A stretch of DNA of 64,000 nt from Myxococcota bacterium (GTDB lineage: Bacteria > Myxococcota_A > Polyangia > Polyangiales > JANWZI01), in contig JANWZI010000006.1 in assembly GCA_025054695.1 (NCBI GenBank), positions 996 to 64,995 of the forward strand, in the 5' to 3' direction. Shown here one piece after another: positions 1 through 64,000 of this stretch (positions are counted from its first letter, which is position 1; each line of letters begins with the position of its first letter). The notes below the pieces were generated by a model that worked only from the letters and a program-made list of their open reading frames with translations, did not search any database and was not told the DNA's origin. A program made the position numbers and the translations under genes.

Positions 1-230
1 ACCGTGGCGATTCGCGAAACGACGTCGAGCACCGAAACCTGCGAGCGGTCGAACGGATCGAAGGCCCCTCCCTCGACCGGCGCGGCGTCGAGCCGGATTT
101 CGACGAGAACTGGGGTCGCGGCACTGTCGTCGGGGCGATCCCACGGCGCGGGCTCCGCTCCCGCACAGGCGCTCGCCGCGAACAGCATCCCCACCCACGG
201 CGCGCAGTTGGTCAGCGCTCGCCGGCTCAC
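1..230 (-). CDS. putative lipoprotein, 5' end only (gene runs off the window start)
   Basis: Not in the ORF track. Reverse-strand reading from GTG 230..228 gives MSRRALTNCAPWVGMLFAASAC/AGAEPAPWDRPDD, a lipobox signal peptide. The GTG overlaps the TGA (229..227) of the upstream gene as GTGA. Confidence 0.45.
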   Translation of the reverse strand, partial: MSRRALTNCAPWVGMLFAASACAGAEPAPWDRPDDSAATPVLVEIRLDAAPVEGGAFDPFDRSQVSVLDVVSRIAT

Positions 231-2692
231 GATTCGTTGCCGATCGCCAGCGAATCGCTGCGCGGAAGGGTGTTTGGATCGACGCCGCGAGGGGCCGGTA
301 GCTCGCGTGGATCGCTCGATGGAGGCGGCGTCGGCGAGGAGGGCCCTTCGGTCGACGACGAAGGCGGCTGCTGGGAAGGCTGAGTCGGGGCACCACGTAG
401 CCGCTCGATGTGTGCGCGGGCGAGGGCCGCGCGGGGCCCGCTTGGAAGCCGCTCCAAGTAACCTTGATAGGCCTGCACGGCCTGCTGCGTCTGCCCCTGG
501 CGCAGGTAGGCATCGCCTAGGGCGATGAACGCGTCGGCGAAGCCGAGCTGAGCGGCCTGACGCAAGTAGCCGATCGCCGATGCGGCCTGCCCCTGTTCTA
601 GCAGGACCTGGCCGAGACCGGTCAGTGCCTCCGAGCCCGACGGACGGGTGCCGAGGGCGGCCTCGTACATCGCACGGGCGAGCCCGAGGTCACCGCGCGC
701 CATCGCCTCGTTGCCAGCGCGTACGTACCAGCCGTAATCGCGAGCCGTCGGTGGTCCACCGGCGCGCGGCGAGTCGCGTGATTCCGTAGCCCGTGACGGC
801 TCGCGGACGGGCGGCGAGGCGCGCTCGGAGGCGGGTGCCTCGGCGACGACGGCGGGCACCGGAGCGGGATCCGGAGCTGGATCGGGGCCGAGTCGGGCTC
901 CGGCGTCGGCGACGACCGCGAGCCGCGCGGGGGCCGGCGGTAGGCCGCGGTCGATGGCATCGCGCAGGGATCGCGCGGCGGTGTGTGCCGGAATGCGTCG
1001 CAGGATCTCGTCGAGCTGCGTGCGCGCGTCCGCGACCTCGCCCCTTGCGAGCAGCGCCCGCGCGAGGGCAAGCCGCGCTCGGACGAGGCTCGGGTCCCTT
1101 GTCACCGAGACGGCCAGCTCGTCGCGGCCGGCGCCTGGAGAAGCCGTCGGCGCGCTCCCCGCGAGCAGACCCTCCACGTAGGCAACGAGCGCGGCGGTGT
1201 GCGGTTCGAGGTCGAGGGAGCGCGCGCGCTGGAGGCTGCTGCGCGCCCCGTCGAGGTCGCCATTGAGTCGCTGCGCGTCCGCCAGCGCGACGAGCGCCGA
1301 GGCGTCATTGGGCGCGGCACGTGCAGCGGCCTCGGCCGCCGAACGGGCCTGGACGGCGTGTTCGCGCGCCTCGCGGCGCAGCGCCGCCGCCTCTCCCGCC
1401 AGTGCAGGCTGCGCGGCCGCGGCGATTTCCAGATCGGAGGCGCGGAACGCGAGGGCCTGGGCGAATGCGGCGTGTGCGCGAGACAGACCGATCATCACGC
1501 GGACGTCGCGCTCCGCTATCGCCGTCGCACGCGTGTACTCGCGGATGGCCTCCGCATAACCCTCCTCGGTGTCGAGCGCGAGCGCGGCCTGCGCGCGCTC
1601 GAGGAACGGCTGCACTGGATCCGCGGCAGGAGCGAGCCCGAAACGAGGGGCGAGAGTCGGCCAAGCCAAGGCCGCGCCGGCTCCGAGTCCGAAGAGCAGC
1701 ACGAGCGCTAGCGCCCACCGTAGGCCCGAACGCCCTCGGGAGGGCCGAGGTGCGGAAGCGTCATCGTCGTCGAGCGTGAGAGCCGGTCCGTGGACGGGGG
1801 TGGCGGAAGCAGCCGGGCGCGCCGACGCGCGCATCGACGGAGCGGGCCGTGGCGGCAAGTCGTGCTCCACGTCGAACGAGGCCCTCGTGGGCGCGATGGG
1901 ACGATGAGGCGGGGCCTGGGGCACGGTGGGGGTGGCCTGTCGCGCGACAGGGGCTGGCGGGACCGCACGAGAGGCCGTCGATGGGCCTTGGACTGCTGGC
2001 AACGGAGCGGTCTTCACGGACGGCGGGGCGACCGTGGGCGGCGGCGGCACGGGCTGCGGGGTCGAGGTCGCGCCGACGCCGAGCAGAGTCCCCTTCGTGC
2101 GCGTGGGCGGAGGCTCGACGGTGGCAATCGCCGCCGTCACCGTCTGGCTTGGCGCCGGCGGCGGGGCCATCGGCGGCGGCGTAAGCGGATCCCGGGCGCT
2201 CGTCGGCGTCGGGGGAGGAATCGGCGGACCTGGCATGGGGGCGGTGGGGGCGTGGGGACGGATGGGTCGGGATCCGTGCGCCGTCGGCTCGGAGGTGGCG
2301 GCTGTCGAGGCCGGAGGTGGAACGAGCGCTGGCGGGGTGCGATCGCGCGTCGGGATGGACGGCGCCGTCGAGCGTGCTTCCGCGGCCGCGAAGAACGTGC
2401 TGAGCTCGGCAATGTCGCCGAGTCGTTTCCAGCCCTCGCCCGAGCGTGAGATGAGGTCGTCGCGGGTCAGATCACCCGACGCGATCAGCCGCTGCAGGTC
2501 GCGCAGCGACGTCAGCGTGACGCTGATTCCGTCGGCCTTGCGGACCGTCCAGGGGCGGGGTGCCGCGGCCGCGTCGCGGAAGACCTTGAAAAGATGGCCA
2601 CAGTTGGTGCACTTGACCGTCGTGCCCCGTTCGCTCACGAGCGTCTCGTCGAACTCGTATTCGGTTCCGCACCGCTCGCACGTGACGTCCAT
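227..2692 (-). CDS. zinc-ribbon (MJ0042-type) / GYF-like / Pro-rich / TPR-repeat protein with one TM helix
   Basis: ORF track 227..2713. MDVTCERCGTEYEF...VKCTNCGHLF is a CxxC..CxxC zinc ribbon that normally sits at the extreme N-terminus, so Met 2692 is preferred over 2713. It is followed by the WTVRKADG..WKRLGDI segment, a long Pro-rich linker, the TM helix LRWALALVLLFGLGAGAALAW and TPR-like repeats. Confidence 0.8.
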   Translation of the reverse strand: MDVTCERCGTEYEFDETLVSERGTTVKCTNCGHLFKVFRDAAAAPRPWTVRKADGISVTLTSLRDLQRLIASGDLTRDDLISRSGEGWKRLGDIAELSTFFAAAEARSTAPSIPTRDRTPPALVPPPASTAATSEPTAHGSRPIRPHAPTAPMPGPPIPPPTPTSARDPLTPPPMAPPPAPSQTVTAAIATVEPPPTRTKGTLLGVGATSTPQPVPPPPTVAPPSVKTAPLPAVQGPSTASRAVPPAPVARQATPTVPQAPPHRPIAPTRASFDVEHDLPPRPAPSMRASARPAASATPVHGPALTLDDDDASAPRPSRGRSGLRWALALVLLFGLGAGAALAWPTLAPRFGLAPAADPVQPFLERAQAALALDTEEGYAEAIREYTRATAIAERDVRVMIGLSRAHAAFAQALAFRASDLEIAAAAQPALAGEAAALRREAREHAVQARSAAEAAARAAPNDASALVALADAQRLNGDLDGARSSLQRARSLDLEPHTAALVAYVEGLLAGSAPTASPGAGRDELAVSVTRDPSLVRARLALARALLARGEVADARTQLDEILRRIPAHTAARSLRDAIDRGLPPAPARLAVVADAGARLGPDPAPDPAPVPAVVAEAPASERASPPVREPSRATESRDSPRAGGPPTARDYGWYVRAGNEAMARGDLGLARAMYEAALGTRPSGSEALTGLGQVLLEQGQAASAIGYLRQAAQLGFADAFIALGDAYLRQGQTQQAVQAYQGYLERLPSGPRAALARAHIERLRGAPTQPSQQPPSSSTEGPSSPTPPPSSDPRELPAPRGVDPNTLPRSDSLAIGNES

Positions 2693-2813
2693 GGTCGCGA
2701 CGGCGACTAGCATATTCGGGGCCGCACACCACGGGAACCACCGGCCACGGGACGTCGTCGAGCTCCGATGGCGTCTGCTGCCCGCCGAGGCGACGCCGTG
2801 CTAGCGTCGGAGC

Positions 2814-3689
2814 GTGCGCGAGGATCTGCGGCGCCTCGCCGACGCGGTGGCGCGTCGGGTCGAACGGCGGCTGATCGAGGAGTTGCGCGCCACGCCCTGC
2901 GAGGCCACGGCGGAGCAGTGCACGGGGGACGGGCTGTGTGCGGTGCGGCGACCCGACGACGTGCGGCGCGTGCAGCAGGCGGGCGCCGTGCGTGTGGGCG
3001 CCTCGCCGGGGATCGGACCGGTGCGCTCCGATCTGGCTGCGATCATCGACCACACGCTGTTGCGACCCGATGCGAGCCGCGAGGATCTCGCGCGTCTGTG
3101 CGACGAGGCCCTCCAGTATCGCTTCGCGAGCGTGTGCGTGAACAGTGCCAACGTGCGCTTCTGCGCAGAGCGACTTCGGGGCAGTGGCGTGCGGACCGTG
3201 GCGGTGGTGGGCTTCCCGCTCGGAGCCGCCAGCACCCACGCCAAAGCCTTCGAGACCCGTCAGGCGATTCGGGACGGAGCCGACGAGATTGACATGGTCA
3301 TCAACCTCGGCGCGCTCAAGGGCCGCGACTACCGGACGGTGCTGGAGGACATCCGCGCGGTGGTCGAGGCCGCCCGGCCACACCCGGTCAAGGTGATTCT
3401 CGAAACCGGGGCGCTCGATCGGGATGGCAAGGTCATCGGATGCGCGCTCGCGAAGGCCGCCGGCGCCGCCTTCGTCAAGACCTCCACGGGCTTCGGACCG
3501 GGTGGGGCCACCGTCGAGGACGTCGCGCTGATGCGCGCGATCGTCGGCGACGACGTCGGGGTCAAGGCGAGTGGCGGCGTGCGCGACGGCGAGACGGCGG
3601 AGCGGCTGGTCGCGGCCGGGGCCACGCGAATCGGGGCGAGCGCGAGCGTGGCCATCGTCTCCGGTCGAGGCGGCACGAGCGGCTACTGA
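2814..3689 (+). CDS. deoC: deoxyribose-phosphate aldolase
   Basis: ORF track. DeoC motifs are IDHTLL, VVGFPLG, DMVINLG, KVILETG, FVKTSTGFG (Schiff-base Lys) and KASGGV. It has an N-terminal extension of about 75 aa and a GTG start. Confidence 0.9.
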   Translation: MREDLRRLADAVARRVERRLIEELRATPCEATAEQCTGDGLCAVRRPDDVRRVQQAGAVRVGASPGIGPVRSDLAAIIDHTLLRPDASREDLARLCDEALQYRFASVCVNSANVRFCAERLRGSGVRTVAVVGFPLGAASTHAKAFETRQAIRDGADEIDMVINLGALKGRDYRTVLEDIRAVVEAARPHPVKVILETGALDRDGKVIGCALAKAAGAAFVKTSTGFGPGGATVEDVALMRAIVGDDVGVKASGGVRDGETAERLVAAGATRIGASASVAIVSGRGGTSGY

Positions 3690-3750
3690 GCCCGCGCCGG
3701 GGGGCCGCACGCTTGCGCCGTCGGAGCGGCGTGATGACACTGAGTGCGAC

Positions 3751-4398
3751 ATGTCTGCCGTCCAGCCCGTCACCGACGCCACCTTCGAGCGCGAGGTCTT
3801 GCGCAGCGAGTTGCCGGTCCTGGTGGACTTCTACGCCGACTGGTGTCAGCCGTGCCGTGCGCTCGCACCCGTGGTCGCCGAGGTGGCGCGCGAGCTGTCC
3901 GGACGTCTCAAGGTCGTCAAGGTCGACACAGATCGCAACCCTCGTGTCGCGGCGGCGTTCGGCATCCAATCCATCCCCACGCTCGTCGTGATGTCGGGGG
4001 GTCAGGTCGTGGCCCATCACGTCGGCGCGCTAGACCGCAAGGGCCTGCTGCGGCTCGTCGAGGCGGCGCTGCCGCGCAACGACGCCGAGGTCAAGCCGTC
4101 CGAGCTCGCCGAACTCATCCGCCAGCGCCGCGCGGTGCCGGTGGACGTGCGCGACGCCGCAAGCTACCGGCGGCATCGCATTCCGACCGCGCTGCACATT
4201 CCCGCCGCGGACGTGGAGACGCGCATCTCGGAGCTGCGCTCGCTCGACGGTCGGATCCGGGTGCTCTACGGCCGCAGCACCGACGAAGCGCGCGAACTGG
4301 CCGAACGGCTCGCCTCGCGTGGGGTGCGCGTCGGCTATCTCGCCGGTGGGCTATTGCACTGGGAAGCCGACGGCCTGCCCGTCGAACGTCCCGCCTGA
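3751..4398 (+). CDS. thioredoxin fused to a rhodanese-homology domain
   Basis: Inner ATG of ORF 3571..4398. The thioredoxin fold carries WCQPC (not WCGPC). The C-terminal rhodanese-like domain ([21 protein letters not shown]...LYGRSTDEA) has Gly where the catalytic Cys is expected. The stop TGA 4396-4398 lies in the arm of repeat E1. Confidence 0.85.
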
Positions 4399-4565
4399 CG
4401 GCACTGCGCGGCTGCGTCGATGACAGCTGCGGCGAGGGCTTCGGAGAGGGGCGCGCATTCAGGCTCGGGCCCGGACTGCCACGCGGAGTCGGAGTCGGAC
4501 TCCACCTCGGTTCCGGACTCGCAGTACGCCTCGGTGGAACCGACCGCCGTGACCGGCGATGCGAC
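4393..4565. repeat. hexamer-tract inverted-repeat intergenic element, copy E1
   Basis: Left arm GCCTGACGGCACTGCGCGGCTGCGTCGATGA contains the TGA of the Trx-rhodanese gene. The tract is of the GGAGTC/GGACTC type (about 4465-4520). Module CTCGCAGTACGCCTCGG, right arm ...CCGTGACCGGCGATGCGAC. Coordinates are +/-10 nt. Confidence 0.7.
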
Positions 4566-4577
4566 GCCGGGCTCGCA

Positions 4578-4689
4578 CGCTCAGCGCCGATCAGGTTGGT
4601 TGAGGGTACGAACCGATGTGCCGAGCCCGAGCTCGAGTCCGCGTCCGAGCCCGAGTCGCGATCAACCAACCTGACCGCCGCCGTCAGAC
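4578..4689. repeat. hexamer-tract inverted-repeat intergenic element, copy E2 (tandem to E1)
   Basis: A perfect 13-bp inverted repeat, TCAGGTTGGTTGA (4591-4603) and TCAACCAACCTGA (4662-4674), encloses the tract CCGAGCCCGAGCTCGAGTCCGCGTCCGAGCCCGAGTCG. The right arm is CTGACCGCCGCCGTCAGAC. Confidence 0.85.
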
Positions 4690-4802
4690 TCCCGGTCGGC
4701 CATCGAATCCGAAAGGGCCTCGCCCCCGAAGGCCGGCGCGCCCGCGGGGCGGCGCCGTGGATTGGGGGCACGGTGGGCTTGTCCCCGACGGCGCGCGGCT
4801 CC

Positions 4803-6896
<2,094 letters not shown>

Positions 6897-7030
6897 GGCC
6901 TTCGCTGTCAGCCAGGGGCTCGTACCCAGCATTCCTGCTCAGACTCCGACCGCGCCTCGATGGATCTCGCTCGGCGCTCCGCGGGCGCCGTCGGCACCCT
7001 CGGGTTGTCAGTTTTGTGTACACTCGCCGC

Positions 7031-7804
7031 GTGTGCCGGCTGCTCGTGCCCTTGGTCGTCGCGCACGTCGCTGCTGCGGTCGCGCCGCGTGCGCTTGCGC
7101 AGAACGAGCGGTCGCGTCCATCGGGATCGGAGACGCCCGCTGACGGGCTGCCTGCCGTGTTTTCGCGACGACCGCTCACCCTTCCGACGTCGCAGTGGCG
7201 GATCGACCTGGTCGTGCGTTTGACCTCTAGCCGCGTGGAGCAACCCGTTCGCGAGCTCGGGATGGATCTCGCGTCGGGCTTCGGGGTGGGTCTGTTCGAC
7301 GGCCTCGAGCTGGGGACGTGGCTCCTTCATTTCCAGATTTCGCCCGGATTCGAGGGCAAGCCGGTGCAGCCCTACGTGCTCGGCCGGCTTTCGCGCGGGG
7401 ACGTCGAGCCAGGTCTCGGATTGCTCGTGCGGCTGGGGCAGAGGCCAGGGCTCGTGTTGCTCGCGCCGGTTCTCGTCCATCTCGGTCCGCGTGTCCGGCT
7501 CGATACGGGCGCCAGTGCGGGCGTGCTGCCCGAAGAGCCCACCGCATATTCGATGCGGTTTCCCGTTCAACTGGCCGTGCACCCGGCCGGGCGGGCTTTC
7601 GTTGGGGGCGGGGGTTACCTCGAGCTCGTCGGTGGCAACGACGAGCCTGCTGATGCCTACGTCGGGTTCGAGCTCTTCGCGGGCACGACGGCGGGCAGGG
7701 GGCCGAACGCCGGCACCGACCTGCGGGTGAGCTTCCACGTCCCGAACGTCGTCGAGGGCTACAAGCTCTGGGTGCTCGCGTTCGGCATCGCGTTCCACCC
7801 CTGA
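7031..7804 (+). CDS. hypothetical secreted protein, possibly an outer-membrane beta-barrel
   Basis: In-frame GTG within ORF 6140..7804 gives the signal peptide VCRLLVPLVVAHVAAAVAPRALA/QNE. GC3-rich codon usage, alternating Gly/aromatic beta-strand-like segments, and a C-terminal ...LAFGIAFHP. Confidence 0.55.
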   Translation: MCRLLVPLVVAHVAAAVAPRALAQNERSRPSGSETPADGLPAVFSRRPLTLPTSQWRIDLVVRLTSSRVEQPVRELGMDLASGFGVGLFDGLELGTWLLHFQISPGFEGKPVQPYVLGRLSRGDVEPGLGLLVRLGQRPGLVLLAPVLVHLGPRVRLDTGASAGVLPEEPTAYSMRFPVQLAVHPAGRAFVGGGGYLELVGGNDEPADAYVGFELFAGTTAGRGPNAGTDLRVSFHVPNVVEGYKLWVLAFGIAFHP

Positions 7805-7939
7805 CGGCCGCGCTTCGATGTTTTCGAGCGCGGTTGCGGCCTCGCGCGCGGGCTCCGTTGCGGACGTGCACTCGAAGGCCCCCCGTGGCCGCAACCCACC
7901 CGCGTCGAGCTCGTCGTCGGATTCCGGGACGCCGTCGTC

Positions 7940-8197
7940 GTCGGACGCACGGTGGCCATCACATGGGTGGACGTAACCGAGGGCTGTTGCGAGTCCGAGT
8001 CCGAGACCGAGTCCAGGACCGAGTCGGAGTCCGAGTCCGAGACTGAGTCTGAGTCGGAGCCCGAGTCCGAGTCCAAGACCGATCCCGAGTGCGAGACCGA
8101 GCTCGAGATAGAGCCCAGGTCCGAGACACTGCCCGAGTCCGGAGATCAAGCCCGAGCTCGAACCGCGGTCCGCTCACCTGGCCGCCGCTGTCAGCGG
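7940..8197. repeat. hexamer-tract inverted-repeat intergenic element, copy E3
   Basis: Left arm GTCGGACGCACGGTGGCCATCACATGGGTGGA, module CGTAACCGAGGGCTGTTGCGAG (7972-7993), 25 in-phase GAGNCS units (7991-8140), right arm GAACCGCGGTCCGCTCACCTGGCCGCCGCTGTCAGC containing the cyclophilin stop. Confidence 0.9.
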
Positions 8198-9168
8198 CTT
8201 CTCGGCTCGTCGCCGCGTCGGCGGCGCTCAGGCCCCTGCTCGGTGGGTCCAGGACTCGCGCCGCGTGGGCGGTCGAACGTCACACCGGGCTGCTCGCGAG
8301 GTGGTGTCGGCCGCGCGGCCGCGGCGCCGCCGGGGACGCGGCGAATGAGCAGCCGCGTGATCGGAACGGGTGTCAGCGGACGGTGATCGGGCCGACCCGT
8401 CTGCGGGACGCGGGCGATGATCGAGACGGTTTCGGTGGGGACGCAGTGGCCGAAAATGGTGGAGCCGCCGTCGAGCTGGGGTGCCGGTCCGTCGGTGATG
8501 AAGAACTGGGCGCCGTATACCCCCGGTCCCTCGTTCGCCATGCACAGCAGCCCGGCACGGTCGTGGTGGCGCAAGGTTTCGTGGATCTCGTCGGGTAACT
8601 GGTAACCGACGCGTCCCGTGCCATCGCCGAGCAAATCGCCACCCTGGATGAGGAAGCCCGGAATGACGCGATGGAACGTGAGGTCGCGATAGTACGGTCG
8701 CCGCACCCACGCCCCGGCCCGCGGATCCCAGAAAGCTCTGAGGCCTCGCGCCAGGCCAATGAAGTTGGCCACCGTCCGCGGCGCGCGATCCGCGTACAGA
8801 TCGCAAAAGAGCACACCGAGGTCCGTCGCGATTTCCGCGACGAGCTGCCCATCGAGAGGAAGGCCGGCCACCGCTTCCTCGAGCGTGAACTGGCCGCCAT
8901 GCGGATCGGGCTCGGTCGGCTCGAGGACGAGTCGTTCGCGCTCACGCGCGGCGCGCTGCTCGCCCGGCCGCGACGGCTGCGGCCCCGCGGTGGGCTCATC
9001 GGCGAAGATCACCTCCGTGCCATCTTCGAGCCGCGCCCGCTGCCCCGATGACCTTGCGCCCTGGGCACGTGGCTCGGGCGCCGTCGAGGGGCCGCCGGAG
9101 CAGTGCACGGTCTCGCAGCCCAACAGCAGTGCGAGCGAGAGCGCAGCGCTCGGTCGCACGATTCGCAT
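8191..9168 (-). CDS. cyclophilin-type peptidyl-prolyl cis-trans isomerase, lipoprotein
   Basis: ORF 8191..9237 trimmed to the Met giving MRIVRPSAALSLALLLGC (lipobox). Cyclophilin motifs are FHRVIPGFLIQGGD and GLLCMANEGPGVYGAQFFIT. The stop (TCA 8191-8193 on +) lies in the E3 arm. Confidence 0.85.
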   Translation of the reverse strand: MRIVRPSAALSLALLLGCETVHCSGGPSTAPEPRAQGARSSGQRARLEDGTEVIFADEPTAGPQPSRPGEQRAARERERLVLEPTEPDPHGGQFTLEEAVAGLPLDGQLVAEIATDLGVLFCDLYADRAPRTVANFIGLARGLRAFWDPRAGAWVRRPYYRDLTFHRVIPGFLIQGGDLLGDGTGRVGYQLPDEIHETLRHHDRAGLLCMANEGPGVYGAQFFITDGPAPQLDGGSTIFGHCVPTETVSIIARVPQTGRPDHRPLTPVPITRLLIRRVPGGAAAARPTPPREQPGVTFDRPRGASPGPTEQGPERRRRGDEPRSR

Positions 9169-9246
9169 CGACTCCGGCCACCCCACCATCCGGCCGCGTG
9201 ATCCGCAATCGACGGTCGCGACCCCGTTCGCGTCCACGCCAACCGC

Positions 9247-10242
9247 TCAGCGCTGTCCCGCGTAGCGCGGATCGCCCGGCACTAGCGCGAGGGCGTAGCG
9301 AATCTCGATGAACCGATTCGATACGGTGCCCGCGGTCACCCCGTAGCGCCTTGCGACCGAGGCCTGGGTGACGCCGCGAACCCCGTGAAGGACCGCGATC
9401 GCGTATTCGATCGCCGCGGCGTAGCTCTCCGGCCGGCACGCCGGTCGCCGCGCGTGGTGCCGGAAGTCTCGCCACAGCGCGAGGGCGGCGTGGATCTGAC
9501 TCGCCGAGAACCCAGCGGCGCCCATGCGCGCCTCGAGCGCGTCAACCACTGCATCGGGTGGGGACGCCGCGCGTCCGCTCGCGTGCGGCGCGGCGGACCG
9601 GTGCCCGAGTCCAGAGGTCCGCGGGGAGCGGGGTGGGCCGGACCGGTCCGCACCCTGTTCGATCCAAGCGAGCAGCTCCCGGTGGTCGCGATTGCGCGGC
9701 GCCGCGCGCACGGCCTCGTCGGCGAGGGTGCGGGCGCGGTCCAGTCGCCCCAGGCGCGCCAGGCAATGTGCGAGTGACGCGGCGATCTCGTGCTCGAGCG
9801 GCTCGATGCGATGGGCAATCTCGAGGTGACCGACCGCTTCGTCGGGACGACCGAGCGCGACGTCGAGAAGATGACCCAGGTTGTGGTGGTACCAGGGATT
9901 GTGCGGCGACTCCTGCAGTGCGCGTCGATAGCTGGCGACCGCAGCTTGGAAATTGCCGAGCAGCGCGTGACACAAACCCAGCAACGCGTGCGCCACGTCG
10001 CCACCGGTGCGCGCCGCGACGAGCCGTCGGAGGTGCAATGCCGCGCGCCACGGATGCTCCTCGATCAGCAATTCCGCCAGGTGGCGATGCGCGAACGTCC
10101 ACGCCTCGCTGCCTTCCGGCGCCACGTGGGAAAGCCGCTCGAGCAACGATTCGACCTCGCGTCGCGGACGGTTGCGACGCAGCGCCTGCTCGGCGAGACG
10201 CAGCAGGCGCGCGTGCGCGGTGCCCTGCGTGCGTCGCGTCAT
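9247..10242 (-). CDS. TPR-repeat protein with a C-terminal HTH-like domain
   Basis: ORF track. TPR-like repeats (ALLGLCHALLGNFQAAVASYRRALQESPHNPWYHHNLGHLL). The C-terminus GVTQASVARRYGVTAGTVSNRFIEI resembles a helix-turn-helix. Confidence 0.7.
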   Translation of the reverse strand: MTRRTQGTAHARLLRLAEQALRRNRPRREVESLLERLSHVAPEGSEAWTFAHRHLAELLIEEHPWRAALHLRRLVAARTGGDVAHALLGLCHALLGNFQAAVASYRRALQESPHNPWYHHNLGHLLDVALGRPDEAVGHLEIAHRIEPLEHEIAASLAHCLARLGRLDRARTLADEAVRAAPRNRDHRELLAWIEQGADRSGPPRSPRTSGLGHRSAAPHASGRAASPPDAVVDALEARMGAAGFSASQIHAALALWRDFRHHARRPACRPESYAAAIEYAIAVLHGVRGVTQASVARRYGVTAGTVSNRFIEIRYALALVPGDPRYAGQR

Positions 10243-10275
10243 GCAGCAAGCGTATAACCCGCGTCCGCGGCCCTT

Positions 10276-11031
10276 TCAAGAACCACGCGCGGTTCGCTCG
10301 CAGTGCACGAGCAAAAAGCCGCCGAACCAGCGCAGCGGTCCCCGCGCAGCGCGCCGCTCGGCGCGAGCGAGCCACGGCGCGACGAGGGCGAACCGGTGCA
10401 GCGCCGCGGCCGGCGTCAGCACCCGGATCCCCTCGACGCGTCGGATGCGCAGCCCCGGCGCGAGCCAGCGCGCGATGCGCGTCGGCGGATCCCAGCGTGT
10501 CGGCACGTCCTGTTCGGTGTGCTGGTGCGAGATCGGACGAGGCCCCGCGACGCGTCGAGCGAGCCACCGCAGGCTCCAGGGGTTGTAGACATCGAACAGC
10601 ACGGCTCCGCCGTCGCGACAGACGCGGGCCATCTGGGCCAGCGCGACGCCCACGTCGGGCACGTGGGCGAGAACCTTGAACGCGTAGACCACGTCGAAGC
10701 TGGCATCGTCGAAGGGCAGGGCCGTGGCGCTCGCGACGCGGACGTCGAGCCCGCGACGCAGGGCGTGCGCGAGCATGCCCGGCGACAGATCGACGCCCCG
10801 CGCGGTTCGCGCCACCTCGGCCGCGCGGCGCAGAAGCAGCCCCGTGCCGCATCCGACCTCGAGCACGTCGCGCCCCGCCACCAGCGGCCGCAGGGCCTCC
10901 CACTGCATCTGGTCGACGAGCGCGTGGTAGCCGTGATGCCTGCACCGTTCATAGCTGGCCGCGAACGCGTCGTAGTAGCGTCGTGCGCGCTCCTCCTGGG
11001 CGTCCTCCTGGGCGTCGGCCTCGGTCACCAC
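10276..11031 (-). CDS. class I SAM-dependent methyltransferase
   Basis: ORF track. Motif I VLEVGCGTGLL, then LPFDDASFDVVYAFKVLAHVPD. Confidence 0.85.
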   Translation of the reverse strand: MVTEADAQEDAQEERARRYYDAFAASYERCRHHGYHALVDQMQWEALRPLVAGRDVLEVGCGTGLLLRRAAEVARTARGVDLSPGMLAHALRRGLDVRVASATALPFDDASFDVVYAFKVLAHVPDVGVALAQMARVCRDGGAVLFDVYNPWSLRWLARRVAGPRPISHQHTEQDVPTRWDPPTRIARWLAPGLRIRRVEGIRVLTPAAALHRFALVAPWLARAERRAARGPLRWFGGFLLVHCERTARGS

Positions 11032-12137
11032 AGCGCGTCGTACACCGCCTCGTAGGCCCGTGCCATCGCGGACCGGTCGTGACGTTCGCGCACGGTCCGC
11101 AGCGCCCTCTCGCCCAGGTCCGAGCGGAGTTGCCCGTCGTCGAGCAGGCGAGCGAGGGCGTGGGCGAGGGCATCGGCGTCCGGCGGCACCGCCACGGCGG
11201 CCCCGTCCTCGGCCAGCTCCGCCGCGCTCGTCCCTTCACAGACGATCACGGGCCGGCCGAGCGCCATCGCCTCGAGCAGCACGAGCGGCAGATCCAGCTT
11301 GCCGCACAGCGTTTCGGTAGGCAGCGCGACCACGTCCGCGCCCGCGAGCCACTGCAGGATCCGCGCGGACGTGCCCGCCCATCGCACGCGCGGCTCGGTC
11401 CCCAAGCGCCGGGCCCGTTCCGCCAGCCGCTCGTACGCCCGTGCGCTCCGCTTGCTCTTCGTTCGGCACGCCATGACGAGCCACGCCTCACGCGACAGCC
11501 GCCCATGGGCTTCGAGCACGCGGAGCGCAGCCGCCTCGTGCTCGAGGTCGCCGGGATAGACGACCACGGGGGCCTGGGCGGGCAACCCGAGGGCGCGGCG
11601 GATTCGCAATCGGGCCGCCGCGGCCGGCGGGGTCAGTGGCGGCGCGCAGGGTGCGATGCGTACGACGCGCTCCCGCTCGAGGCCGGCGTCGAGCAGCAGG
11701 TGCTCGGTTTTCCGCGACAGCACCACGATGCGGTCAGTGAAGCAGAGCGATCGCAGCGAGGAGCCGACCAGCGCTGGGGCACTGCAGACGGTCTGTACCG
11801 TGCGAACGGCTCGGAGGCGGGCGACGAGGCGCGCGGCGCCGCTCGTTCTCGGATTGGGCGTGAAGAAGAAGTGCCACAGGGGCGCTCTCGCCCCGAACGC
11901 GAGCCAGCGCAGCGCGTACAGCGCTTCGTGCGCTCCGAAGCCCGGGCCGCCCGAGGGGGACCGGCGGGGGTAGACGGGCTCGAGTGCGATCCCGCCGATG
12001 TGGCGGGCACCGCCCTGCCGACCCATCCCGCGCGCGGGGTATCGTTCGAGGCCGAGGAGCAGATCCCGCGCGAGGTTCTTGCTGCCGTCGGTCCAGGGCG
12101 GCTCGAGCGGCTTGCTGACGACGAAGACGCTCCGCAC
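11025..12137 (-). CDS. glycosyltransferase, GT-B fold (group 1 / GT4-like)
   Basis: ORF track. The C-terminal half carries GKLDLPLVLLEAMALGRPVIVCEGTSAAELAEDG, typical of group 1 glycosyltransferases. It overlaps the downstream methyltransferase by 7 nt. Confidence 0.8.
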   Translation of the reverse strand: MRSVFVVSKPLEPPWTDGSKNLARDLLLGLERYPARGMGRQGGARHIGGIALEPVYPRRSPSGGPGFGAHEALYALRWLAFGARAPLWHFFFTPNPRTSGAARLVARLRAVRTVQTVCSAPALVGSSLRSLCFTDRIVVLSRKTEHLLLDAGLERERVVRIAPCAPPLTPPAAAARLRIRRALGLPAQAPVVVYPGDLEHEAAALRVLEAHGRLSREAWLVMACRTKSKRSARAYERLAERARRLGTEPRVRWAGTSARILQWLAGADVVALPTETLCGKLDLPLVLLEAMALGRPVIVCEGTSAAELAEDGAAVAVPPDADALAHALARLLDDGQLRSDLGERALRTVRERHDRSAMARAYEAVYDALW

Positions 12138-12260
12138 GCGCTGCGGAGCTAGCCGCAGGCTGCCGCACGCGCCAGCGGACGGCGCAGCCTCCGACCCCCG
12201 CGGCGCGGTGCCTCGCTCGGGTCGGCGGACGGCGAAGCGAACCGGGCCCGCTCATGCGCT

Positions 12261-12788
12261 ATGCTCGATTCCATGAGCACCGAGCCGCCTCCGCCCGCCG
12301 ACGCGCCGCCGGCGGCAGAGGGCCCGTCGAGTGCGCCCGACGGCGCCGACGAGGACGTCTCGGAGCGGGAGCAACGACGACGGGGCATCGAGCGGGCGCT
12401 CCGGGATCTGGTGCGCAAGGCGCTCGAACGCGGGCTCGAGGTGGGCCTCGACCGGCTCGGCAAGACGAACAGCGCGATCGGCGAGATCCTCGGCAGCGGC
12501 CAGAACCTCTCTCGCGAGGTGGTCGGGTTCGTCTTCGCGCAGCTCGACGAGACCAAGAATGCGCTCGTGCGGGTCGTCGCGCGCGAGGTGCGCGAGTTCC
12601 TCGAAGCGACCGACATCGCGGCCGAGGTCCGCAAGGCCTTGACGAGTCTCTCGTTCGAGATCCGCACGGAGATCCGCTTCGTTCCCAACGAGGCCGGCGC
12701 GCTGCGCCCCGAGATCCGCTCGCGACCTACCGTGGCCGTGCGTCGCCGTGACCGAGAGTCGGACGGCGAAACGACGGGGGACGGATAA
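12261..12788 (+). CDS. hypothetical protein
   Basis: ORF track. Strong GC3 codon bias, TAA stop, no motif recognised. An alternative Met lies at 12273. Confidence 0.65.
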   Translation: MLDSMSTEPPPPADAPPAAEGPSSAPDGADEDVSEREQRRRGIERALRDLVRKALERGLEVGLDRLGKTNSAIGEILGSGQNLSREVVGFVFAQLDETKNALVRVVAREVREFLEATDIAAEVRKALTSLSFEIRTEIRFVPNEAGALRPEIRSRPTVAVRRRDRESDGETTGDG

Positions 12789-12837
12789 CGACGGTCGCGT
12801 GGGTCGAGGCAATACGGCGACCCGGATTCTCGCGCTC

Positions 12838-12946
12838 CGCCTCGCGGCGCCGGCCAGGTTGATGGATTGCGCCTTCTCCTCGGACTCGGGCCAGGACTCG
12901 CAACACTCCTCGGCTACGTCAAGCAACGTGACCGCCGCTGTCAGAC
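12838..12946. repeat. hexamer-tract inverted-repeat intergenic element, copy E4 (short tract)
   Basis: Left arm ...GCGGCGCCGGCCAGGTTGATGGA, a short tract CTCGGACTCGGGCCAGGACTCG, module CTCGCAACACTCCTCGGCTACG (12897-12918), right arm TCAAGCAACGTGACCGCCGCTGTCAGAC (12919-12946). Confidence 0.88.
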
Positions 12947-13021
12947 CCGGAATCCGTTTCGGGCGCCGTCGCCAATGCGGCTTCGATCCGCCAGAAGCCG
13001 ATGTCGGCTCGTGCGTCGTGC

Positions 13022-13513
13022 TCAGCGCTCCGAGTCGCCAGCGCACGGAGCCTCCGAAACGCCGGACGCCATCGCGTGCGCCTGCTCCAGATCGGAGGGC
13101 AACGGGAGTCGTGCGCGCTCGAGCGCGCGGCGCAGCGCGACGAGCGAGGAGGCCAGACACGGTGCGACGATCTCCCACGCACCCTGCATCTCCGGCTCTT
13201 CGGACCAGCGCGCAATCGCGATGTTGGCGTCGGCGAGCCACTGCTCGACGCGTGCGAGGGCGGTCATGACCTCGCGGGCCTGTTCGGGTGGACGACGTCG
13301 GGTCTCGGCGCGGTCGATTTCGGCGACCACGCGCCCGGCCAGATCGACCGTCGATCGAGCGTGGCGCAGCGCAGGGTCGGCGCCGCCGCATGCCGGCTGC
13401 GAGGCGAGGGCGAGCAGCGTGAGCAGGCCGCCGGGTGGGCGGCGGGCGCGGCGTGGCGCGCCACGCGCGGAAACCGGCGTACCCGTCGGCGCGCGCCGCA
13501 GAACCCGACGCAC
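13022..13513 (-). CDS. hypothetical lipoprotein
   Basis: ORF track. Lipobox [15 protein letters not shown] and GC3-rich codons. It is divergent from folD with a 28-nt spacer. Confidence 0.55.
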
Positions 13514-13541
13514 CGCCGCGGCATGCTACAAGCGGCCGTCG

Positions 13542-14411
13542 ATGCCGGCCAGATGGATCGACGGTCGTGAGGTGGCGGCGTGCGTGCGGCGTGCCGTGGG
13601 TGCCGCGGCGGCCAGGTTTTCCGAGCGGACGGGCCGCGCGCCGGGCCTGGAGGTGGTGCTCGTCGGCGACGACCCGGCGTCGCATCTGTACGTGCGCAAC
13701 AAGGAGCGCGCCGCGGTCGAGTGCGGCATCCGCGGGCACGTGCACCGGCTTGCCGCGACGAGCACGCAGGACGAGGTGCGGACGTTGGTCGCACGACTGG
13801 GCGAGCGCGACGACGTCGACGGCATCCTCGTGCAGCTTCCGCTGCCGTCGGGAATCGACGCGCGTGCGGTGCTCGATGCCATCGATCCGGAGCGCGACGT
13901 CGACGGTCTTCACCCGGTCAACGCGGGCCGGCTCGCATCCGGTCGTCCGGGGCTGCGGCCTTGTACGCCGGCCGGCTGCATGCGGCTGCTCGACGCCGTC
14001 GGCTTCGACGTTCGCGGTCGGCACGCGCTGGTCGTCGGACGCAGCGCGCTGGTGGGCAAGCCCGTCGCGCTCATGCTGCTCGAACGCGACGCCACGGTCA
14101 CGATCGCCCACAGCCGCAGTACGGACCTCGAATCGCTCTGCAAGCGGGCCGACGTTCTCGTCGTCGCGGTGGGGCGTCCTGGCCTCGTCCGAGGCTCCTG
14201 GATCCGCCCCGGGGCGGTCGTCCTCGACGTCGGCACGACGCGCGGAGCCGACGGGAAGCTGCGCGGGGACGTCGATCCGTCGGCCGCCGAGCACGCTGCC
14301 TGGATGACCCCTGTTCCCGGGGGTGTCGGTCCGATGACCGTGGCCATGCTGCTCGCCAACACCATCGAGGCGGCCTACCGGCGCGCGGGGCTCGAACCAC
14401 CGACCTGCTGA
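13542..14411 (+). CDS. folD: bifunctional methylenetetrahydrofolate dehydrogenase / methenyl-THF cyclohydrolase
   Basis: Inner ATG of ORF 12867..14411. Motifs are [45 protein letters not shown] and [14 protein letters not shown]. The stop TGA 14409-14411 lies in the E5 arm. Confidence 0.93.
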
Positions 14412-14505
14412 CGCCGACGCTCGCGCGGCTGGGGCGAGGAGCGGAACGCGGACTCGGGCTCGGGCTCGCAACACCCCGCCGCCACGTCAAGCAACGTGAC
14501 CGCCG

Positions 14506-14512
<7 letters not shown>
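14406..14512. repeat. hexamer-tract inverted-repeat intergenic element, copy E5 (short tract)
   Basis: It fills the whole folD/aminotransferase convergent gap. The left arm TGCTGACGCCGACGCTCGCGCGGCTGGGG holds the folD TGA. Tract GGACTCGGGCTCGGG, module CTCGCAACACCCCGCCGCCACG, right arm TCAAGCAACGTGACCGCCGCTATCC holding the aminotransferase stop. 24 of 24 nt are identical to E4 (14484-14507 vs 12916-12939). Confidence 0.88.
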
Positions 14513-15654
<1,142 letters not shown>

Positions 15655-15746
15655 CGCCCGCGGACGGTAGTCGCGCGGGGCCACCACGACCAGTGGCATC
15701 GCGCGCGGCACGGGACCGTGACGCCTGCCCTGGGAGCGATCGCGCC

Positions 15747-17315
15747 GTGAGCGAAGTCCGCGTCGGCCTGGTCGGCTGCGGTCGCTGGGGCATGCGGCAC
15801 GCGCGGGTGCTCTCGGAGCTCGGGGTTCTCGGCGCCGTCTGCGACGTCGAGCCGGAACGCGCGGCCGCGGCGGCCGCGCTCGCTGAGGTGCCGGTCGCGG
15901 CGGATCTGGAGTCGCTTCTCGCGCGCTGCGACATCCACGCCGTCGTCGTGGCCACGCCGGCCGCGACGCATGCGGCCGTCGCGCGCCGCGTCCTGGAAGC
16001 GGACAAGGATGTGCTCGTCGAGAAGCCGCTCGCGCTCGACCTGGACGAAGCACGGGCGCTTGTCCGACTCGCGGAGGCACGCGGGCGCGTGCTCACCGTC
16101 GGTCATCTGCTCCTGCACCACCCCGCCGTGGTCGAGCTGCGGCGCCGGCTCCGGGAGGGACAGCTCGGGCGAGTGCGGATGGCTCGGGCGACGCGCGCGA
16201 ACTGGGGTCGCGTTCGGTCCGAGGAGGACGTTCTGTACAGCCTGGCCCCTCACGACGTCGCGGTGCTGTGCGACCTGCTCGGCGAGATGCCGTCCCAGGT
16301 CAGCGCGCGTCTGCTGCGCGTGCTCGGCACGAACCGCGCCGATGCTGCAGTCGTCGGCCTCGAGTTCGCGTCGGGCAGTCGTGCGGAGCTCTTCGTTTCG
16401 TGGCTCGAGCCGGTCAAGGAACACCGCCTACGGATGGTCGGGGAGATGGCGTCGGCCGTTTTTGACGACGGCCGGCCTTGGTCCGAGAAGCTGGTCATCC
16501 TTCGCCACGAGTTGCGGCGCGACGAGGTGGGGGCATGGGAGGCGGTGGGGGGCACGGAGCACGTCGTCGCACTCGAGCCGATGGAGCCGCTGCGGGCGCA
16601 GGCCGAGGACTTCGTCGCCGCGGTGCGTACGAGGAAGGCCCCCCGCGTCTCGGCGCAATCGGCGCTCGACGTGCTCGCCGTGCTCGAGGCCGCGACGCGC
16701 TCGGCGGCGCAGGGAGGGGTGCCTGTCACCCCGTGCGCCCCCGGTGCCGCGACGTTCGTCCATCCGACCGCGGTCGTCGATCCGGGTGCGCAGGTCGGCG
16801 CGGGGACGCGCATCTGGCATTTCTGTCACGTCTACGGAAGCGCGCGCATCGGGGCGCGCTGCGTCCTGGGCCAGAACGTGATGGTCGGGCCTCGGGTGCG
16901 AATCGGCGACGGAGTCAAGATCCAGAACAATGTCTCGGTCTACGAGGGCGTCGAGCTCGAGGACGAGGTGTTCTGCGGTCCTTCGGCAGTGTTCACCAAC
17001 GTCGCCACACCGCGCGCGGCCATCGAGCGCAAGCACGCGTTCCGCAGGACCCTCGTTCGACGGGGCGCGACGATCGGGGCGAACGCGACCATCGTCTGCG
17101 GCGTGACCATCGGACGGTGGGCGTTTGTGGCCGCTGGCGCCGTGGTCACGCACGACGTCCCGGACCACGGGCTCGTCATCGGTATCCCGGCGCGTTTGGC
17201 CGGGTGGCGCTGTCGCTGCGGAGAGAAGATCGAGCTCGCCGGGGAGCGCGGGCGGTGCGTCGCGTGCGGAAGCACGTATCGCCGTGGCGCTGAGGGGCTC
17301 AATGCGGACCCGTGA
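15747..17315 (+). CDS. fusion protein: Gfo/Idh/MocA oxidoreductase (WbpB-like) plus hexapeptide-repeat acetyltransferase (WbpD-like)
   Basis: ORF 15693..17315. GTG 15747 places the Rossmann motif [12 protein letters not shown] near the N-terminus; ATG 15693 is the alternative. EKPLAL motif. The C-terminal half is a left-handed beta-helix ([46 protein letters not shown]...[14 protein letters not shown]). Confidence 0.82.
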
Positions 17316-17520
17316 GAGCGCCGATGGGGTGGATGCCTCGCCCCGTCGTGTGGTGACCCGAGTCGGAGCCGGGGATCGAGCCCGGGGCGGAGACGGATCC
17401 CGGGTCCGAGTCCGAGGCGAGTCGGAGTTCGAGTCCAAGTCCGTGTCCGAGCCCGAGCCGGAGCCCGAGGCCGAGTCCGAGACCGCGCTGGAGGGTGGTT
17501 CGACCGGACCGCACAGCTCA
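17311..17520. repeat. hexamer-tract inverted-repeat intergenic element, copy E6
   Basis: Convergent gap. The left end CGTGAGAGCGCCGATGGGGTGGATGCC contains the TGA at 17313-17315. GAGNCS-type tract at about 17357-17485. The right arm GGTTCGACCGGACCGCACAGCTCAGC holds the hydrolase stop (17518-17520). Confidence 0.75.
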
Positions 17521-18414
17521 GCGGACGGCGACTCCGATGCGGCGATGGGCGAGGGCCGGTAGGGCGCGACGGACGCGTTCGACGGCGGTCAGGTCCACCC
17601 TGGCGATCGCGTAACCGTCGCCATCGGCGTGCTCGGCGACGACCGTGCCCCACGGATCGCAGACGAGCGCGTGGCCGTAGCTGACGCGATCACCGAAGTG
17701 CCGGCCGCCCTGCGCCGCGGCCAGGACCCAGCACTGGCTCTCAATCGCGCGCGCGCGCAGCAGCACGTGCCAGTGATCCTTGCCGGTGGTCAAGGTGAAC
17801 GCGGCGGGAACCGCGAGCAGCCGCGCGCCGCGGTCGACGAGCGCTCGATACAGCTCCGGGAACCGTACGTCGTAACAGATGGACAGGCCCAAGGGTCCCG
17901 CGCACGTCTCGGTCACGATCGCCTGATCGGGCGGACCGGCTTCTATCGTGTCGCTCTCCGCGATTCGCGTCCCGTCCGGAAGATCGACGTCGAACAGGTG
18001 GATCTTGCGGTAGACGGCGCGCACCGTGCCGGTCGGGTCGACGTGGACGCACGCGTTGCGTACGCGATCGGGTCGTTCGCCGCGTTCCCAGAAGCCGCCG
18101 AGCACGACATCGACGCCCGACTCGCGGGCGAGTCGGCGACAGCGATCGAGAATGGGGCCTCCCTCGGGCAGCGGTTCGGCGACCTGAAGCTTGAGCCGTT
18201 CGGGGCCGAGCAGGGCGAAGCATTCCGGCAGCAGGACGAGCCGCGCTCCGTCGGACGCCGCCTCGGACACGAGGCGCTCGGCGACGCGCAGATTCCGCTC
18301 GAGGTCGGGTCCGGAGCACATCTGCACGACCGCGACCCGGACCGGAGGCGCGGGCTTCGGAATCGCCTCGCTCGCCGTGGGCGGCTGGCCGTTGCGCGGC
18401 GTCGTCGCGGTCAA
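17518..18414 (-). CDS. carbon-nitrogen hydrolase (nitrilase superfamily)
   Basis: ORF 17518..18792 trimmed. The E-K-C triad contexts are LLPECF, YRKIHLF and [11 protein letters not shown]. The start is uncertain; I chose TTG 18414..18412, which overlaps the rodA stop (TTGA). The stop lies at the E6 arm. Confidence 0.75.
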
Positions 18415-19514
18415 GTCGAAAACCTCCGGATCGAGACGTTGGTGAGCAAGCCGATGCCGACGAGGGTCGCGAACACGTTCGAACCCCCGTACGAGAACAG
18501 CGGCAGCGTCACGCCGACCACCGGCAGCAGTCCCATGACCATGCCGAGATTGATGACGGTGTGCCAGAAAAGGAACGCGCAGACGCCCACTGCGAGGACG
18601 GCGCCGAAGCGGTCGCGCGCCAGGCTCGCGACGTGCAGCCCCCGGAGCACCACGAACGCGTAGAGCGCGAGGAGCAGCAGCACGCCGAGCAGTCCCTGTT
18701 CCTCCGCCCAGACGGCGAACGGGAAATCGGTGTACTGGTCGGGAAGAAAGTGCAGCTGGTTCTGGGTCCCCTGCATGAAGCCCTTGCCCCACAATCCGCC
18801 CGAACCGATCGCGATGAGGGACTGGCGCGCATGCCAGCCGCTGTCGAGGACGTCCGTGGTCGGATCGAAGAACGCGCGCAGACGGTCACGCTGATAGTCG
18901 GCGAGCACGAAGTGCCAGCCCAGCGGCGCGGCGCCCACCGCGAGCGCGAGCAGCGTGACGAGGGACCTGCGTCGAAGCGGAACCAAAAGCATGACGGTCG
19001 CGAAGATGAGCGCGAGCAGAACGGCGGTGCCGAGGTCCGGCTGAAGCAGAATGAGCACCATCGGCAGGGCGAGCACCAGCCCCGGCGCGAGCAGATCGCG
19101 CAGCGAGCGCTCCTCGCTCCTCGGATCCCGATGCAGCACCTTGGCGAGCGCGACGAGCACCGCGAGCTTGACGATCTCGCTCGGCTGCAACGTGAAGCCG
19201 GCGACCTCGATCCAACGGGACGAGCCCCGAATCGTCTTGCCCACGAGCAACACGAGGCCCAGCAGCACCGTCGCGCCTCCGTACAGCCACCAGGCCAGTC
19301 GTTCGTAGTGCCGATAGTCGATGGCCGCCACGAGGACCGCGGTGCCGGCACCGAGCGTAAGCCAGTAAATCTGCGTGACGTAGATCTCGGCCAATCGCGC
19401 CGATTCGCTGCTCGATGCGCTGTACAGATTGATGACGCCGATGACGGCGAGCGCCGCGACCGCGATGAACAGCGGCCAGTCGAACGCCTCACGCGCTCGA
19501 CGTCCGAGCCGCAT
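18411..19514 (-). CDS. rodA: SEDS-family peptidoglycan polymerase RodA
   Basis: Inner Met (MRLGRRAREAFDWPLFIAV) of ORF 18411..20093. Multi-TM protein with the C-terminal motif LPLFSYGGSN. Its ATG overlaps the mrdA TGA (ATGA at 19512-19516). Confidence 0.9.
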   Translation of the reverse strand: MRLGRRAREAFDWPLFIAVAALAVIGVINLYSASSSESARLAEIYVTQIYWLTLGAGTAVLVAAIDYRHYERLAWWLYGGATVLLGLVLLVGKTIRGSSRWIEVAGFTLQPSEIVKLAVLVALAKVLHRDPRSEERSLRDLLAPGLVLALPMVLILLQPDLGTAVLLALIFATVMLLVPLRRRSLVTLLALAVGAAPLGWHFVLADYQRDRLRAFFDPTTDVLDSGWHARQSLIAIGSGGLWGKGFMQGTQNQLHFLPDQYTDFPFAVWAEEQGLLGVLLLLALYAFVVLRGLHVASLARDRFGAVLAVGVCAFLFWHTVINLGMVMGLLPVVGVTLPLFSYGGSNVFATLVGIGLLTNVSIRRFST

Positions 19515-21391
19515 CAGCGGCCTCGTCCGGACGCTTCGGCCGCGCCCGTCGTGCCGAGGTACTCTTGAAGGATCTGCATGGCGATGGGCGCCGCGTAGCG
19601 ACCGCCGCCACCGCCGTGCTCGACGAGGACCGCGATCGCGACGTGCGGGTCTCCGGCGGGAGCGAATCCCGCAAACCATGCGTGATCGCGCCGGAAGTAC
19701 CAGGCCCGTTTCAGCTCCTCGGCGCCGGCCAGCCGGCCGCGTACCTCGGCCGTCCCCGTCTTGCCCGCAATCGGCACCCCGTCGGGGATGCGCGCGTCGT
19801 ACGCTGTTCCCTGCGGGTCGTTGACGACCCCGTACAGGCCGTCGACGAGCAGGGCGAGGTGCTCCCGCGGCACCCCGACGCGACGGCGAACGCGTGGCTC
19901 GAAGTGCGCGATCGGCGTCCCGTCCGGCTCGCTGATGCGCTCGACCAGGAGCGGTTGGTAGAGCGTGCCGCCATTGGCGATCGCGGCGTACGCCATGGCC
20001 AGTTGCAGCAGCGTGACGCGGGTGTTGCCCTGACCGATGGCGGTGTTGAGCGCGTAGCCCGTGCGCCAGCGACCGAAGTGGCGCTCGTACCATTCGCGCG
20101 TCGCGAGGAACCCAGACGCTTCCGACGGGAGCCCGATGCCGGTCGGTTCACCGAAGCCGAAGCGCTGCGCCATCAGGTTGAGCGACTGCAGACCGACGAG
20201 CTCGGCGAGGCGGTAGAAGTACACGTTGCACGACCGAACGATCGCCGCGCGGAGATCGACCTCGCCGTGCACCTGCGTGCAGCGCTTGCGCTCGCGGCCG
20301 ATCTCGTGGACGCCGGTGCAAGTTACCCGTGCGCCCGGATCGAAGCCGTCCTGCGCCAGCGCGGCCAGGGCGGCGATGGGCTTGAAGGTCGACCCCGGGA
20401 AGTACGTCTCGAACGTCGTCTTGTCGATGAGCGGCCGAAACGGGTTGTCCAGCAGCGCGGCGTACGCTTCGGGTCGGATGCGTCCGCTCAGCTCGTTCGG
20501 GTCGAACGCCGGCTTGGCGTACAGGGCGCGCACCCGCCCCGTGTGCACCTCGACGACGACGGCGGCGCCAGATGGGTGACCGCGGAAGGCGCGGTCGATC
20601 GCCCGCATCAGGTCCATGTCGATCGTCAGCGTCACATCGCGGCCCGGCACCGGGTCGCGCCGCACGGCGCCCGCGGCAAGTCCCCCGGTGTCGGCAGCCC
20701 GCTGCGGGCGTCCTCGTACGTCCACCAGCAGCCGCTGCTCCCCTCGTCGTCCGCGAAGCAGCGCCTCCCACTCGCGCTCGACGCCGGCGCGGCCGACCCG
20801 ATCGCCCGGGCGATACACGTCGTCAACGTCCCGCTCGAGCTCCGCCGCGCTCACCTCGTTGAGGTAACCGATCGCATGCGCAGCGAGGGTGCCGAACGGG
20901 TAGATGCGCTGCGCACGCGGTACGACGTCGACCCCGGGAAGCGACAGGGAGGCCTGCTCGATGGCCGCCGCGCGATCGCGGTCGACGTCGCGCAGCACGA
21001 CGATCTGATGGGTCCGACGGCGCGGCGGAAGCCGTTCGATCCGCGCCGCGATGTCCCGTCGGGTCGCCTCGTCGAGGTTGGCGACGCTCGCGAGCCGAGG
21101 CAGGTCCTGTTCGAGGTCGAACAGGTACGGCGTGACGAGCACGTCGAAGGCGGGCCGGTTGTCGGCGACGATGCGGCCCACCGTATCGCGTATCAGGCCG
21201 CGGCTCGCCGGAAGCGGGATGCGTCGCGTGACGTTCTCCTGCGCGGCGGCGGCCCACGCTTCGTGCTCGATGCCCTGGAGCTGCACCGCGCGCGCGGCCA
21301 GCACGACGAAGGCGGCGGTCGCTCCGACGGCGAGCTTGCGATAGCGACGGCGCAGATCGCCGACGTCGCGGCGTGTGCCCGACAGCCGCAT
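19514..21391 (-). CDS. mrdA: penicillin-binding protein 2 (elongasome transpeptidase)
   Basis: Inner Met (MRLSGTRRDV) of ORF 19514..21628. The SxxK (GSTFKP), SxN (RSCNVYF) and KTG (GKTGTAE) motifs are present. It lies between mreD and rodA. Confidence 0.9.
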   Translation of the reverse strand: MRLSGTRRDVGDLRRRYRKLAVGATAAFVVLAARAVQLQGIEHEAWAAAAQENVTRRIPLPASRGLIRDTVGRIVADNRPAFDVLVTPYLFDLEQDLPRLASVANLDEATRRDIAARIERLPPRRRTHQIVVLRDVDRDRAAAIEQASLSLPGVDVVPRAQRIYPFGTLAAHAIGYLNEVSAAELERDVDDVYRPGDRVGRAGVEREWEALLRGRRGEQRLLVDVRGRPQRAADTGGLAAGAVRRDPVPGRDVTLTIDMDLMRAIDRAFRGHPSGAAVVVEVHTGRVRALYAKPAFDPNELSGRIRPEAYAALLDNPFRPLIDKTTFETYFPGSTFKPIAALAALAQDGFDPGARVTCTGVHEIGRERKRCTQVHGEVDLRAAIVRSCNVYFYRLAELVGLQSLNLMAQRFGFGEPTGIGLPSEASGFLATREWYERHFGRWRTGYALNTAIGQGNTRVTLLQLAMAYAAIANGGTLYQPLLVERISEPDGTPIAHFEPRVRRRVGVPREHLALLVDGLYGVVNDPQGTAYDARIPDGVPIAGKTGTAEVRGRLAGAEELKRAWYFRRDHAWFAGFAPAGDPHVAIAVLVEHGGGGGRYAAPIAMQILQEYLGTTGAAEASGRGR

Positions 21392-21392
21392 C

Positions 21393-21923
21393 TCAGCGCT
21401 CCGCGCGACGCGCGCCGCCGCGCGTGACGCCGACCGCCTCGATCCGCCGGACCAGGGCGAACAACGCAGGTGCCAGCAGGGCGGTCGAAATCGCCGGGGC
21501 CAGGACGGAGAGCAGGGCCGGTCGAGCGTCGTCGAGCGGGAAGGGAGCTGGACGCTCGAAGATGGCGCGAAGAGCGAGAACGGCGCTGCTCGCCAGCAGG
21601 CAGACCACGAACGTGAGCGCCATGCCACTGATCGGCCCGCGGACGAGCAAGCGCAGCCCGGCGCCCCGGGCGACGAGGAACGTGGCCAGGACGACGAACG
21701 TCATCAGCCCCATGGGCAGGCCGCAGAACACGTCGAGCAGATAGCCAAGCACGAAGCACAGGGCCGAGCCGCGCGCCATGCCGACCTCGGCAGAGACGCC
21801 GAGCGCGATGGCGATGGGCAACAGCGGATTGGGCATCCACGGGTGCAACGGTACGCGCGCGGCGAGCGCCGACTCGACGACGAGCAGGGCCGCGCCGAAC
21901 GCGACCAGGAGCACGTTACTCAT
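21393..21923 (-). CDS. mreD: rod shape-determining protein MreD
   Basis: ORF track. Small polytopic membrane protein directly downstream of mreC, with a 4-nt overlap. Confidence 0.85.
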   Translation of the reverse strand: MSNVLLVAFGAALLVVESALAARVPLHPWMPNPLLPIAIALGVSAEVGMARGSALCFVLGYLLDVFCGLPMGLMTFVVLATFLVARGAGLRLLVRGPISGMALTFVVCLLASSAVLALRAIFERPAPFPLDDARPALLSVLAPAISTALLAPALFALVRRIEAVGVTRGGARRAER

Positions 21924-22846
21924 GGCGTCTCACCCGACTCGGGGCCCGCGGGATCGAGCGGCGGCGCGATGTCCGGGTCGAGGGCGAGATCGTCCGGCGG
22001 CAGCGCCTGCTGCTCCCGGGAGCCGCCGAGGATCACGAGCACCTCGTCGAGTCGCGAGAAGTCGACCGCCGGAGTCACCTCGACGCGCTGGAACAGACCC
22101 GAGGGGGCGCGCTCGACGCGGACGACGTGCCCGACGAGGATGCCGGGCGGGAAGTGCTGTCCGAGCCCGCTCGTGTAGACCTCGTCTCCCGGGCGCACCT
22201 CGTCCTCGCGCGACAGCATCTCGACCCGCGACAGGTACCGGTCGCTCGCGCCGGTGCCGCGCAGCATGCCGCGCGCACCGGTCCGTCGGACGACGACGTC
22301 GATGGCGCTCGTCGGATCGACGCTCAGCAGGACGTCGGCGTAGCGGTCCCACACCCGTCGGATCTGGCCGGCCAGCCCATCGGCGGCGATCACGGCCATA
22401 CCCGCCCGCAGCTCGTCGCGGGCTCCGCGGTCCAGTCGGATGCGGACCACGCGGAAAAACGGTGTGACCTCGCGCGCGATGACCCGCGCGCTGAGCGTCT
22501 CGACGCCGACGGCCTGGCGCACGGCGAGCAAGTCGCGCAGGCGGCGATTCTCCTCGTGCACGCCGCGCAGTTCGCGCAGCGCGGCGCGCAGGCGTGCGTT
22601 CTCGGCCCGCAACCGGTCGTTCTCCTTCTTGACTTCGACGAGCCAGACGTAGCGCTCGATGGGCTCGGAGACGGCGAGCGCGAGCTGCGTCGCCACGAAT
22701 TGCACGGGGGCTGCCACCGTCAGCAGCGCGCGGTCGAGCCACGTGGTGCGCGACGGATCGATCAGGCTCGCGCGCAGCAGGAAGAACGGCAGCGCGAGCA
22801 GCGCGGCCGACAGCGCGGCGTCCCGGAGGCGGCGGAACAGCTCCAC
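21920..22846 (-). CDS. mreC: rod shape-determining protein MreC
   Basis: ORF track. N-terminal TM helix, coiled coil (NDRLRAENARLRAALRELRG) and beta-rich domains (GDEVYTSGLGQHFPPGILVG). Confidence 0.9.
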   Translation of the reverse strand: MELFRRLRDAALSAALLALPFFLLRASLIDPSRTTWLDRALLTVAAPVQFVATQLALAVSEPIERYVWLVEVKKENDRLRAENARLRAALRELRGVHEENRRLRDLLAVRQAVGVETLSARVIAREVTPFFRVVRIRLDRGARDELRAGMAVIAADGLAGQIRRVWDRYADVLLSVDPTSAIDVVVRRTGARGMLRGTGASDRYLSRVEMLSREDEVRPGDEVYTSGLGQHFPPGILVGHVVRVERAPSGLFQRVEVTPAVDFSRLDEVLVILGGSREQQALPPDDLALDPDIAPPLDPAGPESGETP

Positions 22847-22877
22847 GTGGCCGTGCGCCCCGCGCAGCCCCCGGGGG

Positions 22878-23960
<1,083 letters not shown>

Positions 23961-24099
23961 TTAACAGATGCTCGCGTCTCGATCAACCGTCCCCTCGCCG
24001 AGGCGCACTTGTGGCGAGCCGGCGCGCGCCGATGCGTGCCGTCGGCTTCGATTGCGTGGGCGCGGCGTCGCCCACCGCGAGGGGCCTCGGGAGCGAGGC

Positions 24100-24300
24100 G
24101 GGAGCGACGGGTCACGGACATGCTCTCGGGCTTGTGCACGGGCTCCGGCTGCGGCGCCAACGCGGGGTCGACGCGCGACGCAGGCCCGGATTCGGACTCG
24201 GGCTCCGAATCGGCCTCGGACTTCGGCTCGCACGACGCTCCGGCGTCGCCTCGCCGACGCGATCGAGCCGGGCGTGCGCGGACCGATCAGCGGCAGACGG
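24100..24300. repeat. degenerate copy of the same element family, E7
   Basis: Left arm-like GCGACGGGTCACGGACATGCTC, a short tract GGATTCGGACTCGGGCTCCGAATCGGCCTCGGACTTCGG, module-like CTCGCACGACGCTCCGGCG, and a right end at the GH1 stop (GATCAGCGGCAGACGG). Weaker match. Confidence 0.5.
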
Positions 24301-25951
24301 ACGGCGCGCCGTAGGGCGGCAGCTCGGCGAGCAGGGTCGCCGTCACTCGGCCCTCGCCCAGGATGCGCCGCAGCACGCGCAGGCCGTCGGTTTCGGTGCG
24401 CGTTCGGTCCGGCGATTCGTAATTGACGCGGTACAGACCGAAACGCGGGCAGAAGCCCTCCGACCACTCGAAGTTGTCCATGAGCGTCCAGTGGAAATAG
24501 CCGCGCACGTCGATGCCGTCGGCCATCGCGCGCGCGAGCACGTGCAGGTGCTCGGCGACGAATCGACCGCGGAGCGCTCCGGTCGCGTCGGCGACGCCGT
24601 TCTCGGTGACGTGGATCGGGAGCCGGTAGCGCCGCCACGCCTCCTCGAGCACCACGCGGAAACCTCCCGGGTAGATGCTCCACTCCAGATCGGTGTGGGC
24701 GAGCCCCGTGCGCCGTTCGGTCTCGAGCGGAAGGCCGGGAATCAGATCGGAGAGCGGCACCGACCCGTCGACCAGCGTCAGCGAGTAGTAGTTGATGCCG
24801 AGATAATCGGCGCGCCCGACCAGGGCGGGGTCCGCGCGCACGTCGCCCGGATCGTCGAGATCGCCGTCGCCGTTACCGTCGAGGTCGCCTCGGACGATGG
24901 CGTCGAGCAGCACCCAGTTGTTGAGGTGCTCGAGACGCCGGGCGGCGGTCGCATCCCGGACGCTGCAGGGCCGAAGGCCGTACAGCGGACGCAGATGCTG
25001 GGCCACCGACACCAGGGCCGCTCGGCCATCGCCGTCGGCGTCGACCGTGTCCGCGGCGTGCAGTGCATCGTAGGCGGCGGCGTGCGCGCGGATCAGGTTG
25101 CGCACGACGCGCAGCGGCAGCTCGTCACCGGGCTCGTAGACGATCCCGGGTGGATGGCGCCCCACCAGATATCCGGCCAGCAGGAGCACCATCGGTTCGT
25201 TGAGCGTGACCCACAGGTCGACGTCTGCGCCGAACTGGCGCCCGACGAAGTCGGCCCATCGGCGCAGATCCTCAGGCGCGCGGTCCGACGCGAAGCCCAT
25301 CGCGCGTCGTTCGTCGAGCGGCGCCCGAGGGTCGAGCCACCAGATCGGAGAGACGAAGTGGTGGAGCGTGACCATTAACGTGATGCCGCGAGCCCGCGCG
25401 GCGCGCACGATGTCGCGATAGCGAGCCAGCGCCTCGACGTCCGGTCGCATCGGATCGGCCTCGAAGTCCTCGCGCCTCGGGAAGAGCCTGGCCCACTCGA
25501 TGCTCATCCGATACGCGTTCATCCCTCCCGCGACGAGCAGGTCCATGTCCCGCTCGTAATGGGTCCAGTGGTCGGGGCCGTCGTCGCTGCGATCCCCGCC
25601 GGTGATGCGCCCCTCCATCTGCTCCCAGGCCCACCAGTCGCTCGCGCGGTTGCCGCCCTCGACCTGATGGCCGGCCGTGGCCGCACCCCACAGGAACGCG
25701 GGCAGACCGCCGTCCAGCCGCCCGCCGGACGGAAGCGGAGGGGAGTCCGCACCGAAGTCCGGGTAGAGCAGGGGATAGTCGGGCGTTCCGGTTGGGCAGC
25801 CGGCGTCGGGCGTGGGAGCGTCGGGCTGCGGCGCATCCGTCCCGTCGCCGCCGTCCGTCGCGCGGGGCCCTTCGTCGCCCCCGCATGCGGCGACGAGTAG
25901 GGAAGCGAGGACCGCAGACGGGGCCACCGGGGCGATGAACCACGGGCGCAC
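24287..25951 (-). CDS. glycoside hydrolase family 1 (beta-glucosidase-like), lipoprotein
   Basis: ORF 24287..26620 trimmed to in-frame GTG 25951, giving VRPWFIAPVAPSAVLASLLVAAC/GG (lipobox). GH1 motifs are FLWGAATAGHQVEG, acid/base TLNEP and nucleophile VTENG. The stop lies at the E7 end. Confidence 0.85.
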   Translation of the reverse strand: MRPWFIAPVAPSAVLASLLVAACGGDEGPRATDGGDGTDAPQPDAPTPDAGCPTGTPDYPLLYPDFGADSPPLPSGGRLDGGLPAFLWGAATAGHQVEGGNRASDWWAWEQMEGRITGGDRSDDGPDHWTHYERDMDLLVAGGMNAYRMSIEWARLFPRREDFEADPMRPDVEALARYRDIVRAARARGITLMVTLHHFVSPIWWLDPRAPLDERRAMGFASDRAPEDLRRWADFVGRQFGADVDLWVTLNEPMVLLLAGYLVGRHPPGIVYEPGDELPLRVVRNLIRAHAAAYDALHAADTVDADGDGRAALVSVAQHLRPLYGLRPCSVRDATAARRLEHLNNWVLLDAIVRGDLDGNGDGDLDDPGDVRADPALVGRADYLGINYYSLTLVDGSVPLSDLIPGLPLETERRTGLAHTDLEWSIYPGGFRVVLEEAWRRYRLPIHVTENGVADATGALRGRFVAEHLHVLARAMADGIDVRGYFHWTLMDNFEWSEGFCPRFGLYRVNYESPDRTRTETDGLRVLRRILGEGRVTATLLAELPPYGAPSVCR

Positions 25952-26049
25952 GGTGGCTCCATGCGCGCTCGCCTCGGGCCCGTCAAGGCGGAACGGTTGG
26001 CTGCACGGGTTCGATAAGGCGACCGCCCGCGTGGCTGGAGGGATCGAGG

Positions 26050-27654
26050 ATGGACGCGCTGCTACTGCGCTATCAAGGCAATCCCATTCGTGAATTTCCG
26101 ATCGGCGACCGCGTGCTCGAGATCGGGAGCGGATCGTGCGCGGACGTCGTCGTGCACGACCGGTCCGTTCCAGCGCGCGCGCTGGTCGTGTGGCGTGAGC
26201 AGGGGCTCGTGCGCATCGAGGACGTGCGTGGCGAGCGGCGTTCGGGATCGCGACCGTGGCCGGTCGGAGAGCGCGTCCGACTGGGGACGTTCGAGGTGGA
26301 GCGCGTGGCCGATGTGGCTCCCTCACCCGCGCGCACCCCGTGCACCGAGCCGTTGATCGCCCCGTCGCTGGCGCGCGAGCCGCTGGCGGTCGTCGTCGGT
26401 CGCGGCGCCGAGGCGCGGCGGCGACGTCTCGACGGACGACCGACGTGGGTGGGGACGGCGCCGGACAACGATCTGGTGCTCGTCGATCCGACGGTCTCGG
26501 CGCGCCACTGCCGGTTCGAGATGCTCGAGGGGGCATGGATCGTCCGCGATCTCGGCAGTCGCAACGGCACGTGGGTGGACGGCGTGCGCATCTCGGTCGC
26601 GCGGATCGGCGCGGGGACACGGTTGCGCGTGGGGCGCACGGATCTGTGGATCGTGCCGCGCGGCGAGCCGGGGGACGCTCGGGCGACGGGCCTGGTGGCC
26701 GTCTCGCCGGCCATGCTCGAGCTGCTCGGCGAGGTGGAGCGCCTCGCTCGCTATCGGTGGCCGGTGCTCGTCCTCGGCGAGAGCGGTGCGGGCAAGGAGG
26801 GCATCGCGCGCGCGCTGCACGATCGGGGGCCGCGGGCGAGCGGTCCCTTCGTCGCCGTCAATGCGGGCGGTCTGCCGCGCGAGCTGGTCGAGAGCGAGCT
26901 GTTCGGCCACGAACGGGGCGCGTTCACCGGCGCCGTGGCGGCGCGTCGTGGTGCGTTCGAGCAGGCCGACGGGGGCACGCTGTTCCTCGACGAGATCGGG
27001 GAGCTGTCGATCGAGATGCAGAGCCGGCTGCTTCGCGTCATCGAGACGGGCGAGGTGCGCCGGGTGGGCGCCGAAGCGACCCGGCGCGTCGACGTGCGCC
27101 TGGTGTGCGCCACGCATCGCGACGTGGCCGCCATGGTCGCCTCGGGTGGGTTCCGCCGCGACCTCTACTACCGAATCGCACACGAGGTCGTTCGCGTCCC
27201 GCCGCTGCGCGAGCGCCCCGAGGACGTCGTCCCGCTGGCGGAACACTTCCTCTTGCAGATCCAGGCCGAGGTCGGCCGGCGCGTGCTGGCGCCGCAGGCG
27301 CGGGAGCGCCTTCGCGCACATCGCTGGCCGGGCAACGTCCGCGAGCTGCGCAACGTCGTGTGCGCGGCGGCCGGTGCCGCCGCGAGCGAGGTCGTCGAGG
27401 CGATCGATGTCGAACGGGCGCTCGCGCGCGTCGCCTCGCTCGGCGAGCCGCCGCGTCCCGAGCAGCTGTGGCAGCGGACCGTCGAGCGGTGCGGCGGAAA
27501 CGTCTCGAAGGCGGCTCGCGCCCTCGGACTGCCGCGCTCGACGCTACGGGACCGGCTGCGGCGCGCCGCGGCGCTCGAGCCGGCGTCGGAGGACGCTCCG
27601 CCCGCGCGCCACGACTCGTCCGATGCCGCGGTCCATCGTAAGCCTGCGGCGTGA
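26050..27654 (+). CDS. sigma54-dependent transcriptional activator with two N-terminal FHA domains
   Basis: ORF track. Two FHA-like modules (the second reads VGTAPDNDLVLVDPTVSARHCRF...VRDLGSRNGTWVDG). The AAA+ domain has GESGAGKE, ESELFGHERGAFTGA and LFLDEIGEL. C-terminal Fis-type HTH (GNVSKAARALGLPRSTLRDRL). Confidence 0.9.
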   Translation: MDALLLRYQGNPIREFPIGDRVLEIGSGSCADVVVHDRSVPARALVVWREQGLVRIEDVRGERRSGSRPWPVGERVRLGTFEVERVADVAPSPARTPCTEPLIAPSLAREPLAVVVGRGAEARRRRLDGRPTWVGTAPDNDLVLVDPTVSARHCRFEMLEGAWIVRDLGSRNGTWVDGVRISVARIGAGTRLRVGRTDLWIVPRGEPGDARATGLVAVSPAMLELLGEVERLARYRWPVLVLGESGAGKEGIARALHDRGPRASGPFVAVNAGGLPRELVESELFGHERGAFTGAVAARRGAFEQADGGTLFLDEIGELSIEMQSRLLRVIETGEVRRVGAEATRRVDVRLVCATHRDVAAMVASGGFRRDLYYRIAHEVVRVPPLRERPEDVVPLAEHFLLQIQAEVGRRVLAPQARERLRAHRWPGNVRELRNVVCAAAGAAASEVVEAIDVERALARVASLGEPPRPEQLWQRTVERCGGNVSKAARALGLPRSTLRDRLRRAAALEPASEDAPPARHDSSDAAVHRKPAA

Positions 27655-28322
27655 ACTTCTTCGGTCACGCCGCGATCGCGCGGGAACGCACCGACCGTTC
27701 GGGCGTCGTCTTCGGCGCGATGCTGCCGGATCTGCTCGCGATGGCACGCCTGCGCCCGCTCGATCCGCTCGACGCGGAGATTCGCGAGGGCGTCGCGCTG
27801 CACCATGCGACCGACGAGGCCTTCCACCGAAGCGCGACGTTCCTCGGGCTGTGCAGGGTCGCTCGGGAGCAGCTGCGAGCGTGCGGCATCGACGGCGCCC
27901 CGGCGCGCGCGCTCGCCCACGTAGGCACCGAGCTGTGGCTCGACGCGGTGGCCTTCGAGGAGCACCCGGTGCGGGAGCGCTACGTGCCGGCGCTCGCCCA
28001 CGGACGCGCACTGCTGCGAGCGGGCGCGCTCGGCGAGCCGGGCGCGCTCGCGCCGCTCGAGGCGCTCCTGGAACGGCTCGCACACGCAGGCCTCGACGTC
28101 GTTTCGGCCGAGCCGCGCGCGTTGACCTTGCGACTGTGCTCGGTGCTCGCACGTCGGCCGCGATTGTGGCCCGGCGCACACGTCGTGGATCGCGTCGAGC
28201 GTTTCTGCGCGGCCCACCGCGAAACGGTACGCCGCGCCGCGGCCCTCCTCCTCGACGACGTCCGCCGAGGAATTCAAGCGAGCGCGCAACCGTCAGCGGC
28301 TCCACGAGGCGCCGACCCCTGA
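27651..28322 (+). CDS. hypothetical protein, possibly acyl carrier protein phosphodiesterase (AcpH)-like
   Basis: ORF track. The N-terminus MNFFGHAAIA..GAMLPDLL..HHATDEAFH resembles the AcpH N-terminus MNFLAHLHLA. The GTG start overlaps the upstream TGA (GTGA). The function is tentative. Confidence 0.6.
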   Translation: MNFFGHAAIARERTDRSGVVFGAMLPDLLAMARLRPLDPLDAEIREGVALHHATDEAFHRSATFLGLCRVAREQLRACGIDGAPARALAHVGTELWLDAVAFEEHPVRERYVPALAHGRALLRAGALGEPGALAPLEALLERLAHAGLDVVSAEPRALTLRLCSVLARRPRLWPGAHVVDRVERFCAAHRETVRRAAALLLDDVRRGIQASAQPSAAPRGADP

Positions 28323-28406
28323 CCTAGGCCGAGGTCGAGCCGAAGCGCGGGCTGGAGCGTGGGCTCCGCGGGCCCGCCGGGCCCGCACGTCGACCACGGA
28401 CTACGG
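28317..28406. repeat. minimal, degenerate copy of the same element family, E19
   Basis: Convergent gap. CCCTGACCTAGGCCGAGGTCGAGCCGAAG... then ...GCACGTCGACCACGGACTACGG, which resembles the E5 right arm GCAACGTGACCGCCGCTATCCGG. Both flanking stops (28320-28322 and 28401-28403) lie in the arm-like ends. Confidence 0.35.
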
Positions 28407-29108
28407 ACGGGTGCAGCGCACGCCACGCGGGGGCTGCACGCGGAACAGCGCGTCCGTGGCGGATGGGTTCCACTGCATCTCGCTGAAGTCGAACCGGTTG
28501 CGGTTGCCTTCGGCATCGACGATGAGCACGCGGCGTACGACGCCGGCCGCGCGGCCCTGGTGCTCGGGCACGTACAGCAGGATGCGCTCGAAGTGGGGAC
28601 TCGGCTGGAGCGAGCGCAGTTCGAGCACGAATCCTTCGGGATAGCCGTGCCGCACGCGGTCGAGGAGGCGAAACGAGAAGCTTTGCTCGAGGCGGCCGAC
28701 TCCCGTCAGGAACGAGAACGCCGCCGGGAGCTGGTCCTCGTCGACCTCGGTCTCGACGCAGCTCGCGGCCAGGCCGCCGCTGGCCGGCTCCAAGTAGCGC
28801 AGCAGACGGCCGTCGGACGCGATGACCTTGCCGCGGGGCTCGGCGTAGTCCCAACGCATGCGCCCCGGTTTGACGAAGAGCACCGTGCCGTGGGACCGGC
28901 GGTAGCGGTCGTACAGCCGCTCGTAATAGGTCTGATGGAAGCGCGCGCGTACCCCGCGCGTCTGCTCGTAGAAGGACTGGACCGCTGCGGCGACCTGCCG
29001 GGCGTCGGCTGGGGGCGGCTGCGCGAACGTGCCCGGTGTGCGCGTGGCCAGCACGGCGCCCAGCGCGGCGAGGGCCGCGAGCGTCCCGTGCGTGTGTGCC
29101 AATCGCAT
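28401..29108 (-). CDS. lolA: outer-membrane lipoprotein carrier protein LolA
   Basis: ORF track. Signal peptide, then LolA-like FHQTYY..GTVLFVKPGRMRWDY..VIASDG and LELRSLQPSPHFERILLYV. Confidence 0.8.
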   Translation of the reverse strand: MRLAHTHGTLAALAALGAVLATRTPGTFAQPPPADARQVAAAVQSFYEQTRGVRARFHQTYYERLYDRYRRSHGTVLFVKPGRMRWDYAEPRGKVIASDGRLLRYLEPASGGLAASCVETEVDEDQLPAAFSFLTGVGRLEQSFSFRLLDRVRHGYPEGFVLELRSLQPSPHFERILLYVPEHQGRAAGVVRRVLIVDAEGNRNRFDFSEMQWNPSATDALFRVQPPRGVRCTRP

Positions 29109-29140
29109 CGCCCGATGGACGTCGCTCGAGGCCCGGCGAT

Positions 29141-29482
29141 TCAGCCCGCTCGCTCGGCGGCGCGGGCGACGGCCTCGCGCACGAGCGGTTCGAGCTCGCC
29201 GCTCGTGTACATGTCGCGGACGATGTCACAGCCGCCGACGAACTTGCCGCCGACGTACAGCTGCGGATAGGTGGGCCAGTTGCTGAACTCCTTCATGCCT
29301 TCGCGGACCTGGGGGTCGGCGAGCACGTCGACCGCTTCGAAGTCGACGCCGAGGCGACGCAGGACCTCGACGACCGTCGCGCTGAAGCCGCAACGGGGAA
29401 AGTTCTTGGTGCCCTTCATGAACAGCACGATCGGGTGGGCGTCGATGATCGCCTGCATGCGCGTGCGGAACGCATCGTCCAT
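29141..29482 (-). CDS. grxD: monothiol glutaredoxin (Grx4 family)
   Basis: ORF track. CGFS active site (PRCGFS) and WPTYPQLYVGGKFVGGCDI. Confidence 0.92.
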   Translation of the reverse strand: MDDAFRTRMQAIIDAHPIVLFMKGTKNFPRCGFSATVVEVLRRLGVDFEAVDVLADPQVREGMKEFSNWPTYPQLYVGGKFVGGCDIVRDMYTSGELEPLVREAVARAAERAG

Positions 29483-29485
29483 GGC

Positions 29486-29755
29486 TCACTCCTTCGGGGC
29501 CGGCACCTCGTCGGGGGCCCGCGTCTCCAGGGCGAGCGCGTGAACCGGCCCCCGCATCAGCTCGCCGAGCGCATCGTAAACCATGCGGTGCCGCTCGAGG
29601 CGGCTCTTGCCGCGGAAGGCCGCGGCAACCACCGTCGCGCGGAAGTGGTCTCCGCCTCCGGTCAGATCTTCGACGGCGACGTGCACCACGCCCTCGATGC
29701 CGGCACGCAATCGTGCTTCGAGTCCTGCCGCGTCGACCACGATGGCGACGTTCAT
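29486..29755 (-). CDS. bolA: BolA-family protein
   Basis: ORF track. An 89-aa protein with DLTGGGDHF..FRGKSRLERHRMVY, directly upstream of grxD (the classic BolA-Grx pair). Confidence 0.85.
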   Translation of the reverse strand: MNVAIVVDAAGLEARLRAGIEGVVHVAVEDLTGGGDHFRATVVAAAFRGKSRLERHRMVYDALGELMRGPVHALALETRAPDEVPAPKE

Positions 29756-29849
29756 CGCTAGGACGCCGGGCGAGCGGTGTCAATGGGCTCGGTGTGTCGC
29801 GGGTGCGATGCGATGCGTCGGGCGGAGCACCGGCGCGTCTTGGGCGAGG

Positions 29850-30090
29850 TCCACACCGAGTCGAACGATGCTCCCGGCCACCTCGGAGGTCTCTGGGCTC
29901 GGGTTCGGCCGCGGGCCCCCTCTCGGACTCGGCCACGGACTCTGGCTCGGCCTCGGGCTCAGCCTCGGACTCTGTCTCGGACTCGGACCCGGACTCTATC
30001 TCGGACTCGGGCTCCGACTCGGTCTCGGTCTCGGACACGTTCTCGGTCTCGGGGTCCGACTCGGGCTCGACGTCGGCGCGCGTCAAAGAC
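29850..30090. repeat. hexamer-tract inverted-repeat intergenic element, copy E8
   Basis: 24 in-phase SGNCTC units (29925-30068). The right arm-like CGTCGGCGCGCGTCAAAGAC holds the stop of the CCP-fusion gene (30083-30085). The left arm is poorly conserved. Confidence 0.7.
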
Positions 30091-32446
30091 AGAGCAGGAA
30101 CGCGACCAGGTCCGCGATCTGCGCGGCGTCGAGGTCCGAGGTGCGCCCGTGGCGGTCGTCGCGGTTGCGCGTGACGAGCACCTCTTCGAGCGTGGCGGCC
30201 GATCCGTCGTGCAAGTAAGGGGGGGAGTCCCACACGCCGAGCAACGTCGGCGTGTCGAGCCCGTCGAGCGTGCCGCCGAGGCGGCTTCCGGAGCCGACGG
30301 TCAGCGTGCCCACGTCGTGCAGACGCGGCCTCGCCGGCTCGAGCCAGGCACTGTCCGTCATGCGCGGCGGGGTGTGACAGCCCGTGCAGCGCGCCTCGAA
30401 TAGACGCCGGCCGCGCTCGACCTCGGGTCGTTCGACGCCCGGTGGGCAATGGGGACTGGGCACTGGATGTGTAAGCGAGCTCACATATTCCGCGAGGGCG
30501 TCGAGGTCCGCCGACAGGCCGGCTTTCGGGGCGCCCAGGGGCGAGTCACGACCGCCGGATCGGAACAGGGCATCGTCGAGCAGACCCGTGCCCCCGAACG
30601 CTCCGCGGATGTCGTGCTCGAAGTCCTGCACCTCGTCGAAATTGGCCGACCAGTGGATCGGGCCGTGCGCGGTGCCCCCCCCACCCCGCAGATCGATCGT
30701 GTTGCGCAGGCCCTCGCCCCGATCGGTGAAGTACCAGACGCGCCGGTCCGAGGCGCCGTCGAGATGACAGTGGGCGCACGCGATGTATCCGTCGCGCGCG
30801 ATCCGCCGGTCGGCTGCATCGTTGAACAGTCGTTTGCCGCGCAGCAAAGACGGCGAGAGCGGCTCGTGGGAAGCCACGGGAAGCGTCGCGACGGGCGTAG
30901 GGGGCCTGCTCCAGTCGCCCAGCGCAAAGACGACGAGCCGGCGCGACAGGTAGGCATCGACGAACAGCCACCGGTCGTCCTCGGAGACCGCGACGCCCTG
31001 GGGCGCATGGCCCACGTCGAGGATGCTTCCCGACTGCGTCCAGCGCAGCACGTCGAGCCGCTCGACCGCGCGCATGCCGCGATCGACCACGTACAGCTCG
31101 TCGCCGTGCGCGTTGAGCGCGCCGGCGGCCGCAAAGCCCCGATTGTCGAACTGCTTGCGCAGCTCGAAACGCTCCAGGCCCGTGGCGATGTCGAGCACCG
31201 AGACGACCGCGCGCACGGTGGTCTCGAACGTCAACGGTCGGGGCCCACGGAATCGCCCTTCGCGCAGCGACGCTTGCAACGAGGGCACGTAGAGCGTGCG
31301 GCCGTCGGGCGAGACGAGCAGATCGTTGAGGTAGCTCGGGACGCCTCCGATCTCGGTGTCCGATGCGTCCTGAGGGTCGACGCGCAGCCGCCACAGTTCG
31401 CGCCGCCCGTCGGTGGGGTCGACGACGGCGATCTGGGCACCGTCGTCCGGCGAGCGCCAGCGGGCGACCGCGATGCGTCCGTCGGGAAGCAGTGCCAGTC
31501 CGCGGGCGTCTTCGACGGCCGGCAGCGGTGGGTCGAGGCGAGGGGCGCCCTCGTCGGGCAGATGCAGGCGCGCGATGGCGCCCAGCGCTTGCAGGCTCAC
31601 CCACGCCTCGCGCTCGGAGACGGCGAGCACGCCGAACGGCCTCGAGGCGTGCGGTGCGGCGACGTCGATGCGTCGATCGGGCTGTCCGGGCCACAACACG
31701 CTGACCGCGTTACCGTCCTGGCAGGCGACCACGAGACGAGCCCCGACCACGGCCACGGTGCGTGGATCGGCCGCGGTGGGCTGCCGTTCCTCGACTTCGA
31801 ATCGGCCCTCGTCGTCCCAGCGCACGAGGGTGACTTCCGCGCTGTCGGGGCTGACGACCGCGACGCGACGCTGGCCGGGCCAGACGGCGACGGACGAAGA
31901 GCGCGATGGTCGAAACACGGGCCGGTGTGTCACGCTGACGCTCGTCGCGTCGGAGCGGCGGCGCCCAAGCGCGTCCCGTACTTCGAGCACCGCGGTGTAG
32001 CGGCCGGGCGCGCCGTAGCGGTGACGCGCGGTCGGATCCTCGTCGGCTCGAGGCTCCTGGGTCCCATCTCCGAAGCTCCACCGGAAGGAAACGGCACCGC
32101 GTGACCGGCTGCCGTCGAAGACGACATCGTCCCCGACGAACGCGCGCAGCGCAGGCCCGGCCTCGGCCACGAGGGGCTCGATCGCGCCCTCAGCGGCCGT
32201 GCCGTCGAAAGGAGGCTCGTCGACGGCGCCGTCGGACGCGTCGGCGGATCGTCCGGACCCACCGCACGCGGCGAGGACGACGAACCCCAAGCCGAGCGGA
32301 CCGCTCGCCAGACGACGCGGCCGGCCCCGATCCGTCGCGCGCTGCGAGCCCTGCGCGATTCGAGTGGATGTCTCCTCTCCGTCCGCGACGCGTCGTCGCG
32401 TCTCGCAGCCGCGCGATGCGGCTGGAGTCCTGCGAGCTCGCCGCAC
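30083..32446 (-). CDS. lipoprotein: PKD domain plus beta-propeller-like region plus C-terminal di-haem cytochrome c peroxidase/MauG-like domain
   Basis: Lower part of ORF 30083..33742. Lipobox GFVVLAAC/GG, PKD (FDGSRSRGAVSFRWSFGDG...YTAVLEVRD), two CxxCH motifs (CAHCH, CTGCH) and the CCP hallmark TPTLLGVWDSPPYLHDGS. The start is unresolved; GTG 32446 is the only canonical upstream codon (see findings). Confidence 0.75.
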   Translation of the reverse strand: MRRARRTPAASRGCETRRRVADGEETSTRIAQGSQRATDRGRPRRLASGPLGLGFVVLAACGGSGRSADASDGAVDEPPFDGTAAEGAIEPLVAEAGPALRAFVGDDVVFDGSRSRGAVSFRWSFGDGTQEPRADEDPTARHRYGAPGRYTAVLEVRDALGRRRSDATSVSVTHRPVFRPSRSSSVAVWPGQRRVAVVSPDSAEVTLVRWDDEGRFEVEERQPTAADPRTVAVVGARLVVACQDGNAVSVLWPGQPDRRIDVAAPHASRPFGVLAVSEREAWVSLQALGAIARLHLPDEGAPRLDPPLPAVEDARGLALLPDGRIAVARWRSPDDGAQIAVVDPTDGRRELWRLRVDPQDASDTEIGGVPSYLNDLLVSPDGRTLYVPSLQASLREGRFRGPRPLTFETTVRAVVSVLDIATGLERFELRKQFDNRGFAAAGALNAHGDELYVVDRGMRAVERLDVLRWTQSGSILDVGHAPQGVAVSEDDRWLFVDAYLSRRLVVFALGDWSRPPTPVATLPVASHEPLSPSLLRGKRLFNDAADRRIARDGYIACAHCHLDGASDRRVWYFTDRGEGLRNTIDLRGGGGTAHGPIHWSANFDEVQDFEHDIRGAFGGTGLLDDALFRSGGRDSPLGAPKAGLSADLDALAEYVSSLTHPVPSPHCPPGVERPEVERGRRLFEARCTGCHTPPRMTDSAWLEPARPRLHDVGTLTVGSGSRLGGTLDGLDTPTLLGVWDSPPYLHDGSAATLEEVLVTRNRDDRHGRTSDLDAAQIADLVAFLLCL

Positions 32447-32478
32447 GTCATGGGCCGCTGCGAGTGCGTCGGAGCCGT

Positions 32479-34149
32479 TCACGGGCCGGTGCGGAACGTC
32501 GCACGGAAGCCCTCGACCATTCGATTGCCGGACAGATCGGCGACGCCGCCGGCGACGATTTCGAGCGTGTAGGACGTGTTCGGTTCGAGCGGGCAATCGG
32601 GGGTGAAGTTCACGATGGCCTCCTGCGCGGACAACTGTCCCCGGACGCGGCCGGCATCGGGTCCCCGATCCGTGGCCCACAGGCGCACGGAGCCTTCCCA
32701 CACGGTCTCGAAGTCCACGTGCTCGTTGAACGAAACGCCGAAGCGCGAGGTGCTCGGCAAGCCCACGGCACCGTCGGGAGGCCACAGCCAGCTGACGCGC
32801 GGCGGGCTGCGATCGGGCTCGGCCTGATGCGGCACGACCGCGGTGCCGCGATCGGGCTCGGCGTCCGCATCCACGCTCAGCACGACCACGTTGCCGATGG
32901 GAGTCGCCGTATCGAGGTCGCCCGCTAGGGCGTAGCGGGCGACCTCGGTGATGCGGGCCGGATCGCGTACGTCGTAAACCACCGCGAAGCTCGATTCTCC
33001 TTGATACGCGAAGCCCTCCTTGACGAACACGTAGCCGCCATTGCCACCCGACTCGCGCAAACCGGCGAAGCGCGGCGCCCTCGGGTCCCGCACGTCCCAC
33101 ACGAGCAGCCCCCCACCGGCGTCCTTGAGCGCGTAGTAGATGAACCCGTCGGCGAACGTGCTGAAGTAGGCCTCGCGCGGCCGGCCCGTGGCGTCCGTCG
33201 CGAGGAAGTCTCCGCCGGGCATCGGTTGGGGCGCTTCCGGATCGGAGACGTCGAGCAGCAGCGTGCGCGGTCCTTCCGCGGTGGTCGCGATGAGGAGATT
33301 GCCGATCACCTGCACCTGTCCGACGCGCATGATGGGCTCGGGCACGTACGTGGCCACGTGGACCGGCCGACGCGGGTCGGTCGCGTCGATGACGTAGATG
33401 CCGTTGTCGGCCCCGCCTGCGTAGACGAACGGGACCTGCCAGAAGGTACTGAGCGTGACGCGCGCGTAGGCGTCCGGATACGCGAACCCTGGCAACGCGA
33501 GGTGCGACGCTTCGGTCGGCTGCGTCGGGTCCGAGAGGTCCCAGAACTGCACGCCGCCTCGGAACGGAAACCGGCTCGTGTCGATGCCGTCGACCACCGC
33601 CCACAGGCCCCCGAGCCGCGAAAAGCCGATGGCGTGCGTCTCGCGCGTGCGTTCGGAGTAGCCGTAGCCGACGCGGCGCGGCGCGCACGGATCGCGCACG
33701 TCGTACAGCGAAATGCCGCCGCCGCCCCATTCCGGCGCCCACGGCATCACGAGGTAGCCGCCGAGCATCGTGACGAGGTTGTGGTGGTCGCTGACGTCGC
33801 CCTCGCCGCCGTCGATGTACGCGCAGTGCGTGCCGAGCTCATGGGGCTCGAAGCGACGGGCTGGCCCGCCGGGGCCTCCGAGCCTGGGATGCGCGTCCGG
33901 CGCCGGGTAGGGGCCGAGAGCGGGGGCGTCGGGTCGGCAACGGTTCACCCGCATCGGGGGTACCTCGTCGCTCGGTCCATCGGCCGCGGCGGCGTCGACG
34001 TCGGGGCGCCCGTCGGGGCTCGCATCGGGCGTCGCGGCATCACGTCGTTCGGAGCTCGGTCCACAGCCGAGGATCCCCCCGAGCCCGAGCAGCAGCCTGC
34101 ACACCGCGCACGTCCATGCCGGGACGATCGCGGCGAGGCGGCGGCGCAT
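32479..34149 (-). CDS. LVIVD-repeat beta-propeller lipoprotein with a C-terminal Ig-like (Big_5/SbsA-type) domain
   Basis: ORF 32479..34224 trimmed to MRRRLAAIV...LLLGLGGILGC/G (lipobox). Repeated xxxxDVxDP units (ISLYDVRDP, VQFWDLSDP, IYVIDATDP, LLLDVSDP, LLVWDVRDP, AVVYDVRDP). The C-terminus VSWLWPPDGAVGLP...NTSYTLEIVAGGVADLSGN is Ig-like. Confidence 0.8.
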   Translation of the reverse strand: MRRRLAAIVPAWTCAVCRLLLGLGGILGCGPSSERRDAATPDASPDGRPDVDAAAADGPSDEVPPMRVNRCRPDAPALGPYPAPDAHPRLGGPGGPARRFEPHELGTHCAYIDGGEGDVSDHHNLVTMLGGYLVMPWAPEWGGGGISLYDVRDPCAPRRVGYGYSERTRETHAIGFSRLGGLWAVVDGIDTSRFPFRGGVQFWDLSDPTQPTEASHLALPGFAYPDAYARVTLSTFWQVPFVYAGGADNGIYVIDATDPRRPVHVATYVPEPIMRVGQVQVIGNLLIATTAEGPRTLLLDVSDPEAPQPMPGGDFLATDATGRPREAYFSTFADGFIYYALKDAGGGLLVWDVRDPRAPRFAGLRESGGNGGYVFVKEGFAYQGESSFAVVYDVRDPARITEVARYALAGDLDTATPIGNVVVLSVDADAEPDRGTAVVPHQAEPDRSPPRVSWLWPPDGAVGLPSTSRFGVSFNEHVDFETVWEGSVRLWATDRGPDAGRVRGQLSAQEAIVNFTPDCPLEPNTSYTLEIVAGGVADLSGNRMVEGFRATFRTGP

Positions 34150-34325
34150 CTTTATTCGCGCGGACGTGGGGGCCATCGGCGCTCGAATCGTACCGCGCGC
34201 GGCGCTCCGGGCGCACATGGCCACGGATGCGGTTCGTCGACCAGTGCCTGCGCGCGGGTCGGTCGTTCGATCGGGGACGCACCAAGGCGTGCGGCGCGCT
34301 AGGATGCGGAGCCGTGCGAACCTCG

Positions 34326-37313
34326 ATGAAATGGCACCCCTTGCTGTGGCTCGTGCTGGTGGTCGGTTGTGACTGCGGGGACGGAACGACCCCTTCGGAC
34401 GCGGGCCCGGCGGACGTTCCGGTCACCGACCGGCCAGCCGTCGACGTGACGGGCGAACAGCCCGAAGAACCGGACGGGGGCGGACCGTGCGTCCGGGTTC
34501 GGACGCTCGGGGCCGACGGCCGGCGCGCGTCGCCCGACGGCATCGGCGGCAGCGGGGACCTCGAGATCGTCAACGGCGTGCTTCGCGCGGTCATCGCCGC
34601 CCCTGCACGCACCGCCCACTACGCGGCAAGCGGAGGCACGCTCGTCGATCTGCACCTGCTCGGTGAAGGCGACTCGCTCAACGAGCTGTCCCAGCTCGGC
34701 AGCCCCGCACAGGCCTCGCAGGTGCGCTACACGGAGCTCGAGGTCGTCGAGCAAAGCGAGATGCGCGCGATCGTGGAGGTGCGCGGGCACGTGCAGCTCG
34801 CGCCTCGTCCGCCCGGTGGCACCGATCCCATCTCGCCGCATCCGGGAACGAATCTCGCCGTGACGACCCGCTATGAGGTGCGCTGTGGCGAGCGCGTCGT
34901 GCACCTCGAAAGCACGCTGACGAACGCCAGCACAACCGAGGTCTATTCGGGCACCGCCCTGCGCGTGCTCGACCTGATGCTGTGGGGTGGACGCTCGCTG
35001 CAGCCGTTTTGCCCGGTCGCGGGGCAGGGCGACCGGTGCCGGCCGTTCGACTTCTCCAATCCACTCGCGAGCCTGGTGCGTTCGCCGTACATCGGCTCGA
35101 CGGGTAGCGTGGCGGGGCCGCCGGCCTCGTTCGCGTTCTACCCGGAGGATCCGACAGCGGGGCCGTTCGTCGGCGTGCACTCGTCGCAGGTCTCCACGTT
35201 CGGCCACTTCGAGCCCGGCGTGGACTACCTGTTCATGGGCGAGTCGCGCACCTATCGGCGTGCCATTGCGGTCGGCGGGCGGGCGGACGGGGCCTCGTCG
35301 ATCGACGTCGCGCTCGAGGCGCTCGCGGCGCAGGGACGGCTGCAAATCGCCACCGTGACGGGGCGCGTCGCTCCGGCGCCCGCGGTCGGAGGAAGGCGGC
35401 CGCTGCCCGAGCACCTCTGGCCGATGGTGTTGCTCGCGACGCCTGCCGCCGAGGGGGACCCGCTCGACCCGGCGCGCTGGACGCCCATCACGATCGCGCG
35501 CGTCGGTTCCGACGGTCGCTTCACGGCGCGCGTCATTGCCGGACGAATCGGCTGGGAGCTGCGCGCGCCCGGTCGCCCGGCGCGGCGTGGCGATGGGGGA
35601 AGCGTCGAGCCCGGTGGGACGCTGGACCTCGGAGTCCTCGACGTGCCCGAGCTGCCCGTCGTCTCGGTCAGCGTCCGCGAGCGGACCGCGAGCGGCCCGG
35701 TCGGCTTGCCGGCGCGCGTGACGGTGGTCGGCGTCGACGGGACGCCGACGCCGCAGCTCGGTCCCGACGGCGGACCGTCGCCGTCGCTCAACCTCGCGCT
35801 CACCGACGGGTTCGGCGAGCTCGAGCTGCGCTTGCCGGAGGGCCGGTACGACGTCTATGCGACGCACGGCCAGCGCTACACGGTCGCGCGCAGGCGCATC
35901 GACGTCGGCGCGGCGGGCGGCAGCGTCGAACTGGAGCTCGTGCGCCTCGACGTCGTCCCGCCGGACATGCTGACGGCGGACTTCCACGTGCACGGCGCGG
36001 CGAGCTTCGACAGTTCCCTTCCCGACCGCGACCGATTGCTGAGCTATCTGGCGGAGGGCGTCGACGTCGTCGTTTCGACCGAGCACGACGTCGTGCACGA
36101 CTACGCCGACGCGCTCGCGGCGCTCGAGGCCGAGCTTCCCCCCACGCGTCGCGGAGCGTTGCGCGCCTTCGTGGGCGTCGAGGTCACCAACTCCGTTCCG
36201 CACGGGGCGTTCCCGAACACCATCGGCCACTACAACGCCTATCCGCTCGCGGTGGTCAGCGGCGCGCGCGCCGGCGGCGCCCCCGACGACGAATACGTCG
36301 AGCCGGGCGCGCTGTACGACCGGATCCGAGCCCTCGTCGGCCCGGCAGGCACGCCGCTCGTGCAGCTCAACCACGGCCGCTCGATTCGCGCGGGCGTGGT
36401 CTGGCTCGGTTACTTCGATTCGTGCGGGTTCGACCCGACCGAGGCCATCGTCGCGGCGCATCCGTGTTGGTCTGGCGTATCCGCGGCGGGCACGCGGCCG
36501 TGGGACATCGACGCGATGGAGGTGCTCAACGGCGTCGCCGACGCGACGTACATCAACAACCTGCGCGATTGGCTCGCGGTGCTCCGTCAAGCGCCCGGCG
36601 GGCGGCTTCCCGTGGCCACGGCCAACAGCGACAGCCACCGCCTCGTCTTCGACCAGGCAGGCATGCCCGTCACGGTGTTGCGCGTCCCCGAAGGCTTGGC
36701 GGGGCTGACGGCCACGCGATTGCGCGATGCGCTGGGCTCGGGCGCGGTCGCGGGGATGGCCGGACCGTTCGTTTGGGCGCGCGCGCGCGAGGTGGGCTCT
36801 TCAGCCTCGCCGGTGGAACCCGGACGTACGGTGCTTCGCGCGCCGAGCGGGCGCGTCGAGCTGGCGCTGAGCGTGCACGCGGCCCCATGGATTCCCGTCG
36901 ACGAGATCCGCGTTCGGTGGAATGGGGAGGTCGTCGTGCGCATCGGGCGTGCGATGCTCGCGCACCCGACCGACCCCTTTGGGACCGAGGGCGTGGTGCG
37001 CTTCGAACGCACGGTCGCGCTCCCGGCCGTCGGCTCGGATGGATTCATCGTCGCCGAAGCGGGGTTCGCGCTGGGTCCCGTCGCGGACGTGGACGGAGAC
37101 GGCGTCGCGGATGCGACCGACCGCGATGGCGACGGAGACATCGACGCCGAGGACGCGAGGCTCGGCGGCATCGACCTCGGAGCGGTGCCCGAGCCGCTCG
37201 GAACGCTGTTCCCCTCGGCGCGTCCCGTCGGCTTCACCAATCCCATCTTCGTCGACGTCGACGGAGACGGCGACTACGACCCACCGAACAGCCCGCTTCC
37301 GCCGGAGGTCTGA
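34326..37313 (+). CDS. large lipoprotein with a PHP/CehA-McbA-like metallohydrolase domain and C-terminal Asp-rich Ca-binding-like repeats
   Basis: Inner ATG of ORF 34116..37313 gives MKWHPLLWLVLVVGC/DCG (lipobox). Motifs are DFHVHGAASFDS...VVVSTEHD and the C-terminal DVDGDGVADATDRDGDGDIDAED...VDVDGDGDYD. The stop TGA 37311-37313 lies in the E9 arm. Confidence 0.75.
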   Translation: MKWHPLLWLVLVVGCDCGDGTTPSDAGPADVPVTDRPAVDVTGEQPEEPDGGGPCVRVRTLGADGRRASPDGIGGSGDLEIVNGVLRAVIAAPARTAHYAASGGTLVDLHLLGEGDSLNELSQLGSPAQASQVRYTELEVVEQSEMRAIVEVRGHVQLAPRPPGGTDPISPHPGTNLAVTTRYEVRCGERVVHLESTLTNASTTEVYSGTALRVLDLMLWGGRSLQPFCPVAGQGDRCRPFDFSNPLASLVRSPYIGSTGSVAGPPASFAFYPEDPTAGPFVGVHSSQVSTFGHFEPGVDYLFMGESRTYRRAIAVGGRADGASSIDVALEALAAQGRLQIATVTGRVAPAPAVGGRRPLPEHLWPMVLLATPAAEGDPLDPARWTPITIARVGSDGRFTARVIAGRIGWELRAPGRPARRGDGGSVEPGGTLDLGVLDVPELPVVSVSVRERTASGPVGLPARVTVVGVDGTPTPQLGPDGGPSPSLNLALTDGFGELELRLPEGRYDVYATHGQRYTVARRRIDVGAAGGSVELELVRLDVVPPDMLTADFHVHGAASFDSSLPDRDRLLSYLAEGVDVVVSTEHDVVHDYADALAALEAELPPTRRGALRAFVGVEVTNSVPHGAFPNTIGHYNAYPLAVVSGARAGGAPDDEYVEPGALYDRIRALVGPAGTPLVQLNHGRSIRAGVVWLGYFDSCGFDPTEAIVAAHPCWSGVSAAGTRPWDIDAMEVLNGVADATYINNLRDWLAVLRQAPGGRLPVATANSDSHRLVFDQAGMPVTVLRVPEGLAGLTATRLRDALGSGAVAGMAGPFVWARAREVGSSASPVEPGRTVLRAPSGRVELALSVHAAPWIPVDEIRVRWNGEVVVRIGRAMLAHPTDPFGTEGVVRFERTVALPAVGSDGFIVAEAGFALGPVADVDGDGVADATDRDGDGDIDAEDARLGGIDLGAVPEPLGTLFPSARPVGFTNPIFVDVDGDGDYDPPNSPLPPEV

Positions 37314-37595
37314 AGGCGGCGGTCACGTCGTTCGATCGCGCATCGGTCGTAGCCTGCTCGCGGGCTGGGGCTTCGTGTCGGACTCGGTCTCGGACTCGGT
37401 CTCGGACTCGGATTCGGTCTCGGACTCGGACTCGGACTCGGGTTCGGAGCCGGAGTCAGGCTCGGGCTAGGACTCGGACTCAGGCTCCGACTCTGGCTCC
37501 GACGCGGACTCCGGCTCGGTCTCGGTCTCAGTCTCGGTCTCGGACCCCGAGGACTGCGTGGCGAGCTCGTTCGAACCGACCGGCGTGCACAGACC
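37308..37595. repeat. hexamer-tract inverted-repeat intergenic element, copy E9
   Basis: The left arm GTCTGAAGGCGGCGGTCACGTCGTTCGA (37308-37335) holds the TGA at 37311-37313. Then GTCGTAGCC, 28 in-phase GNCTCG units (37375-37542), module-like CCGAGGACTGCGTGGCGAG, and right arm CTCGTTCGAACCGACCGGCGTGCACAGAC. Confidence 0.9.
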
Positions 37596-37610
37596 CCGCT
37601 CGGCGTATGG

Positions 37611-38192
37611 CTACGGCGCAGTGCGCTGCATCGCCACCAGCCGTTCGACCCCACGCGTGATCTGCTCGCGTTCGGCCATGGAAAAGCCTTCCCGTTCGCG
37701 CACGACGAGCCCGTTTCGGTCGATCCAGATGCTGAACGGAGCGGCGCGCCTCGGGTTGAGGCGGGTCGTCACGGAGGTGTCCAGGTCGCTCAAGACTGGA
37801 AACGTCAGACCCATCCGTCGGGCCATGGGCCCCGCGCCACCGATGCTCGAGGCGTCGTCCATCGAAATCGCGACGACGACGAGCCCGCGCCCACGCAACC
37901 GTTCGTAGAGGCGTTGATAGAGCGGGAGCTCCTGCCGACACGGCGCGCACCACGTCGCCCAGAACAGGATGACCACGGGACGTCGACCCAGGTGCTCGGC
38001 GAGCGAGAAACGCCCCTGCGTCGGCCCCCCGGGCACCGCGGGCAACGTGAACGTCGCGGGACGCGCGCCGACGCGCGCGCGCGCCGTTCCCGTGGCGACG
38101 GCCGCCGCGCACACCGTCGCCATCGACAGGGCCGCGGCGGCGACGAAGCAACGGGTCGCGCTACGTCGGGCGATGACTCGCATGGGTCGCAT
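37611..38192 (-). CDS. TlpA/ResA-like thiol:disulfide oxidoreductase (thioredoxin fold)
   Basis: ORF 37611..38789 trimmed to MRPMRVIARR... (signal peptide). Active site FWATWCAPC. Confidence 0.85.
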   Translation of the reverse strand: MRPMRVIARRSATRCFVAAAALSMATVCAAAVATGTARARVGARPATFTLPAVPGGPTQGRFSLAEHLGRRPVVILFWATWCAPCRQELPLYQRLYERLRGRGLVVVAISMDDASSIGGAGPMARRMGLTFPVLSDLDTSVTTRLNPRRAAPFSIWIDRNGLVVREREGFSMAEREQITRGVERLVAMQRTAP

Positions 38193-38212
38193 CGAGCCTG
38201 ACCCGCGCGCCT

Positions 38213-40015
38213 CTAGATGCGCAAGACGGCCTCGAGCTCCACGCCTTCGAATGCCGGCACGTCCCGGCACACGCCGTTGGAGCACAGCCTTGTGGCCGGC
38301 GTCCGCCCTGCGAACAGGCGCAGGGTGTGCCGACCATCGCCCAGTTGCCAGCGCGCTTCGAGGCCGGGGTACAGATTGCGGCCCGCGGTGAGCGGACCGA
38401 GCCGAAGGCCCGGCACGTCGCGCTCGGTGTTCCACAGCAGCATGGGAGCGACGGACAGATCGGTGTCGGCATTCGCGTAGCTGATCGTGAGGCCGCCACG
38501 GCGCCATGGCGCGAGCCGCCCGCGGACGTCGCGGCGGCGTTCCTCGCGGTGCTCGAGGCGGATTTCCAGCGCGTGGATGCCCGACGAGAGGCCGAAGTCC
38601 ACCGTACCGTGGACGGTGCTCCATTCGAGATCCCCGGAACCCACGCCTGGATAGGGGGATTGCTCGAGGAACACATGCCGCCGGACGCCGGCGACGACGG
38701 TGAGCGACCAGTCGGTCTCGGCTCCGATCGCGCGCCGTTCGATCTCGAGCCATCCGTGCCCTACCGCGCGCGCCCTCGAGCCCGTCCACGGGTCCTCGCG
38801 GGCGTCGGGAGAGTGACCGTAGCCGGCTAGGCCCGCCGTCGCGCTCCAGGGACCTGGCTCGAAGCCGTGCCCCACGCGCAGGGCCGCCCCGCGCGCGTTG
38901 CTCGCGTCTTCCATGACCTCGCCCGTGCGATCGAGCACGGGGGCGGTCCCGTAGGTGCGCCGGGGCGGCGCGCCGTCAGGCGCGAGTAGGAACGCTCGCA
39001 AATCTTGTACATCGACCTGGACGCTCGTCGGCCCCGCCGACCAGACGACCTGCGCGAGGGCGGCGCGACCCCAGCGCCGTCGGTGCAGGCCGAGGCGACG
39101 CTGCACGTGGTCGAGCCGCATCGCGTCGGCCTCGAGATGAACCGCGATCGAGCCGTCGAACAGCGATGGCGCCGTCATCCGCCAGCCGAGCACCCAGCCG
39201 TCCGCGGTGATCGCGCTCTCGGGGTCCTCGTCGAACCAGGCGCGGACCGCGTGCGCGGCGAGCTCGATGTCTCGATGCGCGCCGAGGCGGCCGCCGCCCT
39301 CCGCGACGAGCAGCACGTCGCGCCCGTCGGGCACGACGGCCATGTCCTCGAGCCGATCGACGTTCTGCGGATTGACGGCGCCGCCGACGGGGAGCAGCAG
39401 GGTGCCGGCCGGACCTCGGGCGTCGCGGAGCGCAGGAATCGCGAATAGGCCCCCGGCGAGCTGTCCGAACAGCCGTCCGTCGTCGTGTCCCACGCGCAAT
39501 CCGCGGTGGCTCGTGTCGACGCCGAGCGTGTCGATTCTCGTCAACGACAGCGCGATGCCGCGGCCGAGCGCGAGCGTGCCGTCTCCGAGCTCGACGAGCC
39601 ACGGCTCCGATCGCCACTGCACGCTGAGCCGCTCGAGCCGGAAGTCGGGACGGATCCGGCAGGTGGGCTCGAGCCCTTCGGGGCACGGCTGGCGCCAGGA
39701 CGCCCCGTCACGCACGAAGAGAGGAAGCAGGGCGTCGAGACGCAGCGAAACCGAGACCCGATCGCCCTGCGCGAGCATCTCGAGGCGCTCGACGCCGACG
39801 AGCACGCGGTCGTCGTGCTCGTGCACGTCCAGGTCGTCGCCGCGCCACTGAAGAAGCGAACTGCTCGTCGCGCTGAGGCTGGTCGGCCCGAGCAACGGCA
39901 GACGAGGTGGCGCGTCGGGCTCTTCGCCTGGACCGGCCGTCCCTCCGGCGTCGGACGATTGGGCCGCGACCGGCGCGCCAATCGCGACGGCCAGTAGCCA
40001 TGCGGCGCAGCTCAC
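38213..40015 (-). CDS. hypothetical secreted protein, probable large outer-membrane beta-barrel
   Basis: ORF 38213..40753 trimmed; its upstream part is only a translation of the E10 repeat tract (PSPSPSPKPS...). GTG 40015 gives VSCAAWLLAVAIGAPVAAQ/SS. The body is beta-rich with Gly/aromatic alternation. The start is uncertain. Confidence 0.55.
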   Translation of the reverse strand: MSCAAWLLAVAIGAPVAAQSSDAGGTAGPGEEPDAPPRLPLLGPTSLSATSSSLLQWRGDDLDVHEHDDRVLVGVERLEMLAQGDRVSVSLRLDALLPLFVRDGASWRQPCPEGLEPTCRIRPDFRLERLSVQWRSEPWLVELGDGTLALGRGIALSLTRIDTLGVDTSHRGLRVGHDDGRLFGQLAGGLFAIPALRDARGPAGTLLLPVGGAVNPQNVDRLEDMAVVPDGRDVLLVAEGGGRLGAHRDIELAAHAVRAWFDEDPESAITADGWVLGWRMTAPSLFDGSIAVHLEADAMRLDHVQRRLGLHRRRWGRAALAQVVWSAGPTSVQVDVQDLRAFLLAPDGAPPRRTYGTAPVLDRTGEVMEDASNARGAALRVGHGFEPGPWSATAGLAGYGHSPDAREDPWTGSRARAVGHGWLEIERRAIGAETDWSLTVVAGVRRHVFLEQSPYPGVGSGDLEWSTVHGTVDFGLSSGIHALEIRLEHREERRRDVRGRLAPWRRGGLTISYANADTDLSVAPMLLWNTERDVPGLRLGPLTAGRNLYPGLEARWQLGDGRHTLRLFAGRTPATRLCSNGVCRDVPAFEGVELEAVLRI

Positions 40016-40019
40016 GGAG

Positions 40020-40335
40020 GCAGACAGGTTACTCGATCGCGGTCTCGGCTTCGGACTCGGCTTCGGACTCGGACTCGGACTCGGACTCGGTCTCCGACTC
40101 GGTCTCGGACTCGGTCTTGGGCTCGGTCTCCGACTCGGACTCGGTCTCCGACTCGGTCTCGGACTCGGTCTTGGGCTCGGTCTCCGACTCGGACTCGGAC
40201 TCGCTCTCGGTCTCGGACTCAGGCTCCGCCTCGGTCCCGGCTCGGCCTCGGGTTCGGAACCGGATGCCGGCCCGGCCGCGAAAACGCGCCTCGGCGCCGT
40301 CCACGAAAGTGGCCGGCGCCGTCGGGTGCGACTTA
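40020..40335. repeat. hexamer-tract inverted-repeat intergenic element, copy E10 (longest tract)
   Basis: 33 in-phase SGNCTC units (40041-40238), including an exact 54-nt duplication (40089-40142 = 40143-40196). The right arm CGCCTCGGCGCCGTCCACGAAAGTGGCCGGCGCCGTCGGGTGC ends at the stop of the 40333 gene. The left arm is weak (CAGACAGGTTACTCGA). Confidence 0.8.
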
Positions 40336-40998
40336 CGACGAAAGCAGGCGGTCCAGGGCGGCCTGGAGCGTCACGAGCCCTTCGCTCGCTCCGTTCTCGC
40401 GGAACTGGATGATGCCCTCGTGGTCGACGATGATGGTCGCCGGCAGCGAGTTGCCCGGGAAATAGATCTGCGTGCGTTGCTCGGGGTCGATGAGCTCGAT
40501 GTTCGTCAATCCGAACGTCTCGACCCAGCGGCGGCACAGCGCGAGATCGGGGGGGCCGTACTCGGCGTCCTGCACCAAGATCTGGATGACCCGCACGCCG
40601 CGGGACCGATAGGGCTCGGTGATGCGCGCCGTCAGGCTCCGGCTCTCCTCGCGGCACGGCCCGCACCACTCGGCCGCGATGTTGATCACGGTCAGCCGTG
40701 TGGCCGGGTCGCACCAATGCTCGTTGTAGAAGGCGTAGGGGGTTCCATCGCACTGCTGCAGCTCGAACGGTCGCAGCCTGCGGCCGAGGCTGGTTCCGTA
40801 GGGCTCGGGCGGTGCCATGCAGCGAGGCGGCGAGGCGTCCACCGACGTGCCCGCATCGAGATCCAAGCCGGCTGCATCCCCGGGCCCGGCGCCCGCGTTG
40901 GTCACGCCGTCACCCCCGTCGTCGCGCCGGCCGTCACAGGCCGTCAGGCCGACGAGCAGGACGATCCCGATTCCTCGAGCCACGCGCGATGTTGCCAT
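40333..40998 (-). CDS. thioredoxin-like (TlpA/redoxin) lipoprotein
   Basis: ORF 40333..41064 trimmed to MATSRVARGIGIVLLVGLTAC/DG (lipobox). Active site AAEWCGPC. The stop TTA lies at 40333-40335, next to the E10 arm. Confidence 0.8.
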   Translation of the reverse strand: MATSRVARGIGIVLLVGLTACDGRRDDGGDGVTNAGAGPGDAAGLDLDAGTSVDASPPRCMAPPEPYGTSLGRRLRPFELQQCDGTPYAFYNEHWCDPATRLTVINIAAEWCGPCREESRSLTARITEPYRSRGVRVIQILVQDAEYGPPDLALCRRWVETFGLTNIELIDPEQRTQIYFPGNSLPATIIVDHEGIIQFRENGASEGLVTLQAALDRLLSS

Positions 40999-41036
40999 GA
41001 CGAAGCACGAATGTAGCGCGGTGGCGACGCGCAGCG

Positions 41037-41948
41037 CTAGCCGAACAGGCCGATGGGGACGCACACGCCGTTTTCGTAGCGCGCGGTGCCGCCCGGCAGC
41101 CGGAAGCTGCGGACGCAGACGTACCCGTCGCTACTTCTGCAATCCTCGTCGACGGCGCACTCCCGCAAACAGACGCCGAGGTCGCCCTCGGCGAACGTCC
41201 CGTTCACGAAGCAGACGTTGCCTTCCGGGCAGCTGGCGCGAGGTAGCCGCTCGCCCGCGAACAACGTGTTCGTGTTGTATCCGGCCGGCAGGATGCAGGG
41301 CCCGACGCAATAGCCGCCGAGCCACCGCGGGGCCATCGCGCGCTGTTCGATGCAGAGCTGAGACAAGCAATCCGCATCACCTCGGCACGGCTCTCCGTGA
41401 CGGCCGCCCTCGGTGGGAACCGTTCCGGCGGCCATGCAGCGGCCGCTCCAGACGTTGCACTGCGCTCCCCCACCACATTCGTCGTCCGATGCGCACACCC
41501 CGATGCAAAAACCCGAGCCCGCGGCGACCTCGTCGACGCCCGCGCACGTGTACCCGCGGCGGCCGCAGTCGAGGCCGTTCAGGCAGCGGTACTCGCAAAA
41601 GTCGCCTTCGGGGCGCCGCAGGCAGTGATGATAGGTGATGCCATCGTCGCAGGGAGTCCGATCCGGTGCCGCGCACGGTACGGTGCACTGTCCCTGCGGG
41701 TAGCCGTCCTGCGGCTTGCGGCAGAACGCGCCCTCGCCGGGACACTGCGAATCGTCGAGGCACGGGCCGAAAATCGTGCTCGGCGGCAGCCCCGCATCGT
41801 GGCCCGCGTCGACGCCGGCATCGGTGGCGCCGACGTCATGGCCGGCGTCCTCGAAGCGACGGCCCGCGTCGCGCCCCTTGCACGACGTGGTGGCCAGAAC
41901 GGAACCCCACAGCACGAGGGTGGCCAGCCGGCGGTCGGGTGTGCGCAT
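41037..41948 (-). CDS. cysteine-rich repeat lipoprotein
   Basis: ORF track. Lipobox LATTSC/KG. Many paired Cys residues in repeated modules (DDSQCPGEGAFC, ASDDECGGGAQC, RGDADCLSQLC, AVDEDCRSSDGYVCV). Confidence 0.7.
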   Translation of the reverse strand: MRTPDRRLATLVLWGSVLATTSCKGRDAGRRFEDAGHDVGATDAGVDAGHDAGLPPSTIFGPCLDDSQCPGEGAFCRKPQDGYPQGQCTVPCAAPDRTPCDDGITYHHCLRRPEGDFCEYRCLNGLDCGRRGYTCAGVDEVAAGSGFCIGVCASDDECGGGAQCNVWSGRCMAAGTVPTEGGRHGEPCRGDADCLSQLCIEQRAMAPRWLGGYCVGPCILPAGYNTNTLFAGERLPRASCPEGNVCFVNGTFAEGDLGVCLRECAVDEDCRSSDGYVCVRSFRLPGGTARYENGVCVPIGLFG

Positions 41949-41967
41949 GGGATGCCCATCATCTCAC

Positions 41968-42170
41968 ACCGACCGTCGGCTTGCTCGCCTGCCGCTCGAG
42001 CTCCGGATCGGCCCCGGACCCGGTCTCAGCCCAAGACGCTGGCACCGTCTTCCTCTCCGTCTCGGTCTCGGTCTCGGACTCGGACTCGGGATCGGGTCCG
42101 ACGTCGGTCTCGGGCACGGAGTCGGGAAACTGCCAGGCGACATCGACCAAAACGACAGCCGCCGTCGGTC
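41968..42170. repeat. probable copy of the same element family, E11 (in a divergent promoter region)
   Basis: Tract GTCTCGGTCTCGGTCTCGGACTCGGACTCGGGATCGGGTCCGACGTCGGTCTCGGG (about 42058-42113). Right arm-like CATCGACCAAAACGACAGCCGCCGTCGGTC. The left arm is weak. Confidence 0.55.
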
Positions 42171-42244
42171 GCCGTCGCGCGCACGCGTCGCGTGCCGGGA
42201 ACGAGGCGCGTCGATCGCGCGATGAAACGTGCGTGCGCCCGACC

Positions 42245-42928
42245 ATGCTGCTCTGCGCGATCGCCGATCTGGTCGCCCCGCGCCGCTGCTGCGCCTGCGA
42301 CGCCGTGCTCCCGGCCGGCTCGTCGACCTGGTGCGCCGCCTGCGAGACGGCGTGCGAGCCGGCCCCCCCGTCGGCGCTTCCTCCGGCCCCGCACGCGGCC
42401 GTGTTCCAGTACGGCGGCGCGATGGCGATTGCGCTTCGCCGCTACAAGTACGCAGGTCGCTCCGAGCTGGCCCGGCCCCTGGGGAACCTGCTCGCCGCGG
42501 CCGCACCCGCGTACGGCGACCTCGTCGATGCCGTGGTGCCCGTCCCCCCGCATCCGTCGCGGCTGCGCGAGCGCGGATTCGACCCGGTGGCGCTGCTTTC
42601 GGCTCCGCTCGCGCGCGCCCTCGGCGTGCCGCACCGACTCGAGGCGCTCCGACGCGTTCGACCGACCCCTCCGCAGGCCGGGCTCGATGCGCGGGCGCGC
42701 GCGGCCAACGTGCGAGGGGCGTTCGTCGCTGCGTCGAAGCGACCGTTGCCCCGGGCGGTGCTGCTCGTCGACGACGTGCGGACGACGGGGGCGACCCTCG
42801 CGGAGTGCACGCGCGTGCTGCGCGACGCGGGCGTCGGATCCGTCTATTCCGTCACGCTCGCGATGGCCACGGGCGATTCCGACGACGACGCGCGGGACGC
42901 GTTCGCGGGGAACGCGGCGTCGTGGTAG
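42245..42928 (+). CDS. comF: ComF-family phosphoribosyltransferase-domain protein
   Basis: Inner ATG of ORF 41666..42928. N-terminal CxxC..CxxC (RRCCACDAVL...WCAACE) and PRTase motif VLLVDDVRTTGATL. Confidence 0.8.
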   Translation: MLLCAIADLVAPRRCCACDAVLPAGSSTWCAACETACEPAPPSALPPAPHAAVFQYGGAMAIALRRYKYAGRSELARPLGNLLAAAAPAYGDLVDAVVPVPPHPSRLRERGFDPVALLSAPLARALGVPHRLEALRRVRPTPPQAGLDARARAANVRGAFVAASKRPLPRAVLLVDDVRTTGATLAECTRVLRDAGVGSVYSVTLAMATGDSDDDARDAFAGNAASW

Positions 42929-42940
42929 GGGCTTGGCGAC

Positions 42941-43402
42941 GTGTCCAGTCGTGCCGAGACGCTCGTGTGCAGCAATCGGAAGCTGCAGGCGCGCCTCGAC
43001 GTCGAGGAACGTCTCGAGGCGGGGCTCGTGCTCACGGGTAGCGAGGTCAAGGCGCTTCGCGCGGGCCGCGCGAGTCTCGAGGGCGCGTTCGTGCGGGTCG
43101 ACGGCGCCGACCTGTGGTTGCACGGCATGCACGTCGGTCCCTTCGAGCACGCCGGCGCCTTCGCCCACGAGCCGCGTCGCGTCCGCAAGCTGCTCGTCAA
43201 GCACCGCCAACGCGAGTGGCTGCGCGGCCGGCTGAGCGGCGGCGGCATGGTGCTTGTGCCGCTGCGGCTCTACTTCCGCGGTCCGTGGGCGAAGGTCGAG
43301 CTCGCGCTCGGCCGGGTTCGCAAGCAGGCGGACCGACGCGAGCAGATCCGCGCCGAGCTCGATCGACGGGAGGCGCGCGCCGTGGTGGCCCGGCGACGAT
43401 GA
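42941..43402 (+). CDS. smpB: SsrA-binding protein SmpB
   Basis: ORF track. Motifs are AGLVLTGSEVKALR, GMHVGPFEH, RVRKLLVKHRQ and KVELALGRVRKQADRRE. Confidence 0.92.
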   Translation: MSSRAETLVCSNRKLQARLDVEERLEAGLVLTGSEVKALRAGRASLEGAFVRVDGADLWLHGMHVGPFEHAGAFAHEPRRVRKLLVKHRQREWLRGRLSGGGMVLVPLRLYFRGPWAKVELALGRVRKQADRREQIRAELDRREARAVVARRR

Positions 43403-43674
43403 GCCTCGTCGCGCGGCGCCCCGATGGCTCGTGCGTGTGGCTCGTCGAGCTGGCGGGCAAGGAGGTTCGGTTGCGCGCCGAGGATCCCCTCCCGCCGGGG
43501 CGGCCGTTGGACCTGGTTTTCGAGCTCCCCGATGGGGCGGCACCGCTCTCGATCAAGGTTTCCACGTGCCGCAGGCTCGGCGAGAAAGAGTACGAAGTGC
43601 GCGCGCGGCTGCTCGATCTGTCGCTCGCGCAGGGTCGGCGCCTCGCGCGATGGCTCGAGACGCAACGCGGCTGA
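43399..43674 (+). CDS. small hypothetical protein (PilZ-like beta-barrel suspected; canonical c-di-GMP motifs not seen)
   Basis: Inner ATG of ORF 43114..43674, overlapping the smpB stop (ATGA at 43399-43402). A 91-aa protein, MSLVARRPDGSCVWLVELAGKEVRLRAEDPLPPGRPLDLVFELPDG.... The stop TGA 43672-43674 lies in the E12 arm. Confidence 0.5.
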   Translation: MSLVARRPDGSCVWLVELAGKEVRLRAEDPLPPGRPLDLVFELPDGAAPLSIKVSTCRRLGEKEYEVRARLLDLSLAQGRRLARWLETQRG

Positions 43675-43975
43675 CGGTGGCGCGTCGACCGCGAGGCTGC
43701 TCGGCGCTGTGGCATCTCGGACGCGAATGGAGGTCCGGGTTGGACTCGGTTCCCGAGACCGAGACCGAGACAGAGTTCGAGTCCGAGTCCGAGACAGAGA
43801 CAGAGACCAAGGCCGAGATGGAGACCGAGCCCGCATCCGACTCCGAGACCGAGTCCGAAACCGAGCCCGAGCCCGACTCGGGGCCCGAGTTCGAATCCGA
43901 GACAGAGGCCGAGTCCGCGTTTCAGTCGGAACCGGAATCCGCGGCCGAGTGGGTGCAGGCCGCGCCGTCAGGAGG
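43669..43975. repeat. hexamer-tract inverted-repeat intergenic element, copy E12
   Basis: Convergent gap. The left arm GGCTGACGGTGGCGCGTCGACCGCGAGGCTGCTCGG holds the TGA at 43672-43674. GAGNCS tract at about 43750-43925. The right arm GCCGAGTGGGTGCAGGCCGCGCCGTCAGGAG holds the EVE stop (43968-43970). Confidence 0.88.
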
Positions 43976-44483
43976 GCGGACGCGTACGCGCGCCACGAGC
44001 GACCGACGCAGGCAGTCCGCCCAGGCGAAGCACGCGGGTGAAGTGGGTGCGCTCGACGGGCTGCACCGATAGCCGGGCACCGGCCGGCTGCGCGACGAGC
44101 ATCGCCCGGAGAAGAGGATCGGCGCGGATCGCGGCGAGCGTGACGGGATGGGGCAGGGCGGCGATGGGCTCGACGTCGACGGACCACCACCGTGGCTGCT
44201 CGGGGCTGCCACGCGGATCAAACCATGGGCTCGAGCAATCGAACTGCGTCGGATCGGGGTAGGGCTCCGAGACGACGCGCCCGATGCCGACGACCGCGGG
44301 CACGGGGCACGAGGAGTGATAGAAGAGAAACGGATCGCCGGGCGACATCGAACGGAGGTGATTGCGCGCGGTGTAGTTGCGTACACCGTCCCAGCGCGCG
44401 CGGCCGTCGCGCTCGAGCGCCTCGTACGCGTAGACGTCGGGCTCGCTCTTCAGAAGCCAGTGGCGCCGTGCGCGCCGGGTCAC
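43968..44483 (-). CDS. EVE (PUA-like, DUF55) domain protein
   Basis: ORF track. Motifs are [38 protein letters not shown] and [15 protein letters not shown]. The stop lies in the E12 arm. Confidence 0.8.
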
Positions 44484-45343
44484 GACGGCGACGCCCCGAG
44501 GGTCCAGGCGCGCCAGATCGCCTCGAGCGCGGGCGCGGCCCGAGCACGCAGCCGTTCGGAGACGTAGGCGGATACGGCCGTGGGCTCGGGATTGATCTCG
44601 ATGGCCGGGCGGCCCGCGGCGCGCGCTGCGACCACCGGTGCCGCAATGTACGGGAACAGACTCGAGGTGCCGATGGAAAAGACGACGTCGAAGCCGCGCG
44701 CGAGCTCACGTTCGAGGCGCTCGACGGCGGCGGGGGGCAGCATCTCCCCGAAAAGCACCACCTCCGGCCGGACGAGCGCGCCGCAGCGCGCGCAGTACGG
44801 GGGGATTTGCAGATGCGCGTAGCTCGGTACCCGGCTCTTCTCGGGACAACGCGTGCACCGAAGCGCGTAGACGTTGCCGTGAATCTCGATGACGTGGCGG
44901 CTTCCGGCCGCCCGGTGCAGCCCGTCGACGTTCTGCGTGAGCACCCAGGTCCGCTCGATGCGCTCACCGATCGCCGCGATCACTTCGTGACCCCGGTTGG
45001 GACGCGCGCCCCGACACGCACTCTCGATGCGTGCGATGTGCTTCCAGCACACCTCGGGCCGCCGACCGAGCATCCAGCCCGACAGCGCCTCTTCGATCGG
45101 GACGCCGTCCTCGGTGTCGGCTTCCTCGTACAGACCCCCGCTGCCGCGATACGTGGGCAAGCCCGAATCGGCCGATAGACCGGCCCCGGTGACGAACAGC
45201 ACCGACCGCGCCTCGTCCAGATGCCGCGCGATTCGCTCGATGCTGCCCGCGGTGGCCGGATCGCGCAGCAACGCATCCACGACCCGGTCCTCGGTTCCGT
45301 CGTGTGCGTGTGTTTCTCCGTCCACGGGTTGGGTGCCGCTCAT
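44480..45343 (-). CDS. cobB: NAD-dependent protein deacylase (Sir2/CobB family)
   Basis: ORF track. Motifs are [27 protein letters not shown] and catalytic His EIHGN. The Zn ribbon is CTRC...CARCG. It has a 4-nt overlap with the EVE gene. Confidence 0.88.
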
Positions 45344-45394
45344 CGCCGCTGAGCGAGTCTACAGTGCCTCGGCGCCGTGGACCCGCGTCCGGCG

Positions 45395-45690
45395 CCCAGG
45401 CCGTGGCGATCGGTTCGGTTCCGCGTGCCGCGTGGGTCGTTCGAGTCCGTGCTCGAGTCGGGCTCCGAGCCTGGACCCGTGCCCGAGCTCGAGCCCGAGC
45501 CCGCGTCCGAGTCCGAGGCCTAGCCCGAGACCGAGACCGTGCCCGAGTCTGAGCTCGAGCCCGCGCCCGCGTCCGAGCCCGAGTCCGGGGCCGAGCCCGA
45601 TCCAGAGTTGCGCCGCGGCGTCGTCCTGCGGCGGACCCGACGCAAGCGTGACGGGCGTCGTTGCGGGGACCCGTTCGTCGCCTTCAGACT
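45395..45690. repeat. hexamer-tract inverted-repeat intergenic element, copy E13 (in a divergent promoter region)
   Basis: Left CCAGGCCGTGGCGATCGGTTCGGTTCCGCGTGCCGCGTGGGTCGTTCGAGTCC. GAGNCS tract at about 45440-45600. Right arms CGCAAGCGTGACGGGCGTCGTTGCGG and CCGTTCGTCGCCTTCAGAC, ending about 10 nt before the ATG at 45698. Confidence 0.75.
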
Positions 45691-45697
45691 CGAGCCG

Positions 45698-46714
45698 ATG
45701 CGCGGCAGCACGTGCAGTTGGATCCTCGTCCTGGCGGCCGTGGGGTGTGGAGACGGCACCACGCCCAACGATCCGCCGCGGTTCGAGGTCGTGCTCGAAG
45801 ATCTTCCGGGTGCCCTCATCTCGGTGTGGGGCCGATCCGCGACGGAGGTCTGGACGGTCGGCGGGGACGAAGGCGGCGGACGCGGCCCGATCGTGCTGCG
45901 CTACGACGGGAGCATATGGCGACGCGTGTCGACCGGGCTCGACGGCGGAGAGCTGTGGTGGGTGCACGGCACGAGCGACGGCGCGGTCTACGTGGGAGGC
46001 ACCGGCGGTGTGATTCTCCGCTGGCGGGACGGGCGATTCGAGCGCATGCCGACGCCGGGCACCGACACGGTGTTCGGCATCTGGGCCGCGGCGCCCGACG
46101 ACGTGTGGGCGGTGGGCGGCACGGGAACGTCCGGTGCGTTCGCGTGGCGCTTCGACGGGCTGTCCTGGCGCTCGGTGGCGCTGCCCGACGAAGTGACCGA
46201 CGCCTCGCTCTTCAAGGTCTGGGGCCGCGGTCGTGATGACGTGTGGTTGTGCGGGAGCCGCGGTCTGCTGTTGCACTGGAACGGCGAGCGCTTCGAGCGC
46301 GTCGCGTCCGGCACCACGCGCACGCTGTTCACGGTGCACGCACGCGACGACCAAATCGCCGTCGTGGGCGGGGCAGGCGAGGGAGTCGTGCTCGAGTGGC
46401 GCGAGGGTGGCTGGCAGGACGCGACGCCACGCGGCGCCGTCATGACGATGGGAGTCTGGCTCGACGCCGCGGATGGGGGATGGGCCGTTGGCCTCAACGG
46501 CGCGATGCTGCGCCGCGAGAGGGGGCGCTGGGTGACCTTCGATTCCGGGATCGGCGTGCTCGGCGGACTGCACGCGGTCTGGGTTGATCCCGATGGGGGC
46601 ATCTGGGCCGTCGGAGGACAGGTGCTCGCGCGCCCGCTGGTCGACGGCACGCTGTTGCATGCCGGCGCGCCGGTGTCGCGATCCATCGTCGACGAGGGAG
46701 CCCTTGCACCCTGA
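45698..46714 (+). CDS. beta-propeller-repeat lipoprotein
   Basis: Inner ATG of ORF 45539..46714 gives MRGSTCSWILVLAAVGC/GDG (lipobox). Repeated blades (VWTVGG, VYVGGTGG, VWAVGGTG, IAVVGGAG, GWAVGLNG, IWAVGG). The stop TGA 46712-46714 lies in the E14 arm. Confidence 0.75.
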   Translation: MRGSTCSWILVLAAVGCGDGTTPNDPPRFEVVLEDLPGALISVWGRSATEVWTVGGDEGGGRGPIVLRYDGSIWRRVSTGLDGGELWWVHGTSDGAVYVGGTGGVILRWRDGRFERMPTPGTDTVFGIWAAAPDDVWAVGGTGTSGAFAWRFDGLSWRSVALPDEVTDASLFKVWGRGRDDVWLCGSRGLLLHWNGERFERVASGTTRTLFTVHARDDQIAVVGGAGEGVVLEWREGGWQDATPRGAVMTMGVWLDAADGGWAVGLNGAMLRRERGRWVTFDSGIGVLGGLHAVWVDPDGGIWAVGGQVLARPLVDGTLLHAGAPVSRSIVDEGALAP

Positions 46715-46985
46715 CGGCGCCGCGCGCACTCGTCGTCGTCGGTCGTCGACTCCGCGTACGCCTCGGAGTCGGGTTCCGTCTCGGACTCGGGTTCCGTCTC
46801 GGTCTCGGTCTCGGGCTCAGACTCGGTCTCCGACTCGGCCTCGGACCCGGGATCGGGCTCAGTCCTGGTCTCGAGCTCGGTCTCGGTCTCCGAATCGGAC
46901 ACGGACTCGGACTCGGCCGCGGTTTCGGTGTCGGCCTCGGATCCGACGCGGGCCGATCCATCCGTTCGTCGCCTTGGAGTGGACT
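46709..46985. repeat. hexamer-tract inverted-repeat intergenic element, copy E14
   Basis: The left arm CCCTGACGGCGCCGCGCGCACTCGTCG holds the TGA at 46712-46714. Module-like CGCGTACGCCTCGG. SGNCTC tract at about 46770-46945. The right end TCCGTTCGTCGCCTTGGAGTGGAC shares CCGTTCGTCGCCTT with E13. Confidence 0.85.
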
Positions 46986-47061
46986 TGTCCGTGCGGTGAG
47001 CCTCGGGCCGGCAGGCAGCGGTCGTCCCGCATCCGCGTTGCGCGTATCGGGGCCCGGCCTC

Positions 47062-47814
47062 ATGACTGCGCCGAAGGAAGGCTGCGTGGACCTCGTCGAG
47101 TCGTCGCAGCTCGGATCACGGCGGCACCCGTGGGAGCTCGCGCGCTGCGACTTCTTCGTTTGGCTGCTGCGTCGGCACCGACTGCTCGTACCGGGCGTCG
47201 TCGCCTACGACATCGGGGCGGGTGACGGCTGGCTCGCCGATCAGCTGCGTGCGCGCTTTCCCGGAGCACTCATCCGGTGCATCGACTCCGGCTACGGGGA
47301 CGGCGCGCCGCCGGCCGCGGGCCCGGACGCGTTGTCGAGCCTGCCACCGACGCCGGCCGATGTCGTGCTGCTGCTCGACGTGCTCGAGCACGTCGACGAC
47401 GACGTCGAATTCCTTCGTGAGATCCGATTGCGTTCGCTGCGGCCCGGCGGGGCGGTGCTCGTGTCCGTTCCCGCGTGGCCTTCGCTGTGGTCCGGGCACG
47501 ACGAGGCGCTCGGTCACCGTCGCCGCTACACGACGGCGTCGGTCCTCGCGCTGTTGCGCGCGGCCGGGCTGCACGTGGTCGAGCACGGAGGCCTGTTCGC
47601 CACGCTGCTCCCCGCGCGCGCGGCGCTGGCCGCGCTGGAGCGCGTCGGTGTGCGCCGCGCTTCCCTGCATTCGCGCTGGGAGGCAGGAGCCCTGACGACC
47701 GCCCTCGTGCGTGGCGTGCTGCGGCTGGACGCCCGCATGGGCGAGGCCGCCGCGCGCCTGCGTCTGCCATGGACGGGTCTGTCCCGGTGGGCGGTGTGCC
47801 GGAGCCTGTCGTGA
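47062..47814 (+). CDS. class I SAM-dependent methyltransferase
   Basis: ORF 46996..47814; Met 47062 is preferred and GTG 46996 is the alternative. Motif I AYDIGAGDGWL, then VVLLLDVLEHVDDD. Confidence 0.8.
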   Translation: MTAPKEGCVDLVESSQLGSRRHPWELARCDFFVWLLRRHRLLVPGVVAYDIGAGDGWLADQLRARFPGALIRCIDSGYGDGAPPAAGPDALSSLPPTPADVVLLLDVLEHVDDDVEFLREIRLRSLRPGGAVLVSVPAWPSLWSGHDEALGHRRRYTTASVLALLRAAGLHVVEHGGLFATLLPARAALAALERVGVRRASLHSRWEAGALTTALVRGVLRLDARMGEAAARLRLPWTGLSRWAVCRSLS

Positions 47815-48587
47815 GCGCACTGGCGACGCCGACGGCCGTCGTCGTGATTCCCTGTTACAACGAGGCCGGTCGGCTCGACCGCGAGCAGCTCGAGGCGCTG
47901 TTGCGCGAGCCCGCCGTCGGCCTCGTCCTCGTCGACGACGGCAGTCGCGACGGGACGGCGGATGGCTTGCGCGCGATTGCCGCCGCGCATCCGGGGCGCG
48001 TCGACGTCGTGACCTTCGAGCGCAATCGGGGCAAGGCCGAGGCGGTTCGCGCGGGCATGCGGCTCGCGCTCGATCGCGGCGCGCGCTGGGTCGGCTATCT
48101 GGACGCGGATTTCGCCACGCCGGCGGCCGAGATGTTGCGGTTGCTCGACGTGATCCGGACGACGGGCAAGGGGTGCGTCCTCGCCTCGCGCGTCGCGCGT
48201 CTGGGCGCTCGCGTCGAACGACGCGCATCCCGGCACCTGCTGGGACGCGTCTTTGCGACGCTCGCCTCGCTCGCCCTCGATCTGACGGTCTACGACACGC
48301 AGTGCGGCGCGAAGTGGTTCGCCAGCGGGCCGGAGCTCGAGGCGGCCCTCGCGCGACCCTTCAGGGCGCGCTGGGTGTTCGACGTCGAACTGCTCGGACG
48401 GCTGCTCGGTCGCATCGACGACGGTCCGGCGCTCCGCGTCGACGACGTACTCGAGGTGCCGACTGAGGCCTGGCGCGACGTGCGCGGCAGCAAGCTGCGT
48501 CTCGGGGCGATGGCGCGCAGCCTCGTCGATCTGGCAGACGTGGCGCGGCGTCGATTCGCGCGAACGCGTCAGCAGCGGAACGGTTGA
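47811..48587 (+). CDS. family 2 glycosyltransferase (polyprenyl-phosphate glycosyltransferase-like)
   Basis: ORF 47475..48587 trimmed to GTG 47811, which overlaps the upstream TGA (GTGA); ATG 47769 is the alternative. Motifs are VVVIPCYNE, VDDGSRDGT, YLDADF and YDTQCGAK. Confidence 0.82.
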   Translation: MSALATPTAVVVIPCYNEAGRLDREQLEALLREPAVGLVLVDDGSRDGTADGLRAIAAAHPGRVDVVTFERNRGKAEAVRAGMRLALDRGARWVGYLDADFATPAAEMLRLLDVIRTTGKGCVLASRVARLGARVERRASRHLLGRVFATLASLALDLTVYDTQCGAKWFASGPELEAALARPFRARWVFDVELLGRLLGRIDDGPALRVDDVLEVPTEAWRDVRGSKLRLGAMARSLVDLADVARRRFARTRQQRNG

Positions 48588-48760
48588 GTCCATGGCCTGC
48601 TCCTCCGCACCTGGCGAGCGCGGATTTCGATCGGTGCTCGGCGGCGTGGGTCGATCGAGTTTGTGGAATCGAGCCTGGCCTCGGACTCCGCGTCCGGCGT
48701 ATCCGCGCCAGCGCACTCGATGCCGAAGTGATGCGCCGTCGCCACGGCCTTCGTCAGACA
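48583..48760. repeat. degenerate, nearly tract-less relative of the same family, E20
   Basis: GGTTGAGTCC at the GT2 stop, a mini-tract CCTCGGACTCCGCGTCCGG, and the right arm-like GTCGCCACGGCCTTCGTCAGAC (compare E9/E13 GCCGCCTTCAGAC). Weak. Confidence 0.3.
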
Positions 48761-48872
48761 AGTCTCGTGCACGGAGGGCATCGCCGCGCCCTTGCCGCCG
48801 TCGGACGCGCTGACTATGGTGCCCAATGCGTGATCCTCTGCGTGGGTCGCGCCTTGCGAGGCGGAGCGAGCC

Positions 48873-51305
48873 ATGGCCGACAAGCCGCATTCCCGGACGC
48901 CCGAGGAACCCGAACCGCCTCGCCTCGACGGCGAGCTCCCGGTCCTGCCCATCCGCAACGCGGTCCTGTTTCCGGGCGCCGTCGCGCCGTTCGAGGTAGG
49001 CCGCGAGAAATCGGTTGCGCTCGTCGAGGACATCGAGAACCTCGCGCAGCCCGTCATCGCGATCTTCGCGCAACGCGATCCCTCCGTGGACGACCCGGAC
49101 GAGTCCGATCTGCACCCGGTCGGGGTCGCGGCGCGCGTGCTCAAGGCGCTCAAGCACAGCTCGGGCAACTACTCGCTCATCCTGCAAGGTCTGGTGCGGG
49201 TCCGCCTCGAGCAGATGACGCAGACCAGTCCGTATTTGAAGGCGCGCATCAGCCGCCTGGAGGAAGTGCGCGCCGAAGACGTCGAGGCCGAGGCGCTCGC
49301 GATGAGCCTGCGTGACGTCGCCAAGCAGGTCATCCAGCTCATGCCCGAGCTGCCGCGCGAGGCAAGCACGCTCATCGACTCGATCACCGATCCGGGTCAG
49401 CTCGCCGATCTGGTGGCCGCCAACCTCGAAGCGCCGGTCGACGAAAAGGCGGGACTGCTCGAGACGATCGACCCCAAGGAGCGCATTCGCAAGGTGCTTC
49501 GGCTGCTCACCCGGCAGCTCGAGGTCCTCAAGATGCGCGAGCGCATCAACTCCCAGATCAAGGAGGAAATGGGCAAGAACCAGCGCGAGTACGTCCTGCG
49601 GCAGCAGCTCAAGGCGATCAAGGAAGAGTTGGGGGAGGAGGACGGAGATGGCGGCGACCTGGACGCGCTCGAGGAGCGCATCAACAAGGCACAGCTGCCG
49701 CAGGAGGCCGATCAGGTCGCGCGCAAGCAGCTCAAGCGCCTGCGCTCGATGCAGGTCGGGTCGGCCGAGTACACCGTCGTGCGGACGTACATCGACTGGA
49801 TCCTCGACGTGCCGTGGCGCAAGGAGACGGTCGACAATCTCGACATCGCCGAGGTGCGGCGCGTGCTCGACGAGGACCACTCGGGCTTGGAGAAGGTCAA
49901 GAAGCGCATCGTCGAGTATCTCGCCGTTCGCAAGCTCAAGAAGGACAAGAAAGGGCCCATCCTCTGCCTCATCGGGCCACCTGGCGTCGGCAAGACGTCG
50001 CTCGGCCGGTCGATCGCGCGGGCGCTCGGGCGCAAGTTCGTGCGTATCTCGCTCGGCGGTGTGCACGACGAAGCGGCGATCCGTGGCCATCGTCGCACCT
50101 ACGTCGGCGCGCTGCCGGGTCAGATCATCCAGGGCATGAAGAAGGCGGGCACGATCAATCCCGTGTTCATGCTCGACGAGATCGACAAGATCGGTCACGA
50201 CTTCCGCGGCGATCCGGCCGCCGCGCTGCTCGAGGTGCTCGACCCGGAGCAGAACGACACCTTCTCGGACCACTACCTCGAGATTCCCTACGACCTGTCG
50301 AAGGTGATGTTCATCGCGACGGCGAACGTCGGCGACACGATCCCGCCGCCGTTGCGCGACCGCATGGAGATCATTGAGATCCCAGGCTACACGCGGCGCG
50401 AGAAGCTCGACATCGCACGCCAGCATTTGCTGCCCAAGCAGCTCGAGGAGCACGGGATCCGGGCCGAGGTGCTGCAGATCGAGGACGCGGCGCTCGAGGA
50501 GATCATCGACCACTACACGCGCGAGGCAGGGGTCCGCCGGCTCGAGCAGCAGATCGCCGCGGTCATCCGGGGCGTGGCGGTGCAGGTGGCGGAGGGCAAG
50601 AGCGGACCGTGGCGCGTGGCCACCCAGGCCGATCTGCGACCCTTCCTCGGACCGCCCCGGTTCACGAGCGACGTCGCCGAGCGTACGTCGGAAACCGGCG
50701 TGGCGACCGGCCTGGCCTGGACCGCGACGGGCGGCGAGATCCTGTTCATCGAGGCGACTCGAATGCACGGCTCGGGGAAGCTGCAGCTCACCGGGCAGCT
50801 CGGCGACGTGATGAAGGAGAGCGCGCAGGCAGCCCTGAGCTTCGTGCGCGCCCGCGCGGCCGCGCTGGGCTTGCCGGAGGACTTCCTGGAGAAGAGCGAC
50901 GTGCACATCCACATTCCGGCCGGGGCGATGCCCAAGGACGGCCCCAGCGCCGGCGTGACGATGATGACGGCGCTCGTCTCGTTGCTCGCGGGCTTGCGGG
51001 TGCGGCACGACGTCGCGATGACCGGAGAGATCACACTGCGCGGCCGGGTGCTCCCGGTCGGTGGCATCAAGGAAAAGGTCCTCGCTGCGCACCGCGCGGG
51101 CATCCGGCGCGTCATCTTGCCCGAACGGAACATGGCGGACCTCGAGGAGGTTCCGGCCGAGGTGCGCGAGACGCTCGAGTTCGTTCCGGTCAGCCGCATG
51201 GATGAGGTGCTTCTGGCAGCGCTCGAGGGCGCCGAACGGCTCAAGCTACGTTCCGACGAGCCCGCGGCAGGCGAGGGGGCTCGGCCGTCTCAGCCCGCGA
51301 ACTGA
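48873..51305 (+). CDS. lon: ATP-dependent Lon protease
   Basis: ORF track. N-terminal LON domain ([14 protein letters not shown]), Walker [10 protein letters not shown], catalytic Ser PKDGPSAG and Lys GGIKEK. Confidence 0.96.
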
Positions 51306-51376
51306 GCCAGACGGCGCAATGGCCTCGCCGAGCAGGTCGATCACCGACGGGAGGTGTGTCTCGGGTCGGCGTGGGA

Positions 51377-51625
51377 GTCTGACGGCGGCGGTCACGTGGG
51401 CTCGATGTAGCCGACGCATGTTGTGAGACCGGGTCCGAGTCGCGTCGGAGTCCGTCTCGTCCAAGTGGGAGTCGGAGCTCGAGACGGAGACCGAAGCCGA
51501 GACCGAATCGGAGTCCGAGACGGAGTGATAGCCAGAGCCCCCGCTGAAGTCCGATTCCCGAGCCCGACCCGAGGTATCCGGGCCCCGACTTCGACGTCGG
51601 CTCGAGCGGTTCCAGCCGTCAGCAC
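51377..51625. repeat. hexamer-tract inverted-repeat intergenic element, copy E15
   Basis: Best-preserved left arm GTCTGACGGCGGCGGTCACGTGGGCTCGA (51377-51405), module ATGTAGCCGACGCATGTTGTGAG (51405-51427), GAGNCS tract at about 51430-51590, and right arm CGAGCGGTTCCAGCCGTCAGCAC holding the protease stop (51619-51621). An extra arm-like fragment lies at 51302-51376, starting at the lon TGA. Confidence 0.9.
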
Positions 51626-52524
51626 CGCACGCGTGGTCGGCGCCGGACGATCACGGCCGCGAGGGCGATCAGCCCCACGGAGCCAGAAAGACGCCACGTA
51701 CCGTGTCCGGCCGCCCGACAGCCGCACCCGGACGGACTGGCGTCGGTGCAGTCGAGATCGAGGCCCCCGCGGGGGGTGGGATCGCAGGCCTCGGGAAGGG
51801 CCCCGGAGGGATAGATGGCGCAGAAGCCCTCCACGTCGTCCCCCCGCAGAACGCGCTTGTCGACTTCACCGGGCTCGGAGTAGCCGTACATCGCGGCGTT
51901 GCGGTCGGCCGAGTGCGCCAGCCCGAAAAAATGGCCGACCTCGTGGGTGATCACGTTCTGCAGGTCGATGGTCCCGTCGGTACATCCCGCCGGCGCAGGG
52001 CAGACGCCGTAGCGACCCCGCTCTTCGTTGATCTCCATGTCGACGTCGTAGATCTCCCCCGTGCGCGTGTGATGCCACACCGTGGTGAGCGCGTAGGCCT
52101 GCGGGTCGTGGTCCCTCTCGGTCCAATCGGCGACGAAGGCGATCACGTTGACGTTGCCTCCGTCCTGGACGTACTGGGCGCGGTCGCAACGTGCGCGGCG
52201 TGATTCGCGCCGCACTTCGAAGCGCGGGCCGGGTCCGCAGTCGAGCGCGAGCCAGGCCTCGAAGGAAACATCGACGATCCGCAGCACGTCGGCGTCGTCG
52301 AGGTCTCGCGCGCCGCGCGCGTCGACGGCGTAGCTCATGCATCGCCGCCGCCACTCGAGCGGGATACCTTCCATCACGCACTCCCCGATGAACGAGGGTG
52401 GGCGCCGGCTGGTCGTCATGCGACACCATGCGCGCGCGGTCGTCGACGTGGACAGCATCGCGAGCGCGACGCCGAGCGCGAGGCTGATCCCCGCGCGCCG
52501 TACAGGTTCAGCGGCGCACTTCAC
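51619..52524 (-). CDS. matrixin-like zinc metalloprotease with a MYXO-CTERM-type C-terminal sorting signal
   Basis: ORF track. Signal peptide, zinc motif HEVGHFFGLAHS followed by a Met-turn (AAMYGY), and the C-terminal GCGCRAAG...VGLIALAAVIVRRRPRVRC. The stop lies in the E15 arm. Confidence 0.85.
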   Translation of the reverse strand: MKCAAEPVRRAGISLALGVALAMLSTSTTARAWCRMTTSRRPPSFIGECVMEGIPLEWRRRCMSYAVDARGARDLDDADVLRIVDVSFEAWLALDCGPGPRFEVRRESRRARCDRAQYVQDGGNVNVIAFVADWTERDHDPQAYALTTVWHHTRTGEIYDVDMEINEERGRYGVCPAPAGCTDGTIDLQNVITHEVGHFFGLAHSADRNAAMYGYSEPGEVDKRVLRGDDVEGFCAIYPSGALPEACDPTPRGGLDLDCTDASPSGCGCRAAGHGTWRLSGSVGLIALAAVIVRRRPRVRC

Positions 52525-53107
52525 CGGTGACGTGGGCCAGGCGCGCGAGGCGAGCGCGCAGCTCCGCCAGAGGCGTGGGGCCGCTCAGGGCTGGCGCAGC
52601 GGGCGCGAGCACGCCACGCGCATCCTGGCGAACGAGCGCCAGGCCTCCTGCTCCCGGCAGCACCAGGTCCCCGGCGGGTGCTTCGACGATAGGAAGAACG
52701 CCCTGAGACATTCCCACCGGCCGAAAGTAGCCGCCGCCGGCACCCGCACGCAGGAAGAAGACCGCGCGCAGCCCCGGCTCCAACGCGGGCTCGCCCTCGA
52801 TCCGCATCGCTGTTTCGCCGATCTCGCCACCGAACGAGCGGACGATCACGCTCGTGCCCACGGCCACGTGGCCCCGCGTCACGTGCAGCACGCGAACCTC
52901 GGCGTCGGTAACGATGCGGCCGAGCGCGTCGAAGCGGCTCGATGCGCGCTCGACGCGGCCTTCGACGACGAGCGTGGAACTACGCACGAGCGCCTCGAGG
53001 TCGAGCGCCGCCGCGAGCGTGGCGCGAGCGGTGGGGAGCGTGCCCGGAAGGGCGAATGCGACCGTCGTGCTCAGGGCGAGCAACGCTACGCTCCGCCGGG
53101 ACCGCAC
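52508..53107 (-). CDS. hypothetical secreted protein
   Basis: ORF 52508..53713 trimmed to GTG 53107, giving VRSRRSVALLALSTTVAFALPGTLPTARA (signal peptide). Its 3' end overlaps the metalloprotease start by 17 nt. Confidence 0.55.
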   Translation of the reverse strand: MRSRRSVALLALSTTVAFALPGTLPTARATLAAALDLEALVRSSTLVVEGRVERASSRFDALGRIVTDAEVRVLHVTRGHVAVGTSVIVRSFGGEIGETAMRIEGEPALEPGLRAVFFLRAGAGGGYFRPVGMSQGVLPIVEAPAGDLVLPGAGGLALVRQDARGVLAPAAPALSGPTPLAELRARLARLAHVTGEVRR

Positions 53108-53139
53108 ATTCGAACAGGATGGGCGAAGCGTCGACCTCG

Positions 53140-53640
53140 TCAAGACGGCCCGGGGCTCGACGACGAAATGCGCCGCGAACCGATCCCGCGTCTCAGCGCG
53201 CGCCACGGCTCGCGCCAGGAGACGGGGGGGGAGAGGGCGACGAGCACCGCCAGCACGACGAGCCCGGCATTGCGAACGATCGGCCAGACGCCCACGCGCG
53301 CGGCGACTCGGCCTCCGAAGCAGCCACACTCGACGTCGATCCCGCGTACGAGCGCGGAGGCCATCGCGACGCCGAACACCACGAGCAACCCGGCGGCGAC
53401 GACGGCGGCGCCGCGTGCATCGACCCCGGTCAGCAGGCTCGCGGCGAGCACCAGCTCGACGACGGGGACGGCGACGGCCACGGGCCCGACGAGTGCGGCC
53501 GGCAACAAGTGGTAGTTGTCGAGCGCCGCCGCGAAGGCATCGGGCTGGACGAGTTTGGGCACGGCCGCGGTCGCGAAGATCGCGGCCAGCACGAGCCGCG
53601 CCGCGAGAACGCCGAGGCTCCTCAGGGACAGTGCCGACAC
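53140..53640 (-). CDS. MauE/DoxX-like membrane protein
   Basis: ORF 53140..53778. Four predicted TM helices and a Cys pair (DVECGCFGG), as in MauE. The start is uncertain: GTG 53640 was chosen and ATG 53676 is the alternative. Either start overlaps the 3' end of the rhodanese gene. Confidence 0.7.
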   Translation of the reverse strand: MSALSLRSLGVLAARLVLAAIFATAAVPKLVQPDAFAAALDNYHLLPAALVGPVAVAVPVVELVLAASLLTGVDARGAAVVAAGLLVVFGVAMASALVRGIDVECGCFGGRVAARVGVWPIVRNAGLVVLAVLVALSPPVSWREPWRALRRGIGSRRISSSSPGPS

Positions 53641-54149
53641 TCTCCGGCCTCCGCAGGCAAGTCGCGCTCGAGCCATGCCGCGATTCCACCCTCGAGCACG
53701 CGAACGTCGGCAATTCCCGCGCTTGCGAGTAGACGCGCCAGTCGCGTCGAAGCGGCGCAGCCTCCCGAGGTGTCGCAATAGGTCACGACCGTCCGTGCCT
53801 CGCGCAGCACCGCCAGGATCGACGGATCGACGGCCCCCGTCTCGGCCACCGGCGCCGAGATGGCTCCGGCGACGTGACCGGCTTCAAACGCGGCGCGCCC
53901 GCGCGCGTCGACGAACACCACGCTGGGCCGGCCGTACAGGGCGGCCGCATCGTCCGGCGAAATCCACGACAACGTGCCCTCCGTGACGGGTGCGGGCGTC
54001 GCAGCCTCCGAGTCGGCTCCCGGCGGTGCGCACGTCAGCGCTTCGGGGGCAGCGGGCGGGAGCGTGGGCAACCCGCGGATCGCGGCCATCCCGACGGCGA
54101 GCAGCCCGGAGACGAGCAACAGGCGAGCGGCCTCGATGCCGATGCTCAT
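53622..54149 (-). CDS. membrane-anchored rhodanese-domain protein
   Basis: ORF 53622..54311 trimmed to MSIGIEAARLLLVSGLLAVGMAAI (TM anchor); the upstream part is a translation of the E16 tract. The rhodanese fold (VVFVDARGRAAFEAGHVAGAI) has the active-site loop YCDTSGGCAAS. Confidence 0.75.
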   Translation of the reverse strand: MSIGIEAARLLLVSGLLAVGMAAIRGLPTLPPAAPEALTCAPPGADSEAATPAPVTEGTLSWISPDDAAALYGRPSVVFVDARGRAAFEAGHVAGAISAPVAETGAVDPSILAVLREARTVVTYCDTSGGCAASTRLARLLASAGIADVRVLEGGIAAWLERDLPAEAGECRHCP

Positions 54150-54199
54150 CGGGTCGTGTAGTACCGCTGCAGGACGCAACCCGCCACGCGCACGCGCAA

Positions 54200-54420
54200 C
54201 GCCGACGGTCGGCGGTCGGCTGCCGCACGACTGGCGGTCGAGGTCCGGACCGAGTCGAGACTCGGGCTGGGACTCGGACTCGGGCTCGGTCTCCGAACCG
54301 GCGTCGGACACGGAGCGCGGGCTCCAGCTCGGACCGCCGGGCCATTGCGACCTCGAAGCGCACCTTGCCGGGGCGAAGGCATCGGGGTCGTCTCCGCGAA
54401 ACGGAGCAGCCCATCGTCAG
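54200..54420. repeat. hexamer-tract inverted-repeat intergenic element, copy E16
   Basis: Left arm GCCGACGGTCGGCGGTCGGCTGCCGCACGAC, a short tract (54240-54300), right arm AACGGAGCAGCCCATCGTCAGCGC holding the permease stop (54417-54419). Confidence 0.7.
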
Positions 54421-55220
54421 CGCCCGGTGCGAGGATCGAGCCGGTCGCGGAGCCAGTCGCCCGTACGATGCATGGCGAGGACGACGACGGCGAGAACCGC
54501 CGCGACTTCGAGCGCGACGTGCGGAAAGCGCAGAAGAACCGACGTCCCCTGGTCGAGCAGCGCGCCCCAGCTCGTCTCCGTCGCCGGCCCCATGCCGAGA
54601 AACCCGAGCGTCGCCTCCGCCACGATGGCTCCGCCCATGGCCGCGCTCGCCTGCACGAGCAGCGGCCCACCCAGGTGCGGAAGCACGTGCCGGAGGAGCA
54701 CGCGCGCCTCGGAGGCGCCGAGCGCCCGCGACGCGAGCACGAAGTCCCGATTGCGCAGCTCGAGCGCGCGCGACCGAGCCAGTCGGGCGAAGACGACCCA
54801 GCCACTCGCGCTGAGGGCGACGACGAGGTGTTCCGGTCCGGGACGTTCGACGAGCGCGAGCAGCGCGACGTGCAACACGAGCGACGGGAACGCGGAGACG
54901 AGGTCCGCCAGCGCCATCACCGCGTGCTCGACGAGCCCACCGCGCATCGCGGCGAGCGTGCCGAGCATTGCACCCAGCACGAGGCTGATGACGACCGTGC
55001 TCGCCGCGATCGTGCCGCCAAATCGCGCGCCGTGCAGCAACACCGACAGCACGTCGACGCCGTTGTCGGCGGTGCCGAGCGGGTGCCGCAGGCTCGGCCC
55101 CTCGTACTGGCGCGCGAGATCGATGGCGTGCGGATCGTGCGGAGCGAGGGCCGGTCCGACGAGCGCCGCGGTCAGGTAGCCGGCGACGACGAGCCTGGGC
55201 CAGCGCGCCTCGGCGCGCAT
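54417..55220 (-). CDS. ABC transporter permease (DppC/OppC type)
   Basis: Inner Met (MRAEARWPRL) of ORF 54417..56330. The ATG overlaps the upstream TGA (ATGA). EAA-loop-like ASRALGASEARVLLRHVLPH. The stop lies in the E16 arm. Confidence 0.85.
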   Translation of the reverse strand: MRAEARWPRLVVAGYLTAALVGPALAPHDPHAIDLARQYEGPSLRHPLGTADNGVDVLSVLLHGARFGGTIAASTVVISLVLGAMLGTLAAMRGGLVEHAVMALADLVSAFPSLVLHVALLALVERPGPEHLVVALSASGWVVFARLARSRALELRNRDFVLASRALGASEARVLLRHVLPHLGGPLLVQASAAMGGAIVAEATLGFLGMGPATETSWGALLDQGTSVLLRFPHVALEVAAVLAVVVLAMHRTGDWLRDRLDPRTGR

Positions 55221-56170
55221 CAGGGCGACACCGCCTCCCGTACCCGCGGATCGACGGCGGCGTGCAGCAGATCCGCGACCACGAAGATCCCGACGTGCAG
55301 GGCCGCGGCGAGCAGCGCGCATCCCTGCACGACGGGCACGTCGCGGTCGAAGAACGCCTCGACGAGCAGCGAGCCGAGCCCCGGACGTTCGAAGAGCCGC
55401 TCGGCGACGACGGCGCCGGAGAGCAGCGCCCCGGCCTGCGCGGCGCCGAGCGTCAGCACGGGGCCGAGCGCCGTCGGCAGCGCGTGCCGCACGAGCGCGT
55501 GCGTTCCGGACAGTCCGCGCGCGCGCGCGGCGGCCACCCACGGCTCTCCGATCGCCTCGAGGGTTGCGGCCCGGCACTGTCGCAGCAGGGTTGCGGCCAT
55601 GGCACCGCCGGTGGCGAGCGCGGGCAAAAGCAGGCCGCGCACGCCGCGGGCCTCCTCGTCGCCCGGCATCGGGAGCCATTGCAGCACGACGCCGAAGACG
55701 AGCACGAGCAGCGGACCGAGCACGATGGTCGGCACGGCGGCGCCGAGCGCGCCGAGCCCCGAGACGATCCGGTCGATCCTGCGGCCGCGGCTGGCCGCCG
55801 CGAGCACGCCGAGCGGAAGGGCCACGGCCCAGGCCACCGCGAGCGCGGCCAGCGCGAGCGCGACGGTGTGCGGCATCGCCTCGGCGATCAACGAGCCGAC
55901 CGTGCGATCCGGACGTCGGAACGAATGGCCGAGCGATCCGTCGAGCAACGCTCGCGTCTGGGAGGCGAGTTGTTCCCCGAGGGGTCTGTCCAGCCCCAGC
56001 GCCCTGCGCATCGCTTCGCGGTCCTCGGGCGCCGCCTGGTCGCCGAGAATCGCATCGACGGGATCGCCTGGAACGAGGCGTACCAGGAGAAAGACGAGAA
56101 GCGCGACCGACAGGACGGTCAGAAGCCCTCGCCCGAGTCGAATCACGACGAATCGCCACACGCGCGTCAC
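55220..56170 (-). CDS. ABC transporter permease (DppB/OppB type)
   Basis: ORF track. Motifs are LVRLVPGDPVDAILG and the EAA loop AARARGLSGTHALVRHALP. Confidence 0.85.
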   Translation of the reverse strand: MTRVWRFVVIRLGRGLLTVLSVALLVFLLVRLVPGDPVDAILGDQAAPEDREAMRRALGLDRPLGEQLASQTRALLDGSLGHSFRRPDRTVGSLIAEAMPHTVALALAALAVAWAVALPLGVLAAASRGRRIDRIVSGLGALGAAVPTIVLGPLLVLVFGVVLQWLPMPGDEEARGVRGLLLPALATGGAMAATLLRQCRAATLEAIGEPWVAAARARGLSGTHALVRHALPTALGPVLTLGAAQAGALLSGAVVAERLFERPGLGSLLVEAFFDRDVPVVQGCALLAAALHVGIFVVADLLHAAVDPRVREAVSP

Positions 56171-56188
56171 GGCGTGGACGAAACGGGC

Positions 56189-56569
56189 TCAGGGCCCCAC
56201 TGCGCAGAAGCGCGCCGTCTCGGGCGATCCGAGCAGCCGCGCGAGCGGCGCGCCGTCCGGTCCACGCAGGGCCGAGGCCCGCACGCATCGGTAGCCCTCG
56301 TCGCGTCGGCAGTCTGCGTCGTCCTCGCACGCGGCCATGCAGTAGCTGACCGCTAGACGCGGCGGCTCAAATCGGAACTCGACGCAGCGCGCGTCGTCGG
56401 GGCAGGTGCCCTCCTCACACGGCGTCATCGTGCAGTAGCCCCCCGGCGAGGCGGTGTCGCAGATCCGATCCCCCTGGACGGAGCAGTCGACGCTCGTCTC
56501 GCACGCGTCGCCGATCCGCGGCTCGCACGCGGACCCGATCGCGACGATCAAGAATAGGCAAGCTCGCAC
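56189..56569 (-). CDS. small cysteine-rich lipoprotein
   Basis: ORF track. Lipobox LIVAIGSAC/EP. It shares the Cys-rich module (CEDDADCRRDEGYRCV) with the 41037..41948 protein. Confidence 0.65.
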   Translation of the reverse strand: MRACLFLIVAIGSACEPRIGDACETSVDCSVQGDRICDTASPGGYCTMTPCEEGTCPDDARCVEFRFEPPRLAVSYCMAACEDDADCRRDEGYRCVRASALRGPDGAPLARLLGSPETARFCAVGP

Positions 56570-56655
56570 AAAGGGTGGAGCATAGTGATGCGCCGCCGGA
56601 TGTCCACGTTGCCCCGTGGAGCGATGCGCAACGGTGCGACGATGCTCTGCCGCCT

Positions 56656-56937
56656 CGGACCCACGGCGGCGGTCACCTGGGGACGACGCGCCCGAGGGCT
56701 GTTATGAATCAAGCCCCGAGCTCAGGTCCAAGTCCAAACCCGAGTCAGACTCCGATCCCGAGCTCGAGCCGGATAGCAGCGATCCCGTCGATCGACGATG
56801 CCGAGGGGCATGGCGATTCCGAGGCCGTTTCAGAGCCCGAGCCGGAGGCCGAGGCCGAGCCTGCGCTCCGAGCCCGACTCCCCCCCCGAGACCGAGGTGG
56901 AACCGCGGCCACCCAACGTGGCCCCTGCTGTCGGACT
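56656..56937. repeat. hexamer-tract inverted-repeat intergenic element, copy E17 (in a divergent promoter region)
   Basis: Left arm GGACCCACGGCGGCGGTCACCTGGGGACGACG, module CCCGAGGGCTGTTATGA (12 nt, CCGAGGGCTGTT, are identical to E3), a GAGNCS-type tract, right arm GAACCGCGGCCACCCAACGTGGCCCCTGCTGTCGGAC (compare the E3 right arm). Confidence 0.88.
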
Positions 56938-57168
56938 CCAGTTCGGTACTCGGGGCGGGACTCGACTTCGAACCGGTTGCCCAAAGCCCCTCGTGCGTTC
57001 CTGCTGGAGGCCGGTGGACGAACGCCCGCGCGGGGCAAACCGACGGCACTCCGCCGGACGTGTACTCTAGACCGCAGTTCCGTGTGCGCGGCGCCGCGTG
57101 TTGAGTGTGGCCAAGCGCCGGCGTCGGCTCGCTTTTCGAGGGAACGGCGCGTGCAATAGGCTTCCCCC

Positions 57169-58521
57169 ATGCTGCGTCGAGTCGAGAGTCGGTCCCATCG
57201 TGGGGCCGTCATGGTTTTCGCGATTGCGGCGGCGGGCTGTGCCATGGAACTGTCCGATTCGGCGGGGACGGGACCGGAGGGCGCATCCATCCATGCCGAG
57301 GTCGAATGCGGAATGTATGGCCGAGCGCCTGGGTCGAACCGCCCTCCCGCGCTCGAGGACGTGCTCGCGGGGGCTCGCTACATCGCCGATGCCGACGGGT
57401 CGATGCGGCTCTCTGCGCTGAGGGTTCTCTCGGCCTACGTGCGCCCCGAGGAACTGCCGACGGAGGCCACTTGGAGCCGCGCGGATCCGTGGATCGTCGT
57501 GACGCATCCCTCGGGCTCCATCGTCTGGACATTCTATCAGGGCGACACCGTGGCGACTGAGTACTGCGTCGCGCCGGACGCACTGCGCCCCGGCGAGCGG
57601 CTGGTGCCCATGCTGGACGTCGACTGGGATGCCGGCGCGCTCGCGCTGGGTCCCGACGGCTTCCGCGAGCTGGAGCCCGATGCGGCCGGTTCGCCCGAGC
57701 ATCCGCTCGTGGAACGGGCGCCAGCGTCCTCGACGAACGAGCTCGACGAGGAGACCGCGCGCGGCGCGACGGTGGCGGTCCGTTATTTGAAGGCGTGCCC
57801 GACGAGCCTGCGGGAATGTCTGCTGTATGGCCCGCTTTCCGACATCGTCGCGGCCGTCGATCCGCTCGAGCCGCCCGGAGGGTGGAACCTGCGACCCGCC
57901 GCTCCGAGCTGGGATCCGGCGTCGTTCCGGGTCGACGGACGGCTGCGGCACCCGCTTTCCGCCGCGGAGTTTGCCGAGATCGAGTGGATGGATCGCCCCG
58001 ACGACGAGGGCAGTCCCGTCGCGGTTCGGGTCTGGATCGTCCGCGCGGATCGGCGCGTGCCCGCCTTCGACTACGAGGTGTGGGACCGACCGATTCCGGG
58101 CTTCGATACGAACATCGAGCTGGTGCGTGACGGCGACCGACTGGTGCTGACGGCGTGGTCGCCGGACACCGGCGTCGGAGCCGTCTCGGAGCACGATGCC
58201 CGAACGCTCGAGCGCATCGGGGCGCCCCTCGTCGTGCGCGCCGAGCCGTACCACGACCTCGGCTGTGACGCAGGACTGTGGTCCATGCGACCGACGCCGG
58301 TGCGTACGGCGCGGGGTCTGCGCATGGCATTGCACGACGGAGGCGCCCGGGCGTGGTACTTCGAGCAGCCGGGGCAATTCGGCGCCGAGGTGCGCGTCAC
58401 CGAAGAGGGGCACCACGCGATGTTCGAGGTGGCCGCGGATGGTTCGCTGCGGCCTGCGCGCGGCTCGCGGCCGGTCGTCCTCGACCTCTACACCGATTCC
58501 CTCTCGTACGCCGACGAATAG
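57169..58521 (+). CDS. hypothetical lipoprotein
   Basis: ORF track. Lipobox VMVFAIAAAGC/AME, GC3-rich codons, no catalytic motif recognised. Confidence 0.65.
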   Translation: MLRRVESRSHRGAVMVFAIAAAGCAMELSDSAGTGPEGASIHAEVECGMYGRAPGSNRPPALEDVLAGARYIADADGSMRLSALRVLSAYVRPEELPTEATWSRADPWIVVTHPSGSIVWTFYQGDTVATEYCVAPDALRPGERLVPMLDVDWDAGALALGPDGFRELEPDAAGSPEHPLVERAPASSTNELDEETARGATVAVRYLKACPTSLRECLLYGPLSDIVAAVDPLEPPGGWNLRPAAPSWDPASFRVDGRLRHPLSAAEFAEIEWMDRPDDEGSPVAVRVWIVRADRRVPAFDYEVWDRPIPGFDTNIELVRDGDRLVLTAWSPDTGVGAVSEHDARTLERIGAPLVVRAEPYHDLGCDAGLWSMRPTPVRTARGLRMALHDGGARAWYFEQPGQFGAEVRVTEEGHHAMFEVAADGSLRPARGSRPVVLDLYTDSLSYADE

Positions 58522-58559
58522 ACTTGAGACGCGCCGACCGAGCGCGTCCGGGTCGTGCC

Positions 58560-60707
58560 GTGCGCGCGTTGCTGAGGCTCGCCGCGACGCTCCCGCTCAC
58601 GCTGCCGGCCGTCGCACGCACGCAGCCGCTCGAGCGGGCCGCGGCGCTCGCGCGGGAGGGGCGGACGCGGGCGGCGCTCGAGGCCCTCGGAGACGAGCCG
58701 TCCGCTGCGGGGCGGTACCTGGCGGCTCGACTGTATGATAGATTACAAAGCTGGGAGGCGGCGGCGGACGCGTACGCCGCGGTGCTCGTCGCGCCGGACG
58801 TCGGGACCGTGCCCGAGGAGGTTCGTGCGCGTCTGCCGGCCCTGGGCGCCATGGCGGCCGCGCGTGCCTGGCGCTGCGACCCGGCGGCCGCGATGCTCGA
58901 ACGTCTCGAGGCCGATCGGGGACCATTCCAGCAGGAGGCAAGAGCCCTGCTCGCGTTGTGCGCGGTCCGCACCCGCTCCGCGCACGAAGCCATGGCGTCG
59001 CTCGAGCGCGCGCTCGCCCACGGCACCGGCGACGTCGATGCGATGGACTTGGAGCTCGCCCTCGCCACGCTCCAGGCGCAGGCGGGCCGGACGCGTTCGG
59101 CGCTGGAGCGCCTTCGAGGGCTTCGGGCGAGTCGACCGGACCACCCCCGCGCGCAGGACGTCGAGCGGCTGATCGCGCAGCTCGGTGGTCCTGCCGAGCC
59201 CACCGTCGACGAGCGACTCGACCGCGCCGAGCGCTGGTTGGCGATCCGTCTCGCTCCGCGGGCGCTCGAGGAACTGGAGCGCGTCGCGTTCGCGATGGGG
59301 GCCGCCAGCCCGACGCGGCGCGCGCGCTTTCACCACCTGCGGGGCAGGGCGCGGATCGCGGCGCGGCGCGACGCGCAGGCCGCGGCGAGCGACTTCGCGA
59401 CGGCGGCGCGGCTCGGCGGGCCGACGGCCGTCGAGGACGCGTTCTGGCACGCTCGCGCGCTCGAGCGCGCCGGGCTCGACGCGAGGGCCATCGCCGCCTA
59501 TCGGCGGTTCGCGCGGACGCATCCGGGCTCCGCGCGCGCGTCGGATGCGATCCGGCGCGCCGCCCTGCTCGAGATGCAGGCGGGGCGCCCCACCGCGCTC
59601 GAACGCTGGCTGCGCGAGGCGCCCTCGGGCGAGGACGCCGACGTGCATGAAGCGGCGATGCGCCTCGGCCTGCATGCGCTCGACCGCGGGCAGGCTGGCC
59701 GAGCCATCGAGCGCTTCGAGCGGGCGCGCCACGCCGCGCCCGACGGGATGTCGCGCGCGCGCGCGCTGTACTGGTCGGCTCGCGCGCATCTGCAGGGCGG
59801 CGCCCGCGACGCGGCGATCCGTGCCCTGCGCGCCGCGCTCGAGCCCGATCCGCTCGGCTGGTACGCCTTGCTCGCGCGCGACTGGCTCTCGCGCCTCGGT
59901 GCGCCGTTCGCGGACGCGTTCGCCGCGCCGCCGGTCCGAGACCCCGAGCCACCGGTTCCTTCGTTGCCGCTGCCGGCGGCGGTGAGCTGGCACGCGCGGC
60001 TCGGATTGCTCGAAGAGGCGCGCGCCGACCTCGAACGGCACGCTCCGCTGATCCGCGCGCGTCTGCCGCCCGAGCGCGCCGACGCGGAACTGGCGGCGGC
60101 GCGGCTCGCCATCGGAGACGTGCACGGCGCATACCGGCTCGCCGTGCGGGGCCATGGGGCGCGCCTCGCGCGTCCCCCCGACGCGGCCGACGGATGGGTG
60201 TGGGCCGTCGCCTATCCGCGGCCCCACGAGGAACACGTGCGAGCCGCGGCGAGCGCCGAGGGAATCGACCCCGAGCTGATCTGGGCCGTGATGCGGCAGG
60301 AGAGCGCGTACGATCCACGGGCCGTCTCGCGCGCCGGCGCGCGCGGGTTGCTTCAGCTCATGCCCGCCACCGCGCAGGCCATCGCGCGAGTGGAAGGCGC
60401 CTCCGTCGACGACCCCGACGTGCTCTTCGAGCCCGCGCGCAACATCGCTTGGGGCGCGCGTTACCTCGCGCGTCAGCGCGCGCGCTTCGGCTTCCCACTC
60501 GCGCTCGTCGCGTACAACGCGGGCGGACACCGGCTCGAGCGCTGGCTCGGAAGTTGGCCCGGTCTGCCACTCGACGCCTTCGTCGAGCGCATTCCCATCG
60601 ACGAACCGCGCAACTACGTCCGTCGCGTCACGGGGCACCTGGCGCGATACCTGTACTTGTCTGGCCGCCCGGACGAGGCCTTCGCGCTGCTCAGAGCGCC
60701 GCGATGA
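58560..60707 (+). CDS. slt: soluble lytic murein transglycosylase (Slt70-like)
   Basis: ORF 58278..60707 trimmed to GTG 58560, giving VRALLRLAATLPLTLPAVA/RTQ (signal peptide); TTG 58524 is the alternative. A long superhelical Ala/Arg/Leu repeat region is followed by the catalytic domain (AVMRQESAYDP, GLLQLMPATA, AYNAGG). Confidence 0.85.
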   Translation: MRALLRLAATLPLTLPAVARTQPLERAAALAREGRTRAALEALGDEPSAAGRYLAARLYDRLQSWEAAADAYAAVLVAPDVGTVPEEVRARLPALGAMAAARAWRCDPAAAMLERLEADRGPFQQEARALLALCAVRTRSAHEAMASLERALAHGTGDVDAMDLELALATLQAQAGRTRSALERLRGLRASRPDHPRAQDVERLIAQLGGPAEPTVDERLDRAERWLAIRLAPRALEELERVAFAMGAASPTRRARFHHLRGRARIAARRDAQAAASDFATAARLGGPTAVEDAFWHARALERAGLDARAIAAYRRFARTHPGSARASDAIRRAALLEMQAGRPTALERWLREAPSGEDADVHEAAMRLGLHALDRGQAGRAIERFERARHAAPDGMSRARALYWSARAHLQGGARDAAIRALRAALEPDPLGWYALLARDWLSRLGAPFADAFAAPPVRDPEPPVPSLPLPAAVSWHARLGLLEEARADLERHAPLIRARLPPERADAELAAARLAIGDVHGAYRLAVRGHGARLARPPDAADGWVWAVAYPRPHEEHVRAAASAEGIDPELIWAVMRQESAYDPRAVSRAGARGLLQLMPATAQAIARVEGASVDDPDVLFEPARNIAWGARYLARQRARFGFPLALVAYNAGGHRLERWLGSWPGLPLDAFVERIPIDEPRNYVRRVTGHLARYLYLSGRPDEAFALLRAPR

Positions 60708-61770
60708 GCGCCTCGCCCGCAGCGCGTGTGCCGAGCGAGCCGCCCACGTCCGGCGTGCAACGGCCCGCCTCAATGGCGTTCCGAACGAGCTCGACAAGCC
60801 GTACTTCTTCTTCGGGCCAGCCCAGGTGCGAGAGCATCATGCCGACGCTGAGCACGGTGGCGAAGGGATTGGCGAGGTCGCGCCCGGCCAGCGGTGGCGC
60901 GCTGCCGTGCACCGGCTCGAACATCGAGACCCGTCCCGGATGGACGTTGGCGCTCGCGGCCATGCCGAGCCCTCCCTGGAGCGCCGCGCCCAGGTCCGTA
61001 ACGATGTCGCCGAAGAGGTTGCAGGTGACGATGACCTCAAACGGCGACGGGTCGCGCACCAGCTCGTAGCAGAGCGCGTCGATGTAGAGGTGTCGCGCCT
61101 CGATGTCGGGGTAGTCGGCGGCGACCTCGAAGAAGCAGCGGTGCCACAGCCCGTGCGCGTGCGGCATCGCGTTGCTCTTGTCGGCCATGTGCACGCGGCG
61201 CTTGCCGTGCCGCCGCGCCCAGTCGAACGCCGCGCGCACGATGCGCTCGACGCCGCGGCGCGTGTTGACGTCCTCGTTGATCGCGATCTCGTCGATGCCG
61301 TCGCGACGCAGCGTGCCCCCGATGCCCGCGTAGATCCCCTCGGTGTTCTCGCGGAAGACGACGAAGTTGCAGTCGGCCGCTCTCCGTCCCCGCAACGGCA
61401 TCAGGCGGTCGTGCAGACAGACCACGGGCCGGATGTTGCAGTACAGATCGAGGCCCTGACGCAGCCCGAACAGGATGTCGCGCGCATAGCCGAGATCGGG
61501 AACGCGCGGGTCACCCAAGGCGCCGAGCAACACGGCGTCGCACTGCTCGCGTACGAACCGGGCGATCGCCGGCGGCCAGCTCGTCCCATCGCGCAGGTAC
61601 CGCTCGGCGCCCACATCGAGCGGAACGATCTCGATCGGGTAGCCGCGCAGCTCGATCAGCCGTTCGAGCACGCCGACCCCCACGCGGACGACCTCCGGAC
61701 CGATCCCGTCGCCGGCGATGACCGCGACCGTCTTCTTGCCGTTCCGTGCCACGGGGCGCGACGCTAGCAT
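60691..61770 (-). CDS. isocitrate/isopropylmalate dehydrogenase-family enzyme (3-isopropylmalate or tartrate dehydrogenase-like)
   Basis: ORF track. Motifs are [24 protein letters not shown] and [25 protein letters not shown]. Its 3' end overlaps the slt 3' end by 17 nt. Confidence 0.85.
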
Positions 61771-61799
61771 GCGTGCGCGCCCCGTCTCGACGCGCGCCG

Positions 61800-62318
61800 A
61801 TGCCCGGACCCGGACCTCTCAGCCATCTGGACGCGCGCGGGCAGGCGCGCATGGTCGACGTGCTCGACAAGCCCATCACCGCCCGCGAGGCGCTCGCCGC
61901 GGGCTTCGTCCGCATGCGGCCCGAAACCCTCGAGCTGCTTCGGCGCGGACGGGCGGCCAAGGGCGAGGTGCTCGGCGTCGCTCGCGTCGCGGCGATCGCG
62001 GCGGCCAAGCGGACGGCGGAGCTCATCCCGCTCTGCCACGGGATCGCGCTCGGCAAGGTCGAGGTGAGCTTCGAGGCCCAGGCCCCGCGTCGGCTCGAGG
62101 TACGCGTCCGGGTGCGCGCGGCGGATCGAACAGGTGTCGAGATGGAGGCCCTTGTCGGCGCGGCGGTGGCGTGTCTGACCGTGTACGACATGCTCAAGGC
62201 CGTCGATCGGGGCATGGTCATCGAGCGGATCGCGTTGCTCGAGAAGCGCGGCGGCCGGAGTGGTCCGTGGCGGCGCGCGGAGCGAGCTGGAGCCACGAGG
62301 CGTCCGCGCCGCGCGTGA
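61800..62318 (+). CDS. moaC: cyclic pyranopterin monophosphate synthase MoaC
   Basis: Inner ATG of ORF 61746..62318. Motifs are [33 protein letters not shown] and YDMLKAVD. The stop TGA 62316-62318 lies at the edge of E18. Confidence 0.9.
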
Positions 62319-62430
62319 GCGGACACCGAGAGCTCTTTCGGACTCGGACTCGGACTCGGACTCGGACTCGGCCTCCGACTCGGTCTCGGACTCGGACTCG
62401 CACACGGTCTCCGCTCGCGCGGATGTCAGC
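62314..62430. repeat. hexamer-tract inverted-repeat intergenic element, copy E18
   Basis: It fills the moaC/membrane-protein convergent gap. CGTGAGCGGACACCGAG at the moaC TGA, 10 in-phase units (62341-62400, 8 of them GACTCG), module-like CTCGCACACGGTCTCCGC, and the right end GGATGTCAGCC holding the downstream stop (62426-62428). Confidence 0.75.
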
Positions 62431-63991
62431 CACCGTGGGTGGGTTCCGCGGCAACCCGCCGCCGCCACACGCTCCAGCGCGGTCCGCGGAATACGGGTTC
62501 GAACACATCTCGTTCGAACGCGATGCGACCCGGGCCGCCGCGCACCAGCACGTACTCGAACCATCCGAGGTCCCGGACGGGATCGACGCGTTCGGGCATC
62601 CATTCCCAGCGTGGGGGGACGCGCGGGGGACGGTCGTGCTCGCGGAAGACGAACGGCGAGTGGGGAAAGTCGGCGAAGCTGAACATGACCGCGCCCCCGC
62701 GCTCGGCCTGCACCCATCCGGCGGCATGAAGGAATGGCGAGAACCCGACGTACCGCGAGCCGCGATCGAAGACGAGCGCAGCGACGCGCGAGCCGCGGGG
62801 AATGACTTCGAGCGCGCGGTCCAGCTCGCCCGTTTCGTGCCGCTCGACCTCGACGAAGGCGGTCGCGACGGCACGCACGTGTACCACCGCGACGAGGGCG
62901 GCGGCGACGACCCAGAGCGCACCTGGCACTCGGCGCGGGGCCGGAAGCAGCGGGACGAGCCACAGCGCGGCGAGCAGGGGGAAGCGGGCCGCGATGGGCC
63001 AGATCCAGTCGTGCGAGGCAGGCGCGACGAAGTAGGCCGCCACGCACAGCGGACAGAGCAGCCCGACGCGTCGCGTCAGGCTCGCGCCGAGCGCCTCGTC
63101 GGGCGACGGGGGCGCGTCGCGCGGGTCGGGGCCGGCGCCGAGCGCGAGGCCGAGCACGACGAGCAGCCCCCAGAGCACGAGCGCGACGTCGTCCTCGGGG
63201 CCGTGCAGCACGTCGCTCAGCCACATCCACAGCTCACGCAGCGCCTCCGGCACAGGTGTGCGAGCGATCTCGGCGCCCGAGGCCGCCGCCAGCGTGCTGT
63301 GACCGGCGGGCGCGTATTGGGTCCACAGCGCCGTCGCGACGAGGCTCGGAACGAGCGGCAGCAGGCGGCGCGCGCTCGGGCCCCAGCCGTCGCCCACGGC
63401 GAGCAGCCCCGCTCCCATCACGAGCAACGCGAACGGAACGACGTGCGTGTAGAAGCACAACAGCGCGACGACGCCGAGCAGGACCGCCGTGCGGAGGCAC
63501 CAGGCGCGCCGCAGCCGAGCGGCGAGCGCGACGCCCCACAGCGACAGCGGCAGCGCCGCGACGAAGTTGAGGAAGCCCAGAACGAGGTGCGCGTTCCAGG
63601 CGAGCGGCAACACGAGCAACGCGACGCGCTCGTCGCGCCCGAGCGCCCGCAACAACGCCCGCATGGAGTAGGGCAACGCCACGAGACTTGCGCCGACGAG
63701 AAGCTTGACGGCGGTCGATACGCCGAGCGGCCACGCGAGCAGGCAGCCGACCGCGTAGTACGCGAGGTACTGCGTGCGCCACGGCTGCAGCTCGAAATAC
63801 TCGGCGAACCGCAATTCGGGATCGCCGTAATCGAGCCAGACGCGAATGGCGGCCAGATGCTGCGGAAGGTCCTGCAGGGGAGGGCGATCGACCAGCCACA
63901 GCGGCACGGTGCTGCCCACGGCGAGCAGCGCGAACAGCGCCTCGCGGAGCGGACGTCGGCGCAGGGCGTCGGGCACCGGGCGCCGCAGCAT
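62426..63991 (-). CDS. hypothetical polytopic membrane protein
   Basis: ORF track. About 10 hydrophobic helices followed by a soluble C-terminal region. The Met at 63991 is only 9 nt from the window edge, so the true start may lie outside. The stop lies in the E18 arm. Confidence 0.6.
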   Translation of the reverse strand: MLRRPVPDALRRRPLREALFALLAVGSTVPLWLVDRPPLQDLPQHLAAIRVWLDYGDPELRFAEYFELQPWRTQYLAYYAVGCLLAWPLGVSTAVKLLVGASLVALPYSMRALLRALGRDERVALLVLPLAWNAHLVLGFLNFVAALPLSLWGVALAARLRRAWCLRTAVLLGVVALLCFYTHVVPFALLVMGAGLLAVGDGWGPSARRLLPLVPSLVATALWTQYAPAGHSTLAAASGAEIARTPVPEALRELWMWLSDVLHGPEDDVALVLWGLLVVLGLALGAGPDPRDAPPSPDEALGASLTRRVGLLCPLCVAAYFVAPASHDWIWPIAARFPLLAALWLVPLLPAPRRVPGALWVVAAALVAVVHVRAVATAFVEVERHETGELDRALEVIPRGSRVAALVFDRGSRYVGFSPFLHAAGWVQAERGGAVMFSFADFPHSPFVFREHDRPPRVPPRWEWMPERVDPVRDLGWFEYVLVRGGPGRIAFERDVFEPVFRGPRWSVWRRRVAAEPTHGG

Positions 63992-64000
63992 GCCACGGGC

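Follow-up and report, generated by a model that had tools for sequence, protein, structure and literature searches.

A widespread propeller and dihaem cytochrome pair, probably a split extracellular haem oxidoreductase, beside two independent units in a Myxococcota bacterium

This analysis indicates that seven consecutive genes (A to G), located between positions 30083 and 41948 of the window (the whole stretch of 64,000 nucleotides analysed), probably represent three independent units: the pair B-A, the single gene C and the group G-F-E-D (Table 1). In this reading, B-A is a split extracellular haem oxidoreductase, with glycan-rich material as its likeliest target. The B-A architecture is uncharacterised yet widespread rather than rare; a literature search found no paper on it.

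In this window of 71% G+C, gene calling relied on third-position G+C periodicity, and the results were then matched to NCBI calls taken from a 99.87%-identical contig (GCA_033577305.1 JAVQYH010000003.1). The seven genes and the motifs quoted in an earlier sequence-only reading were all found in place, and its domain calls hold at the superfamily level in Pfam and NCBIfam searches. The export signal that it had assigned to all seven products was also recovered, the translations showing lipoboxes in A (LAAC), B (ILGC), C (VVGC), F (LTAC) and G (TTSC) and hydrophobic leaders in D and E. In contrast, the genes do not form the single co-directional block described there, as D, E, F and G are convergent with C, which is itself divergent from B.

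Table 1 Coordinates of the genes and features discussed (window positions; residues of A in the 787-aa numbering)
Feature	Positions	Strand	Residues	Remarks
(CTCGGA)n hexamer array	29922-30069			intergenic, just 3' of A; TRF
Gene A	30083-32446 or 32482	-		PKD-propeller-dihaem lipoprotein
A, dihaem cytochrome c domain	30083-30871	-	526-787
A, His766	30149-30151	-	766	in D-x-H-G-x-T-S; candidate sixth ligand of haem 2
A, TPTLLGVWDSPPYLHDGS	30200-30253	-		motif and position from the sequence-only reading
A, haem motif 2, CTGCH	30374-30388	-	C687, C690, H691	presumed electron-transfer haem
A, Trp599	30650-30652	-	599	38 residues past His561
A, haem motif 1, CAHCH	30764-30778	-	C557, C560, H561	presumed catalytic haem
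A, beta-propeller	30872-31924	-	about 175-525
A, PKD domain	31943-32170	-	93-168
A, lipobox LAAC		-	Cys61
Gene B	32479-34149	-		LVIVD/Big_5 lipoprotein
B, Big_5 Ig-like domain	32488-32814	-	446-554	C-terminal
B, LVIVD-type beta-propeller	32815-33852	-	about 100-445
B, lipobox ILGC		-	Cys29
Gene C	34326-37313	+		CehA/McbA-type metallohydrolase lipoprotein
C, metallohydrolase domain	35973-37061	+	550-912	CehA/McbA-type (PHP-like)
(TCGGAC)n array	37378-37545			intergenic, between convergent C and D; TRF
Gene D	37611-38192	-		TlpA/ResA-like thiol-disulfide oxidoreductase; last gene of G-F-E-D
D, WCAPC	37938-37952	-
Gene E	38213-40015	-		DUF6029 family; probable outer-membrane beta-barrel
Hexamer array	40040-40251			intergenic, between F and E, inside G-F-E-D; no gene in the NCBI annotation of the near-identical contig; TRF
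Gene F	40333-40998	-		thioredoxin-fold lipoprotein, lipobox LTAC
F, WCGPC	40654-40668	-
Gene G	41037-41948	-	303 aa	29-Cys lipoprotein; first gene of G-F-E-D

Conservation of the B-A pair

All seven proteins were compared by tblastn with 80 related loci. B lies directly upstream of A and on the same strand in 67 of these, distributed over at least ten phyla, and in 33 of the 67 the two are encoded as one polypeptide in a single stop-free frame. This adjacency, shared direction and fusion support B and A as a genuine functional pair, so that the earlier pairing of the LVIVD gene with the dihaem-fusion gene is upheld. A scan of a collection in which each species has a single genome gave at least 600 pattern matches, and 589 of the 600 listed encode a relative. 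Fused loci occur in Verrucomicrobiota, Planctomycetota, Bacteroidota, Gammaproteobacteria, Fibrobacteres, KSB1, Chloroflexota, Binatia and some Polyangia, and fused proteins are also present in the protein database (P0095, P0106 and P0118). In most other phyla the fused layout comprises a signal peptide, LVIVD propeller, Big_5, PKD, seven-bladed propeller and dihaem cytochrome c domain. The split form accounts for 34 loci, mostly from Myxococcota, in which A has its own lipobox. This distribution suggests that B and A are two halves of a single enzyme, the gene of which would have been split after Big_5 in a Myxococcota lineage.

Two start codons come into consideration for A. GTG 32446, originally proposed, is possible, but GTG 32482 is equally a candidate: it overlaps the stop of B by 4 nt, is the choice of NCBI and corresponds to the arrangement in Sandaracinus amylolyticus. 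The overlapping stop and start (GTGA) would make translational coupling possible. The B-A transcription unit ends at the (CTCGGA)n array, which lies outside the proteins; here the window and the 99.87%-identical assembly differ by 14 units (84 nt).

With regard to B, the LVIVD score is under the cut-off (18.2 bits against 20.2), but PF08309 is present in most of its 120 listed relatives; Big_5 was matched at 5.2e-17 and PF13205 was also found in relatives. The propeller with an Ig-like tail described previously is thus upheld. The AlphaFold model (mean pLDDT 86) is all-beta, and its best Foldseek matches are seven-bladed propeller enzymes, namely the phosphotriesterase Sb-PTE (5hrm) and galactose oxidase, with a TM of about 0.4. 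Nine residues are conserved across 64 loci: E170, H172, W203, D204, Q238, Y243, Y328, Y373 and D411.

Independence of the neighbouring genes

The sequence-only reading had assembled all seven genes into one envelope redox machine, in which the dihaem fusion and the LVIVD propeller would oxidise or detoxify at the surface while the TlpA-like proteins reduced cysteines or haem-attachment sites. The seven products are indeed exported and neighbouring, the best NCBIfam match of D is ResA (3e-19), and redoxins of the TlpA/ResA/CcmG type reduce the CxxCH cysteines of apocytochromes during cytochrome c maturation. However, C was found near B-A in two of the 80 loci and D in one, whereas none has E, F or G nearby. 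L002 and L005, the loci listed with the closest relatives of A (54-57% identity), have none of the other five genes in the vicinity. The gene orientations, with C convergent with D and divergent from B, require a minimum of three transcription units. Synteny therefore largely refutes the one-machine reading, which we consider very improbable. Moreover, no link was found between the TlpA-type proteins and the cytochrome: unrelated contigs show D and F beside DUF6029 genes, with occasional fusions to DUF6029. We conclude that these redoxins serve the G-F-E-D module and not the cytochrome.

Gene C is a stand-alone CehA/McbA-like hydrolase, outside the B-A unit. Its 995-residue product carries three C-terminal DxDGDG motifs and matched CehA_McbA_metalo (NF038032) at 2.9e-22, with 79.5 bits against a cut-off of 80; no Pfam match and no PDB sequence match were obtained. 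These features agree with the lipoprotein with a PHP/CehA-like core and Asp-rich repeats that had been described.

G-F-E-D is a separate conserved operon, encoding a Cys-rich lipoprotein, a redoxin, a putative outer-membrane barrel of the DUF6029 family and a second redoxin. The order redoxin-DUF6029(-redoxin) recurs on unrelated contigs, with an F-like redoxin directly upstream of the DUF6029 gene and a D-like gene downstream. Both redoxin assignments were correct, with AhpC-TSA and Redoxin over the cut-off in D (AhpC-TSA 1.5e-17) and in F (AhpC-TSA 3.9e-8, Redoxin 1.1e-7). The 600-residue product of E has no direct match in Pfam or NCBIfam. A word-indexed search returned E alone and an exhaustive one returned 213 relatives; among 23 of these, 22 match PF19494 (DUF6029) and four have a fused redoxin domain. 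The relatives carry signal peptides and terminate in ...E.V.R[LFIY], and DUF6029 is similar to the Wzi barrel by HHpred (PMC9603273). The earlier barrel assignment thereby gains a family, and an outer-membrane beta-barrel remains probable. G was rightly described as a Cys-rich lipoprotein, but it has no match in Pfam or NCBIfam, and a pattern scan of metagenomes yielded no relatives; a G-like gene (47% identity over 80 aa) lies upstream of F/E/D-like genes on metagenome contig L083.

The dihaem domain and its closest relatives

Domain searches with A identified PKD_4 (7.6e-13), RoxA-like_Cyt-c (1.8e-7) and Cytochrom_C (1.2e-5), and its best NCBIfam match is hydrazine_gamma; CCP_MauG remained at 20.2 bits, under the cut-off of 25.6. 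In a profile search of the PDB, the dihaem domain matched best the gamma subunit of hydrazine synthase (5c2v_C; 1.1e-33, 1.5e-32 in a second run; 116 bits), against 70 bits for the best peroxidase and about 24 bits for MauG. The predicted structure is confident over residues 90-540 (pLDDT >90) and poor in the haem domain (pLDDT <50 over much of residues 555-736); among PDB entries, Foldseek matched it best to hydrazine synthase beta (5c2v_B; E 1.6e-12, TMt 0.72). The closest solved relatives of A are thus hydrazine synthase beta for the propeller, by fold, and gamma for the dihaem domain, by profile. The former label "CCP/MauG-like" designates the right superfamily but is too coarse.

Both haem motifs are invariant in 20 relatives and in 14 sequences from several phyla. 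CAHCH falls on the haem gamma-I motif in the alignment with 5c2v_C and on the peroxidatic haem motif in that with peroxidases; CTGCH corresponds to the second haem motif in both 5c2v_C and the dihaem peroxidases. Trp599, invariant in the same two sets, is likely the counterpart of the inter-haem tryptophan of dihaem peroxidases and MauG, judging by the spacing in peroxidase sequences. In non-anammox beta-gamma homologues, a tryptophan occupies the position of gammaHis144 of hydrazine synthase (PMC12758564). Alignments to 5c2v_C and 3o5c place Arg or Lys at the peroxidase Met ligand position in A and its relatives, whereas the HGxTS histidine also occurs in hydrazine synthase gamma (MHGRTS); in A this is His766, invariant in the 14 sequences. 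Haem 2 is therefore a candidate for bis-His ligation, as in haem gamma-II of hydrazine synthase (PMC12607021).

Given these relatives, B-A might perform nitrogen chemistry resembling that of hydrazine synthase, with NO or hydroxylamine reduced at haem 1 and the product handed to a second site. This is highly unlikely: NF052341 scored 54.7 bits against a cut-off of 625, the only invariant cysteines are the four of the CxxCH motifs, with no third thioether cysteine like gammaCys165, and no alpha-subunit homologue is adjacent. Moreover, gammaHis144 is replaced by Trp; the other non-anammox homologues share this replacement and were judged non-functional for hydrazine synthesis (PMC12758564). In addition, these proteins have glycan-binding accessory domains, and their hosts are aerobes that degrade polymers.

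The obligatory pairing or fusion of A and B may alternatively reflect a modifying enzyme and its client. Dihaem enzymes encoded beside their own protein substrate have precedents in MauG with preMADH and MbnH with MbnP, and A would similarly oxidise a Tyr, Trp or His residue of B, thereby generating a metal site or protein-derived cofactor in a propeller that would itself be the catalyst once mature. B does have invariant H172, Y328, Y373 and W203, and its fold matches include galactose oxidase, with its protein-derived cofactor, and a metallo-phosphotriesterase. These matches are weak, however, and beside the low MauG score, TIGR03791 and TIGR04039 were far under their cut-offs. Haem 2 is apparently His/His, whereas that of MauG is His/Tyr, which stabilises bis-Fe(IV), and a permanent 1:1 fusion would be unusual in a maturation enzyme. 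We thus hold this explanation to be rather improbable.

Export and proposed role

Every fused form has an N-terminal signal peptide. The C-terminal extensions of orthologues include CBM_3, CBM_5_12_2, CBM_6, CBM_35, NPCBM, PA14/GLEYA, Sde0182_C and Por_Secre_tail, with recognisable glycan-binding modules in only about one third of them; A and B of the window have no carbohydrate-binding module. In Aquimarina (L075), the neighbours of the gene on either side are GH9-CBM3-GH48, GH5 and a CBM6/CBM96 protein, each bearing a type IX secretion tail. GH48 neighbours occur at two further loci, and secreted cellulases adjoin the gene in three Aquimarina species. In Vibrio penaeicida, the flanking genes encode sugar catabolism and a gluconolactonase. 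A nearest-neighbour census of the fused loci revealed no conserved partner gene, and carbohydrate-active neighbours in few genera only.

An ordinary periplasmic dihaem cytochrome c peroxidase with decorative domains, removing H2O2 with electrons from periplasmic cytochromes, would account for the superfamily, the two CxxCH motifs and the conserved tryptophan at peroxidase spacing, and the lipoprotein anchors fit the periplasmic face. Nevertheless, this is unlikely, although less so than the other alternatives. The Met ligand is replaced by Arg or Lys, with an invariant histidine of hydrazine synthase type instead; besides the result for CCP_MauG, NF040606 reached 41.6 bits against a cut-off of 150. 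The type IX secretion tails and carbohydrate-binding modules place the orthologues extracellularly, far from periplasmic donors, and two conserved propellers with invariant polar residues would have no explanation.

The glycan-, cellulose- and chitin-binding modules of orthologues, their type IX tails and the cellulase neighbours in Aquimarina make oxidation reactions on or at extracellular material rich in glycans the likeliest role of B-A. As each half has its own lipoprotein signal in the split form of Myxococcota, both would be held to a membrane outside the cytoplasm, an anchoring with which a periplasmic location could be equally compatible. Haem 2 (CTGCH and His766, bis-His) would pass electrons on, haem 1 (CAHCH, five-coordinate) would activate H2O2, O2 or another small oxidant, and a bulky extracellular substrate may be held by the two propellers and the Ig-like domains.

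The evidence as a whole suggests an extracellular haem oxidoreductase acting on glycan-rich material, for which RoxA, a secreted dihaem polymer oxygenase of the same superfamily, provides a functional analogy. The propeller and dihaem core of A has the architecture of hydrazine synthase beta-gamma. In contrast to that enzyme, A lacks the residues specific to hydrazine synthase, and unlike the peroxidases, it lacks the Met haem ligand.

Organisation of the exported genes and conservation of the B-A pair

This analysis revealed that gene A, encoding a PKD-propeller-dihaem lipoprotein, and gene B, encoding an LVIVD-propeller/Big_5 lipoprotein, form a conserved pair, and that the remaining genes of the block are juxtaposed to it. 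The window has a G+C content of 71%, and raw ORF lists were full of spurious frames. Genes were therefore called from third-position G+C periodicity, combined with motif mapping and start-codon inspection, which gave seven genes between 30083 and 41948. These calls agree with the NCBI gene calls on a 99.87%-identical contig (GCA_033577305.1, a Myxococcota metagenome-assembled genome). By motif mapping, the seven exported genes and the motifs quoted in the sequence-only reading were all recovered at the coordinates it had assigned to them. As B-A, C and G-F-E-D alternate in strand, at least three transcription units are present.

Coordinates of the genes and hexamer arrays in and around the exported block
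Feature	Coordinates	Strand	Remark
Gene A	30083-32446/32482	-	two candidate starts
Gene B	32479-34149	-	G+C periodicity, motifs, start inspection
Gene C	34326-37313	+	G+C periodicity, motifs, start inspection
Gene D	37611-38192	-	G+C periodicity, motifs, start inspection
Gene E	38213-40015	-	G+C periodicity, motifs, start inspection
Gene F	40333-40998	-	G+C periodicity, motifs, start inspection
Gene G	41037-41948	-	G+C periodicity, motifs, start inspection
BolA, Grx, LolA genes	28401-29755	-	downstream of A
Hexamer array	7990-8101		intergenic
Hexamer array	17377-17485		intergenic
Hexamer array	29922-30069		intergenic
Hexamer array	37378-37545		intergenic
Hexamer array	40040-40251		intergenic
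Hexamer array	43753-43876		intergenic
Hexamer array	45447-45607		intergenic
Hexamer array	46762-46940		intergenic
Hexamer array	62338-62411		intergenic

An alignment of 20 relatives of A was used for a pattern scan of a one-genome-per-species collection. The scan returned at least 600 matches, with a relative encoded in at least 589 of them; the 80 best of these loci were retained, each with 10-kb flanks. They belong to Myxococcota, Verrucomicrobiota, Planctomycetota, Bacteroidota, Gamma- and Betaproteobacteria, Fibrobacteres, KSB1, Chloroflexota, Binatia and others. The seven window proteins and the products of two downstream genes (Grx and LolA) served as tblastn queries. B was found in 69 of the best 80 loci and immediately precedes A, in the same orientation, in 67. 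Among the 11 that lack B, six end at a contig edge just upstream of A. C was detected near A relatives in two of the 80 loci and D in one, and neither E, F and G nor Grx and LolA were found in any of them. All-versus-all ORF clustering in the same 80 loci gave no third conserved gene, only generic families such as ABC transporters, kinases and SDRs. Similarly, when the two closest genes on either side of the fused loci were surveyed against Pfam (140 families, 99 ORFs), no family recurred beyond single genera.

The sequence-only reading had assembled all seven genes into one 12-kb envelope redox machine. The neighbourhood is conserved as far as the B-A pair is concerned and not for the block of seven, and with these counts the single machine is not upheld. 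We consider this organisational result, a pair as opposed to a block, to be solid. The clustering of exported genes in such large genomes is no evidence of a common function. DUF5916 was rejected as a partner, being present only in Sandaracinus amylolyticus (L081) and nowhere else among the loci examined; in this genome (CP011125), a 733-aa DUF5916 protein is encoded 27 nt after the B-A pair (L081 12244-14445). Downstream of A in the window are genes for BolA, a Grx4-type monothiol glutaredoxin and LolA. BolA and Grx are a known Fe-S-related pair, and given that Grx and LolA do not recur in the best 80 loci, these neighbours are unrelated to the B-A finding.

B and A constitute one enzyme, which occurs in a fused and in a split form. 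In 33 of the best 80 of at least 589 loci, a single uninterrupted frame encodes B and A, which are joined directly (…FSTGSGGG-PKD…), as counted by a same-frame/no-stop test after inspection of the junctions. A count of 36 fused loci obtained from ORF spans was discarded as inflated, since long spurious ORFs in high-G+C genomes cover both genes. Fused proteins of 1001-1254 aa are also present in the protein database (P0095, P0106, P0118). A look-up of contigs encoding P0001 gave no record. In another 34 of these 80 loci, mostly from Myxococcota, the genes are split, and A starts with its own lipoprotein signal (MRR…LAAC). Both in the window and in S. amylolyticus, the end of B overlaps a candidate start of A by 4 nt. 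Given that the fused form is found almost everywhere and the split form mostly in Myxococcota, this distribution suggests gene fission in Myxococcota. The Myxococcota proteins annotated as "PKD domain-containing protein" and "Ig-like domain-containing protein" are accordingly two halves of one enzyme.

With regard to the start of gene A, no ATG, GTG or TTG codon is present within 20 codons upstream of the lipobox cysteine (32267-32482, minus strand), which makes the true start uncertain. Either annotated start yields a leader of 60-72 aa, whereas relatives have a short lipoprotein signal.

Nine tandem arrays of a 6-nt unit (CTCGGA / CGAGTC family, 12-28 copies) occupy intergenic gaps across the 64-kb window, filling those after A, between C and D, and between F and E. 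The repeat unit contains GAGTC. The array following A has 14 units (84 nt) fewer than its counterpart in the 99.87%-identical assembly, and this is the sole length difference over 17.4 kb, which indicates that the arrays are length-polymorphic. The array between F and E was also considered as a gene for an acidic Glu/Ser/Thr-repeat peptide, as one frame has a high third-position G+C. This reading was rejected because there is no start codon and no NCBI gene, and because a 6-nt repeat itself produces a 3-nt periodicity.

Gene C and the G-F-E-D module

Gene C reached 79.5 bits against the CehA/McbA family NF038032, for a cut-off of 80 (E 2.9e-22, profile positions 4-298 of 315), and its product contains three DxDGDG motifs. 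A sequence search with C against the PDB gave no match. On the basis of this profile alignment, C is predicted to be a separate CehA/McbA-like hydrolase lipoprotein.

The genes G, F, E and D were found to form a conserved module or operon of their own. D (WCAPC) and F (WCGPC) are exported thioredoxin-fold proteins, with AhpC-TSA/Redoxin matches above the cut-off, and the ResA, TlpA and DsbE equivalog cut-offs were not reached. Neither E nor G has a direct family match in Pfam or NCBIfam. A word-indexed search with E returned E alone, whereas an exhaustive search returned 213 relatives. PF19494 (DUF6029) was detected by HMMER in 22 of 23 sampled relatives, down to 23% identity (best E 2.2e-19), E itself giving no match; in four of the 23, an AhpC-TSA/Redoxin domain is present at the N-terminus. 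DUF6029 proteins carry signal peptides and end in an alternating hydrophobic stretch that resembles the C-terminus of outer-membrane proteins, and DUF6029 has been likened to the Wzi barrel by HHpred (PMC9603273). Given the signal peptide, the C-terminal ending and the likeness to Wzi, we regard E as a putative outer-membrane beta-barrel.

On other contigs, a redoxin gene is followed by a DUF6029 gene, or the order is redoxin, DUF6029, redoxin (the contig of P0244 being among the G-F-E-D cases), and the whole G-F-E-D order is present on a 3.3-kb contig (L083), with identities of 47%, 68%, 43% and 80%. F-E-D thus shares with the redoxin/DUF6029 module both the redoxin-DUF6029-redoxin order and the existence of fused redoxin-DUF6029 proteins; the members of this module are unstudied. 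It is on this order, on these fusions and on the L083 contig that the assignment of G-F-E-D to its own module is based. A role of the TlpA-like proteins in servicing or maturing the cytochrome, as put forward in the sequence-only reading, is not supported; D and F belong with DUF6029. The two TlpA-like genes next door represent a different, likewise uncharacterised module around a predicted DUF6029 barrel. G contains 29 cysteines, and a metagenome pattern scan gave no relatives of it. It is a reasonable guess that the redoxins handle the Cys-rich lipoprotein G at or across the predicted barrel.

Domains, haem sites and orthologues of the B-A enzyme

Pfam and NCBIfam searches showed that A comprises a PKD domain, a propeller and two c-type haem motifs. 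The latter, CAHCH (haem 1, His561 in the 787-aa numbering) and CTGCH (haem 2, His691), are located in a single CCP-fold domain and are invariant across relatives. Several of the domain assignments in the sequence-only reading hold at the superfamily level only: in the window proteins, CCP_MauG and LVIVD both fall below the cut-off. A scored 20.2 bits against PF03150 (CCP_MauG), for a cut-off of 25.6, and many relatives have a precomputed match to this family; against the dihaem peroxidase family NF040606, it scored 41.6 bits for a cut-off of 150. In Pfam, a RoxA-like_Cyt-c sub-domain and Cytochrom_C were above the cut-off, and the top NCBIfam match was hydrazine synthase gamma.

Among all PDB sequences, hydrazine synthase gamma was also the top match of a profile of A (1.1e-33); next came an S-layer protein of Methanosarcina with a YVTN propeller and PKD, then dihaem peroxidases, with hydrazine synthase beta as a weak match. 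When the profile was restricted to the dihaem domain, with sequences from six phyla, it gave 116 bits for hydrazine synthase gamma, 70 for the best peroxidase, 53 for the "Di-heme enzyme" chain 6e1c and about 24 for MauG. This domain is 51-57% identical between the window protein and its counterparts in Vibrio, Aquimarina and Verrucomicrobiota. In the AlphaFold model of A, the PKD domain and the propeller are confident and the haem domain is poor; the best Foldseek match of the model in the whole PDB was hydrazine synthase beta (5c2v_B). As the dihaem domain matches gamma by profile and the propeller matches beta by Foldseek, A is predicted to have the beta-gamma architecture of hydrazine synthase.

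The position of the Met ligand in peroxidases (…AVNTM…, alignment with 3o5c) is occupied by Arg or Lys in A, and an invariant histidine, His766, is present six residues later. The invariant His of the D-x-H-G-x-T-S motif in A is common to hydrazine synthase gamma, in which haem gamma-II is bis-His and low-potential (PMC12607021). His766 is hence a candidate ligand of haem 2, which would then be bis-His. From these alignments, a Tyr ligand appears less likely than His766, and no residue matching the Tyr ligand of MauG was identified in A, MauG giving no single aligned stretch above the threshold. W599 is invariant and situated 38 residues after His561; its assignment as the inter-haem Trp is drawn from this spacing, as HMMER did not align the segment to peroxidases.

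With regard to B, a Big_5 domain is clear, and the LVIVD repeat (PF08309) reached 18.2 bits for a cut-off of 20.2. LVIVD passes in the orthologues L001 (30.8 bits) and L054 (25.2 bits), and PF08309 is present in most of the 120 relatives listed. The AlphaFold model of B (pLDDT 86) is all-beta, with a propeller and an Ig domain, and has propeller matches in the PDB; a sequence search with B against the PDB gave none. The Foldseek matches are generic propeller enzymes, such as Sb-PTE and galactose oxidase with its Ig domain, with a TM of about 0.4. Several residues are conserved across 64 loci, namely E170, H172, W203, D204, Q238, Y243, Y328, Y373 and D411. This polar and aromatic set would fit a binding or catalytic site rather than a mere spacer.

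All fused forms start with a signal peptide. Thirty-five orthologues extend past the dihaem domain, with Big_7, CBM_3, CBM_5_12_2, CBM_6, CBM_35, NPCBM, PA14/GLEYA, CHB_HEX_C_1, Sde0182_C or type IX secretion tails. CBM3, CBM5/12, CBM6, CBM35 or NPCBM is found in the versions from shipworm symbionts, Aquimarina, Vibrionaceae, Fibrobacteres and Verrucomicrobiota. For example, the orthologue of Photobacterium has three NPCBM domains, that of Vibrio penaeicida has PA14 and two NPCBM, that of a shipworm-associated Alteromonadaceae strain has CBM_5_12_2 and CBM_6, and that of Aquimarina has CBM_3, Sde0182_C, three PKD domains and a type IX secretion tail. In two metagenome-assembled genomes, from Thermodesulfobacteriota (L031 6376-7230) and Verrucomicrobiales (L034 6052-6903), the reading frame extends from the dihaem domain into a domain of the FAA_hydrolase family. 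Such an extension is odd for an exported protein and may be either a read-through or a true fusion.

In Aquimarina sp. 2304DJ70-9 (L075 1-19583), a 2352-aa fused orthologue is part of a co-directional run of type-IX-secreted cellulases; its neighbours are a GH9-CBM3-GH48 protein, a GH5 cellulase and a DUF5060/GH115_C/CBM6/CBM96 protein, all with type IX tails. GH48 neighbours are present in two further loci (L064, L072), making three Aquimarina species in all in which the gene adjoins GH9/GH48/GH5 cellulases. In V. penaeicida (L078), the gene follows sugar-catabolism genes, and a SMP-30/gluconolactonase gene (13783-14757) overlaps its 3' end. In Rhizobacter sp. SG703 (L033), the orthologue is followed by a PQQ-type glucose/sorbosone dehydrogenase with NPCBM (about 12601-15144). 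A fusion of this GSDH-NPCBM protein to the unit (L033:8566-15144) was rejected, as it lies in another frame and is the downstream neighbour. The Vibrio and Rhizobacter neighbours are a hint of sugar-lactone chemistry nearby. Most of the best 80 of at least 589 loci are without carbohydrate-active neighbours, and B and A of the window have lipid anchors and no carbohydrate-binding module.

Periplasmic cytochromes being inaccessible to the secreted proteins, oxidant-driven chemistry on a substrate outside the cell, for which RoxA is a precedent, seems more plausible than housekeeping peroxide removal. It is conceivable, though improbable in our estimation, that the B-A unit represents a hitherto unrecognised class of secreted auxiliary enzymes that use haem in the breakdown of polysaccharide or lignocellulose, and that it corresponds, in an aerobic extracellular setting, to the beta-gamma scaffold of hydrazine synthase. 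In this case, the five-coordinate haem would produce a reactive oxygen intermediate, the target of which would be the polymer held by the propellers and the carbohydrate-binding modules.

The relation of B-A to hydrazine synthase, like that to carbohydrate-binding modules, is suggestive. Such a link would tie the origin of hydrazine synthase to the extracellular redox enzymology of biomass breakdown, two fields so far unconnected; the connection to biomass breakdown comes from the carbohydrate-binding modules, the type IX secretion tails and the cellulase neighbours. Were the reaction found, it would represent a novel haem-based activity towards extracellular polymers and would reveal the role of the hydrazine synthase scaffold prior to anammox. 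In the literature, we found no study of the B-A family, no paper combining LVIVD with cytochrome c peroxidase, and nothing relevant on CBM with peroxidase and propeller or on GH48/GH9 with cytochrome c.

Comparison with known systems

Hydrazine synthase beta/gamma (Kuenenia stuttgartiensis 5c2v; fused in Scalindua) likewise comprises a 7-bladed propeller followed by a dihaem CCP-like domain, and provides both the best fold match of the A propeller (5c2v_B) and the best profile match of the dihaem domain (5c2v_C). The two also have in common a C-terminal DTPTL...Y(F/L)HDG...HG(x)TS, including the probable bis-His second-haem His. Nevertheless, the identity is low (54.7 bits for a cut-off of 625 against NF052341, 39.7 for 1250 against NF052342), and the features specific to hydrazine synthesis appear, from the sequences, to be absent in B-A. 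A lacks the third thioether Cys (gammaCys165), its invariant cysteines being only the four of the CxxCH motifs, and has Trp599 at the position expected for gammaHis144, as in other non-anammox beta-gamma homologues. No alpha subunit or further CxxCH-bearing ORF was found in the window between 29000 and 43000, B has no haem motif, and no conserved third gene that could be an alpha subunit emerged in the best 80 of at least 589 loci. In addition, B-A has an N-terminal PKD domain and a whole LVIVD propeller/Big_5 module, and nothing in it points to nitrogen chemistry. Members of the family occur in aerobic heterotrophs, which export them to the cell envelope or beyond, and many have carbohydrate-binding modules. 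PMC12758564 searched for non-anammox relatives of the beta-gamma module and reports many beta-gamma-like fusions of unknown function with Trp at the gammaHis144 position. In the available part of its main text, no mention of PKD, LVIVD or carbohydrate-binding modules was found, nor was an architecture bearing LVIVD, Big_5 and PKD found described there.

The dihaem peroxidases (Shewanella CcpA 3o5c, Nitrosomonas 1iqc) also have two c-type haems and the CCP fold, and share with A the PTLRN...PYxHDG region and, judging by spacing, a candidate inter-haem Trp. In contrast to them, A apparently lacks the Met ligand of the electron-transfer haem and is fused to PKD and propeller domains, and B-A orthologues are secreted, beyond the reach of periplasmic electron donors.

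The rubber oxygenases RoxA and RoxB (4b2n) belong to the same superfamily as A, which matches RoxA-like_Cyt-c with 31 bits for a cut-off of 26.7. RoxA is an extracellular dihaem enzyme that acts on an insoluble polymer with no external electron donor, and its second haem is bis-His. However, the match in A is limited to a sub-domain of about 33-39 residues, RoxA has no propellers, and A scored only 18 bits against NF050034 (RoxB) and 22 bits against NF051462 (RoxC), the cut-off being 900 for each. The accessory domains of B-A orthologues point to glycans and not to rubber.

MauG, MbnH and BthA resemble A in their dihaem CCP-like fold and in having a partner protein encoded adjacently, which is here also fused. 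The scores are nonetheless very weak, A reaching 29.2 bits against TIGR03791 (MauG) for a cut-off of 443.85 and 21.6 bits against TIGR04039 (MbnH) for 362.85, and neither the window nor the best 80 of at least 589 loci has mauA/B or mbnP client genes in the neighbourhood. Finally, the Methanosarcina surface-layer protein 1l0q, the second Foldseek match of A (profile E 1.9e-17), likewise combines PKD with a 7-bladed YVTN-type propeller, but in reversed domain order and without a haem domain, being a structural S-layer protein. The B-A family, uncharacterised, large and strongly conserved (at least 589 loci in the one-genome-per-species collection, from many phyla), is a new architectural variant in the CCP/MauG/hydrazine-synthase-gamma superfamily.
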